From the NCBI GenBank assembly GCA_963706575.1, contig CAVPNL010000016.1:1-50036 (forward strand): a stretch of 50,036 bases of DNA, written 5' to 3'. The notes beneath the pieces were generated by a model. The model saw nothing but the letters and a program-made list of their open reading frames with translations. It was not told the DNA's origin and did not search any database. Below, piece by piece: positions 1 to 50,036 of the stretch (the stretch's first letter is position 1; each line of letters begins with the position of its first letter). The translations under genes and the position numbers were made by a program. Source of the stretch: an uncultured delta proteobacterium. Lineage in GTDB: Bacteria; Desulfobacterota; Desulfobacteria; Desulfobacterales; JAHEIW01.

Positions 1-38
1 GCGCCAACTACAGTATACGGAGGATTATTTTAACATTG

Positions 39-66
39 AAAACCTGGTCTTTAGACCAGGGTTTTT
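39..66. terminator. Hairpin CCTGGTCT-tt-AGACCAGG with A and T tracts; probable bidirectional intrinsic terminator
   Basis: Perfect 8-bp stem at 43-60, flanked by AAAA and TTTTT, next to the stop of the minus-strand gene ending at 65. Confidence 0.55.
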
Positions 67-377
67 ATTTTTTTTTGGTCTTGCCGGGTTTAAACAATTT
101 CTTCTTTGTTTTTTTATAATATTCAATCGCCTTATTTTTGATGGTCACGATCAGAGGCGGCTTGATGTATTTATACCCTTTGTCCTTGTACACATTTCTG
201 GCGTTTTTCGGCGGCGGTGTGTCCGAAAAAGTACTTGTTTCCCGCTGCATCCGTCCAGGAATACAGGGTAATACCGGGTTGAAGCTTCTGATTTTTGGTT
301 TTGTCGTACCCATCCCACCCCAGATATCCGCCCGCGCCCATGATGATAATGATGATGACAATTAATGCTTTCCGCAT
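65..377 (-). CDS. DUF4124-like exported or membrane-anchored small protein (one frameshift near 226-230)
   Basis: Joining ORFs 171-377 and 65-361 across a homopolymer gives a hydrophobic N-terminus plus LYSWTDAAGNKYF-SDTPPP, matching the DUF4124 Y-x-W-x-D-x-x-G-x3-F/Y-S-D-x-P-P motif. Confidence 0.65.
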
Positions 378-510
378 GTGTGAATCTCCGTTAGTTATAT
401 TATATTAAAATTTAATTTAAAAAGCGATCTAAAGATTATTTGCTGATGGCCGATAATATCTGGTGGGTTCGTGGAGGAGCTGGGATAAAATTAAGGAAAG
501 GATTTAAATA

Positions 511-684
511 ATGGATGCCGGTCGTGTTTCTTTGGATAGTTCGATGGCGATGATCGTTCAACAGTTACAGGCCACCAGCGAGATGCAGGTTGCGGTGATG
601 AAAAAAATAGCTGAAGGCCAGCAGCAGATGGCTGAAATGCTGGCATCGACCGGCGTAGGACAAAACGTCGACGTCACCGCCTAA
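511..684 (+). CDS. YjfB-like small protein, 57 aa (below the ORF-track cutoff)
   Basis: MDAGRVSLDSSMAMIVQQLQATSEMQVAVMKKIAEGQQQMAEMLASTGVGQNVDVTA; the VAVMKK and C-terminal GxGQNVDVxA pattern is typical of YjfB; purine-rich RBS AAGGAAAGG upstream. Confidence 0.7.
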   Translation: MDAGRVSLDSSMAMIVQQLQATSEMQVAVMKKIAEGQQQMAEMLASTGVGQNVDVTA

Positions 685-827
685 AACGGGCTTTAAAGGC
701 TTATATTATGTTCGATGGCTGCGTTGCGATTCGCTTCAAAATACTCACGTACTGACGTGTACGCTCCGTTTTTGAACCGAATCGCGCCTTGCCCTCGAAC
801 ATAATATAAGCCTTTAAAGCCCGTTTT
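683..827. mobile_element. ERIC-like MITE, copy 1 (145 bp)
   Basis: Perfect 33-bp terminal inverted repeats (683-715/795-827) around the core GGCTGCGTTG...TCACGTAC..GTACGCTCC...CGCCTTGC. Confidence 0.7.
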
Positions 828-1085
828 GGTTTTAGATTATCGTTTCCTGGAAATCAGGAAGCGCCGATCCAGGCGAAAATCGCAATTATCAAAAAAAAGA
901 TCCATTCAAACAGCTTGTTCACGCCTTTTGGGATTTTAGAAGCGGCAGCTATGACAATCTGTATTTTACACCGCCGATCATGTAATGTTCCAAATTATTG
1001 ATTGCGGCATAAACGGGTGTACGGTTGCAGAAAAAAACGTTTGAATACCACAATGTTTTTTTGACACCCATCGGTTTCCGGCGGC

Positions 1086-1114
1086 TTGACACGGCATATG
1101 CATTTGCCTATACT
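1086..1114 (+). promoter_or_regulatory. sigma70-type promoter of purB
   Basis: TTGACA-N17-TATACT, about 60 nt upstream of the purB ATG. Confidence 0.65.
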
Positions 1115-1173
1115 CCACTGATGCTCACCGATCTATAACATTCCATAAATATAAAATTGGAAAAAGACCTGCC

Positions 1174-2525
1174 ATGAAATTTTCGAATTTAGAAGCCATT
1201 TCACCGGTTGATGGACGCTATCGGAGCGCGGTCGCGCAGCTCGGAAATTATTTTTCAGAAGGGGCGCTGATCAACTATCGAGTGCAAATCGAAATCGAAT
1301 ACTTCATTGCGCTGTGCCGTCTCCCGCTGCCTGCGCTTAAAGGTGTCGGTAAAAAGTCGTTTGATTCGCTGCGGCGAATCTATAAAGATTTTTCCCTCGA
1401 AGATGCCGGCAAAGTTAAGGAAATCGAAAAGGTTACTAACCACGACGTCAAAGCCGTTGAATATTTTTTAAAAGATAAATTTGATGAGCTGGGCCTGGAA
1501 GCCTATAAAGAGTTTATTCATTTCGGGTTGACATCCCAGGACATCAACAACACGGCTTTACCGCTTTCACTGAAAGAAGCTTATTTGGAGGTGCTTAAAC
1601 CGGCGCTGGATGACGTTAGTGAAACGCTTCAAACCAAAGCCGCAGAATGGGCAAATGTCCCCATGCTGGCCCGCACCCACGGCCAGCCGGCTTCACCCAC
1701 GACGGTCGGAAAAGAAATTTATGTGTTCGTCGACCGCCTCGGGGTTCAGTCCGGTCTTTTAAAAACCATCCCTTTTTCCGCCAAGTTCGGCGGCGCCACC
1801 GGAAACTTCAACGCCCATCAGGTCGCCTATCCGGACATCGATTGGATTGCATTTGCAGATCATCTGGTCAACAAAACACTGGGCCTATCACGCTCCAGGG
1901 TCACGACTCAGATTGACCACTATGACAATCTGGCTGCGTTTTGCGACAACTTCAAACGGATTAATACGATCCTGGTGGACCTGAATCGGGACATATGGGC
2001 ATATATTTCTTTGGATTATTTCAAGCAGAAAATAAAAAAGGGCGAAGTCGGCTCTTCGACCATGCCCCATAAGGTCAACCCCATGATTTTGAAAATTGTG
2101 AAGGCAATCTGGGCGTTGCCAATGCGATATTGAACGTCTCGGCAAGGGCAAGCTTCCCATTTCCAGACTCCAGCGGGATCTGACTGGTCTCGACCGTAAC
2201 CCGAAATATCGGTGTGCCGCTTGCCCATACCCTCATTGGATTTGAATCATTGATGAGGGGCTTGACAATTGATTCTCAATGGGCTGCATCCGAGCGGATC
2301 TCCGGAAAACAATTGGGCGGTGGTGGCAGAAGCTATCCAAACCATCCTGCGCCGCGAAGGCTATCCACAGCCATATGAAGCCTTGAAATCCTTGACCCGC
2401 ACCCATAAGAACATCAACGCCAAATAATTGCCGAATTTGTCGATTCCCTCGATGTTTCTCAGGCTGTTAAAGCTGAGTTGTTGAAAATTACGCCTGAAAA
2501 TTATACTGGAATCACGAAATTTTGA
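1174..2525 (+). CDS. purB: Adenylosuccinate lyase (3' part broken by several indels)
   Basis: SPVDGRY, TNHDVKAVEY, HFGLTSQD, ARTHGQPA, GSSTMPHKVNP motifs; downstream frames give EAIQTILRREGYP and TPENYTG, with a stop at 2523-2525. Confidence 0.93.
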
Positions 2526-2558
2526 TTGCGATTCACGTGGTAAACCATAAGAGCAGGT

Positions 2559-2743
2559 TTCAGGTGTCAGGTGTCACGGTTCAAAGATTCAGAGATTCAG
2601 GGTACAAGGGTTTGTTAAATTAGTCTTATTCGTTTCATTGGTTCAATTGGTTGTCTTAAACCGAACCAATTGAACCAATTAAACCAATCAAACCAATTAA
2701 ACAGATGCAACGCATTGCAGCAGAATGACACCTGACACCTGAA
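2559..2743. repeat. Composite hairpin repeat family R1, copy A
   Basis: Perfect 18-bp outer IR TTCAGGTGTCAGGTGTCA/TGACACCTGACACCTGAA, 7-nt GGTTCAA-like units, and inner inverted arrays of ~9-nt AACCAATT/ATTGGTT units; lies between convergent genes. Confidence 0.75.
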
Positions 2744-2750
2744 CACTTTT

Positions 2751-3656
2751 TTACGTTGGTCCCTGCAACAGGGCGGTGGAAACCCGTTGACCAGCCCGCG
2801 AGATGACTTCTGCTAGAAGCATTCTTCGATTCGACCGATCAAACAAACCGAAATCGGGGTCCAAATTCATCATCACCCTGCCAGAACAGGTCATACACCG
2901 GGATCCGTGGAAAGGGGAACAGCTGATAGGCCACATCCGCAGGTCCACGGGCCGGCCTTCAAAATTCGGCGCTATCTTTGAAACCTGCCGAATCCCCACC
3001 GTAGCGCTTTATGAGTGGATCGACCTGCAGCGCATGCGGCCCCTGAAAAGAATGAGCCTCTTTGAGATCTTTGACGCCCACGATTTCTTTGCCAACGGGA
3101 TGGAGCTTTTTGACGCGATTCAGATATACCACTGTGACCAGTTCCAAAAGTGGATCTTTTGTGGGTTCCCGTCCCTGGCCCTCATTGCGCTTCAAACAGC
3201 GCGCGTCGAAGTCCACCAGCAGGTCTTCATTTAAAAATGAAAAATCAGCTGATGAGGGGCGGCCATGCTGAAGAGGGTCAGGTTACAGAGGATGTTCAGA
3301 TCCTTTTTTTGCAGGTCATCCCAAAAGTGCGGTGATACGTCCACCGGAGATTTGTCGGGAGCAAATGCCGGTGGATGTTGTTTGCGGCGGCGCTGTTGCA
3401 TCTGTAGGTATCCTTCGCTAGACGGGTAAGGGCCCTGAGAAATTATCGCAGGGAGATTGACGGCAATCCCGCAGGCGGTATTCAATTTGATTCATTGAGC
3501 ACTTGCCAGAACGGCGCAGGTACTGCCGAATGTGCTGTGCTGTGCGGCCAGTTTTTGTTCGGCTTCCGGACTTTTGCCCGATCCGCAACTTGGTCATGTA
3601 CCCAGCAGGTTCAATTTACACACATCGCAATTAATACCGCAAGCTCCGGTAGGCAT
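2751..3656 (-). CDS. Cys-rich N-terminal domain fused to a DUF3786-like domain (multiple indels and an in-frame TGA)
   Basis: Begins MPTGACGINCDVCKLNLLGT*PSCG; fragments LRDCRQSPCDNF, GPYP..GYLQMQQRRR, EAHSFQGPH, PFPRIP..LFWQGDDEF..FDRS; the last resembles DUF3786. Confidence 0.55.
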
Positions 3657-3699
3657 GGTTTCTTCTCATAATTACTTGTGCTTACAGATGTCAAAGTTT

Positions 3700-3868
3700 C
3701 CGGTGTCGGTCAACTGCCAGGTGTCACATCTGTTGATTGGTTAGATTGGTTGGATTCGTTCGATTGGTTCGGTTTCAACCAACCAATTCAACCAATGAAA
3801 CAAATGAGACCAATTTAACAAGTCCTTTAACCCTGGACCCTGAACCCTAGACCTTTGAACCTTGACAC
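3700..3868. repeat. Composite repeat family R1, copy B (reverse orientation)
   Basis: ATTGGTT/AACCAAT arrays followed by ACAAGTCCT and CCCTGAAC/TTGAACC heptamers; reverse complement of copies C and D. Confidence 0.7.
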
Positions 3869-4674
3869 TTTCGACATATATGCGTACTGCGCTCACCGAC
3901 GATGATTCTTCGATTTTTCGTCTGGCATCGCGGACACGGCCGGTCGGTGCGTCGATACCTTCAGTTGTCGCGGTTGCGTCCTTGATGTTTGGCGATGGAA
4001 TAAAAGTTGGCTTTGCCGGTCCCCAGTGAGGTGACCAGGTTTTTCAATCCCCGCTTCAACACCCGGGGATCGCCCGATGAAGGGCACGGATCTCAGGCTC
4101 GGATAGAGATGTCTGCGATCCGGCAGGGGTCAATCTTTGATTCCCACAGGGCTTCGTCGACGTGTATGTTGCCGAGTCCGGCAATGAAGGTCTGGTCCAA
4201 CAGGAGCGGTTTCAACAGGCGTCGGCGCGGATTTAATCGTCCAGCCAACATTTTGCAGGTAAATCGACTGCCAGCGGTTCCGGGCCTAACCGGCCTAAAT
4301 TTTTATCCGCATCGGATGTCAGATGGATTCGGCCAAATTTACGGGTATCATGAATCGCCGCCTGTTTTCCGCCCTTTAATTCGAATAACATGTTCATGCT
4401 TTTTGCGGGGCGACGCTTGCGAGATCAGGTGCAGGCGGCCTGACATGCGAAGATGCATGAGCAGGTGGTCTCCGTTTTTGAAATCAAAGACAATAATTTT
4501 CCGCGACGCCGGATTACTGATATTTTTTTTTCTTTGATCGGCCTGCGAAATGCGCTGGCCGATGGTTCTGCAATCGTGCGTGTCCAGAAACCCTTGCACC
4601 GGCTATGACGGCACCTTCAACGCCGGCTGCTTTGAGGTCGCCGACAATGGCTGTACTTCTGGAAGTTCGGGCAT
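3847..4674 (-). CDS. mutM: Formamidopyrimidine-DNA glycosylase Fpg (several indels)
   Basis: N-terminal MPELPEVQ, HLRMSG, LLDQTFIAGLGNIHVDEALW and a C-terminal zinc finger CPRC...RSTHICRKCQ. Confidence 0.9.
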
Positions 4675-4683
4675 ATTGAGTCT

Positions 4684-4870
4684 GTCAGGATTCCGGGTTC
4701 AAGGTTCAATGTTCAAAGGTTCAGGTTTCAGGGGTATAAGGACTTGTTTGATTTGTTTTATGGTTTCATTGGTTGGATTGGTTGGTATGACCGAAGCAAT
4801 TGGACGAATTGACCCGATCAAACCATTAAAGCGGATGCATCGACTGCCAGTTGACTGATATCTGAAACCT
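4684..4870. repeat. Composite repeat family R1, copy C
   Basis: GGTTCAA heptamer run, AGGACTTGTT, then inverted ATTGGTT/AACC arrays, as in copy D. Confidence 0.7.
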
Positions 4871-5048
4871 TCCTTTTGGGGCCTTTGTTTTAACGATTGA
4901 CGATATAGGGTCGTCGACTTGTAGAATGGGCCATTTTCACGGAGTCCTATGCGATAACACCGCTCTAAAAAAAAATATTGATTGCAACCATAATCTATAA
5001 CCCTAATTGATCGTAAACAAAATGAAAAACAGGGGGTAAAGTTTTAAA

Positions 5049-6207
5049 ATGGATTTTAGCCTTTCGACCGACCATGAAATTTTACGTGAATCCGTGCGCA
5101 GTTTCGCTGAAAAGGAGATCAAACCGGTTGCCAGGGAGCTGGATGAAAAAGAAGAATCTCTTATGAAACCATGCAGAAAATGGCTGAACTGGGACTTTTC
5201 GGGATTTTTGTTTCCGATAAATACGGTGGCCAGGAAATGGATTACCTTTCTTATATCATTGCGGTTGAAGAGATCGCCCGGGTCGATGGATCACATGCCG
5301 CCACCGTTGCTGCTGAGAACTCCTTGGGCATTGGACCGCTTTATTATTTCGGTAATGAGGAACAAAAAAAGAAATATCTGCCGAAGCTATGCAGCGGAGA
5401 GGCGCTCTGGGGGTTCGGGCTGACAAGCCGCAATGCGGGTTCGGACTCTGGCAACACGCAGACCAACGCAGTCCTGGACGGTAATGAATGGGTGATCAAC
5501 GGTAGCAAGATCTTCATCACCAATGCCGCCACCGATATCACCGCCGGATCGACCGTTTTAGTCCGCACCGGCGTCAGAGATGACGGCAAACCTGAACTGT
5601 CGTGCATTATCGTGGAATCGGGCACACCCGGATTTACCGCCAAGAGAAATGCATGGCAAGCTCATGTGGCGCGCTTCAAATACCAGCGAGCTCTATTTTG
5701 AAGACTGCCGCGTTCCCAAAGAAAACCTGTTAGGCCCCCGGGGGCAGGGATTCCACCAGATGATGAAGACACTAGTACGGCGGCCGATTATCCATCGGTG
5801 CCATGGGCCTTGGGGGTGCCCAGGGTTGCCTCGATATGGCACTGAAATACAGCCAGGAACGCGAACAATTCAGCCGGCCGATAGCGACCTTCCAGGTAAA
5901 TGCCTTTAAGCTGGCTGATATGGCCACGGAAATCGAATGCGCCCGTCTGCTGTTATACAAAGCCTGCTGGTTGAACGACAATGCCCTGCCGTATGCCAAA
6001 GAGGCGGCCATGGCGAAGCTGTACTGCTCCGAAGTGATGTATCGAGCCGCCAACCATGCCGTCCAGCTTCACGGTGGATACGGATTAATGAAAGAGTATG
6101 ATATCGAGCGGTTTTACAGAGATCAGAAGCTTCTTGAAATTGGCGAAGGAACATCCGAAGTCCAGCGGCTTGTCATCGCCAGGTACCTGGGAGCAAAATG
6201 CATGTAG
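5049..6207 (+). CDS. Acyl-CoA dehydrogenase (indels near 5155, 5645 and 5775)
   Basis: Fragments MDFSLSTDHEILRESVRSFAEKEI, NGSKIFITN, REQFSRPIATFQ, QLHGGYG, IGEGTSEVQR. Confidence 0.9.
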
Positions 6208-6238
6208 AACCCATCTCCTATTTTTGAGATGCGTTCTA
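6205..6238. mobile_element. Collapsed (ends-only) MITE of the AGAACCCATCTC subfamily, flanked by TA
   Basis: TA-GAACCCATCTC ctattttt GAGATGCGTTC-TA; both ends match the element at 16296-16439; overlaps the TAG stop of the dehydrogenase. Confidence 0.6.
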
Positions 6239-6299
6239 TGGTTGTTTCCCATAAATATTGTTGGAAATATTATTAAATACTGAGGCGTGTTATCCATCC

Positions 6300-6386
6300 G
6301 TCATTTCCGCACAGGCGGGAATCCAGGCGTCTTTGAACTGGACTCCCGCCCCATCTACACGGGGGCAGGCTCTGCGCGGGAGTGAC
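6300..6386. repeat. REP-like inverted doublet with an internal palindromic insertion
   Basis: GTCATTTCCGCACAGGCGGGAATCCAG ... CTGGACTCCCGC[CCCATCTACACGGGGGCAGGCT]CTGCGCGGGAGTGAC. Confidence 0.65.
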
Positions 6387-6473
6387 AATCATTTTGCAAT
6401 GTATTTGTAGGACACAACACTAGCAAAATACTGAATTCAAAAAATGATAAAAAAATATTTTTAAGGAGATAAG

Positions 6474-7112
6474 ATGCAAGAAAAAACAAAAAAACCGCAT
6501 TTTGATTTTGACTTTTTTGAGGATTTGACCGGTGATATACCCTTGGAGCCGCCAAAGAGCATGGATGACGTCGGGGATCGTATCCTGAGGATCCGGGAAG
6601 AAAAGGATCTTTCATTAGACGAGATTTCAAAGATGACCGGATTCGATGTCGAATTTTTATCTAAAATCGAAAGTAAGGAACTGCAGCCCCAACTGGGCAC
6701 GATGATCAAGCTATCAAAGGCGCTGGACAGTGCCTTCGGACGTCTGGTTTCAGGGGTCGGCGAAAAACTTTATTCCATCACCCGCAAAAACGAGCGCCGC
6801 ACGATTTCGCGTTCCACATCCAAAAAAGGTCAGAAGCAAATCTATACTTACAAAAGCCTGGCACCGGATGTGAAAGGGCGTCACATGGAGGCTTTTCTGG
6901 TCCAGCTCGAGGAAGATCCCGAAAAGGAAATCTCGCTGCATGAAGGCGAAGAGTTCATCTTCGTACTGGACGGGGAAGTCATATTAGAAATCGGGGAAGA
7001 TAAGTTTGTACTGGAGCCGGGAGACAGTGCTTATTATTTGTCGACAACCGCCCATCACATTGCGGCTAAAAATGGAAAAGCAACTATACTGGCGGTGATG
7101 TACGATGCCTGA
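6474..7112 (+). CDS. XRE-family HTH plus cupin transcriptional regulator
   Basis: VGDRILRIREEKDLSLDEISKMTG...LSKIE HTH and HEGEEFIFVLDG cupin motif. Confidence 0.88.
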   Translation: MQEKTKKPHFDFDFFEDLTGDIPLEPPKSMDDVGDRILRIREEKDLSLDEISKMTGFDVEFLSKIESKELQPQLGTMIKLSKALDSAFGRLVSGVGEKLYSITRKNERRTISRSTSKKGQKQIYTYKSLAPDVKGRHMEAFLVQLEEDPEKEISLHEGEEFIFVLDGEVILEIGEDKFVLEPGDSAYYLSTTAHHIAAKNGKATILAVMYDA

Positions 7113-7222
7113 TGATGAGAGGTGGCTTCAAAGGTTTTTCTGAAGGCGATTCTAATTCATTATCCTTGTCTTAAAAATTCACAGTCAAAAACGATAAAAT
7201 TTTAATGCGTACGCTTTACCAT

Positions 7223-7261
7223 GGCCATGCACCCCACACGGGGAGCATGGCCGATTTTTTT
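7223..7261 (+). terminator. Probable intrinsic terminator
   Basis: GGCCATGC/GCATGGCC stem, extended by CCCC/GGGG, followed by a T7 tract downstream of the regulator. Confidence 0.55.
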
Positions 7262-7495
7262 CTGAATATTGGTTTTTTCTGAAAATTTGTTATAACTTAT
7301 AGTGGATCCATTCTTGAAATTCTGATTTTAGGTACTACCCTAATTGCGTTGGAACTTAATACCTGAATTTTGCACGTAATTCTCCTTTACAAAGTGCAAG
7401 ATTGGTTTTTCCTTATTGATCCGAAGCGAATTTGGTTATTTAAAAATTCAGGTACGAGCTTTTTCTTTTACAGCTACCCATCGGAGGGATTGAAT

Positions 7496-10400
7496 ATGCG
7501 TTTTGTCAAAAGTGTTAAATTCGGTTTGTTACTGCTGTTACTGATCGTAAATATCTGCCTGGCAGCGAGCTCACCGGTTGATATTAAACTTGACGTCAAA
7601 GAATTCCAGCTTGAAAACGGCATGCTGTTTCTGGTTGTCGAGCGACCGGCGACGCCGCAGGTGGCCTGTCGGCTGGCGATTCGTGCAGGCTCGGCCCTTG
7701 AGCAATCGGGTAAAACCGGTATTGCGCATTTGCTGGAGCATATGATGTTTAAAGGCACCAAAAATTTTGGCACCCTGGATGTGGCCAAAGACCAGCAGCT
7801 GCAGAACCAAATCGAGGACGCCTATCAAACCATTCTCAATGAACAACAGAAGCGCAACCCCGACCTGGAACTGATCAAGGCAAAACGCGCCGAGATGGAA
7901 AAGCTGCGGGCGGAAGTCCAAAAAATTTACATACCTCAGGTTTTTTCCTCCCAGCTGGGTAAAAACGGGGCCGTCGGTGTCAATGCGTTTACCAGCAAAG
8001 ATCAGACTCAGTATATGGCATCGGTGCCCTCGGACATGCTCGAACAGTGGTTTTCCATCGTCAGTGAGCAGTTGTTTGAGCCTTCCTGGCGTGAATTTTA
8101 CGTTGAAAAAGAAGTGGTTCAGCGGGAATGGGCATTTCGGTACATCAATGACCCCGGCGGGGCTGCCTGGCTGGATTTGAGCGCCACTGCTTATAGCGCG
8201 CATCCCTATCGCAATCCCACGATTGGATGGAAAAGCGATATGGAAAAATTCAGCACCCGGGATGCGATCGGATTTCATCAAAAATATTATAACCCGGCCA
8301 ACTCCGTTTGCGTCCTTGTTGGAGATGTTAGCTTAAAAGAGGCTAAAAAACTGGCTGAAACATACTTCGCGCGTTATCCTGCCGGCCGACGAACACCTGA
8401 ATCGGTTACAATTGAGCCGCCCCAGCAGGGGCCTCGGAAAAGTATTCGTTTTTTAAAAGGGGCCCGCACGCCCCTGGTTGCGAGTCGGGTATCACAGCGT
8501 CCAAATGGGGACCCGGGATTTTTACGCGCTGGATGCCATGATCATGGTGCTCAGTCATGGGCGCGGTGCCCGCATGACCCACAATATCATCAACAAAGGC
8601 CTGGGCGTAGAAGCCTGGGCCTACAATCCCGATAACCGTTACGGCGGCATGCTCATCGTCGGCGGGTCACCCAATGAGCCGCAAGATCTGAAAATGGCTG
8701 CGGGTCAGGTCAGTGAAGATGAGAAACGCAAGGCCTATCTGGCGGCCTGTGAAAAGCTCGAGACTCTGCTCATCGGGGAAGTTGAAAAATTTAAAACCGA
8801 GCTGGTATCATCCCGGGAACTTGCGCGCATCAAAAAACTGAATCAACGCGACTTTTTGGATAGAATGCGCAGCAATGAGAGCCTGGCAGGCACCCTGGCA
8901 ACCCTTGAGGTTCAGATCGGCTGGCGCTATATGACGCATTACCTGGAGCGCATCGATGCCGTTACCCCGGAAGATATCCGCGAAGCCGCCCAAAAATATA
9001 TTCGAACGGATAATCAAACCACCGTTTATGTTATTCCGGGCGGACAACCCGATAAACCGCCTGAAAAATACACCGAAATTCGGTCCGTTAGCGGCGGTGC
9101 GGCGGCAAATGTCCAACATAAGGGTGACCAGATAAACAGATCTGAATATGCCACCCATGAGGGTTGGAAGCATCCCCTGCACTTTCAGCGGGATCCTCAA
9201 AAAATTAAATATCCACCGCCACAGATATTTGACGTTGAGAAGGTCAAGGTGTTTTACCTGCCGGATCGCGAGCTGCCCTTGATTGACCTGACGATTCTAA
9301 TCAAGGCCGGTTCCGTGGATGTGGATGGATCCAAGGCCGGTTTAACCGATATTCTCAACAGCGTCATCGTGCGCGGGGGAACAGAGACATTATCACCCAA
9401 TGAACTGGCCCTGGTGCTCGATGAGAATGCCATCCAGCTTGGCGTTTCGGTGGATGAAGAGCAGACCACGGTGCATCTTTCTGTGATGAAAGCGGACTGG
9501 GATAAGGGTTTAGCGCTTTTGCAGGCGGTCTTAACCCGGCCCGGGTTTGATCCCGAGGTGCTGCAGGTTGTTAAAAACCAGGAACTGGTATCGCTCAAAA
9601 GACAGGGCGGTGACGCACAGTCAGTGGCCATGCGCGAAAGCAAAATCTGGCATTTTAATAACCACCCCTATGGCCGCGATCCACTGATGGGTTTGCAGAC
9701 GATTCCCACCATTACCCGGGAGGATCTAAAGCACTTTTTGAAAACGTATTTTGTCCCCGGCAACATGACGGTTGCCATCGCCGGCGATATCGACAAAAAT
9801 AAAATAATTGCCGGATTGAAAACGTTCTTCCAGGCTTTTCCGGAAACCAAAGCACCCCGGCGCAAATTAAAGGACCCGAAGATTACCTCACCGGTCCTGG
9901 CACTGGTCAACAAACCCGGTCAGGTCCAATCCCAGATCATTCTCAGCCTGCCGGCCCACAAACGGTCGCATCCCGATTACTGGAAAACGAGCCTTTTGAT
10001 GAACATATTCGGCGGCAACGATTCTCTAATGTATAAACGCCTGCGGGATGATCTGGGGCTGGTCTATTCCGCCGGCTTTTTTCAGACCTATAAATGGCGA
10101 GCCGGCCAGCTTTTAGGCTACATCGGGTGCAAAGGAGATCAGACCGCTGCGGCCATTATCGAAACCATAAAAGTTATGGACGCCCTGCGCAAGGAAATTC
10201 CTGAAAGAGAGCTGGAATTAAAGCGGCTGGATGCGCTGAACAGCTTTGTTTTTAACGTGGATACCAAATCAGAACTGGTGGACGTCTACGGTCGCTACCA
10301 TATGCGCAAAGAACCACTTGATACCCTCGAAAAAATTCAGGATGCCTACATGCGCACCACTAAAGAAGAACTTCACCGCATTGCCGGAGAACTGCTTGAT

Positions 10401-10544
10401 CCTGCCAAAATCCAAATTTTTGTTGTGGGGGATAAAAACATCAACGTGCCGTCGTCAGACGGCAAAATGGTTACCCTGGAAGAAGACCTCAAGACCCTGG
10501 CGCACAAACTTGATCTGCCATTTCAGGAAATAGCGTTGCGGTAA
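7496..10544 (+). CDS. M16 (pitrilysin/insulinase-like) zinc peptidase with signal peptide (frameshift near 8478)
   Basis: GIAHLLEHMMFKG (HxxEH), NAFTS, HPYRNPTIGW; second half has inactive-type M16 domains (HPYGR, LRDDLGLVYS); RBS GGAGG before ATG 7496. Confidence 0.9.
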
Positions 10545-10643
10545 CCCCGTGATGCATTTTTCATCAGCTTGACACCGTGGGCGCTATTTTTTATTATCAA
10601 TTTACATTCAAATCGACTACAAAGAGCGCAACAGGAGATAAAT

Positions 10644-11567
10644 GTGAGATTAGTTACTCGATCGGATTTCGACGGCTCGGTGTGTACGGCTATTCTGGAA
10701 GAGTTGGGGCTCATCGATGATATTCTTTACGTTCATCCCAAAGATATGCAAGATAACAAAATTGCTGTAACCCCAAATGATATTCTGGCAAATGTACCCT
10801 TTGTCAACGGTTGTGGGTTATGGTTTGATCATCATTCCAGTGAGAATGAGCGTTTGCAGTTGGATGGTAAATTTAAGGGCGTTAGCAAAAACGCTCCCAG
10901 TGCGGCTCAGGTCGTTTACGATTACTACAAACAGGATAAAGCCTGTGCCGATAAGTTAAGAAAATTTAAAAAGCTGATTCAAATTGCCGGTAAAGCCGAT
11001 TCCGCTAAATTTACCAAAGAAGATATTCTGCGTCCAAAGGGTTGGATCATGCTTGCATTTATTGCTGATCCGCGCACCGGCCTGGGATATAAGCGCAGCT
11101 TTAGCATCAGCAATTTTGAGCTTATGAAAAAATTGCCGCAATTGTTGCGCACCAAAAAAGTGGAAGAAATCTTAAGCTTATCCGATTTCCAGGAACGGGT
11201 GAAGCTGTATCATGAAGAAAATAAAAAATACGAAGAGTTGATTATCCGGTCGACCAGAACCGAGGGCCATGCACTTGTGATTGACCTGCGCAATTGTGAG
11301 GCCATACCGGTGGGCAACCGCTTTCTGGAGTATGTTTTGTATCCCGAGCAGAACATATCGATTCGAATTGTAGACGGCAAAAATAAAGCGTTTGCGATGA
11401 TATCCGTCGGGCACAGTATCATCAAGCCGACATCTACGATCGATGTGGGTGTCTTAACCCTCAAATACGGCGGGGGTGGGCATAAACGGGTCGGAACCTG
11501 CCAGGTTGCATATGAAGACGTCGACCGGGTCGTCAGCGAAATGCTGGATGTGATTAACGCATCTTAA
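10644..11567 (+). CDS. DHH/DHHA1 phosphoesterase (exopolyphosphatase/nanoRNase-related)
   Basis: RLVTRSDFDG, WFDHH, GGGGH motifs; GTG start after AGGAG. Confidence 0.82.
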   Translation: MRLVTRSDFDGSVCTAILEELGLIDDILYVHPKDMQDNKIAVTPNDILANVPFVNGCGLWFDHHSSENERLQLDGKFKGVSKNAPSAAQVVYDYYKQDKACADKLRKFKKLIQIAGKADSAKFTKEDILRPKGWIMLAFIADPRTGLGYKRSFSISNFELMKKLPQLLRTKKVEEILSLSDFQERVKLYHEENKKYEELIIRSTRTEGHALVIDLRNCEAIPVGNRFLEYVLYPEQNISIRIVDGKNKAFAMISVGHSIIKPTSTIDVGVLTLKYGGGGHKRVGTCQVAYEDVDRVVSEMLDVINAS

Positions 11568-11570
11568 AAA

Positions 11571-11728
11571 AAGTGCCTAAATTGCCTAAAATGAGCTAAA
11601 GTGCCTAAAGTTATGGTGTCGCTCGCGCAGCGCAGGCGTTTGCGCCGCGTGTTGCTCCATCTTTTATATAAAGGACAGAATTCCTTAACTTTAGTCACTT
11701 TAGATCACTTCTAACTTTAGTGCACTTG
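11571..11728. repeat. Hairpin repeat family R2 (TGCCTAAA/TTTAG-CACT arms), copy 1
   Basis: Tandem GCCTAAA units inverted against ACTTTAG units; the core matches the reverse complement of the copy at 49935-50036. Confidence 0.7.
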
Positions 11729-11742
11729 TTAAGATAGCTCCC

Positions 11743-12429
11743 ATGATTATATCCACCAACCAACCTTACTTCTCTCCATTTCCGGGTTTCTTTTATAAAG
11801 CGCATTTATCAGATGTTTTTGTTATTCTCGATAACGTCCAGTTTCCCCGGGGCACAACCTGGATCAGCCGCAATCGCTTTAAAAACGATCAGGGAACATT
11901 GTGGTTGACCGTTCCGGTATGGAAAAAGGGATTGGGTTTGCAGCGGATTCATGAAGTCAGGATTTGTCATGAGTTTCGCTGGGTCTCCAAACACCTGGCA
12001 AGTCTTAAAGCTGCCTATGCCAAAGCACCGTTTTTTGGCGAGCATCTGCCCTTTATTGAAAACACCTATTGGGCACGATTTGAAAAACTGATCGAATTCA
12101 ATCTGGCGTTCATCCGCTATTTATTCCGGCAGCTTAAAATTGAAACCGAGATCAAATTACTATCCGAACTCGGAATTCAGACCGCGGGCAATCAGATGCT
12201 GGTTGACATCTGCCAACGCCTGGGGGCTTCAGCCTATCTGGCACAGCATGCTGCGGCAAAATATCTGGATTGCGGCCCCTTTCAACAAGGAGGCATTGAG
12301 ATTCAACTCATCAAACCACCTGCCTGCGTTTATCCACAGCTATGGGGCGCTTTTGCTCCCAACTTATCGACCTTTGATCTGCTCTTCAATTGCGGCCCCA
12401 AAGCACATGATATCTTGACTGCAGCTTAA
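11743..12429 (+). CDS. WbqC-family protein
   Basis: QPYFSPFPGFFYK, FVILDNVQF, RNR, WLTVPV, YPQLWGAFAPNLSTFDLLFNCG. Confidence 0.88.
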   Translation: MIISTNQPYFSPFPGFFYKAHLSDVFVILDNVQFPRGTTWISRNRFKNDQGTLWLTVPVWKKGLGLQRIHEVRICHEFRWVSKHLASLKAAYAKAPFFGEHLPFIENTYWARFEKLIEFNLAFIRYLFRQLKIETEIKLLSELGIQTAGNQMLVDICQRLGASAYLAQHAAAKYLDCGPFQQGGIEIQLIKPPACVYPQLWGAFAPNLSTFDLLFNCGPKAHDILTAA

Positions 12430-12473
12430 ACCTTATCTGCCCTATTCAAATAACTGTCATACGAATTTGTTTA

Positions 12474-12491
12474 TTTTGACATAAGTCAAAT
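12474..12491. promoter_or_regulatory. Crp/Fnr-family (HcpR-like) operator candidate
   Basis: Palindrome ttTTGAC-ataa-GTCAAat upstream of the hemerythrin gene. Confidence 0.5.
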
Positions 12492-12724
12492 ACCTTTTGA
12501 TGTGGACGCATTAAAAATACAGTGGGTAAAAACCTTTATTTAACGCCTTATTGATGACCTGGATCTACCAATGTACTCCAACGAGAGTTGATCGAACTTG
12601 CCCAGCCCCCGCTGCTAACCTGATATGCTGATTGTCATGATTGTGACTTTTGGGTTGTCGCAACAAATTGGCTCAATACTTTTTGAACCTTTGAATCGAG
12701 CCAGATGAGCCGGAAGGAAACGAC

Positions 12725-13288
12725 ATGAAGGCAACCGAAATCTTGACCCGGGAACACACGCTGATCCTGCAGGCACTCAAGAGTCTTTCCCGGGCGCAAA
12801 AAAAGATCGAAGAAAACCAGCAATTGCCGAAAGACTTTTTTGCAAAAGCACTGGTGTTTTTGCGAGAATTTGCCGATCAATTTCATCATTTCAAAGAAGA
12901 ATATTTAATGTTTGGCCTCCTGGCGCTCAAGAAAGATGGGGCTTTTGATGGCCCGATCGGTAGTCTCAGGTTTCAGCACGAAAGATGCCGGGCCTGTATC
13001 GATGAAATTTCAAATTCCCTCGATGGCTATGCCGATCGAGACGAAATTGCAACCACAAGACTGCTGGAAAACCTGGCAGCCTACATTTCACTGTTACGAA
13101 GACACATTTACGAAGAGGATCATATATTTTTTAAAATGGCCGAAGAAGAGCTTTCGAAAGAAGAAGAAGACATCCTTTCGGTTCAATTTAAAAAAGAAGA
13201 TCAAAAGATGGGTGCTCAAACCTTTTATGAGCAGAACCGCAAATTGTTGGATGAGATGCAGGCGCTGCTTAACGGCGAAGATCTTTAG
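12725..13288 (+). CDS. Hemerythrin (HHE) domain protein
   Basis: LTREH, HHFKEE, QHE, HIYEED iron-ligand pattern. Confidence 0.88.
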   Translation: MKATEILTREHTLILQALKSLSRAQKKIEENQQLPKDFFAKALVFLREFADQFHHFKEEYLMFGLLALKKDGAFDGPIGSLRFQHERCRACIDEISNSLDGYADRDEIATTRLLENLAAYISLLRRHIYEEDHIFFKMAEEELSKEEEDILSVQFKKEDQKMGAQTFYEQNRKLLDEMQALLNGEDL

Positions 13289-13308
13289 AAGTGGTTTCAA
13301 AACCCCAT
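13286..13308. mobile_element. Isolated left end of the AGAAGTGGTTTCAAAACC MITE subfamily
   Basis: AGAAGTGGTTTCAAAACCCCAT (22 nt) is identical to 22461-22482 and spans the whole intergenic gap. Confidence 0.6.
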
Positions 13309-14761
13309 GAAAAGACAAAATTGCTGGGAATATATGAAATGCGGACGTCAGCCCGGAGGTGATAAAGCAGACGAACTGGGGGTTTGTCCGGCGGCTGACG
13401 ATCGCTCATACGATGGGATTAATTGCGGCCAGAATGCAGGCCGGTTTTGCTGGGCCGTAGCGGGGACTTTTTGTGGTGGAAAGGTCCAAGGCACATTTGC
13501 CGATAAACGCGAATCCTGCCTCAGCTGTGGTTTTTTTAATAAGGTGCGGGCCGAAGAAGGGACGGCCAATCTGCGAACCAAATTCCTGCGTTTTATTTCA
13601 GAAGACGCCGACGGTCCCGTTTTTAAAAACATGCGTTATGAGCATATCCCGGCCGGCAAACGATTTATAACCCAGGGGCAGGAAGGAGATGCGGCCTATA
13701 TCATCCAGAGGGGCTCCTGCCAGATGATTGTGGAAAAAGACGGCAAATTTCATCCTGTGGGGCATCGCGGCGAAGGCGATATTGTCGGTGTCATGGCCAT
13801 CCTAACCGGCGAGCCCCGCAGCGCCCATGTCGAGGCCGAAACCGATATGGAAGTGTGGGTTTTAAAACGGGATCAATTCGAACATATCTCAAAGGAGCAA
13901 CCGGGCCTGTTAAGCTTTCTGACGGAGCTGGTGGCCGATCGATTTGATTCCAGAAGGCCGATTGCTGATCGTACCATCGGAAAATATGTGGCCACCGATA
14001 TCATCGGCCGCGGCGGATTCAGCATCATTTACAAAGGCATCCATCCAGGGTGGAATTTGCCCGTGGCCATTAAAATGATGCGGCACGATCTGGCCATGGA
14101 CCCCGATTTTTTAGCCACATTTCGCAACGAAGCCAAAACCATTGCCGGTCTGGACCATGAAAACATCATCAAGGTTTACGACATTGAAGAGCGGTTTCAG
14201 ACTGTTTTTTTAATCATGGAATATCTTGAAGGCGAAACGTTGAATAAAATGCTCAAACGCCTGAAAATCATTCCGCCAGGTTTAGCCGTCCACTATTTAA
14301 TTCAAATCTGTTCCGGCCTTCAATATGCGCACAGCCGCGGCATTATCCACCGCGATATCAATTCCTCAAACCTCCTCATCCAGCCAGACGATCAATTAAA
14401 AATTCTGGACTTCGGGCTGGCCTGCCCGATCGGGACGCATGATTTCAACTCTTTCGGTACCCTGGCTTATATGGCACCGGAACAGATTCGAGGTGATCCG
14501 ATGGATCAGCGCACCGACATCTTTGCTCTGGGTATTACCGCTTATGAAATGCTTGTTGGGCGGAGACCGTTTCCCGAGGAAGATGCGCAGGCTCTGGAGG
14601 AAATGCATCTGAATCATGATATTCCGGATCCGGAGGCAAGCGTTGCGGATCTGCCCAAAGGCCTGCGGCGCTTCATCATCAAATCCTGCCAGCGCGATCC
14701 CGGCCTCCGATATGACGATTTCAATCAGGTCCAGGTCGATTTAAAGCGCATCGCCTTTTGA
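13307..14761 (+). CDS. Cys-rich two-CW-like domain + cNMP-binding domain + Ser/Thr protein kinase
   Basis: NCWEYMKC...CPAA...CWAVAGTFC...CLSC; GDIVGVMAILTGEPRSAHV (cNMP); GRGGFS, VAIK, HRDIN, DFG, YMAPE. Confidence 0.85.
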   Translation: MKRQNCWEYMKCGRQPGGDKADELGVCPAADDRSYDGINCGQNAGRFCWAVAGTFCGGKVQGTFADKRESCLSCGFFNKVRAEEGTANLRTKFLRFISEDADGPVFKNMRYEHIPAGKRFITQGQEGDAAYIIQRGSCQMIVEKDGKFHPVGHRGEGDIVGVMAILTGEPRSAHVEAETDMEVWVLKRDQFEHISKEQPGLLSFLTELVADRFDSRRPIADRTIGKYVATDIIGRGGFSIIYKGIHPGWNLPVAIKMMRHDLAMDPDFLATFRNEAKTIAGLDHENIIKVYDIEERFQTVFLIMEYLEGETLNKMLKRLKIIPPGLAVHYLIQICSGLQYAHSRGIIHRDINSSNLLIQPDDQLKILDFGLACPIGTHDFNSFGTLAYMAPEQIRGDPMDQRTDIFALGITAYEMLVGRRPFPEEDAQALEEMHLNHDIPDPEASVADLPKGLRRFIIKSCQRDPGLRYDDFNQVQVDLKRIAF

Positions 14762-14769
14762 TCCATCTC

Positions 14770-16236
14770 TTAGAATTGATCGCCAATCGACAATTGTTTG
14801 CCTGCTTTTCTCTTTGGAAAATTGTTTTTTATATAATGTTGCAGATCATCCAATAATTTCTTCTGTTGGCTGTCGAGGTTGCCGGATTTTTTGAAGCGCC
14901 CGATTTCTGCCAACGCGGCTGATGGTGTCGTCCGGGGCACCTCCCGGTAATCGAGGATGGCATCGTCTTCCAGCGCCGGGTTTATCCGGCGCAGATAGGC
15001 CGCAAATTCAGCGGCCAAATCCGGCGATATCTGCTGCGGATAGTTTCGGCAGAGCAATCGGACGGCCAGCGTGCGGGCATCCTGGCTTTTGAAACGGTTG
15101 GCGATGGCTTCTTTTTCGTCCAGCGCTGCGGTTTGAAATTCCTTGAATAATTTTTCATCGGAACGGGTGAAAAAACCGATCTGATACAGGCCGGCGTCAG
15201 GATCCAGATTCGGAATAAATGGATAGGCGTATTCCCGGTGGTAATTTGCAATTTGCTGAAATATTAAGGGGTTGGATTGCAACCAGTTTAGATTTTCAGC
15301 AACGACGGACTTGCGGTCATCGCCTAAAAACTTCATATATCGTTGATTGGGCGGCAGTAAAATTCCGGGTTCGCCGTATCGTTTGCGCACAATCCATGTG
15401 GTTTCAGCCATGGCGTCGGCCTTTGTTTCTCTGAGTTCCGGCAGATCAAGCCGCAGCCACAGGGTTTGATTTGAATAGGGGATCGAGTTTCCAATGGAAA
15501 GCACGGGTATTTGATACATTTGCCCGGGGCCGTATTCACTGCTCACCATCAATCCCCTGCGGTGTTCTCCCAGCACACTTTGAAAGGCGGCCGGAATATC
15601 GGCGATCCGATGCGCATCCGTCTCTTTTTCAAAATAACCCATCAGATAATTCCACATTTTCTGGTTTTTGAAAAACCTGCGAGCCAACTCCACGGTGGCG
15701 GCCACATCGACGGTGGCATCATGCGCGGGGCCGCTGGCAAGCTGATTGGCTTCCCGGATATGTTCCAGTTTCAAAGACAGTTTGGATTGAATCTGGGGCC
15801 AGTTGATGACCTTCCGTTTGTAAAGCCAAAACATGACGGCGATGGGGAGCAGATCCATTCGACGGCAGCCGTTTTGGAACTGATGGGTGTAAGGAGGCAG
15901 CAGATTGCGATGAAATGAAAACCGCAAAAATTCATCATCAAAGCCCAGGGAGTTATATCCCAGGCTGATGGTTTCGCGCTGGTTCATTAATTCATGGATT
16001 TGGCGAATCGCTTCAAATTCACACAGGCCGGATGCTAAATCCGCCACCGACAGGCGGTTTGTAATCATTGCGCCGGGCGATGGAATCACATCCGGGCGCA
16101 GCTTAACCCTGAGCGTATGGCGTTCAATTTCATTCAGCTGCCGGTCTGTGCGGATTGCGGCAAACTGCAGAATCTGGTCAAAGGCTTTATTCAGCCCGGT
16201 CGTTTCGATATCGTAGAAGAGATATGTCTTTTTCAT
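14770..16236 (-). CDS. sbcB: Exodeoxyribonuclease I
   Basis: FYDIETTG, QFAAIRTD, GYNSLGFDDEF, SLKLEH, AHDATVDV (DEDDh motifs); ExoI-like length. Confidence 0.82.
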   Translation of the reverse strand: MKKTYLFYDIETTGLNKAFDQILQFAAIRTDRQLNEIERHTLRVKLRPDVIPSPGAMITNRLSVADLASGLCEFEAIRQIHELMNQRETISLGYNSLGFDDEFLRFSFHRNLLPPYTHQFQNGCRRMDLLPIAVMFWLYKRKVINWPQIQSKLSLKLEHIREANQLASGPAHDATVDVAATVELARRFFKNQKMWNYLMGYFEKETDAHRIADIPAAFQSVLGEHRRGLMVSSEYGPGQMYQIPVLSIGNSIPYSNQTLWLRLDLPELRETKADAMAETTWIVRKRYGEPGILLPPNQRYMKFLGDDRKSVVAENLNWLQSNPLIFQQIANYHREYAYPFIPNLDPDAGLYQIGFFTRSDEKLFKEFQTAALDEKEAIANRFKSQDARTLAVRLLCRNYPQQISPDLAAEFAAYLRRINPALEDDAILDYREVPRTTPSAALAEIGRFKKSGNLDSQQKKLLDDLQHYIKNNFPKRKAGKQLSIGDQF

Positions 16237-16295
16237 TGTCGACTGCTTTTAGGGAAAGTGCCATCAGAGCTTGACCCTGTGGGCCAGGAATTTTT

Positions 16296-16439
16296 AGAAC
16301 CCATCTCAAAAATGTCTTTTGGCCCAATATCTTTGTTGGTGCTTCGCTTCAAATCCTCGACATACAACAGTATGCCTCCGGTTTGAAACTCAGCCCCGCC
16401 TCGATCTTGAACCAAAATCCTATTTTTGAGATGGGTTCT
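16296..16439. mobile_element. ERIC-like MITE, copy 2 (144 bp)
   Basis: Perfect 18-bp TIR AGAACCCATCTCAAAAAT; core TTCGCTTCAAA..ACATAC-aaca-GTATG.CTCCG..CGCCT related to copy 1. Confidence 0.72.
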
Positions 16440-16579
16440 GCTGTAAGTTCATCTTCTGAACTCAATTTGTCAAGTTCAAAGATGCCTGCAGGATGGCGAA
16501 GGGCAGGGGAAGGGTTAGACGATACAACACCTGAGCCGGTGTGGCGTCCCGTTAAAATTCATTGTTGCAACCCAGTGCC

Positions 16580-17770
16580 TCAGTTGGCCGTTATGGATAA
16601 TTCAGTGGCCTCGTAACCAAATTCGCCCAGCAGGCTTCTGGAGGTTTTTACGATCTCATCCGGGCGCAGTTTGGTTTCGACATAGATGTCGGAACCTTTA
16701 ATTTTTTCCGGAATCCGCAATTGATCCGAGTAACGCGAGAAATAGGTTTTATCCTCGCCTGAAATCCACAGAACTTTTTCAAAATCCTTCGAATGGATGG
16801 CTGCAAAATAGTCGCAAAGGCCGGTCAGCAGATCTTCCCAGTAGCGGACCGGATTGGTTTTGCCGTTAAACGTGTATGATTTGATTTCTTTGTCGATGTA
16901 GCTTTCCGGTTTATTCAATGTTTTTTGGGACTTGGGCTCAGAAACGTCAGAAACGTTTAGTTTGGGCTCAGAAACGTCAGAAGCGTTTAGTTTGGGCGCA
17001 GAAACGTCAGAAACGTTTAGTGACTTTTTTTTCGTCAGGCTTGAAACTTCAATCACTTTAGGAGGAGGTGCCGAGCTGGTTGTCGGGCGGCTGGTGACCA
17101 GCCATTTGTCTAGATGTTTTTCTAAAAATCGTTCGACCAGCTTCGCCTCTACCCTGCACCCGCAAATTTTTTCAGTACTTTCTCTTAATAGTTCCACAAA
17201 TATCATATTGGGCTGTGAGATGATCTTGTTCCAGGCCTCAGGAATCACATTTGATGCCATTTTTTGGTTTTTATTCTGGTTCAGGGCCTTGGCAGCCTTT
17301 AATGCCTGACCCTTGACGACTGTATTTTTGCTGAGCAAATCGATTAATTGGGAAACAAAGGTATCTTCATTTTGTTTTAAGAGATCGACTGAATAAAACC
17401 ATTTTTCCTGTGAGTTTCCGGCTGATTTTGGCAGATAAAACCACCACAGGACGCCGTTGGTCAAAATTGAAATGTCAACATTTTCACTGGATGCAAAGTT
17501 TAGCAAAGGCTTTTGATGATTATCCAGTTTTTCATGGACCCGCTTGACTTCAATGAATATTTTATTGGCGTTCTTGGCCCGCAAGGCATAGGTGACGCTG
17601 TGAGAATTGACGGAATAGTCCGGATAAACTTCGTCGACATTGAAGATGTCCCAGCCTAAAAATGAAAACAATCTCAGGACCACCGCCTGCTTGGTAGAGG
17701 CCTCATCAAATGTCTCCAGTTTTTTATTCGATTTCAAATCCTTAATAAAGGTCGCAATCTCTTTTTTCAT
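16580..17770 (-). CDS. Type I restriction HsdR-N-like (PD-D/ExK) domain, repeat linker and putative SeqA-like C-terminal DNA-binding domain
   Basis: DEASTKQAVVLRLFSFLGWDIFN.DEVYP, FIEVKR, LTNGVLWWFY; C-terminal GEDKTYFSR..LRIPEKIKGSDIYVET; RBS GAGG before ATG 17770. Confidence 0.65.
   Translation of the reverse strand: MKKEIATFIKDLKSNKKLETFDEASTKQAVVLRLFSFLGWDIFNVDEVYPDYSVNSHSVTYALRAKNANKIFIEVKRVHEKLDNHQKPLLNFASSENVDISILTNGVLWWFYLPKSAGNSQEKWFYSVDLLKQNEDTFVSQLIDLLSKNTVVKGQALKAAKALNQNKNQKMASNVIPEAWNKIISQPNMIFVELLRESTEKICGCRVEAKLVERFLEKHLDKWLVTSRPTTSSAPPPKVIEVSSLTKKKSLNVSDVSAPKLNASDVSEPKLNVSDVSEPKSQKTLNKPESYIDKEIKSYTFNGKTNPVRYWEDLLTGLCDYFAAIHSKDFEKVLWISGEDKTYFSRYSDQLRIPEKIKGSDIYVETKLRPDEIVKTSRSLLGEFGYEATELSITAN
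16931..17020. repeat. Coding tandem repeat, 3 x 30 bp (LN[VA]SDVS[AE]PK)
   Basis: Three near-identical 30-bp units directly visible. Confidence 0.9.
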
Positions 17771-18000
17771 GCTGTCCTCAAATATCAAGATATTAAATTT
17801 CAATTTTCTTTCACAATGGTTGTATAGTCCTATATCGGCCCGCAGCAGAGCAGACTTGAACGAAATTATTATAGCATAGCGATATTTTTGGGATACTTAC
17901 CCGGCTTGCGGCAGGCCTTTTTGAGGGCAGGAATGGACAATGAACGGTCGGTTCGTGGGTGAAAATAATTAAAGCGAAACGGCTCCACGGCCGATAATAC

Positions 18001-18041
18001 TAGAAGCCATCTCAAAAATGTCTTTTGGCCCAATATCTTTG
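18001..18041. mobile_element. Truncated left end of the copy-2 MITE subfamily
   Basis: TAGAAGCCATCTCAAAAATGTCTTTTGGCCCAATATCTTTG is nearly identical to 16295-16335. Confidence 0.65.
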
Positions 18042-18075
18042 GAATGAGATGATAACTCCTGGAAACGAAAGCAGA

Positions 18076-18279
18076 ATGATGAAAATTAAATTGTTGGTAA
18101 TCAGTGCCGTGATTTTTTTGCTACTGGGGTGGAACACCAAAGATGGGGTATTGTTTTTTTTCTTCGCTGTTCATCTTTTCACCCTGACCATTGGCCATTT
18201 CCTTTCCAAATATGACCAAAAGCGCCACCCGAACCTGACTCTTGAAACGCTTCCCGTCTCCGATTCTTCAGAATCTTAG
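18076..18279 (+). CDS. Possible small membrane protein
   Basis: Two hydrophobic stretches; no recognisable family and weak RBS. Confidence 0.3.
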   Translation: MMKIKLLVISAVIFLLLGWNTKDGVLFFFFAVHLFTLTIGHFLSKYDQKRHPNLTLETLPVSDSSES

Positions 18280-18449
18280 CCGTCAGGCTCCCCCAAAATT
18301 GGACTTATCGTACGCCAGCTTGCGGCCATCAAACGGACGCATGTGCGGTCTCGCCTGAATATCACCGGGGAGTGATCAAGTAACCTGGATTTTTCACACC
18401 CATTTTTTGATAGCCCTGCATAAACTTCCGTTCTATAATTAAATGCATC

Positions 18450-19058
18450 ATGCGATTTCGCAAACAAAAAGAAACCTCCTATTTAGCGGATCCGGACGTT
18501 GAATGCATGCTTGAGGTAAAAAAAGGCGATCGCGATGCCTTTGAAATTCTGATGCGCAAATATTATGCGCGTATCCTAAATTTTGTCTATCGATTCCTGG
18601 GCAACCGACAGCTAGCAGAAGATCTTACCCAGGACATATTTATGAAGGTCTATAAAAGTGCCCGGCGCTATCGACCCCGATCAAAATTTCAAACCTGGCT
18701 GTATACCATCGCCAAAAATTCCTGTTTAAATGAGCTGCGGCGGAATCGGGGGCAAATGGTATCATTCGATGAGCCCTCCACATCCGATGAGCGTGTGTTA
18801 AAAAAAGAGATTTCCGATCCCCATGCCGATCCTGCCAGGGATTTTCTGCGAAGGGAAAAAAAGGCGCTGATCCAGGCCGCGATCAATGATTTGCCTGAAA
18901 ATCAACGTATAGCGGTGATTTTAAGACGTTATGAGAGTTTTTCTTACGCTGAAATTGCTGCAACCCTGAATGTGACCGACAAGGCTGTAAAATCACTTTT
19001 AAGCCGCGCCAAGGTGAATCTCAAAAACAAATTGGCAGGCGCCGTCGATCTGGATTAG
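18450..19058 (+). CDS. ECF RNA polymerase sigma factor
   Basis: AEDLTQDIFMKVY, FQTWLYTIAKN (region 2); LPENQR...SYAEIA...VKSLLSRA (region 4). Confidence 0.93.
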   Translation: MRFRKQKETSYLADPDVECMLEVKKGDRDAFEILMRKYYARILNFVYRFLGNRQLAEDLTQDIFMKVYKSARRYRPRSKFQTWLYTIAKNSCLNELRRNRGQMVSFDEPSTSDERVLKKEISDPHADPARDFLRREKKALIQAAINDLPENQRIAVILRRYESFSYAEIAATLNVTDKAVKSLLSRAKVNLKNKLAGAVDLD

Positions 19059-19101
19059 GTTGTGACAAATGAAATTTCTGTTATTTGACCCAAAATTTTT
19101 T

Positions 19102-19179
19102 ACCACGAAAACACGAAAACGGAAAAGCACGAAAATTGTATTTTGATTTCGTGTTTTCCCTCTTTCGTGCTTTCGTGAT
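19102..19179. repeat. Hairpin of tandem CACGAAA/TTTCGTG units
   Basis: Three CACGAAA units inverted against three TTTCGTG units, between sigma and anti-sigma genes. Confidence 0.7.
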
Positions 19180-19253
19180 AATTTTTACCTGGCTGGCTCT
19201 CTTCCAAAACCGTTGAAATTGGAAGGAACGACCGTAACTTTATTGTTTAGTGC

Positions 19254-19281
19254 GAAACTTTTTAGTTTGTCGGGTGTTTAA
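19254..19281 (+). promoter_or_regulatory. Candidate ECF promoter for the anti-sigma operon
   Basis: GAAAC-N17-GTT spacing about 20 nt upstream of the anti-sigma ATG; short motif, could be chance. Confidence 0.3.
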
Positions 19282-19301
19282 AAGATTGGAGACATAGAAC
19301 C

Positions 19302-19808
19302 ATGGATTGTCATGAAATAAAAAAACTGATTCCGCTTTATTTAGATCATGAGCTGAATGCCGCCGATGATCAGCAGGTCGAAGGGCATCTGTTAAACTGC
19401 GCGGATTGCCGGTCGGAAGCCCGGGCCATCGAACAATCTTGGGATCTGCTTGGTGAAATAAAAGCAGTAGAACCGGATCCCAACTATCTGGTTCGTTTCT
19501 GGCAATCAGTTGACGCCCAGACGCCCTGGTATGCCAACGTGTATAAGAATGTTCAGGCAGTTTTTCTGCAGCGGCGCTGGGTTCCGGCACTGGCCGGGGC
19601 GGTCATCGTTGTACTGGTCAGTACGATCGCAACGGTACAATATCTACAAAAGCCGCAGGCAGTAGATGTTTTGGCTGAGCTTGATGAAGCCGAAATGGAG
19701 ATGGTCGCCAACATCGATCTGGCGGAACATTTTGAGGTTATCCACGAATTAGATTTTTTTTCGGATTTTGAAATCATCGAAAACCTGAGCGGTCTTGAGA
19801 CCTTATAA
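19302..19808 (+). CDS. Zinc-binding (zf-HC2) transmembrane anti-sigma factor
   Basis: MDCHEI...YLDHEL...HLLNCADC, one TM helix, acidic C-terminal tail. Confidence 0.88.
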   Translation: MDCHEIKKLIPLYLDHELNAADDQQVEGHLLNCADCRSEARAIEQSWDLLGEIKAVEPDPNYLVRFWQSVDAQTPWYANVYKNVQAVFLQRRWVPALAGAVIVVLVSTIATVQYLQKPQAVDVLAELDEAEMEMVANIDLAEHFEVIHELDFFSDFEIIENLSGLETL

Positions 19809-19835
19809 ATTTGGATTCATTTAACAGGCGCTTTC

Positions 19836-20039
19836 ATGTTTTTTAAAAAATTAATCTCTGGAATTACGATATTTCTCTTTGTGAATGGGGGTGCCGGCTT
19901 CGCCCAGGAAGATGAAATTTCAGATGATGATTTAGAAATCATTCAAATTTTAGAAATTTTGGAAAATCTGGATTTATTAGAAGAGGATATTGATCTCCTG
20001 GAAACCATGACAGAAATAGGAGATGAAGATGAAAACTAG
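19836..20039 (+). CDS. Small secreted acidic protein
   Basis: Signal-peptide-like N-terminus ending GFA; very D/E-rich mature part; in the operon. Confidence 0.65.
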   Translation: MFFKKLISGITIFLFVNGGAGFAQEDEISDDDLEIIQILEILENLDLLEEDIDLLETMTEIGDEDEN

Positions 20040-20712
20040 GCCATGGTTGGTTCATATGATGCAGTTTATTTCAGCAATGCTGATTGTCGGCAGCCTGTTG
20101 TGCCCGAATTCCCATGCCAGCCAAACAGACGCACCGCAAGATGCCGGGGTAACGGAGCAGACCCATATTTTATATCAGGCACAGCGCCACCAGGCGGTTG
20201 ATGAGCGTGCCCGCTCCCATCATTATTTAGCTCAGAATGAGGATGGCCTGTCGCAAGCCCGGGAAAGATGGAAAAACCTTTCTCCCGAGCAAAAGCGTCA
20301 ATATCGTGAAAGATTGCAACGCTGGAAGCAGTTGACGCCGGAACAGAAAGCAAAAATAAAAGATAGATATAAGCACTTTAAAAACCTTCCGCCGGATAAA
20401 CAGGCCCGTGTAAGAGAAAACTGGCGCCGGTATAAGCGTTTGGATGAGGAACAGCGGCGCGTCATCCGGCGAAAGTATAAAAGATGGAAAAATTTGAGTG
20501 AAGCTCAAAAACAGCAGATCCAGGAGCGCCGCCGCCGGTATAAAAAAATGACACCGGAGCAGCGCAGGCGCTTGCAGGAAAATCGAAAACGATGGCAAGA
20601 GCTTTCACCGGAGGAAAAACGCCGGCTGCGAGAGAAAAATCGCGAACGGCGAATGCAAAATCAAGGCGACCCCCAGCGGTACAATCGAAACCATACCCGC
20701 AGAAGAAACTAG
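20023..20712 (+). CDS. DUF3106-like exported basic repeat protein
   Basis: Signal peptide plus seven 18-aa repeats of the type WKNLSPEQKRQYRERLQR. Confidence 0.75.
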   Translation: MKMKTRPWLVHMMQFISAMLIVGSLLCPNSHASQTDAPQDAGVTEQTHILYQAQRHQAVDERARSHHYLAQNEDGLSQARERWKNLSPEQKRQYRERLQRWKQLTPEQKAKIKDRYKHFKNLPPDKQARVRENWRRYKRLDEEQRRVIRRKYKRWKNLSEAQKQQIQERRRRYKKMTPEQRRRLQENRKRWQELSPEEKRRLREKNRERRMQNQGDPQRYNRNHTRRRN

Positions 20713-20739
20713 AACCCATCTCAAAAATGTCTTTTGGCC
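20710..20739. mobile_element. Truncated left end of the copy-2 MITE subfamily
   Basis: TAGAACCCATCTCAAAAATGTCTTTTGGCCC is identical to the start of 16295; overlaps the TAG stop. Confidence 0.65.
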
Positions 20740-20815
20740 CCGCACGCTCTTTTTAGCGCCGGGGCTTTCCATGCCGGAAATTATTACCCAACTGACAATT
20801 TTTTGACCATTTTTT

Positions 20816-20919
20816 TGACAACATTTGTCACATTTTACCTGTTCAAAATATGGGTAAATTTATAAGTGTTTGAAAATATTATAATTTCAAAAATCGCCAA
20901 AATTGGCATGATAGTTGTA
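20816..20919 (+). promoter_or_regulatory. Candidate sigma54 promoter with upstream activator palindrome
   Basis: TGGCATGATAGTTGT at 20904-20918 (-24/-12 spacing, GT instead of GC) and TGACA-N5-TGTCA at 20816-20830. Confidence 0.45.
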
Positions 20920-21042
20920 TAGGTATGTAGTCGGATTGCCTGAATTAATCCTAATGATCGAAGCCCGATGACCGATATGATGATTATAAGGCAGGCATAA
21001 TCCAGGCCAGCAACGAAAACCTCAAATGATAAGGTGTAAAAA

Positions 21043-21270
21043 ATGTTAGACAAAGCAGCAGACAATCACAATTTCGATTTCAACATTGGTCACCTTGTGA
21101 AAAGTCCATGCAAAGCATGCGCGACAAGAGGGGATTTTCCAGGTTGTATGGAAGACTGCGAACTTTTGGACCAAATTCAAACGGTTTTGTCTGATTCCGT
21201 TTCCAGTGCCAACAATTACTCCGCTGCGGAGACATTTGAGGTACCCGCACAGGTGCTGGATCAGATTTAA
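21043..21270 (+). CDS. Small four-cysteine hypothetical protein
   Basis: KSPCKAC-x8-CMEDC; RBS-like AAGGTG upstream. Confidence 0.6.
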   Translation: MLDKAADNHNFDFNIGHLVKSPCKACATRGDFPGCMEDCELLDQIQTVLSDSVSSANNYSAAETFEVPAQVLDQI

Positions 21271-21272
21271 TT

Positions 21273-21577
21273 AAAAGTGGTTTCAAAACCCCATCTGAGG
21301 CCCAATGGCTGCGTTGCCCCGCAAGCGGGATTCGCATCTGATTTTTTGGATTAGGGTGCAGCACAGGCCTCCGATAAATGCTCACATACCCAATGTATGC
21401 TGAGAACAACGACTTTCTCGATCGGCCTGCGCTTGATGCATACATTAATATTTTTAAGATAAGATATGTAATCCCGCTGCAGCGGGACTTTGATGCACAC
21501 ATTAATTTGTTAAAATAAAGACGTGCAATCCCGCGTTTAAGCGGGAAACCTGATCTGAGGTTTTGAAACCACTTCTA
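21273..21577. mobile_element. ERIC-like MITE, copy 3, carrying three nested ~50-58-bp palindromic inserts
   Basis: TIR AAGTGGTTTCAAAACC/GGTTTTGAAACCACTT; colinear with copy 4 apart from the inserts. Confidence 0.75.
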
Positions 21578-21793
21578 TTAACCGGTCCCAGACGGTGTGC
21601 TGGGGCCGGTTGCCAGCAAGTTTAGAAATTTTTCATCACCGTCTTGTGGCTTCTGATTTTTTGACTGCCCGACAACCTCTCTGGCGGCGTCCCTACGCCG
21701 CTGCACCGCCAATTTCATTTCTAAGGAAAATGCCTGGTTTTAAGTTTAACGGGACAACGCGCAAACAGGACAAGGCGCGTAACGGGCAACGCC

Positions 21794-22183
21794 TTAACCG
21801 TTGAGGCGATTCTCCCAGTCGTATTCGGCAGACGTAACGATATGTTCCATACGCTGGATGCGCCGCTGCAGATTTTCATATCTCCTTTTTAGCCGCTGCA
21901 ACGCACCCTGCCTCGAGTAGGTGTAACTGTCATAAAATTCCTTTTCGGCAGAGTTGCGAACCGGAATGACCGGCGCGGGTTTCATCAGCAAGGCGGCCAG
22001 CAGGTATAACCCAATCGCCGGGAAGAAGCCGGCAACAAATAGAAGAATCAAGGCGATCACCCGGGTCCAGAAAACTGAAAAATCAAAATGTTGTGCCAGC
22101 CCTTTGCACACCCCTAAAATCATGCCGCTGCGGGAGCGGTAGATTCCGTTGCGGGAAAGCCGGGTATACCTATTCATGTTCAT
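21794..22183 (-). CDS. pspC: Phage shock protein C
   Basis: YRSRSGMILGVCKGLAQHFD PspC motif, TM helix, C-terminal RIQRMEHIVTS. Confidence 0.88.
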   Translation of the reverse strand: MNMNRYTRLSRNGIYRSRSGMILGVCKGLAQHFDFSVFWTRVIALILLFVAGFFPAIGLYLLAALLMKPAPVIPVRNSAEKEFYDSYTYSRQGALQRLKRRYENLQRRIQRMEHIVTSAEYDWENRLNG

Positions 22184-22436
22184 GGCTCGATTTCCTTTCT
22201 TTTGCGCTTTTGCGTCCTTCTTGATCCAACAGGATGGTCTCCAAAGCCTCGACGCGCTCTTCCATACGCGAAAGCGCCGTGTATATCTCCTGGATCATTT
22301 TAGCCTCCTCAGCTTGATCGCCTGCGGATTGGCCACCACGGAAAAATTTGATGGCCAAAAGAATCGCCCCCGGGATAATGGCCAGCGCAAGCAGGATGCT
22401 TCCGAATACAATGGCTACGATCAATACTTCTTTCAT
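22170..22436 (-). CDS. PspB-like membrane protein
   Basis: TM helix then RMEERVEALETILLD, located between pspA and pspC. Confidence 0.7.
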   Translation of the reverse strand: MKEVLIVAIVFGSILLALAIIPGAILLAIKFFRGGQSAGDQAEEAKMIQEIYTALSRMEERVEALETILLDQEGRKSAKERKSSHEHE

Positions 22437-22460
22437 ATCAGGCTCTACCTTGGCTTCATT

Positions 22461-22619
22461 AGAAGTGGTTTCAAAACCCCATCTGAGGCCCAATGGCTGC
22501 GTTGCAAGCCTCCGATAAATGCTCACATACTAGCCCATCATGTATGCTGAGAACAACGACTTTCTCGATCGGCCTGCGCCTTGCCCTTGAACCTGATCTG
22601 AGGCTTTGAAACCACTTCT
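22461..22619. mobile_element. ERIC-like MITE, copy 4 (159 bp), inside the psp operon
   Basis: 15-bp TIR AGAAGTGGTTTCAAA; core GGCTGCGTTGC..TCACATAC..GTATGCT..CGCCTTGCC. Confidence 0.75.
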
Positions 22620-22733
22620 TGTGTATTTTTAACGTCCCGTGCAAATTGCGCTTCGATCCTTAAAGATGGTTATAGGATTATCCGATTATCCTGATCAATA
22701 AAAATCTGATCTATCATTCCGACACGCTGGGTT

Positions 22734-23417
22734 TTAATCGGCAGATTGCGCTTCATCCGCTTTTGACACCGGTGTTTTCAGCGCCTGCAATTCTTTTTCG
22801 ATTTCTTCATCCACGCCCAGAGTGTCGAATTCGGCCTCCAGAGCGGTCTTTTTTCCGAAATTAACCAGATCGGCTTCGGCTTCCATGCGTTCGATGCGGT
22901 TCTCAAGTTCATCAAATTTCAGCATGGCCTCGGAACTGTCCACCCGTCGGATCTCTTCCTGGGCCTGTCTTTTCCGATTGGCATGAATATGCCGCTGGAC
23001 AAGTAAACGCTGTTTGTCGCGGGCGGATTTCAACTTATCTTCCAGCTGGCGGATATGATCCTGATATTGTTCGATGAGAAGATTGTGTTCGGTGAACTCG
23101 TTTTCAAGGCCATCCATGCGACGGGCAGAGCGGCGCTTTTCAACCAGGGCTTCGCGGGCCAGATTATCCCTGCCTTTTTTGACCGCGATCTCGGCCTTTT
23201 CTTCCCAGTACCGGATGCGTTCATGCAAAGTGTCCAGCTGGCGTTGTACTTTTTTGCTGCTGGCCATCGCGCCGGCACAGGCGGCCTTGATTTCAACAAG
23301 CGTATCTTCCATTTCTCTGATCATTAGTTTGATCAATTTTTCGGGATCTTCCGCCTTATCAAGGATTGCATTGATATTGGAGCTAATGATGTCGCGAAAA
23401 CGTGTAAAAATACCCAT
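22734..23417 (-). CDS. pspA: Phage shock protein A
   Basis: MGIFTRFRDIISSNINAILDKAEDPEKLIKLMIREMEDTLVE, coiled coil. Confidence 0.95.
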   Translation of the reverse strand: MGIFTRFRDIISSNINAILDKAEDPEKLIKLMIREMEDTLVEIKAACAGAMASSKKVQRQLDTLHERIRYWEEKAEIAVKKGRDNLAREALVEKRRSARRMDGLENEFTEHNLLIEQYQDHIRQLEDKLKSARDKQRLLVQRHIHANRKRQAQEEIRRVDSSEAMLKFDELENRIERMEAEADLVNFGKKTALEAEFDTLGVDEEIEKELQALKTPVSKADEAQSAD

Positions 23418-23460
23418 GATGACCTCCCAGTCTTTAATTTAACCTTTAGCCATACCATCA

Positions 23461-23503
23461 GCATTAAGCATGCCAATGCCCGATATATTTATAACATATT
23501 GAT
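23461..23503 (-). promoter_or_regulatory. sigma54 promoter of pspA with adjacent IHF-like site
   Basis: Minus strand TGGCATGCTTAATGC (GG-N10-GC) at 23475-23461, and TATCAATATGTTA (WATCAA-N4-TTR) just upstream; divergent pspF, as in E. coli. Confidence 0.7.
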
Positions 23504-23596
23504 ATTATATCATATTATATTAAAAATAATTACTTGACATATTGGTAAAAATAACTAATATATGGTATTATTATTTAAAAATAGGCAAAAATTACC

Positions 23597-24665
23597 ATGA
23601 ACCGATCAAATGACCTAAGACAGAAAAGTTTGAACACCGGGACCCCGACGGTTGTCACCGAAGCCCTGGGCCAATCGGAACCGTTTCTTGAGTTTCAGGA
23701 ACGGTTATCACGGGTGGCTCCAATTAATCGGCCAGTGCTCTTAATCGGGGAGAGAGGTACGGGAAAGGAGTTGGCCGCAGCGCGGTTGCACTATCTGTCG
23801 AATCGATGGCAGGCCCCGATGGTGGCGCTGAACTGTGCGGCCCTGTCGCCGTCTTTAATCGAGTCAGAATTGTTTGGTTATGAAAAAGGCGCCTTTACCG
23901 GTGCGCTGCAGCGGCGCTTCGGCCGGTTTGAGTCCGCCGATCGCGGAACCCTGTTTTTAGACGAAATCGGAAGTATTCCGCTGGAAGTTCAGGAGAAGAT
24001 TTTACGGGTGGTGGAATACAATGTTTTTGAGCGGGTCGGCAGTTCGGAGAGCATTGAGGTGGATGTCCGTATCATCGCCGCCACCAATGCCGATTTAAAC
24101 GACCTGGCCCGCAAAAACCGTTTCAAACAGGATTTGTTGGATCGACTTTCATTTGAAGTTTTGTTTCTGCCGCCTTTAAGAGAGCGGAAAGAAGATATTG
24201 CCCTGCTTGCCGGTCATTTTGCCGGAAGAATGTCCATGGAGCTGGAATGGGATGAAATTCCCGTCTTTAGTGATGAAGCCATTGAGAGCGCTGGAGAAGC
24301 ACCTGTGGCCCGGAAATATCCGTGAGCTTAAAAATGTAGTTGAGCGTGCGGTTTATCGTTCTGACGCGGCCACCATTACCGATATTGAGTTTCACCCTTT
24401 TCATTCACCCTATGAAAATGCCGCACTTCCCGTATCTCAAAAGACGCATGCATCTGAAATGGCGCCTGCCGATTCCGGCGTTTGGCTGGGCCAACCCCTG
24501 AAGGCGGCCGTGTGGGAGTTAAAGGTCAAGATGCTGGAAGCGGCGCTGGACAAAGCAAAGTACAGTCAAAAGAAAGCCGCCCGGATTTTAGGTCTGACCT
24601 ACCATCAATTTCGGGGGTTGTATCGACAGTATCAGGCAACACGGCCAGATAAGCCTTCCTCTTAA
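23597..24665 (+). CDS. pspF: sigma54 enhancer-binding activator PspF (frameshift near 24285)
   Basis: GERGTGKE, ESELFG, GAFTGA, LFLDEI, WPGNIRELKNVVER, C-terminal LGLTYHQFRGL; divergent from pspA. Confidence 0.92.
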
Positions 24666-24683
24666 ATCCGATCCATTCTGGGC

Positions 24684-24935
24684 TTCAGGTGTAAGGTGTC
24701 ACGTGTCAGAAAACAGAGAACCGCAGAACACCGAACAAGGAATAATGAATGTCGAAGTAGGGCAGCCCTCTGTGGCTGCCATTGAGGTCGGCACGGAGGC
24801 CGAACCTACTTCATCATTCGAAATTCTTGCCCATAGGTCACGTCTTTAGCGTGATTCGATATTCAAAATAGAGCAAATTGATTGTGTCAGGTTGCTTGTT
24901 TCCCGTCTCTGTCGTGACCACAAACACCTGAAACC
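24684..24935. repeat. Nested composite repeat with a central GTAG-type REP doublet (24757-24809)
   Basis: Outer TTCAGGTGT/ACACCTGAA arms, middle GAATGTCGAAG/TTCGATATTC arms, inner GTAG-GGCAGCC..GGCTGCC and inverted GGTCGGC..GCCGAACC-TAC. Confidence 0.65.
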
Positions 24936-24942
24936 ATAATTC

Positions 24943-26874
24943 TTAAATGCGGCGACCGAGAACAGCACTCTCATAAATCGCCGCTTTGGCATTGCGGGTC
25001 TCGAGGCAGTCACCGATCTGGTGGGTTTCATACCCGAGGGATTTGACCTTTTCATAAAGGCGGTTACAGGGCCGGGTACCGGTCGCAAAGATCACCGTTT
25101 CAGCCTCGATCAACAGCTCCGTACCATCGCTGCGGGCTACGGCAGCGCCGGCGCTTACAACTCTTATCAATTTGGTTTCAGTCATTATTTTTACGTTGTA
25201 TTCTTTTAATTTGCCGAGCAAAATCTTTCTGGTCATGGATTCAAGGCCTTTTCCGATTTTAGCAAGCATTTCCACTACGCTAACGCGACAGCCATATTCG
25301 GCCAGGTGCAGGGCAATTTCCAGGCCGGTCGCCCCGCCGCCGATGATCACCGCTTGCTTAAAGGAAGGCGGGGCTTCGATTAATACATCTTCATAGGTCA
25401 TTACAATGGAGCTGTCGATACCGTCCACCGGCGGAAGCGCCGGCAGTGATCCGGTGGCCAATACGACCACATCCGGGTTGAGTGCCTGGATGTCTTTGGT
25501 TTTAACCTCATGGTTGAGATGGCAGGCCACACCGAACTTTTCGATTTGTTTTTTCTGAAATTTGATCAGTCCGCGCAATTCTTTCTTATGCCCCGGTATG
25601 CTGCCGGAAAGCAATTGCCCTCCCAGGGAGTCGCGTTTTTCAAAAACGTGGACTTGATGGCCACGTTTAGCTGCCACCCAGGCCACATTCAAACCGCCGG
25701 GGCCACCGCCGACCACCATAATCTTTTTGGGTTTTGGGGTGGGTACGAAGGCCATTTCCTTTTCACGGCCCAGCATGGGATTGACCAGGCATTCGATGCG
25801 GCCTTTTCTGAATATGGATTGCATGCAGGTGTTGCAGGCGATGCATGGCCGGATTTCATCCAGGCGTCCTGCCCTGGCTTTATTGGGCATCTCCGGATCT
25901 GCTAAAAGCCCACGGCCAATGCACACCAGATCCGCCTGGCCTTTTGCCAAAACCTCATTGGCAACCATCGGGTCGTTTATGCGGCCAACGGCCATGACCG
26001 GGATGTTCAAGGCCTTTTTGACCTGTGCGGCGGATTCCGCCAGGCAGGCTTTTTCCATAAACATGGGCTGACAGATCCATTCCGGCGTCATGTCGTTGCC
26101 GGCCGAAACCTGGACGACATCAACGCCGGCTTTTACCAGAAGTTTTAAAATCTCAATGCTTTCTGTGACGGTCAGACCGCCGGGTACAAATTCCTGAGCG
26201 CTGATTTTAAACGAAAGCGGAAATTCAGGTCCAATGCGTTTGCGAATTTCTTCTATGATTTCAATTGCAAATCGACTTCGACCGACAGTGTCCCCGCCGT
26301 ATTCATCTTCGCGAATATTGCTCACTTTTGATAAAAACTGGTTTATCAGATAGCCGTGCGCACCGTGGATTTCGATTAGCTCGAACCCCGCCTGTTTGGC
26401 GCGTTCCGCCGCATCACCGAATTTCTGAACAATTTCACGGATGCCATCGGTTGTCAGGGGCTCAACCTCACCACGGATCGTAGGGCAGGGAATCGGAGAA
26501 GGTGCCAGGGGTTTGCGTTTGATGACCTTGATCGACGTCTGTCGTCCGCTATGGTGAATTTGAATGGCCGGGACCGACCCCTCCGATTTCATAACCGCGG
26601 CAACCTTCGAAAGGCCCTCGATGAAACGATCATCGTAGATTCTTGCTTGATGTGCCGAAACCACTCCTTCCGGTGAAACCGCATGGGCTTCCATTATAAT
26701 CATTGCCGATCCGCCACCGGCCCGTCGACGGTAATGCTCGATCGTAGCATCTGTAATCGTACCATCGTCTTCGATTAAAAAGGATGCCAGGGCGGGCATG
26801 ACAATTCTGTTTTTCAGTTGAATGTCTTTGATCGAAAAAAACGAAAACAACGGCTGCATTTTTTTCTCATCCAA
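24943..26874 (-). CDS. NADH:flavin oxidoreductase (Old Yellow Enzyme barrel + 4Fe-4S + FAD; 2,4-dienoyl-CoA reductase/BaiH-like)
   Basis: LKNRIVM, EIHGAHGYL, CIACNTC..C, GGGPGG and GGGATG dinucleotide motifs. Confidence 0.9.
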   Translation of the reverse strand: MDEKKMQPLFSFFSIKDIQLKNRIVMPALASFLIEDDGTITDATIEHYRRRAGGGSAMIIMEAHAVSPEGVVSAHQARIYDDRFIEGLSKVAAVMKSEGSVPAIQIHHSGRQTSIKVIKRKPLAPSPIPCPTIRGEVEPLTTDGIREIVQKFGDAAERAKQAGFELIEIHGAHGYLINQFLSKVSNIREDEYGGDTVGRSRFAIEIIEEIRKRIGPEFPLSFKISAQEFVPGGLTVTESIEILKLLVKAGVDVVQVSAGNDMTPEWICQPMFMEKACLAESAAQVKKALNIPVMAVGRINDPMVANEVLAKGQADLVCIGRGLLADPEMPNKARAGRLDEIRPCIACNTCMQSIFRKGRIECLVNPMLGREKEMAFVPTPKPKKIMVVGGGPGGLNVAWVAAKRGHQVHVFEKRDSLGGQLLSGSIPGHKKELRGLIKFQKKQIEKFGVACHLNHEVKTKDIQALNPDVVVLATGSLPALPPVDGIDSSIVMTYEDVLIEAPPSFKQAVIIGGGATGLEIALHLAEYGCRVSVVEMLAKIGKGLESMTRKILLGKLKEYNVKIMTETKLIRVVSAGAAVARSDGTELLIEAETVIFATGTRPCNRLYEKVKSLGYETHQIGDCLETRNAKAAIYESAVLGRRI

Positions 26875-27353
26875 AAATAGATTTAAGATAAAATATGTGG
26901 CTATGGCCTATTCTGATTCTAAAATAAATTTTTCTGCCGCCAGAATTATCACCAGCCGGAAGGTGACCATTTTTTTTTAAAACCGCTACATTGGTCAGAT
27001 ACCGAATTCTGGGTAGAGAGCTTGACGCTCTATCATGTTTTCTCTATAATCCCCAGAACCTAAATGAACAACTTGGACTTTTTATAACTATCTGAAATTA
27101 AATTTCTTTAACGCCTCCCGGCATGGTATGATTTCAGGCGCCAAAGGAAAATGATGCGATCATAATACCATTGTCGGTAGCGTTAGCATGTTGCTTTTCG
27201 ATTCGCAAGGAGATACCTTCTAATAAAGCACCAAAGTTACGGGCCCAGATTCAGTGGATATCCGGCAATCAGAAATACAGAAACCCAATTGAGCGTTTAT
27301 TGCTCAATTAGGGTATAACCCTGACCGTTTCAAAATTTTAACAAAGGATCATT

Positions 27354-28727
27354 TTGCCCTATTTGCATGCCATTATCGCTGAAATCGGCTTAGTCAATTT
27401 GCTTTTGATTCTGGTCGGTGTGATGTCAGCAGCAGCCGTTATTCTGCTGATCCTTCTGGTTCGACGCAAGGAGGTCAACCCGCAGGAGTTTTATACGACC
27501 CTTGAAAAACAGCAAGAGCGCATTGAACACATGGTCAGAGACGAGTTTGTGCGCAACCGTCAGGAATCGGCCGGCAGCGCCCGGCAGTCCCGGCAGGAAA
27601 TCGGCACCATTTTAAAGTCATCCAGCGATTCCCAGCTCAGGCAGATGAGCGAGGTTGCCGGCATGCAGAAAGATCAGCTCGATAGTTTTTCCAAACAGCT
27701 GCTCGCGCTGACCCAGCTCAATGAAGATAAACTTGAAAGTCTGCGCAAAACCATCGAGGCTCAGCTGCGGGCCATGCAGGAGGACAACAGCCGCAAGCTG
27801 GAGCAGATGCGCTCGGTCGTTGACGAAAAACTGCAGTCGACTCTGGAAAAACGACTCGGTGAATCCTTCAAGCAGGTCAGTGAGCGCCTTGAGCAGGTTT
27901 ACAAAGGCCTGGGTGAGATGAGAAGTCTGGCCACCGGTGTGGGCGATCTCAAGAAAGTTTTAACCAATGTCAAGACCCGGGGCACCTGGGGTGAAATTCG
28001 GCTCAGCCATATTCTGGAACAAATTTTGACACCGGACCAATATGAGATCAATGTCGCCACCAAAAAGGGCAGCAGCGAGCGGGTGGAATTTGCCATAAAG
28101 CTGCCGGGTCAGGGGGCTGACAAAGAAAAAGTCGTCTGGCTGCCCATTGACTCTAAATTTCCCCAGGAGGATTATCAACGCTTGCTGGATGCTCAGGAAG
28201 CGGCCGATAAAGTCCAGGCCGAAATATCGGTCAAAAACCTGGAAACCCGCGTTAAAGCCGAAGCCAAGGCCATCCGGCAGAAATATATCGATCCGCCCAA
28301 TACCACCGATTTCGGGATTATGTTTTTACCGGTGGAAGGCCTGTATGCCGAAGTTTTAAGGCGTCCGGGCCTCTGTGATAGCCTGCAAAGGGATTATCGC
28401 ATTGTCGTCACCGGGCCGACAACGCTGGCAGCCCTCTTAAATAGCCTGCAGATGGGCTTTCGCACCCTGGCCATCGAAAAACGATCCAGTGAGGTCTGGG
28501 AACTGCTGGGTGCCGTAAAAACACAGTTCAGCAAATTTGGTGAGGTCCTGGCAAAAACCAAAAAGAAGCTGCAGGAAGCCAGCAATACGATTGACCAGGC
28601 CGAAGTCCGCACCCGGGTCATTTCGCGCAAGCTCAGCAAAGTCCAGGAATTGCCCCTGACCGATTCGTCAAAGCTCATGGAGCCGACAGCAAATGATGAC
28701 GATGAAACCGTCGATAGCGATTTATAA
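27354..28727 (+). CDS. rmuC: DNA recombination protein RmuC (start uncertain)
   Basis: N-terminal TM, coiled coil, KTRGTWGE, LPIDSKFP, MFLPVEGLYAE, GPTTLAALLNSL. Confidence 0.9.
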   Translation: MPYLHAIIAEIGLVNLLLILVGVMSAAAVILLILLVRRKEVNPQEFYTTLEKQQERIEHMVRDEFVRNRQESAGSARQSRQEIGTILKSSSDSQLRQMSEVAGMQKDQLDSFSKQLLALTQLNEDKLESLRKTIEAQLRAMQEDNSRKLEQMRSVVDEKLQSTLEKRLGESFKQVSERLEQVYKGLGEMRSLATGVGDLKKVLTNVKTRGTWGEIRLSHILEQILTPDQYEINVATKKGSSERVEFAIKLPGQGADKEKVVWLPIDSKFPQEDYQRLLDAQEAADKVQAEISVKNLETRVKAEAKAIRQKYIDPPNTTDFGIMFLPVEGLYAEVLRRPGLCDSLQRDYRIVVTGPTTLAALLNSLQMGFRTLAIEKRSSEVWELLGAVKTQFSKFGEVLAKTKKKLQEASNTIDQAEVRTRVISRKLSKVQELPLTDSSKLMEPTANDDDETVDSDL

Positions 28728-28904
28728 ATATGGCGCGTCGTCCCTTGCTTTTTGCCGCTGATCTCGTCTGAGTCCGCCTCAGGCGGACGATGGCGCGTAA
28801 GGGGACATAAAGAAAGAAATTTAATAATTCCTTTTAAATCTTTCGTGAACTTTGTGCTCTTTGTGGTAAAAAATATTGCTTCGTAAACCTACAGGGACAA
28901 GATT

Positions 28905-30779
28905 ATGCCTTCATCCAGTTACTGGGCAGACAAATATATCGAAAACAAGCGCAGCGCACATCAGGCGATTGGCCTGATTAAACCGGCTCAGCGCGTTTTT
29001 ATCGGATCGTCCTGCGGAGAACCCCAGCATCTGGTACGGGAGCTTTCTGAAGCCTCAAATTATTTCAAAGATATTGAAATTAACCGCCTGATGACACTGG
29101 AAACCACTCCCTTGACGCTGATTGCCAATAAAACCAGGGATCAAAGTCTCAATATCCGGTCATTTTATCTGGGTTCGACAAAACCAAAGTCAATTGCCAG
29201 GAACAAACGGTTTATCACGCCCATCAATCTTTCGGCAGTGCCCCGCTTATTTAAAAGCCGTTTGTTGCCGATTCATGTCGCCCTGATTCAGGTGTCGCCG
29301 CCGGATGATTTCGGCTGGATGAGTCTGGGCGTATCGGTCGATATTACGCTGGCGGCCGCCCAGTCGGCGGATCTGGTGATTGCCCAGGTGAATTCGCATA
29401 TGCCCCGAGTGCTGGGCCGCAGTTTTATTCATGTTAACGACGTGGATGTATTTGTGGAATACGACGAACCGTTACTGACGATTGGTGAAACGCCGGAACT
29501 GGAGGCCGCCAATGACATCGGGCGGCTGATTGCCCGCTTTATCGAAGACGGTTCCACCTTGGAAATCGGGCTGGGCTCCACCCATCAGGCCACCCTGCTG
29601 GCGCTGGCCGATAAAAATGATCTGGGTATCCACACCCAGTACATGACCAATGATATTATGCATCTGTTTTCGAGAGGGGTAATTACCAATCGCAAAAAGG
29701 GTTTCAATGAAGGCAAAATGGTCGCTTGCGGGGCCATCGGCACCGAAGCGCTGTATGAATTTTTAAATGATAATCCGGCCATAGAATTTCATCCTTCCGA
29801 TTATGTCAATGACCCCGCTATCATCGCGCGCCACAATAAAATGGTTTCGATGACCGTTGCCATGAGCATCGATTTGACCGGCCAGGTTGCGGCCGATGCA
29901 CTGCCATTCAACCATTTCACCGGTGTTAACGGCATGCTTGATTTTGTACGCGGTGCGGTTCGATCTCCGGGGGGCAAGTCCATTATGATGTTGCCGGCCA
30001 CGGCGCTAAAGGGCAAAAAAAGCCGTATCGTGCCGCGGTTCGACGATGAGGCGGTCGTGGTTCCCAGAGGAGACGTTCATTACGTCGTTTCCGAGTATGG
30101 GGCGGTAAACTTATTCGGTAAAAGTTTGCAGGAACGCGCCATGGCCATGATCAGCATCGCGCATCCGGATTTCAGGGACGAGCTGTTTTTCGAAGCCCAG
30201 AAAACAGGGCTTCTCAGTCCGGAGCGAACGTTGAGTGAATCTCTCCATGGGATTTATCCGATTCATCTGGAGCAAACCATCGTCATTGGCGCTGAAGCGG
30301 TAACCATCAGACCCGCCAAACCGGTGGATGAACGCCGAATTCAGGAGCACTTTTACAATTTGAGCAAAGATGACGTGATCTCCCGGTTTTTCCATGAAAA
30401 AACCAGCTTCGTTCATGATGAAGTCAAAGGGGTGACCTTAATTGATTATATTAAAGACCTGACAGTTGTTGCCATTGTCGGAGAATTTGGGTTCGGCCAG
30501 ATTGTGGGGATCGGCGAATATTTACTGGATCCCGCGTCCAATGAGGCTGAAGTTGCGTTTTCGATCAGCAAACCCTATCAAAAAAAGGGTCTGGGGAAAA
30601 TATTACTGAACAAACTGGCCGTTGCCGCCCGCGACAAAGGCATCGCCGGATTGATGGCCTATACTTCGGCTCAGAATAGAGGGATGATAAAGCTGTTTAA
30701 GACGCTGCCGTATAAAAGCGACAGCTTTTTTGACGGTGAGCTGCTGCAGCTTAGATGCCGGTTTGATGAACCCTTATAA
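28905..30779 (+). CDS. Acetyl-CoA hydrolase/CoA-transferase-like domain fused to a C-terminal GNAT acetyltransferase
   Basis: ALIQVSPPD..G..SLGVSVD, DLTGQV, DFVRGA..S.GGK, VVSEYG; GNAT AEVAFSISKPYQKKGLG. Confidence 0.88.
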   Translation: MPSSSYWADKYIENKRSAHQAIGLIKPAQRVFIGSSCGEPQHLVRELSEASNYFKDIEINRLMTLETTPLTLIANKTRDQSLNIRSFYLGSTKPKSIARNKRFITPINLSAVPRLFKSRLLPIHVALIQVSPPDDFGWMSLGVSVDITLAAAQSADLVIAQVNSHMPRVLGRSFIHVNDVDVFVEYDEPLLTIGETPELEAANDIGRLIARFIEDGSTLEIGLGSTHQATLLALADKNDLGIHTQYMTNDIMHLFSRGVITNRKKGFNEGKMVACGAIGTEALYEFLNDNPAIEFHPSDYVNDPAIIARHNKMVSMTVAMSIDLTGQVAADALPFNHFTGVNGMLDFVRGAVRSPGGKSIMMLPATALKGKKSRIVPRFDDEAVVVPRGDVHYVVSEYGAVNLFGKSLQERAMAMISIAHPDFRDELFFEAQKTGLLSPERTLSESLHGIYPIHLEQTIVIGAEAVTIRPAKPVDERRIQEHFYNLSKDDVISRFFHEKTSFVHDEVKGVTLIDYIKDLTVVAIVGEFGFGQIVGIGEYLLDPASNEAEVAFSISKPYQKKGLGKILLNKLAVAARDKGIAGLMAYTSAQNRGMIKLFKTLPYKSDSFFDGELLQLRCRFDEPL

Positions 30780-30784
30780 AGAAG

Positions 30785-30948
30785 GGTTCAAGGTTCAAGG
30801 TTCAGGGTTCAAGGGTTCAAGGACTTGTTGGATTCGTTTTATTTGTTTCATTGGTTGCATTGGTTGGTTTAAACTGAACCAATTGAACGAATTAAACCAA
30901 TCAAACCAATTAAACAGTTGTAACACCCATCTGCTGGCTGACATATGA
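30785..30948. repeat. Composite repeat family R1, copy D
   Basis: GGTTCAA-type heptamers x5, GGACTTGTT, inverted ATTGGTT/AACCAAT arrays; AAACCAATCAAACCAATTAAACAG is shared with copy A. Confidence 0.75.
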
Positions 30949-30966
30949 AACCAAAGGATATTAAAG

Positions 30967-32910
30967 ATGCCCAATCACAAGATTGTTTTTTTACCCTATG
31001 AAACGGAAATCACGGTGCCGGACGGCGAAACCATTATTCATGCCGCCATGGAAGCCGGTGTACACATAAACGCTTCGTGCGGCGGGGAAGGGGTTTGCGG
31101 GAAGTGCCGCGTGATGATCGAGCAAGGAACGGTGGAAGGCGGAATTACCGAAAAACTCAATCAGGAAGACCAGGACAAAGGCTATCGGCTGGCCTGCCAC
31201 GCCGCTGTAAAAAGCGATCTGGTGGTGCGCATCCCGGTTGAATCCGCCATGGATGCCAGTGCACTTCGAATGCATCAGACCCCGCGCAAAAACGCCCACA
31301 TCCGCGAGATGAACTTCGATGAATTAAAGGAAAAGGGGCTATTTGTTCCGCCGGTGGAAAAAAAGTTTTTACAGCTTCCGGAGCCGACACTCCAGGACAA
31401 CCTGCCGGACATCACGCGCCTGATCAGTTACTTAAAGGTCAAGCATGATGAACATCGTCTGGATGTCGCTCTTTCGGTAATCCGCAAAATTCCGGATGCC
31501 ATCCGGCAAAAAGATTTTGAAGTAACCGCCACGCTCGTGCGTCCGGTGCGCGATATCGGCAAAACCCGCCTGATCAATGTTCAGCCGGGTGATACGACCC
31601 GCCGCAGCTATGCCATTGCCATGGATATCGGGACCACCACCATTTATGGTCAGGTCATTGACCTGATCAGCGGCGACGTCCTGGCCGAATACGGCGATTT
31701 CAACGGTCAGATCAGCTATGGGGAAGATGTCATTACGCGGATCGTATATGCTGAAAAACCGGGCGGGCTGGAGCGTCTGCATGAAGTGGTAATGAACACG
31801 ATCAATAAGGTGCTGGAAAAGATTATTAAAAAATCCGGCATCGATCATGAGGATTTATCCACCATTACGCTGGCCGGAAACACGACCATGACCCAGCTGA
31901 TGCTCAAAATCAACCCGGGGTACATTCGACGGTCACCGTATGTGCCGGCTGCGACTTTGTATCCTCCCACCCGGGCCAGGGATCTGGGTATGGCTGTGGG
32001 CGACCATGTGTCCGCGCTGGTTTATCCGGCGGTTTCCAGTTATGTCGGCGGGGATATCGTCGCGGGCGTGATGGGGTCCGGTATTTACCGGACGGAGAAA
32101 CTGACGCTTTATCTGGATGTCGGGACCAATGCCGAAATTGTTATCGGCAACCGGGACTGGCTTGCCTGTGCGGCCTGCTCGGCCGGACCGGCCTTTGAGG
32201 GCGGCGGTCTTAAATACGGCATGCGGGCCGAAAAAGGCGCCATTGAAGATTTTTCAATCGACCCGCTGACCTATGAGCCCATGATTATTACCATCGGTCA
32301 CCTCCGGCCGAAAGGTATCTGCGGATCCGGACTGATCACCATGGTGGCAACCCTCTTTGAAATGGGCATTATTGATAATCTGGGCAAATTCAACCGCGAT
32401 CTGGACACACCCCGCATCCGGCAGTCAGACGGTGTCTATGAATACGTTCTGGCATGGAAGGATGAAACCCAGATTGATCGCGCGGTGACCCTGACGGAAA
32501 TCGACATTGAAAACCTCATGCGGGCCAAAGGCGCGATTTACAGCGGGTGTATGACCCTGCTGACAGAAGTCGGGATGGGTATCCAGGATATTGAGCATAT
32601 TATATTAGCCGGTGGCTTCGGCACTCACGTTGATTTGGAAAAGGCCATGGTCATCGGGTTACTGCCCGAAGTAGATTCCGATAAAGTGACCTTTATCGGC
32701 AACGGGTCGCTGATGGGTGCCCGCATGAGCAGTTTGACCAACCGGATTCGCAAGGATGTGGTCGAGGTCACAAAAAAAATGACCAATTTTGAATTATCCG
32801 ACACCACATCTTATATGGATAATTATATCGCCGCTCTATTTTTGCCCCATACCGACATTAATCAATTCCCCAAATTAAAAAGCCGCCTTACAGCCCGTAA
32901 GAAAAACTAA
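30967..32910 (+). CDS. acsV: Reductive activator of the corrinoid/Fe-S protein (RACo; 2Fe-2S + ASKHA ATPase)
   Basis: CGGEGVCGKC...RLAC, DIGTTT, YVGGDIVAG, DVGTNAE, SAGPAFEG, GICGSG; adjacent to acs genes. Confidence 0.88.
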   Translation: MPNHKIVFLPYETEITVPDGETIIHAAMEAGVHINASCGGEGVCGKCRVMIEQGTVEGGITEKLNQEDQDKGYRLACHAAVKSDLVVRIPVESAMDASALRMHQTPRKNAHIREMNFDELKEKGLFVPPVEKKFLQLPEPTLQDNLPDITRLISYLKVKHDEHRLDVALSVIRKIPDAIRQKDFEVTATLVRPVRDIGKTRLINVQPGDTTRRSYAIAMDIGTTTIYGQVIDLISGDVLAEYGDFNGQISYGEDVITRIVYAEKPGGLERLHEVVMNTINKVLEKIIKKSGIDHEDLSTITLAGNTTMTQLMLKINPGYIRRSPYVPAATLYPPTRARDLGMAVGDHVSALVYPAVSSYVGGDIVAGVMGSGIYRTEKLTLYLDVGTNAEIVIGNRDWLACAACSAGPAFEGGGLKYGMRAEKGAIEDFSIDPLTYEPMIITIGHLRPKGICGSGLITMVATLFEMGIIDNLGKFNRDLDTPRIRQSDGVYEYVLAWKDETQIDRAVTLTEIDIENLMRAKGAIYSGCMTLLTEVGMGIQDIEHIILAGGFGTHVDLEKAMVIGLLPEVDSDKVTFIGNGSLMGARMSSLTNRIRKDVVEVTKKMTNFELSDTTSYMDNYIAALFLPHTDINQFPKLKSRLTARKKN

Positions 32911-32957
32911 AATGAATCGGATTTAATTAGAAATTTTGATTTAGTTCTGCTCTGCTC

Positions 32958-32986
32958 TTGACAAAGCTATCCGCTCCATATAAATA
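32958..32986 (+). promoter_or_regulatory. Candidate sigma70 promoter of the acsD operon
   Basis: TTGACA followed after 15-17 nt by TATAAATA. Confidence 0.4.
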
Positions 32987-33296
32987 GCAATATTCTGCAT
33001 TTAGCGCTTTTGGGAGACGACCTTTTTGATGCGGGGCGGTAACCCTCTCGATTCAAATCTAAAAATAGAATTTCCTGTTTTTTTTGCCGCGCCGACTCCG
33101 AAAAAGATATTAAATCTACTATTACAGTTTGTAGATTCGATGAAAAAAATGATGAAAGGGGGGCTGACTGAAAACAGAAAATGGGGCTGGTTGCAAGTTT
33201 GCCCCTAAAGTGGTTTGGCTATCGTAGCTTGCATCACTTTTTATGTAAATCAACTCAATCGCTCAAGGAAAATGGAAACAGAACAAGGAGGTAACA

Positions 33297-34862
33297 TTGG
33301 GTTTCGAATTTGCAAAAGAAACATATTCCGGCGGAATAAAGGAAATTACGCTTGGCCAGGGAGACAAGGCCGTGACAGTCGGCGGAGAGAGCTGTTATCC
33401 GTTTTACAGTTTTGAAGGTGAGATGCCCCATAAACCCAAAGTTGCCATGGAGATCTGGGATCTTGAACCGGAGGAATGGCCGGAAGCGGCTTTGAGTCCG
33501 TTTAAGGATGTGATCTCGGATCCGGCAGCCTGGGCTAAAAAATGCGTCGACGAATACGGGGCGGACATGATTGTGCTGCAATTAAAGAGCACCGATCCCA
33601 ACGGAAAAGACGCCAGCGCTGATGACGCCGCCGCCACCGTTAAAAAAGTCCTCGCAGCCATTGATGTGCCCTTGATTATCTGGGGTACGGCCAGTGTGGA
33701 AAAAGATGAGGAAGTGCTCAAGAAAATTGCCGAGGAATGCCAGGGTAAAAACCTGATCCTGGGTCCGGTGGAGGACAAAAATCACAAAGGCATCGGTGCG
33801 GCCGCCATGGGTTTCGGGCATACGGTAATTTCGTCATCGCCCATCGATGTTAATCTGGCCAAACAGTGCAATATTTTACTCGAAAATCTGGGGGTGTCGA
33901 TGGATAAAATGATTATCGATCCCACCACCGGGGGCCTGGGATACGGTTTGGAATATTCCTACTCGGTGATGGAACGTATCCGCATGGCAGCCCTGGCCCA
34001 GGGGGACGACAAACTGCAATTGCCCCTGATCAACAATCTCGGGAATGAGGTCTGGAAATGCAAAGAAGCCAAGCAGACCGTCGATGAAGCACCCACTCTC
34101 GGTGATCCTGAGAAACGCGGTATTTTAATGGAAGCGGTTGGCGCCGTAGCCTATCTGATGGGGGGCTCCGACGTGTTGATGATGCGCCATCCCGAATCCA
34201 TTCGGCTGGTCAAATCCTATATCGATCTGGTTTATGACGGCGGTAAGGCCGATGACGTTGCTGCGATTAAAAAGCAAATTGACGCGGTCGATGTTGATTT
34301 GCTGGCGCTTTCCCCGGAGCCGGATTTGACCATCGCAGAAGAAAAGAAAGCGGCGCCGGCCAAGAAAGCGGCTGCAGCCAAACCGGAGAAGAAGGCAGCA
34401 CCGGCTGAAAAAGCAGCAGCTCCCGAGCCGGAAAAGAAGGCAGCGGCTCCTGCTGAACCCGCAGTGGCTGAAGCGCCGAAAGCCGAAGCTGCGCCCGAAA
34501 CGGATGCAGCTGCAAAAGCCGAGGCTGAAGCCAAAGCCAAGGTTGAAGCCGCGGCCAAGGCCGAAGCGCAAGCCAAAGCGGCCGAAGAAGCCCAGGCCAA
34601 GGCTGAAGCCGATGCCAGAGTCAAAGCCGAAACGGAAGCCAAGGCCAAAGCCGAAGCCGATGCTCAAAAAGCCGCTGAGGAAAAAGCCAAAATCGAAGCT
34701 GAGCTCGATGGAATCAGACAGAAACGGGCCAAAGAACGTGCCGATCTGGCTGCCAAGCGCGCAGCTTCTGAAAAGGAGACGGCTAAAAAGACCCCGGCAG
34801 CCGTTCAAAAATCGATGACGGAGAAGATGATCGATAATTTGAACTGGATCCACAAACGCTAA
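33297..34862 (+). CDS. acsD: Corrinoid Fe-S protein small subunit (CdhD/delta) with a long Ala/Glu/Lys-rich C-terminal extension
   Basis: VGGESCYPFYSFEG, SPIDVNLAKQ, DPTTGGLGYGLEYSYSVMERIR, MRHP; TTG start after AGGAGGT. Confidence 0.92.
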   Translation: MGFEFAKETYSGGIKEITLGQGDKAVTVGGESCYPFYSFEGEMPHKPKVAMEIWDLEPEEWPEAALSPFKDVISDPAAWAKKCVDEYGADMIVLQLKSTDPNGKDASADDAAATVKKVLAAIDVPLIIWGTASVEKDEEVLKKIAEECQGKNLILGPVEDKNHKGIGAAAMGFGHTVISSSPIDVNLAKQCNILLENLGVSMDKMIIDPTTGGLGYGLEYSYSVMERIRMAALAQGDDKLQLPLINNLGNEVWKCKEAKQTVDEAPTLGDPEKRGILMEAVGAVAYLMGGSDVLMMRHPESIRLVKSYIDLVYDGGKADDVAAIKKQIDAVDVDLLALSPEPDLTIAEEKKAAPAKKAAAAKPEKKAAPAEKAAAPEPEKKAAAPAEPAVAEAPKAEAAPETDAAAKAEAEAKAKVEAAAKAEAQAKAAEEAQAKAEADARVKAETEAKAKAEADAQKAAEEKAKIEAELDGIRQKRAKERADLAAKRAASEKETAKKTPAAVQKSMTEKMIDNLNWIHKR

Positions 34863-34941
34863 CACAAATCGACCGTCAATGGCACCTGTTTTCATTAACC
34901 ATTGACGGCAAATTCAAATTAATAGTGGGGAGGAACCACAT

Positions 34942-36997
34942 ATGCCAGAAACAATTGACAACAAACAAGCTAAACCCGAAAAGGCCAAAAAAGTTGCCGA
35001 TCCGGTGGCTGCTTCTACTGATCCGGCCAGCCAGCAGATGATGCGGCGCGCCCAGGAGCTGGGCGTAGAGACCATTTTTGATCGGGCGGTCAACATGAAA
35101 CCCTGCAACATCGGCATCCAGGGCACCTGCTGTAAAAACTGTGCCATGGGTCCCTGCCGCCTGCCGCTTCCCAAAGCCGGGATCGAAGGTGAAGACGATC
35201 GCAAGGGCTTGTGCGGCGCCACCGCCAATACCATCGCGGCCCGCAATTTTGCGCGCATGGTGGCTGCCGGTTGTGCGGCCCATTCGGATCACGGGCGTAA
35301 TGTGGCGGAAGTATTTTTGTCGGTCGCCAGCAAAGAAACCGGCGATTACAAAATTAAAGATCCCAACAAACTGCTGGCGATTGCACCCCATTTTGGGGTG
35401 GACATCAAAGTCGAGGTCGATGGTGAGGAAGTCGACCGCAATTTTGATGAAATTGCACTCGAGGTGGCCCAAAAGGCCATGGCCGAATGGGGCAAACCCG
35501 ACGGGCGAGCTGGATTATCTCAAACGTGCACCTCAGCCCCTTTATGAACGCTGGCAGAAGCTGGGCGTGCTGCCGCGCAACATCGACCGGGAAGTCGTAG
35601 AAATCATGCATCGCACTCATATGGGCGTGGACCAGGACTACAAAAACATCGTCAAACAATGCACCCGCGCCGCACTGGCCGACGGGTGGGGCGGTTCCAT
35701 GATGGCCACCGATCTGCAGGATGTCATGTTCGGCACACCGTTTCCCCTCCAATCTGAGGCCAATCTCGGCATCATGAAAGAAGACCAGGTCAATATCATC
35801 ATTCACGGTCATGAACCGGTCTTATCCGAGATGATCGTGGCGGCGGCCCAGTCAAAGGAAATGGTGGACTACGCCAAAACCAAAGGGGCCAAGGGTATTC
35901 AGCTGGGCGGCATTTGCTGCACCGGCAACGAAATCCTGCAGCGTCACGGCGTGCCGCCGGCCGGCACTTTCCTGCAGCAGGAGCTGGCGATTGTCACCGG
36001 CGCCTGCGATGCCATGGTCGTTGATGTTCAGTGTGTTTTTCAGAACCTGGCCAACGTGGCCAAATGTTTCCATACCAAATTGATCACCACCCATCCGATT
36101 GCCCGCATGGAACAGGACAATGTGGTGCACATCGAATTCGACGAGCATCATGCCATGGAAGACGCCAAAAAAATCGTCAAAATGGCCATCGACAACTTCG
36201 AAAACCGCCACGTCGATGTGATGATTCCCGCTCAGAAGGCCGCGCAGATTGCGGGTTTCGGGGTGGAGTCGATTCAATATCACCTGGGGGGCACCTTCCG
36301 CGGTTCTTATTACACCCTGAATGATAACATCATCAACGGCCGCATCCGGGGTGTTGCCGGTGTGGTGGGCTGCAACAACGCGCGTACGCGTCATAACGAA
36401 GCCCATCTGACGCTGGTCAAGGAATTGATCAAAAATGACGTCATCGTGCTGACCACCGGCTGTAACGGAATCGCCTGTGCGATGGAAGGCCTGCTGACAC
36501 CGGGAGCCGCGCATGTTTACTGCGGGCCGGGTCTGGCCGAGGTTTGCGAGACCGTGGGTATCCCGCCGGTGCTGCATCTGGGATCCTGTGTGGATAACAG
36601 CCGGATTCTGCTGGCGGCCACCGAGGTGGTCAAAGCCGGCGGCCTGGGCAATGACATCCAGGATCTGCCGGCAGCCGGGGCCGCTCCGGAATGGATGAGT
36701 GAAAAGGCCATCAGCATCGGCCAGTATTTTGTGGCCTCAGGTGTGTATACCCTGTTTGGTGTGAATCTGCCGACCACGGGTGCACCGGTCTTCCAAAAAT
36801 ATTTGTTTGAGGAGCTGGAAAAAATATACGGCGGCAAGTGGGATCTTGCAGTCGATCCGTTTGAAATGGCCCAGAAAATGATTGCCCATATCGACAAGAA
36901 ACGCAAGGCGCTCGGTATCGACAAAGCGCGCGAGCGCGTCCTGATGGATATGGCCGATCGTCAGAAGCTTGAAGCACAATTAGGAATTAACAATTAA
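34942..36997 (+). CDS. cooS: Anaerobic Ni-CO dehydrogenase catalytic subunit (AcsA); frameshift near 35505
   Basis: CCKNCAMGPC, AAHSDH, HGHEP, GICCTGNE, DVQC, VVGCNN, TTGC, GSCVDNSR, WMSEKA. Confidence 0.93.
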
Positions 36998-37027
36998 TAA
37001 TAAATCCTCAAAGAAGGAGGAAACTGT

Positions 37028-39241
37028 ATGTCTAAGTTAGTTGCATTTGCCGCGATTCAAGGTGGCTACAACGTTGTATCGCAGGTTGAAGGTGAATATC
37101 AAAAAGCGCTGGATACCTTTAACGCGGATACCAAGGTGGGCTTTCCCAACACCGCCTACTATCTGCCGGTCATTTATTCGCTGTTGGGAATTAAAGTTGA
37201 AACCCTGGAAGACATTCAAAAAGCGCTGGATGTGACGCGCAAACTTTTGCCGCCGCATATCAAAGGCATGAACCATTTGCCTTACCTGGGGCCGCTGCTG
37301 GATGCCGGTATGGCCACCCTGTTTGCCTTTGAGATCAGGGAGGCGCTACGCTACTTGAACGAACCGGATTTTTACCTGCATTCCGAAGATATCGATGAGG
37401 AAGCCGGAAAAATCTGGCTGGGGGCCGCCGATGATACCGTCTTTCGCAAACGCGGGGTCGAGTTTGTGGACGGTTCCGCACCGGGCTTTGCCGCCATTGT
37501 AGGGGCTGCACCGGATCCCGAAATCGCCAAAATGATTGTCGAGGAATACCAGAGACGCAGTCTTTACATTTTTCTGGCCGCCGGTCACAATAACACCTCG
37601 GTGGCCCAGCAGTTGCTCGAAGCCGATGTTCAGATCGGCTGGAACACGCGAATTGTGCCATTCGGTCCCTATATTTCGTCGGCCATTTTTGCCCTGGGTT
37701 TTGCCAACCGGGCGGCCATGGCCTTCGGCAACGTTCAACCGGGGGATTATAAAACGATGCTGATGTACAATAAGAACCGCATCTTTGCCTTCGTGAATGC
37801 CCTGGGTGAAGTCGGAACCGATTGGGCCGGTGCGGCCGCGGGATGCGTCAACTGGGGTTTTCCGACCCTGGCCGACACCGATATCCCCGAGGTTCTGCCC
37901 ACCGGAATCTGTACCTATGAGCACGTGGTGGCCAACGTGTCCCATGAAGAAATGGTCCAAAAATCGGTTGAAGTCCGCGGCTTGAAGGTGAGTGTGTCGG
38001 CGATCGAGATTCCCTGCTCTTTCGGGCCGGCCTATGAAGGTGAGCGCGTGCGTGGCGCGGATCTGTATGCCCAGATGGGCGGCGGTAAAACCCAGTGTAC
38101 CGAGCTGGTCAAGATGGCTGAAATGAATGAAATCGACGACGGCAAAGTCGAGGTTATCGGCCCGGACATCACCGAAATTAAAGAGGGCGAGACCATGCCG
38201 CTGGGCATTTATGTCCGGATTGCCGGGCGTGAATTTCAGACGGATTTTGAGCCGATCATCGAGCGTCAGATCCATCACCTGATCAACTATATTCAGGGGA
38301 TCATGCATATCGGTCAGCGCGATATTTCCTGGATCCGGGTCAGCAAAGCGGCCATTGAAAAAGGCTTTACCCTGAAGGATATCGGTACGGTGCTGCATGC
38401 CAAGTTCCACCAGGATTTTCAGAAAATCGTCGATAAGGTCCAGATCACGCTTTATACCCAGAAAAAGGATGTGGATGAACTGACCAAGCGCGCCCGGGCC
38501 GAATACAAGACCCGCGACGAGCGTGTCGAGAAGATGACCGATGAAGATGTGGAAACCTATTATTCCTGCACCCTGTGCCAGTCATTTGCCCCCAACCATG
38601 TGTGCACTGTCAGTCCCGAGCGGACCGGATTGTGCGGGGCCTATAACTGGATGGACTGCAAGGCCTCCTTTGAAATCAATCCCACCGGCCCCAACCAGCC
38701 GATCGAAAAGGGCGAATGCCTGGATCCGGTCCTGGGCCAGTGGCAGGGGGTCAATGAATTTGTGCGAAAGGCCTCGCGCGGGGCCGTCGATCACTATAAC
38801 TTTTATTCCATGGTCTATGACCCCATGACCACCTGCGGTTGCTGTGAATGTATTGCCGCCATGTTGCCGCAATGCAACGGCATCATGACGGTTGGCCGGG
38901 ATTACAGCGGGGAAACCCCCTGCGGCATGAAGTTTACCACCCTGGCCGGTGTCATGGGCGGCGGGGCATCCTCGCCGGGTTTTGTGGGGCATTCCAAATT
39001 CAACATCACCCAGGGCAAGTTCATCCTTGGGGATGGCGGTATCAAGCGCCTGGTGTGGATGCCCAAGGGCCTGAAAGATGAAATCCGCGAGCGGCTGATT
39101 AAACGGGGTGAAGAAGTCGGAATGCCGGATCTGGTTGACCGCATTGCGGATGAGACCGTCGGTGTCACCGAGGAAGAGATTCTATCCTTCCTGCAGGAGA
39201 AAAAACATCCGGCGCTGGAAATGGATCCGCTGATCGGATGA
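37028..39241 (+). CDS. acsB: Acetyl-CoA synthase subunit
   Basis: FPNTAYYLP, YSCTLCQSFAPNHVC, GLCGA, PMTTCGCCEC A-cluster ligands. Confidence 0.96.
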   Translation: MSKLVAFAAIQGGYNVVSQVEGEYQKALDTFNADTKVGFPNTAYYLPVIYSLLGIKVETLEDIQKALDVTRKLLPPHIKGMNHLPYLGPLLDAGMATLFAFEIREALRYLNEPDFYLHSEDIDEEAGKIWLGAADDTVFRKRGVEFVDGSAPGFAAIVGAAPDPEIAKMIVEEYQRRSLYIFLAAGHNNTSVAQQLLEADVQIGWNTRIVPFGPYISSAIFALGFANRAAMAFGNVQPGDYKTMLMYNKNRIFAFVNALGEVGTDWAGAAAGCVNWGFPTLADTDIPEVLPTGICTYEHVVANVSHEEMVQKSVEVRGLKVSVSAIEIPCSFGPAYEGERVRGADLYAQMGGGKTQCTELVKMAEMNEIDDGKVEVIGPDITEIKEGETMPLGIYVRIAGREFQTDFEPIIERQIHHLINYIQGIMHIGQRDISWIRVSKAAIEKGFTLKDIGTVLHAKFHQDFQKIVDKVQITLYTQKKDVDELTKRARAEYKTRDERVEKMTDEDVETYYSCTLCQSFAPNHVCTVSPERTGLCGAYNWMDCKASFEINPTGPNQPIEKGECLDPVLGQWQGVNEFVRKASRGAVDHYNFYSMVYDPMTTCGCCECIAAMLPQCNGIMTVGRDYSGETPCGMKFTTLAGVMGGGASSPGFVGHSKFNITQGKFILGDGGIKRLVWMPKGLKDEIRERLIKRGEEVGMPDLVDRIADETVGVTEEEILSFLQEKKHPALEMDPLIG

Positions 39242-39262
39242 TAAAAATATAGTTGAGTGTTC

Positions 39263-39355
39263 ACGGGTATACGGGTTACGGGTTGCGTGTTTAATAACCG
39301 AATACGCAATCCGTAATCTTAACCCGCAACACGCAACTCGCAACACGCAACTCGT
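39263..39355. repeat. Hairpin of tandem 7-nt ACGGGTT/CGCAACA units
   Basis: Inverted heptamer arrays in the acsB-acsC gap. Confidence 0.65.
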
Positions 39356-39371
39356 AGAGAAGGAGATAAAG

Positions 39372-40712
39372 ATGGCATTAACCGGTATTCAGATTTTTAA
39401 ATTACTGCCGAAAACCAACTGCAAGGAATGCGGTGTTCCAACCTGCCTGGCATTCGCCATGAATCTGGCTTCGGGCAAGGCGGAACTGGACAGCTGCCCG
39501 TATGTCTCTGATGAGGCCCGGGAGCAACTGGCTGAGGCTTCAGCACCGCCCATCCGCCCGGTTGCCGTTGGAAAGGGCGTTCGTGCCGCCACCACGGGGG
39601 GGGAAACCGTTCAGTATCGTCATGAAAAAACCTTTTATAATCCTACCCTGCTCGCAGCGACAGTCGCATCCGACATTGCCGAATCGGATCTTGAAACCAA
39701 ACTGAAGGCCTGGAACGCATTACAGTATGAACGGGTCGGATTGAATCTGCGGCCGGAACTGGTGGCCCTTAAAGATGTCAACGGCGACAAGGATGCATTT
39801 GCCAGCACCGCCAAGAAAATTGCCGAAACCTCTGAGTTCAACCTGGTGCTGATGACCGAAGATCCGGGCGTAATGAAGGCGGCCGTCGATGTCTGTGGGT
39901 TCAAGCGACCGTTGATGTATGCCGCCACCGACAATAATGTGGATGACCTGGGGGCGATCGCCAAAGAACAGAATTTACCCCTGGCGGTGCGGGCTGATTC
40001 GGTGGAAGGCCTGGTTCCGCTGACCGAAAAGCTTGACGGGATGGGTGTCAAGGACATTGTTCTGGACCCGGGTTCCAGGGAAATCAAGCAGGCCCATCAG
40101 GATCAGGTGGCGATCCGCCGGGCGGCCTTAAAAGACCTGAACCGTTCGGTGGGCTATCCGACCATCACCTTTCCGTGCGAGATGGCCTCCAATCTGGACA
40201 TGGAGACCTTGATTGCCGGGACATTTGTCGCCAAATACGGCGGCATTGTCGTTCTTTCGGATTTTGCCGGTGAAAGCCTGTTTCCGCTCCTGCTGGAACG
40301 CTTGAACATTTATACCGATCCCCAGCGGCCCATGACGGTAACCGAGGGCATTTATGAAATCAATAATCCGGATGAAAACTCACCGGTACTGGTCACCACC
40401 AACTTTGCACTGACCTATTTTATCGTTTCCGGTGAAATAGAAGGCAGCCGGGTTCCGTCTTATTTGCTGATCAAGGATTCCGAGGGGCTTTCGGTAATGA
40501 CGGCCTGGGCCGCCGGCAAATTTGCCGGTGATGAAGTCGGCATGTTTGTGAAGAAATCTGGCATCGCTGACAAGGTCAAGCATCAGGAACTCATCATTCC
40601 GGGCTATGCCGCAGCCATTGCCGGAGAGGTTGAGGAAGAATTGCCCGGCTGGACGATTACGGTCGGACCCAGGGAAGCAGCGCATATTCCTGGATTCCTT
40701 AAAGCCAGGTAA
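39372..40712 (+). CDS. acsC: Corrinoid Fe-S protein large subunit (CdhE/gamma)
   Basis: LPKTNCKECGVPTCLAFA...CP, NIYTDPQ.P, TTNFALTYF, TAWAAGKF. Confidence 0.96.
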   Translation: MALTGIQIFKLLPKTNCKECGVPTCLAFAMNLASGKAELDSCPYVSDEAREQLAEASAPPIRPVAVGKGVRAATTGGETVQYRHEKTFYNPTLLAATVASDIAESDLETKLKAWNALQYERVGLNLRPELVALKDVNGDKDAFASTAKKIAETSEFNLVLMTEDPGVMKAAVDVCGFKRPLMYAATDNNVDDLGAIAKEQNLPLAVRADSVEGLVPLTEKLDGMGVKDIVLDPGSREIKQAHQDQVAIRRAALKDLNRSVGYPTITFPCEMASNLDMETLIAGTFVAKYGGIVVLSDFAGESLFPLLLERLNIYTDPQRPMTVTEGIYEINNPDENSPVLVTTNFALTYFIVSGEIEGSRVPSYLLIKDSEGLSVMTAWAAGKFAGDEVGMFVKKSGIADKVKHQELIIPGYAAAIAGEVEEELPGWTITVGPREAAHIPGFLKAR

Positions 40713-40720
40713 AATCACAC

Positions 40721-40873
40721 GGAATATTGGAATACTGGAACAATGGAATATGGGGTAATAAGAAACGGAAGATTACTTGCTTTAAAATCGTGTATGTTTT
40801 TGCCTGTTTAATACAAGCAACTCATTTGCGCAAAACCCATTTTTCCATGATTCCACAATTCCATTATTCCAAT
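40721..40873. repeat. Hairpin of tandem 8-nt TGGAATAT/ATTCCA units
   Basis: GGAATA(T/C)T-type units x4 inverted against TTCCA units x4, in the acsC-acsE gap. Confidence 0.65.
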
Positions 40874-40908
40874 TGGGGCGAAGCCCCCAACTGTGGGAGG
40901 GAGGGTGT

Positions 40909-41799
40909 ATGTATTTAATAGGAGAAAGCTTAAACGTCATATCTAAAAAGATCGGTACCGCTTATAAAGAACGGGATCCAAAGCCGATCCAGGAAGAAGC
41001 CCTTTTCCAGAAGGAAAAGGGGATGGATTACATCGACATCAACCTCGGTCCGGCCAAAAAAGACGGCCATGAACTGATGCCCTGGGTGGTGCAGACCGTT
41101 CAGGAAGTTGTGCCGGATGTGCCGCTGGCATTGGATACGTCCAACATCGATGCTATTGAGGCTGCGCTCAAGGTCTATAAAGAAACGCCCCTGCCGCCGC
41201 TGATTAACTCCATCATGGTCCGTCCCGAGCGTTACGAACGCATGGTTCCTTTGGCCGCAGAGCACAATGCGGACTTCATTGCACTGATGTGGGGGCCGGA
41301 AGGACTACCGCGGGATGAAAACGAACGGGCGGCACTTTGCGTTGAGCTGGTTTATTTTGCCAATGAAGCCGGTATCCCCAATGATAAGATCTGGGTCGAC
41401 GGCATCGTTACCCCCGTCAACATTCAGCAGCCGCAGCTCATAAGCCTGATGACCTTTCAGGAAATGTTGCCTGAAATTACACCGGAGGCCAAAAGTACCT
41501 GCGGGCTGTCCAATATTTCAAACGGGCCACCGGATCATCTGCGACCCATTCTCAATCAGACCTATATGGTCATGCTTGAAAAATATGGCATGTATTCCGT
41601 TATTGCAGACCCGTTGGATGACACCCTGATCGATATTGCCAAAGGCAAACGCCAGGACATTGTTGATCTGATATACGGGATGCTGGACGGCAACGAACCC
41701 GATATGGGCGCGCTTTCCGAGGAAATGCAAAATTACGCCAAGACCGTTAACGTGATCCTTGGAAAGACACTGTATTCGGATTCATGGCTTGAGCTTTAA
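40909..41799 (+). CDS. acsE: Methyltetrahydrofolate:corrinoid Fe-S protein methyltransferase
   Basis: Pterin-binding barrel IGESLN, DINLG, LDT, INS, GLSNISNG; last gene of the acs cluster. Confidence 0.85.
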   Translation: MYLIGESLNVISKKIGTAYKERDPKPIQEEALFQKEKGMDYIDINLGPAKKDGHELMPWVVQTVQEVVPDVPLALDTSNIDAIEAALKVYKETPLPPLINSIMVRPERYERMVPLAAEHNADFIALMWGPEGLPRDENERAALCVELVYFANEAGIPNDKIWVDGIVTPVNIQQPQLISLMTFQEMLPEITPEAKSTCGLSNISNGPPDHLRPILNQTYMVMLEKYGMYSVIADPLDDTLIDIAKGKRQDIVDLIYGMLDGNEPDMGALSEEMQNYAKTVNVILGKTLYSDSWLEL

Positions 41800-41832
41800 A
41801 AGCCACGTCCATTATCCATCGAACGAAATTTC

Positions 41833-41867
41833 AAAAAAGCCTCTCCCGGCATGGGAGGGGTTTTTTT
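41833..41867 (+). terminator. Intrinsic terminator of the acs operon
   Basis: A6-GCCTCTCCC-loop-GGGAGGGGT followed by a T tract. Confidence 0.75.
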
Positions 41868-41945
41868 CTTTTTACAGGCAGATTCAGGTCAATAGTTGTT
41901 GCGTGCTTTTCAATAAAGCTGTGAAACGTGAGCCCATCGGCAGAG

Positions 41946-42013
41946 AGCATAGCGCATGGCGCATAGCGTTTTGACAACCCGCAACCCTTTGCGCTATGCC
42001 CCATGCGCTATGC
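41946..42013. repeat. Hairpin of tandem GCATAGC/GCTATGC units
   Basis: GCATAGCGCATGGCGCATAGCG vs GCGCTATGCCCCATGCGCTATGC. Confidence 0.7.
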
Positions 42014-42231
42014 CCAATCCTCGAACCCCTTGGGTTTCCTTGAAATCGGACGCGATCTTTGATACGCTGAAGGTCTTGACAGGCGCAGGATTACTGATGA
42101 CTATTTTATCATTCAGGTTAACGAATTAAACCAATCGAACCAATTAAACCGATGTAACGTTTGAAACTTAAACTGGACTCTGTACCTGGCAACTTAACTT
42201 GGTTTTCCCTATCATTGAAGGAAAACAGACT

Positions 42232-45200
42232 GTGACGGTTAAATCCAAAGCCCTTGAAATCAATCTGGCCGACTATCATGTTGATGTCGACATAGATGAA
42301 AAATATGCCATCCTTCAGGAAGTGATGTCTAAATATTACGGCCTGATGGAAGGGTTGAACACCTTCCTGAAAGAGCTCTCCCATCCCTATAAAAATTGGC
42401 GCTTTATTGTGACGGAAACCCGGAAATATTCTCTCGAATATTTTCATCTGATTAAAAACCATCCCAAAGGACCGACCGCGGCAAATCTTTTTAGCGGTAT
42501 ATTCTTTGATGCGGTGGAGTCGGATGTTGAAATGGCTGTGAAGGTCGATGCCATTGATAACCTGCAGCTGTTTTTGCAGAAAGTCGTAAAGGAATCCGAC
42601 TCAAATCTGGAGACATTTTTACCGTTTATCAACAGTGCCCTTTTGCGAATTGCCAATTTGCCCGACGATCATTTTGCCCTCTTTACCCGCAGCTATTATC
42701 AAATCAATCGGCTGGCTGAGACCTTTCTAAACTGCGCGCCTAAAACCGATGGTGTTTTTAATGCCATCAACCGGCTGCTAATGAAATTTTATAACTTTAC
42801 CTATGATTATTGGCTGGCAGAAAGTGATCCCCAAGCATGGTTTGAAGCGGAAGTTTCTGAAATTAAGTCGCAAAACGAATACGGGGAGTTTTTTAAGTTC
42901 ATTTCCCATTCGCAGCTGCAAAACTGGAAGCACCAGCTGGATCGGATTGCAAACGCAAAAAAGCAAAAATCCGACAAAGTACTGGCCTTACTACTGGCGC
43001 TTCCCGGATATAGCCAGATTGTAGATGCCTACCGCCGGATCCCTGCCGGTCTGCTAAAAAGCGGGAACGAAAATGGTCGCGGACGGCATCTGAAGCTCAT
43101 TTTCCTGTTTCAAATCATGAATGTTGCCGGGCTTTCGCTGATCCACGAGGAAACCCTAAGGGAGATTAACCAGACCCTGGGCTGGATCATTGAAAATGAA
43201 AATTACCGCCACATCCAAAACCTGATCCAGAAGACATTTTCTATTTTAAAAGAGCGCGCCAGTATGTACCCGGCCACGGCCCTTAATTGTGTGCTGAATA
43301 TGGGCAAAGGCGTTTATAAAACCGATGATATCGACCTCATTAATTATTTTATCGATTCGGTCATCGATTTGGGTTTTGCCGCGCCCAATATTCGAGGTGT
43401 GGACAATAACTGGCAGATACAGGTGAACAAAACCCACATCTTAAATATTCGGACCTGGCTGGAGTTGATCGAATTAGATCCAAAACGGTCCACCCGCTTG
43501 CTATCAGCCCTGATCATCCATCTGTCCCTTTACGGTGTGTTTATCAAGGATATTGATCTTTTTCCGCGTGACATTACCCAATTTTTAAACAGTGGCATCA
43601 GTTCCGTATTTAACCTTGCCAAACAGCTGACACGACTGTTTCCGGTATATTTCAATGATATTGGTGCCGAGGGCAAGCTGCGGGATATATCCACGCGCAT
43701 TGATGAGATTACCCAGCGCCACGATATTCTAATCCATTTTTTAAGAAAGCAAAGCCACGTGGAAAGCAGCAACCGCATCATCGATCTGATGGCGGCGGTC
43801 CTTTATTTCTGGCAAACACGAGATAAGACCCGCCTTTCGCCCCATTTGCCGCCGGTGATTTATGATCAGATCGATACGCAAGGACCTTACATCGATGGCG
43901 TTTTTCAAATTATGGCACAATTAAGGCAAAAGGGGATTCGCGATCCGAATGATCTAATTGCAGTTAGCGAAAAAAACGTCAAACAATGGCTGGCGACAAT
44001 TAAAGGTGTGCCCGACTCGGATGTTCAGCGCGTTGAGCTGGCGGCTGTCTTTTACAAGATTTTGAACGAGAAATATAATTTCGATTTAATTGAGCAGGAT
44101 GCTTTCCTGGCCCAGCTCAGAACCGGGGCGTTGCCGGATTTGAACCGGTTGGAGCAGGCGTTTGCAGAATCTGATTTGCATAAACGACTTTTTCTGCTGC
44201 TTGAATATATGGAGAAACTACAGGCGGTTATTCTGTCTGATGAATCCTTTGAAATCCGACAGGATATTTATAAAAAAAGACATATTACCATCGATATACC
44301 GTCGATGTACGGCAGTTATCATGAAATGAAGTTTGACTGTCTGGGGCTTTCCTTTCGAATCGAGTCTCTGGTCAATGTTCATTTTGAGGAGCTCATTGAG
44401 GATATTGATCTCAGCCTGATTACCAAAGCCACTTTTCACCAAATTTACAGTTTGCTGAGGCTTTTTGACAGAGCATTGAAACTGGACGGAATTTCATCGA
44501 AAGAATTCGAACGCCAGCTCGAATTTCTGGCCCATTCTCTGGAAGTCAAAGGCTTCACGTTAACCCAATACCTGGATATTTTTAAAGGATTTGCCCAGGC
44601 CGTTAAGAACATCGTCAATGATTATTTTAATAACATTCATGGGCAGAACCTGACCCGGATTTTAGCCCAGACGCCGCCCGATGCGCTGCAGCCAAAATTT
44701 TTGACGAGTGAGGAAGCCATTGACAGCGAAAAACAGCAGCATCGGGTTTCGGAGATCTTTTTCCGCGACCGCATTGCGCTGAGCCTGGGGCTGCAACAGC
44801 TCGATTTGTTCTTAAGTCGGATTTTAAGCACCCTTTTTCAACAGTCCTACAAATTACCCAAAGACAAGCTCCAGCGGCTGCTTCTTTATGATCCGCAGAA
44901 TGCCATAACGCCGATTGACTCATCCTTAGCGCGCTTAACCGGAATCATATACCTGGGCAATAAAGGGCTCAACATGGTGCGGCTGAAAAGTTTCGGGTAT
45001 CCGGTGCCGCCGGGTTTTATCATCACCACCGAAGTGTTTCGCTGTCGGGAAATCATTCAAAGCTACCCGCCGGCCGAGCAAAATTTTAGGGGAAAAATTT
45101 TACAAAATATTTCGACACTGGAAAAAGCCACCGGTAAAGTTTTCGGTGACAGCCAAAACCCGTTACTGCTTTCGGTGCGCAGCGGCTCCGCTATATCCCA

Positions 45201-46428
45201 GCCCGGGATGATGGATACCCTGCTGGACGTCGGTAACAATGAAGAAATTACAGAAGGCATCGCCAAACAAACGGGCAATGCCTGGTTTGCCTGGGACAAT
45301 TACCGCCGGTTTTTGCAATGTTACGGGATGGCTTTTGGCTTGAAGCGCGATGATTTCGATGCGATTATCAGTGAGTCCAAACAACGGCTGGGAATCCCGC
45401 TGAAAAAAGAATTTACCGGAGATCAAATGCGCGAGGTTGCGCTGACCTATAAAGACCTGATTCACGATGCCGGCATCGAGGTGGCTGAAAGCCCCTATGA
45501 GCAGCTGCACCTGGCCATCAAGGCGGTTCTGACCTCCTGGGAATCACCAAGGGCCATGGCATATCGTCGGATTATGGGAATATCAGAGGACTGGGGCACG
45601 GCCGTTACCGTTCAGTCTATGGTCTATGGCAATATATCCCAGCAGTCAGGCAGCGGTGTTGTCTTTACGCACAACCCTCGGTGGTCCGGCGATACCCTTA
45701 AACTCTGGGGGGATTTTACCATCGGCAACCAGGGAGAAGATGTTGTCTCCGGATTGGTAAGTACCATGCCGATTTCGATTTTCCAGCAAGAAATTGAAAT
45801 GCGGGAAACCGACGTCACCTTGGAGACCCATTTTCCGGAGATTTATCGGGCCTTAAAAGATTGGGCTCATGAGCTGATTGATGGAAGGGGGTGGAGTCCG
45901 CAGGAAATTGAGTTTACCTTCGAAGGGCCCTCACGTGATGATTTGTATTTGCTCCAAACACGCGATATGGCCATTCGGGAACGCAAAGCGGTGCTGACCT
46001 TCGATTTTGAGGAAGATCCCCAGGCCTTGTATCTGGGACACGGTGTCGGCGTCAGTGGCGGTGCCATGAGCGGTCGTCTGGTATTTACCCTTGAAGAGAT
46101 CGAAGAATGGCGCCTCATGGATCCCGGTACGCATTTGATTCTGGCCCGCAACGACACCGTACCGGATGATATTCAGGAAATTCATGCCGCCGATGGGTTA
46201 TTGACCGCCCGGGGCGGGCTCACCTCTCATGCAGCGGTTATTGCGCATCGGCTGGGAAAAACCTGTGTGGTGAACTGTACCAATTTGGATTGCAATGAAA
46301 AGGAAAAGTATTGCGAATTTAATCAATTAAGAATTAGATCCGGGGAGCACATCAGCATCGACGGCCACGAGGGTTCGGTTTATCAGGGTTTGACCAAAGT
46401 TACAGAAACCAGGAAAGGAGCAAAATAG
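42232..46428 (+). CDS. Giant PPDK-like dikinase: ~900-aa unknown N-terminal region + ATP-grasp + phospho-His domain, no pyruvate/PEP barrel
   Basis: LGNKG, PVPPGFIITT, SVRSGS..SQPGMMDT, QGEDVVSG, EIEFTFE, LLQTR, GGLTSHAAV, ISIDG..G; the protein ends there. Probable GTG start at 42232 after GAAGGA. Confidence 0.85.
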   Translation: MTVKSKALEINLADYHVDVDIDEKYAILQEVMSKYYGLMEGLNTFLKELSHPYKNWRFIVTETRKYSLEYFHLIKNHPKGPTAANLFSGIFFDAVESDVEMAVKVDAIDNLQLFLQKVVKESDSNLETFLPFINSALLRIANLPDDHFALFTRSYYQINRLAETFLNCAPKTDGVFNAINRLLMKFYNFTYDYWLAESDPQAWFEAEVSEIKSQNEYGEFFKFISHSQLQNWKHQLDRIANAKKQKSDKVLALLLALPGYSQIVDAYRRIPAGLLKSGNENGRGRHLKLIFLFQIMNVAGLSLIHEETLREINQTLGWIIENENYRHIQNLIQKTFSILKERASMYPATALNCVLNMGKGVYKTDDIDLINYFIDSVIDLGFAAPNIRGVDNNWQIQVNKTHILNIRTWLELIELDPKRSTRLLSALIIHLSLYGVFIKDIDLFPRDITQFLNSGISSVFNLAKQLTRLFPVYFNDIGAEGKLRDISTRIDEITQRHDILIHFLRKQSHVESSNRIIDLMAAVLYFWQTRDKTRLSPHLPPVIYDQIDTQGPYIDGVFQIMAQLRQKGIRDPNDLIAVSEKNVKQWLATIKGVPDSDVQRVELAAVFYKILNEKYNFDLIEQDAFLAQLRTGALPDLNRLEQAFAESDLHKRLFLLLEYMEKLQAVILSDESFEIRQDIYKKRHITIDIPSMYGSYHEMKFDCLGLSFRIESLVNVHFEELIEDIDLSLITKATFHQIYSLLRLFDRALKLDGISSKEFERQLEFLAHSLEVKGFTLTQYLDIFKGFAQAVKNIVNDYFNNIHGQNLTRILAQTPPDALQPKFLTSEEAIDSEKQQHRVSEIFFRDRIALSLGLQQLDLFLSRILSTLFQQSYKLPKDKLQRLLLYDPQNAITPIDSSLARLTGIIYLGNKGLNMVRLKSFGYPVPPGFIITTEVFRCREIIQSYPPAEQNFRGKILQNISTLEKATGKVFGDSQNPLLLSVRSGSAISQPGMMDTLLDVGNNEEITEGIAKQTGNAWFAWDNYRRFLQCYGMAFGLKRDDFDAIISESKQRLGIPLKKEFTGDQMREVALTYKDLIHDAGIEVAESPYEQLHLAIKAVLTSWESPRAMAYRRIMGISEDWGTAVTVQSMVYGNISQQSGSGVVFTHNPRWSGDTLKLWGDFTIGNQGEDVVSGLVSTMPISIFQQEIEMRETDVTLETHFPEIYRALKDWAHELIDGRGWSPQEIEFTFEGPSRDDLYLLQTRDMAIRERKAVLTFDFEEDPQALYLGHGVGVSGGAMSGRLVFTLEEIEEWRLMDPGTHLILARNDTVPDDIQEIHAADGLLTARGGLTSHAAVIAHRLGKTCVVNCTNLDCNEKEKYCEFNQLRIRSGEHISIDGHEGSVYQGLTKVTETRKGAK

Positions 46429-46430
46429 GC

Positions 46431-47693
46431 ATGGGCAAAGACAGGTTACATTCAGACGGTAACAGGTTGGGTGTAAACGGGTTTGGCCGGATTGGCAAAC
46501 TGACACTCTGGCACCATGTCGGACGCAAATATTTCGATGAAATAATTGTCAATATCGGACGACAGCCGGGATCATGCCTCGAAGACATTGCCCATTATGT
46601 TGAACGGGATTCAACTTACGGTTGGCTGCACGGTTATCTTCACGGACATACAGCTGAACCGGTGATCAGCGATCTGGATGAGGAAAACGGATCGATGGTT
46701 ATTGATGGCGTCAAGGTGAGCTTTCTGCGATCACAGCGGAATCCGGCTGAAATTGGATGGGGCGATCAGGGCGTTCAGCTGGTCGTCGATACCACCGGTC
46801 AGTTTCTGGATCCGACGCTCGAACCGACTCAAACCGGGGGCGCCCTCAGGGGTCATTTAGAGGCCGGTGCTGAAAAAGTAATTGTTTCTGCCCCGTTTAA
46901 GTTTAAAGACAAGGGCACGGCTGTGCCCGAAGATGCGGTGACCACCGTGATGGGAATTAATGAAACCGACTATGACGCCAGGCGTCATAAAGTCATTTCA
47001 AATGCTTCTTGCACGACAACCTGTCTGGCGCATATGGTGAAACCCTTGATTAATGCCTTCGGTCCTAAAAAGATCATGTCGGCATCCATGGCCACCGTTC
47101 ATGCTGCCACCGGGTCGCAAGAGGTGCTGGATCGGCTTCCGAAAACCGGAAAAGTCGATCTTCGAAAAAACAGAAGCATTTTGAACAATATCATTCTAAC
47201 CACCACCGGCGCCGCCAATACATTGAGATTGGTAATTCCGGAAATGGAAGAAATCGCCTTCATTGCTGAATCCGTCCGAATCCCGGTTCAGACCGGATCA
47301 TTGATCATCCTGGTGATTAACCTTCAGGAAGAGCCGAGTGGCCCATTTATCACCCGGGATGACATCAATGCCATATTTGAGCAGGCGGCTGCAGAGAACG
47401 CCCATGGCTACCTTTACTTTACGAACAAACAGAATGTTTCCTGCGATATTATCGGCATTCCGCGGGTTGCCGCTACAATTGAAGGGCACGAAACCCACAC
47501 TCGGACGGCAGAGGCCACGATTGATCTGAAAAAAGTACCAGGTCTGGAAAAGGAAGCTATGGCCAATCTCCATCAGTCAATTATCCGGGTGCCGGTCACC
47601 CAGGCCGTTATCTATGGCTGGTATGATAATGAAATGGGAAGTTATGTGAATATGCTGGGGGATCGTACGGTATCCATTGCAGAGGATATGTAG
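46431..47693 (+). CDS. gap: Divergent glyceraldehyde-3-phosphate dehydrogenase-family protein (420 aa)
   Basis: GVNGFGRIG, DSTYG, SNASCTTTCL, VHAAT, WYDNE. Confidence 0.8.
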   Translation: MGKDRLHSDGNRLGVNGFGRIGKLTLWHHVGRKYFDEIIVNIGRQPGSCLEDIAHYVERDSTYGWLHGYLHGHTAEPVISDLDEENGSMVIDGVKVSFLRSQRNPAEIGWGDQGVQLVVDTTGQFLDPTLEPTQTGGALRGHLEAGAEKVIVSAPFKFKDKGTAVPEDAVTTVMGINETDYDARRHKVISNASCTTTCLAHMVKPLINAFGPKKIMSASMATVHAATGSQEVLDRLPKTGKVDLRKNRSILNNIILTTTGAANTLRLVIPEMEEIAFIAESVRIPVQTGSLIILVINLQEEPSGPFITRDDINAIFEQAAAENAHGYLYFTNKQNVSCDIIGIPRVAATIEGHETHTRTAEATIDLKKVPGLEKEAMANLHQSIIRVPVTQAVIYGWYDNEMGSYVNMLGDRTVSIAEDM

Positions 47694-47795
47694 GGGGGCT
47701 ATCTGAAGAATATCCCTTTCAGTCACCCGAGCGGACCGATTGGGGAGATTAACCATTACAATCAGGAGTAATGGAGTGCTGGAGCATATAATATT

Positions 47796-47880
47796 TCGGA
47801 TTGCAGATTGCAGATTTCGGATTTAACTGCGCAGAATGCCTGATATTACAATCTGCAATCCGCAATCTAAAATCCGCAAT
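47796..47880. repeat. Hairpin of tandem 7-nt TTGCAGA/AATCCGC units
   Basis: TTCGGATTGCAGATTGCAGATTTCGGATTT vs AATCTGCAATCCGCAATCTAAAATCCGCAAT, between convergent genes. Confidence 0.7.
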
Positions 47881-47973
47881 TTATTTTCTCCATCACTCCG
47901 GCATCTTGTGGCTTCTGAGTTAAACGACCTGAACAGCCACTCATTGGGCCGACAGAGTGAACGGTTTGAACCG

Positions 47974-48270
47974 TTATTCCGCAAATCCGTAATGAAAGAT
48001 CTCGTAATCTGTTTGGCCGCCCAGCAGGGCATCGATCTGGCCTTGAATCTGTTGGCGATCACTGCTTTGCACCCATCGTTTCCAGTCATCCGATGTTTCC
48101 CATGTGCTGATCACCAGGAATTCGCCCGGCTTTTCAAGATTTCGCATTGTTTCTCCGGTAATATAACCGGGCTGTTCATTTGCAAGCGTGCGCATCTTGC
48201 GGAACAGCGGGATCATTTTTCTTGCCTTGTCTTCAGGCACGTTTCGCCGAATCAATATTTTAACTGCCAT
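47974..48270 (-). CDS. Antibiotic biosynthesis monooxygenase (ABM)-family protein
   Basis: QPGYITGET, FLVISTWETSDDW; RBS GGAGG. Confidence 0.85.
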   Translation of the reverse strand: MAVKILIRRNVPEDKARKMIPLFRKMRTLANEQPGYITGETMRNLEKPGEFLVISTWETSDDWKRWVQSSDRQQIQGQIDALLGGQTDYEIFHYGFAE

Positions 48271-48346
48271 TGGGTCCTCCCTTTTAGGATAGACGGATTA
48301 AGCTATTTTTGTTCGCTTTAAAACATAATATTACTGCGCCACCGGG

Positions 48347-49210
48347 TCAAGTAACATTTAGAGAATTAATAACCTGCGCCAAACTTATTTGAAGGGCCAC
48401 GAATTCAGCCGCGTCGAGGGTTTCAGCACGCCGTCCCGGATCGATGCCTGCTGCTGCCAATGCCTGTTGGGCATACTGCGGATCAATGTGGAGACCACTG
48501 GCCGACAGCGCATTTTTAAGCGTTTTACGCCGGTTGCCAAATGCCGCCTTGATCACCTGAAAAAGCATGGTCTCATCATGTGGCGGATACGCGCGTGAAA
48601 TATTGAAATTGACCTCCACGACTTCGGAGTCGATTTTGGGTGCCGGATAAAAAAGAGAAGATGCGATCGCTGCGATGGATTTTATTTCGGCGCAATACGA
48701 CAGCATGACGGTCAATCTTCCGTAATCCTTGTTACCGGGGCTGGCCGTAATTCGCCGGGCCAGCTCCTTTTGAAACATTAAAATTGCCCGGTTTACATGA
48801 TCTCTGGTTTCGATGAGCTGGACCAGGACCTGTGAAGAGATGTTATAGGGCAGATTCCCCATCACAATTAAGCGGTGATCCAATTTTTTTGCCAGTGTAT
48901 GGATATCGAGGCGAAGTATATTTTTTTCGATGATTTCAACATTCGTCAGTTTGTGAACAAGCAATTCGGTCTTCAGTAACTGAACCAATTGGGGATCCGT
49001 TTCAACCGCATAAACACATCCGGCGATCTTTGCAGCCGGAATCGTCAGTGCTCCCAGACCGGCACCGATTTCCATAACCGTGTCCTTCGATGTAATCTGG
49101 GAACGCCGAACAATCATTTCGGCCGTAGAGGGATCAGTCAAAAAATGTTGACCCAGCTTTTTTTTGGGCCGTAAATTCCAGGCGTTCAGCAATACTTTGG
49201 GAGATGTCAT
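48347..49210 (-). CDS. rsmA: 16S rRNA m6,2A dimethyltransferase KsgA
   Basis: KKLGQHFL, EIGAGLGALT, GNLPYNIS, MFQKE, YGRL, P.PKIDS, RRKTL.N, RAETL. Confidence 0.95.
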   Translation of the reverse strand: MTSPKVLLNAWNLRPKKKLGQHFLTDPSTAEMIVRRSQITSKDTVMEIGAGLGALTIPAAKIAGCVYAVETDPQLVQLLKTELLVHKLTNVEIIEKNILRLDIHTLAKKLDHRLIVMGNLPYNISSQVLVQLIETRDHVNRAILMFQKELARRITASPGNKDYGRLTVMLSYCAEIKSIAAIASSLFYPAPKIDSEVVEVNFNISRAYPPHDETMLFQVIKAAFGNRRKTLKNALSASGLHIDPQYAQQALAAAGIDPGRRAETLDAAEFVALQISLAQVINSLNVT

Positions 49211-49250
49211 AATAGTTCGGTTCGTGTTTATTTTAGGCAAAACAATTTTC

Positions 49251-49332
49251 ACCACAAAGGCACCAAGAGCACAAAGAAGTGAAAAAATATCTCTTCTAAT
49301 GTTTTTCTTTGTGTGCTTTGTGCCTTTGTGGT
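49251..49332. repeat. Hairpin of tandem 9-nt CACAAAG/CTTTGTG units (half-copy also at ~28840-28868)
   Basis: ACCACAAAGGCACCAAGAGCACAAAG vs CTTTGTGTGCTTTGTGCCTTTGTGGT. Confidence 0.7.
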
Positions 49333-49483
49333 TTAATCAATCGGTTTGGCATTATCTTGACTTTTTTTTGTTTTATCATTAGCTTTTACATCAAATTTCA
49401 TAACCTCAGACGGGGTTTTGCAACCACGATTAGGCATTATCAACGATCAAGGCATTCTGACCCCTTCATTCAAGGAGGACACC

Positions 49484-49856
49484 ATGCAAAAAAGAAAAGG
49501 AAAAGCCGTCAGTTTCGATGCCATGGTAAAATTTTTTATGCAGAATTACAATATTCCGACTAAAAAAGATGTCGATCGATTGATGGCAAAATTGGATCGG
49601 CTGGAAAGCATGTTTCATGCTGCCACGGCAAGCGGCAGATATCCGCTGAAAGGACCGGCGGGAACACGCAAAACCGCCGTTACCGCAGTGGATATGGTTT
49701 TTGATGTCATCAAACGGTCCCCTAAAGGGTTGGGCTTTGCTCGAGATTCAGGCCAAAACAGGATTTGGGGATAAAAAAATTCGCAATATCATCTTTCGAT
49801 TAAATAAAATCGGTAAAATTAAGCGCAAAAGCCGCGGTATCTATGTGGCCGCATGA
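49484..49856 (+). CDS. Small basic hypothetical protein: short coiled coil plus winged-helix-like C-terminus (frameshift near 49742)
   Basis: RBS AAGGAGG; IPTKKDVDRLMAKLDRLE; shifted frame continues EIQAKTGFGDKKIRNIIFRLNKIGKIKRKSRGIYVAA. Confidence 0.65.
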
Positions 49857-49934
49857 AATTTGAAGCTATCTCAAAAATTGCAGCTCATCATAGAGTACCG
49901 AGAAAATAAGCTCCAAAGGTGCTCTAAAGTAGAG

Positions 49935-50036
49935 AAAATGCCTAAAATGCCTAAAATGAGCTAAAATGCCTAAAGTTGAGGAATTCTGTCATATTTATAA
50001 TAAAAGATGGAGCGCAGCGAGACCATAATTTTAGGC
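49935..50036. repeat. Hairpin repeat family R2, copy 2 (truncated by the window end)
   Basis: TGCCTAAAATGAGCTAAA.TGCCTAAAGTT as at 11583; core is the reverse complement of copy 1. Confidence 0.7.

Follow-up and report, generated by a model that had tools for sequence, protein, structure and literature searches.

Dikinases of the swivelling-histidine superfamily combine an ATP-grasp domain, a mobile phospho-histidine domain, and a separate acceptor domain. In pyruvate phosphate dikinase (PPDK; EC 2.7.9.1; TIGR01828; structure 1KBL), the ATP-grasp is followed by the His swivel, and the acceptor domain is a PEP/pyruvate barrel. Rifampin phosphotransferase (RPH) and the phenolic dikinases HpeHI, CreHI, and PpsAB likewise contain an ATP-grasp and a C-terminal His swivel and, according to portions of the text of PMC12167813, carry a non-barrel acceptor domain, which sets a precedent for new acceptors. 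The glucan water dikinase StGWD1 is a large dikinase whose acceptor region precedes both its His domain and its ATP-binding domain (excerpts of PMC13553574). Phosphoglycerate kinase (PGK; EC 2.7.2.3) produces 1,3-bisphosphoglycerate (1,3-BPG) while converting ATP to ADP, with no phospho-enzyme. Among the glyceraldehyde-3-phosphate dehydrogenases (GAPDHs), Bacillus subtilis GapB is an NADP-preferring anabolic paralogue.

The window analysed here is a stretch of 50,036 nucleotides from an uncultured member of the Desulfobacterales. It encodes a dikinase-like protein, DIK, and a GAPDH paralogue, GAP2, arranged as follows:

30967..41799, + strand: acsV-acsD-cooS-acsB-acsC-acsE, the upstream Wood-Ljungdahl cluster, adjacent in this lineage only (Pfam, NCBIfam, synteny)
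41833..41867, + strand: terminator-like hairpin between acsE and DIK, 16 pairs followed by a T-rich tail (top site of a consensus scan; a pattern match only)
42232..46428, + strand: DIK, dikinase-like, 1398 aa; N-terminal alpha domain, PPDK-type ATP-grasp, and phospho-His swivel, without a pyruvate barrel (ORF, Pfam, homologue lengths)
42232..43371, + strand: DIK residues 1-380, HEAT-like alpha-solenoid (AF2 model; generic helical-repeat matches only; conservation profile)
43411..44364, + strand: DIK residues 394-711, conserved core and putative acceptor site (alignments)
44389..44901, + strand: DIK residues 720-890, long helical bundle running into the ATP-grasp (AF2 secondary structure)
44953..45987, + strand: PPDK-type ATP-grasp of DIK with K911, R983, E1225, E1227, Q1242, and R1244 (PF01326; Foldseek; conservation in 72 homologues)
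46009..46425, + strand: phospho-histidine swivel of DIK, GGLTSHAAV, with the His1333 codon at 46228-46230 (PF00391; VIA-align)
46431..47693, + strand: GAP2, class I GAPDH, 420 aa, with family-specific insertions and catalytic C194 and H224 (Pfam, NCBIfam, alignments, motif counts)

DIK is a PPDK-like dikinase without the barrel

DIK occupies one open frame on the plus strand that begins at 42199 (TTG) or 42232 (GTG) and ends at 46428. Its close homologues are mostly 1393-1398 aa long and cover the whole of the N-terminal query based on 42232, so 42232 is the likely start; residue numbers are counted from there. The only Pfam matches are PPDK_N (residues 908-1252) and PEP-utilizers (residues 1302-1381). 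A sequence-only reading of this DNA had described intact PPDK nucleotide-binding motifs and a GGLTSHAAV loop but no C-terminal barrel. The domain matches confirm the motifs, with His1333 as the phospho-His, and PEP-utilizers_C (PF02896) has no match in DIK, which ends after the His domain. The same reading had called the N-terminal region Leu-rich; its 13% Leu is simply helical composition, and a leucine-rich repeat was rejected given the all-helix model and the lack of a Pfam match. No fusion of DIK to GAP2 or PGK was found among proteins of 2448-5000 aa, which is weak evidence, or among the best near-length matches listed.

The match to Clostridium symbiosum PPDK (1kbl) is limited to 1kbl residues 17-512 (E 3e-94; ~35% identity). 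The ATP-grasp superimposes on 1kbl with an rmsd of 3.0 Å (Foldseek E 1e-33), and the swivel aligns to 2fm4 with Z 16.2 and rmsd 2.5 over 128 residues (VIA-align). The ATP-grasp and His residues are retained in 70-72 of 72 DIK homologues. Equivalents of PPDK K22, R92, E323, Q335, and R337, which we take to be nucleotide and Mg residues, are present in 71-72, and the phospho-His within GGxTSHAA is found in all 72. DIK differs from PPDK in three further respects: a 900-aa alpha domain lies N-terminal to the ATP-grasp, ~35 residues that separate the ATP-grasp and His domains in PPDK are absent, and the D321 equivalent is Glu in 70 of the 72.

The absent barrel and scores below the curated PPDK cut-offs (TIGR01828, 410 vs 843 bits; NF004531, 320 vs 456 bits) bear out the earlier proposal that DIK is not a canonical PPDK. 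The ATP-grasp is far closer to PPDK than to PEP synthase (E 3e-94 vs 3e-16), and DIK falls short of the PEP synthase model TIGR01418 (78.9 vs 739.75 bits), whose barrel it also lacks. It likewise fails the RPH model (33.6 vs 999 bits). In RPH, HpeHI, and PigC, the acceptor domain sits between the ATP-grasp and the His swivel, whereas in DIK the His domain directly follows the ATP-grasp and the alpha domain precedes both. Structural matches to 5hv1 and 9goj are confined to the ATP-grasp, which is PPDK-type rather than RPH-type. The RIF-binding fold is not listed for the N-terminal model, in which the core (residues 380-720), not folded alone, is barely covered. Glucan water dikinases (GWDs) have the order CBM-CBM-central-His-ATP, opposite to the alpha domain-ATP-His order of DIK, and an ATP domain closer to that of RPH. 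No CBM match was found in the N-terminal regions tested, and the GWD central-domain fold is not among the fold-search results, from a library that may not include that structure. DIK thus has the ATP-grasp and mobile phospho-His of the swivelling-His superfamily, and its invariant N-terminal core suggests a separate acceptor domain. The ATP-grasp tree has long outgroup branches and was not used to place the origin of the family.

The N-terminal alpha domain contains a near-invariant charged core

The ~900-aa N-terminal region is predicted with confidence to be all-alpha (AF2, pLDDT 90.8), and this model rules out a circularly permuted PEP/pyruvate barrel, a fold that the earlier reading had considered. 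Residues 1-900 have no match among solved folds in structure searches with the model: Foldseek gives query TM values of at most 0.18, and the best VIA-align hit is a designed repeat (Z 10.4, rmsd 7.3, 154 aligned). Pfam yields no useful match in 15 DIK-family N-terminal regions, a PDB profile search returns designed helical repeats only, and an Atlas search recovers the family's own clusters or nothing. The core (residues 380-720) was not folded by itself and could still adopt a known fold.

Conservation is weak across the solenoid, apart from the helix SxALxxNL at its N terminus and the motif ELxHPY, and is concentrated in the core. Seventy columns of the conservation profile reach 90% or more, and 54 of these fall within 401-550 and 651-750. 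Invariant or nearly invariant core residues are H402, D440, D442, E480, R484, D491, R505, K506, H509, K614, K682, R683, H684, and S691; the Arg, Lys, His, and Asp positions are invariant in 52 full-length sequences that include many distant ones. Such a set is like that expected where an anionic small molecule and a metal bind. The domain shows no similarity to PGK (hhalign probability 0.3%), which is unrelated to DIK in both fold and sequence. In one hemerythrin-fused DIK cluster the catalytic His and Arg are gone and most N-terminal residues remain; in this single lineage the otherwise invariant R683 is also changed.

GAP2 is a probable NADPH-dependent GAPDH

As the earlier reading stated, the GAPDH-like gene starts 2 nt past the DIK stop, its ORF beginning at 46431. 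Like class I GAPDHs and plastid GapA, GAP2 carries both Gp_dh_N and Gp_dh_C and retains the catalytic Cys and His together with both the Ps and Pi sites: S193, C194, T195, H224, T227, R248, T259, and R283 occur in 48 of 48 members and G260 in 43 of 48. It differs from them in its conserved, family-specific insertions (members are mostly 406-449 aa long) and in missing the TIGR01534 equivalog cut-off (320.7 vs 367.2 bits). The NAD-binding Asp is replaced by N41-x-G43-R44, with N-x-G-R invariant in 48/48, whereas 34 of 35 canonical GAPDH neighbours have N-D at this position. In GAPDH, Asp32 contacts the 2'-OH of NAD and clashes with NADP (from part of PMC3728087). Because the Asp is lost and an invariant Arg has been gained, GAP2 seems NADP-like and is probably NADPH-specific. 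In 4 of 69 genomes (G026, G064, G375, G065), no GAPDH other than GAP2 was found; given this and the retained catalytic and phosphate-site residues, the substrates of GAP2 are most likely glyceraldehyde 3-phosphate (GAP) and 1,3-BPG.

DIK and GAP2 are inherited together

Contrary to the earlier claim, DIK is not an orphan: 1962 of 7999 scored candidates are related proteins, and 128 of 401 sampled genomes of the phylum have matches. Carriers comprise about a third of these genomes, some Bacteroidales, and Magnetococcus. Both genes occur in 124 of the 401 and neither in 270; GAP2 without an intact DIK is seen in 3. The remaining 4 have DIK only, as two chance-level matches, one fragment, and one internally deleted gene, so no intact DIK is found without GAP2 in this sample. 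In distant families DIK adjoins gap and often pgk-tpi-secG. The conservation of the pair that the earlier reading had asked about is upheld. GAP2 forms its own GAPDH clade, inherited together with DIK. Its tree agrees with that of DIK in 13 of 15 splits, slightly better than the 10 for the tree of canonical gap. Mirror-tree correlation fails to separate GAP2 from canonical gap (r 0.935 vs 0.923, 24 loci).

Where DIK-family proteins are named, they are mostly called pyruvate phosphate dikinase, so metabolic reconstructions assign them a reaction whose binding domain DIK lacks. No description of the family was found in the literature searched, with most subscription journals outside its scope. 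The only literature match to the name "phosphoglycerate dikinase" was a rice proteomics paper.

The conserved neighbourhood is glycolytic/gluconeogenic

Adjacency to the Wood-Ljungdahl cluster is lineage-specific: acsE is present in 58 of 78 close DIK loci, 1 of 40 across the phylum, and none of 40 metagenome loci. A specific tie to this pathway, claimed earlier, is not supported: 22 of the 124 genomes with the pair have no acsB match and 164 acsB genomes lack the pair. The strong terminator-like hairpin between acsE and DIK also speaks against it. In two other families, canonical ppdK follows acsB-acsC(-acsE) in the slot of DIK (L228-L230).

GAP2 adjoins DIK in 31 of the 40 loci across the phylum, some GAPDH does so in 35, and pgk lies within the locus in 13; the order gap-DIK-gap2-pgk-tpi-secG recurs in several families. 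In the 40 loci from metagenomes that P0158 retrieved (the cluster is named Bacteroidales), GAP2 adjoins DIK in 26 and some GAPDH in 34; in 9, GAP2 is not adjacent. Where the two genes are unlinked, GAP2 often lies beside pgk and DIK beside canonical gap. Across these 80 distant loci, the recurring neighbours are gap, gap2, pgk, tpi, secG, and an rpoN-rapZ housekeeping block, with no recurrent transporter or pathway gene for another small substrate. A glycogen-synthase-like gene (cluster c20) is near DIK in a few loci. Because an rpoN-ptsN-rapZ block is often upstream, DIK was considered as an ATP-dependent PTS Enzyme I; this was dropped, since the annotated neighbour clusters include no recurrent HPr gene and most carriers have a separate Enzyme I-sized protein.

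PGK and PEP-forming enzymes are retained

PGK is found in 78 of 79 DIK carriers, and 8 of 8 family relatives of the exception (G381) have it. PGK has therefore not been displaced, and free 1,3-BPG would cycle back through it; DIK as a PGK replacement is not supported. In 63 of 65 carriers there is a PF02896 barrel protein, in most cases a full-length PPDK or PEP synthase. The other two (G012 and G087) have DIK and PEPCK without any PF02896 match, so PEP supply is covered without DIK. A stand-alone barrel subunit, which the earlier reading had envisaged, is not needed and is ruled out for G012, G087, and family f37, whose 11 genomes have a single PF02896 match within a full-length, PEP-synthase-sized frame. 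The PF02896 frames of the present genome include C5 (772 aa).

In published proteome tables of D. biacutus, canonical GAPDH scores 742 and 691 and PGK 542 and 191, against 70 and 139 for the presumed GAP2, and the tables have no entry for the presumed DIK; orthology in this case is inferred from synteny and length only. RNA runs gave matching contigs from relatives only, with small word shares. In 3 of 4 runs these contigs reach every one of the 30 bins, and two of the contigs bridge the DIK-GAP2 junction; neither observation proves transcription or a single transcript.

3-Phosphoglycerate as a candidate acceptor

We tentatively favour a reading, put forward as an idea in the earlier reading too, in which DIK is a PPDK-derived dikinase that has 3-phosphoglycerate (3-PG) as its acceptor and makes 1,3-BPG for an NADPH-dependent GAPDH, and we regard it as a real possibility that falls short of even odds. 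Judging by homology and residue conservation, the ATP-grasp would pyrophosphorylate His1333, transfer the γ-phosphate to Pi or water, and release AMP. The architecture suggests that the His domain would then swing to the basic, Asp-rich core of the alpha domain, where, from gene context and chemistry, the carboxylate of 3-PG may be phosphorylated to 1,3-BPG. GAP2 would reduce this to GAP, with handover or tight regulation presumably stopping PGK from reversing the DIK step. On textbook values, conversion of 3-PG to GAP via PGK is uphill by about +12.6 kJ/mol; spending two phosphoanhydride bonds brings it to about -2.5, or to -22 kJ/mol with pyrophosphatase. DIK might thus serve as a conditional booster of gluconeogenesis at low energy charge, beside the PGK/GAPDH route.

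This reading draws on the retained ATP-grasp and His residues, the core residues, the co-occurrence with GAP2, the gap/pgk/tpi neighbourhood, the likely GAP2 substrates, and the supply of PEP by other enzymes. Against it stand the retention of PGK, the three genomes with GAP2 but no intact DIK, the low or absent proteome signal, the unlinked GAP2 genes beside pgk, the 9 of 40 metagenome loci where GAP2 is not adjacent, the lack of PGK likeness, and the near-equal tree congruence.

Several of the same observations would suit a protein dikinase or energy-sensing GAPDH regulator, an unlikely role but one worth weighing. Here the solenoid would bind GAP2 or a gap/GAP2 oligomer, and a phospho-His state tracking ATP, AMP, and PPi would phosphorylate or switch GAP2, which would then work with ordinary PGK. 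HEAT-like solenoids such as this one of 380 residues are typically protein-binding scaffolds, the insertions of GAP2 are conserved and specific to its family, PGK is kept and often adjoins GAP2, the proteome signal is low or absent, intact DIK depends on the presence of GAP2 whereas GAP2 can do without intact DIK, and the hemerythrin-fused cluster keeps most N-terminal residues after losing its catalytic His and Arg. The invariant residues, however, are mostly charged and lie in the compact core rather than the solenoid, the His-less cluster also alters R683 (one lineage), and the dikinase acceptors described in parts of PMC12167813 and PMC13553574 are small molecules or glucans.

Less probable again is a different small anionic acceptor of two to four carbons, close to the triose pool (glycerate, 2-phosphoglycerate, erythronate, glyceraldehyde, or acetate), with GAP2 catalysing a linked redox step. 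The active-site conservation fits such an acceptor as well as it fits 3-PG, PGK retention would be explained without a futile cycle, and the superfamily has often adopted new acceptors; against this, GAP2 looks like a true GAPDH, and the 80 distant loci offer no recurrent transporter or pathway gene.

That DIK is a pyruvate dikinase, its helical core binding pyruvate/PEP convergently within a gluconeogenic operon, is improbable. The PPDK-type ATP-grasp, the ppdK genes in the same acs slot, and the two DIK carriers with no barrel protein point that way, but those two have PEPCK, barrel proteins occur in this genome and in 63 of 65 carriers, and the co-presence and co-absence with one GAPDH paralogue would be left unexplained.

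Most improbable is the same 3-PG/1,3-BPG chemistry run catabolically, in a PPi-dependent lower glycolysis (from glycogen, for example) in which GAP2 makes NADPH and 1,3-BPG and DIK recovers ATP from AMP and PPi; the phosphate-dikinase reaction would be near equilibrium (+3.8 kJ/mol on textbook values), a glycogen-synthase-like gene is near DIK in a few loci, and the family has members in Bacteroidales. Against it, sugars go unused by most sulfate reducers (part of PMC4046663), and GAP2 is the only GAPDH found in the small acsB genomes G026, G064, and G375, where the anabolic direction is needed.

Implications

Whatever its acceptor, DIK, which is widespread among anaerobic bacteria, represents a new family of dikinases that is tied to core carbon metabolism and has an invariant site and a large putative acceptor domain modelled with confidence. 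The DIK/GAP2 pair suggests that sugar synthesis includes a step or control point not yet described. If DIK modifies GAPDH, it would be a new kind of His-relay protein kinase. If it instead makes 1,3-BPG, as we tentatively favour, it would add a new enzyme activity to a textbook step, one otherwise treated as having a single phosphorylating chemistry, and would make 3-PG reduction favourable at low ATP/ADP. The fuller proposal, that DIK and GAP2 form an undescribed 3-PG-reducing module in which a dikinase that converts ATP to AMP and has a new acceptor fold makes the acyl-phosphate 1,3-BPG by way of a phospho-His swivel and passes it to an NADPH-GAPDH, is possible but on balance doubtful. Were it true, energy-limited anaerobes would gain another route, with a strong pull, for the PGK/GAPDH step, and production of 1,3-BPG by DIK would be relevant to slow-growing sulfate reducers, syntrophs, and engineered CO2-fixing pathways.

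Domain organization of the dikinase-like protein

The dikinase-like gene (DIK) is intact in the window, and the gene for its GAPDH-like partner (GAP2) begins 2 nt past its stop, as first read from the sequence. The features of this region are as follows:

41833–41867: terminator-like hairpin of 16 pairs, between acsE and DIK
41940–42016: GC-rich inverted-repeat-like element seen in the sequence, past the acsE terminator and ahead of the DIK start
42199 (TTG) or 42232 (GTG) to 46428, + strand: DIK, single open frame
46431–47693, + strand: GAP2, 420 aa, 2 nt after the DIK stop

The start at 42232 is favored because close homologs are mostly 1393–1398 aa long, and residues are numbered from this start. 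A Pfam scan matches DIK to PPDK_N and the mobile His domain and to nothing else. C. symbiosum PPDK aligns over its first 512 residues only (E = 3e-94), confirming the earlier view that DIK carries the PPDK-type ATP-grasp and phospho-His domains and lacks the pyruvate/PEP barrel. The PEP synthase match is far weaker (E = 3e-16), and DIK falls below the NCBIfam cut-offs for both enzymes. Equivalents of PPDK K22, R92, G101, R135, D280, E323, Q335, R337, T453, and H455 are kept in 71 or 72 of the 72 non-identical sequences of DIK that were compared, 70 of which have Glu where PPDK has D321. A predicted model of residues 251–1398 (pLDDT 90.2) superposes on 1kbl with an rmsd of 3.0 Å, although the link from the ATP-grasp to the His domain is shorter in DIK than in PPDK. 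Residue conservation and this model together predict that the C-terminal half is a working PPDK-type ATP-to-phospho-His machine.

The predicted fold of residues 1–900 is almost wholly helical (pLDDT 90.8, pTM 0.85), comprising a solenoid, a core with one β-hairpin, and a long bundle. This model rules out a circularly permuted PEP/pyruvate barrel, one of the alternatives that the sequence-only reading had set against its proposal. Foldseek and VIA-align returned only generic helical repeats, and Pfam, PDB-profile, and Atlas searches of the region found no family; by fold searches with the region as a whole, it is likely a new fold. Fifty-four of the 70 columns with at least 90% conservation fall in residues 401–550 and 651–750. 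A comparison of 52 full-length sequences, including many distant ones, shows no variation at H402, D440, R484, D491, R505, K506, H509, K614, K682, H684, or S691. Such a set would suit a putative site that binds a small anionic molecule together with a metal. DIK homologs in the P0160 cluster (P0383–P0388), as well as P0153 and P0180, are fused to hemerythrin; the cluster has Tyr in place of His1333, Gly in place of Arg983, and His in place of Arg683, and is a probable catalytically dead offshoot, possibly oxygen-sensing.

DIK resembles the swiveling-His dikinases in reusing the ATP-grasp and His domains with a different acceptor domain (PMC12167813 and PMC13553574), but differs in domain content or order from PPDK, PEP synthase, rifampin phosphotransferase/HpeHI, and glucan water dikinase, and belongs to none of them.

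Properties of GAP2

All 48 GAP2 sequences retain the two catalytic residues, Cys and His, along with both phosphate sites, though G260 is kept in 43. An N-x-G-R motif is invariant in this set where 34 of 35 neighboring canonical GAPDHs have N-D. Since GAPDH Asp32 binds the NAD 2′-hydroxyl and must rotate away for NADP (PMC3728087), the replacement suggests that GAP2 prefers NADP over NAD. Of 69 genomes tested, 4 have GAP2 as their sole PF02800 match: G026 and G064, which are 100% complete in single contigs, G375 (100% complete), and G065 (93%). GAP2 is therefore most likely a genuine GAPDH. The source genome also holds three other gap genes, pgk, and canonical ppdK. At loci L129, L130, and L187–L201, the canonical-length gap beside DIK is itself divergent, its Pi-site Thr-Gly changed and, at L129, the Thr that follows the catalytic Cys as well. 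This looks like decay or specialization of that gap; GAP2 is intact there.

Conservation and spread of the gene pair

Of 78 close loci, 69 have GAP2 immediately downstream of DIK, 8 are too short to show it, and 1 lacks it there. The same arrangement occurs at 31 of 40 loci picked phylum-wide and at 26 of 40 metagenome loci retrieved with a Bacteroidales-type query, of which 5 are too short and 9 lack it; several of these loci are near-identical. The pair is conserved, as the sequence-only proposal required. A GAPDH gene of some kind adjoins DIK at 35 of the 40 phylum-wide and 34 of the 40 metagenome loci. Several families share the order rpoN-hpf-(ptsN)-rapZ-(EIIA)-rimI-gap-DIK-gap2-pgk-tpi-secG, which places the pair inside an ordinary operon of gap, pgk, and tpi; of its positions, this one is probably the older. 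DIK is tightly coupled, genetically, to one GAPDH paralog. After removal of 8 near-duplicates from 48 linked pairs, the two trees of the remaining 40 have 31 of 37 splits in common and no strong split in conflict. Across 18 loci, canonical gap is almost as congruent with the DIK tree (10 of 15 splits) as GAP2 (13 of 15), indicating co-inheritance rather than specific co-evolution.

The family numbers 1962 proteins among 7999 scored candidates and 597 matches among 50%-identity representatives, with source names including Desulfobacterales, Desulfotignum, Thermodesulfobacterium geofontis, Magnetococcus marinus, and Bacteroidales. Among 401 genomes of the phylum, 128 have a DIK match and 127 a GAP2 match at E of 1e-75 or lower, with both in 124 and neither in 270; kin in this set are not independent, so the co-occurrence carries no p-value. 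Four genomes are DIK-only (two matches at E about 1e-4, one fragment, one internally deleted gene) and three GAP2-only, one with a DIK remnant upstream. Partly positive families agree, with identical genomes for both genes (f12, 8 of 12; f20, 2 of 6). Natural decay of DIK is seen at L235 (G284), a short remnant with stops ahead of intact GAP2, and L236 (G077), an internally deleted 455-aa form. A literature search, with subscription journals mostly outside its coverage, found no publication describing the family, nor is it mentioned in 12 of 28 places of a PEP-pyruvate node review (PMC8100219) or in the available parts of PMC4046663 and PMC5371819.

A near-duplicate of window 39265–50036 (G000:C21:22219-33001; 97.6% identity, 67 gap openings) is probably an assembly or strain variant. 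Its differences cluster in 39000–45000, with frameshifts and many indels in the DIK 5′ half, and 45000–49000 is identical; the source genome's contamination figure is 6.4%. Elsewhere in the window, purB (1174–2133), an M16 peptidase gene (7370–10544), pspF (23597–24665), and cooS (34942–36997) look short or split, suggesting indel errors in assembly that leave DIK and GAP2 unaffected.

The Wood-Ljungdahl neighborhood

The specific tie to the Wood-Ljungdahl cluster first read from the window is not supported. An acsE gene lies upstream of DIK in 58 of 78 close loci, 1 of 40 phylum-wide loci, and none of 40 metagenome loci; acsB occurs in 102 of 124 genomes with the pair and in 164 without it. 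Together with the hairpin, this distribution makes acs adjacency a feature of this lineage. The source genome has many short dispersed repeats. In two other families (L228, L229, L230), canonical full-length ppdK follows acsB-acsC(-acsE), the slot of DIK in this lineage, which suggests that the slot attracts assimilatory genes.

Candidate reaction and alternatives

Tentatively, and with some doubt, we favor DIK as a 3-phosphoglycerate (3-PG) dikinase feeding an NADPH-GAPDH. The ATP-grasp would phosphorylate the His of the mobile domain, that domain would swing to the conserved second site in the N-terminal core, 3-PG would accept the phosphate there, and the product would be handed to GAP2, running toward GAP. 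On textbook energies, conversion of 3-PG to GAP costs +12.6 kJ/mol via PGK, against −2.5 via a dikinase and −21.7 with pyrophosphatase. Formation of an acyl-phosphate is within reach of a phospho-His of the PPDK kind, which equilibrates with PEP. The favored reading agrees with the original idea of 1,3-bisphosphoglycerate from 3-PG and draws on the coupling to a GAPDH paralog, the predicted PPDK-type His machinery, and the putative second site. All but one of 79 DIK carriers have PGK, in a few cases just a fragment or a divergent copy. The one without a match, G381, is 99% complete in 3 contigs and has DIK and GAP2 (L170, L173, L178, L179); PGK is present in 8 of 8 family relatives, so G381 offers a natural test case unless its assembly has a gap there. 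DIK therefore does not replace PGK, whose retention counts against a 3-PG dikinase and would require channeling or regulation. Also against it, GAP2 often stays beside pgk where the pair is split.

In D. biacutus, the last genes of the acs cluster carry the annotations "PEP synthase/PPDK (01642)" and "dehydrogenase (01643)" (PMC4103992); position and the 415-aa length make them presumed orthologs of DIK and GAP2. A search of the supplement tables showed low scores for 01643 (70, 139), no entry for 01642, and higher scores for canonical GAPDH, PGK, and PPDK, so in the growth conditions used there the main route was probably a different one.

DIK could instead be a kinase or regulator of the GAPDH, which we consider unlikely. 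The putative anion site could serve another small acceptor, a rather improbable reading. Pyruvate as acceptor gains a little weight from the ppdK genes found after acs genes in the two other families, yet is quite doubtful. In tests of the ALTERNATIVES, 63 of 65 carriers proved to have a barrel protein, its frame the size of Enzyme I, PEP synthase, or PPDK; eleven f37 genomes have one, PEP-synthase-sized, and G012 and G087 have none and carry GTP-PEPCK. Hence no separate barrel subunit completes DIK, a possibility raised at the outset, and PEP supply is independent of it. The same 3-PG chemistry run catabolically is very improbable.

Whatever its acceptor, DIK represents a genuine dikinase family that is widespread and mis-annotated. 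Its putative acceptor domain is apparently new, and it is coupled to a GAPDH predicted to be of the NADP type.
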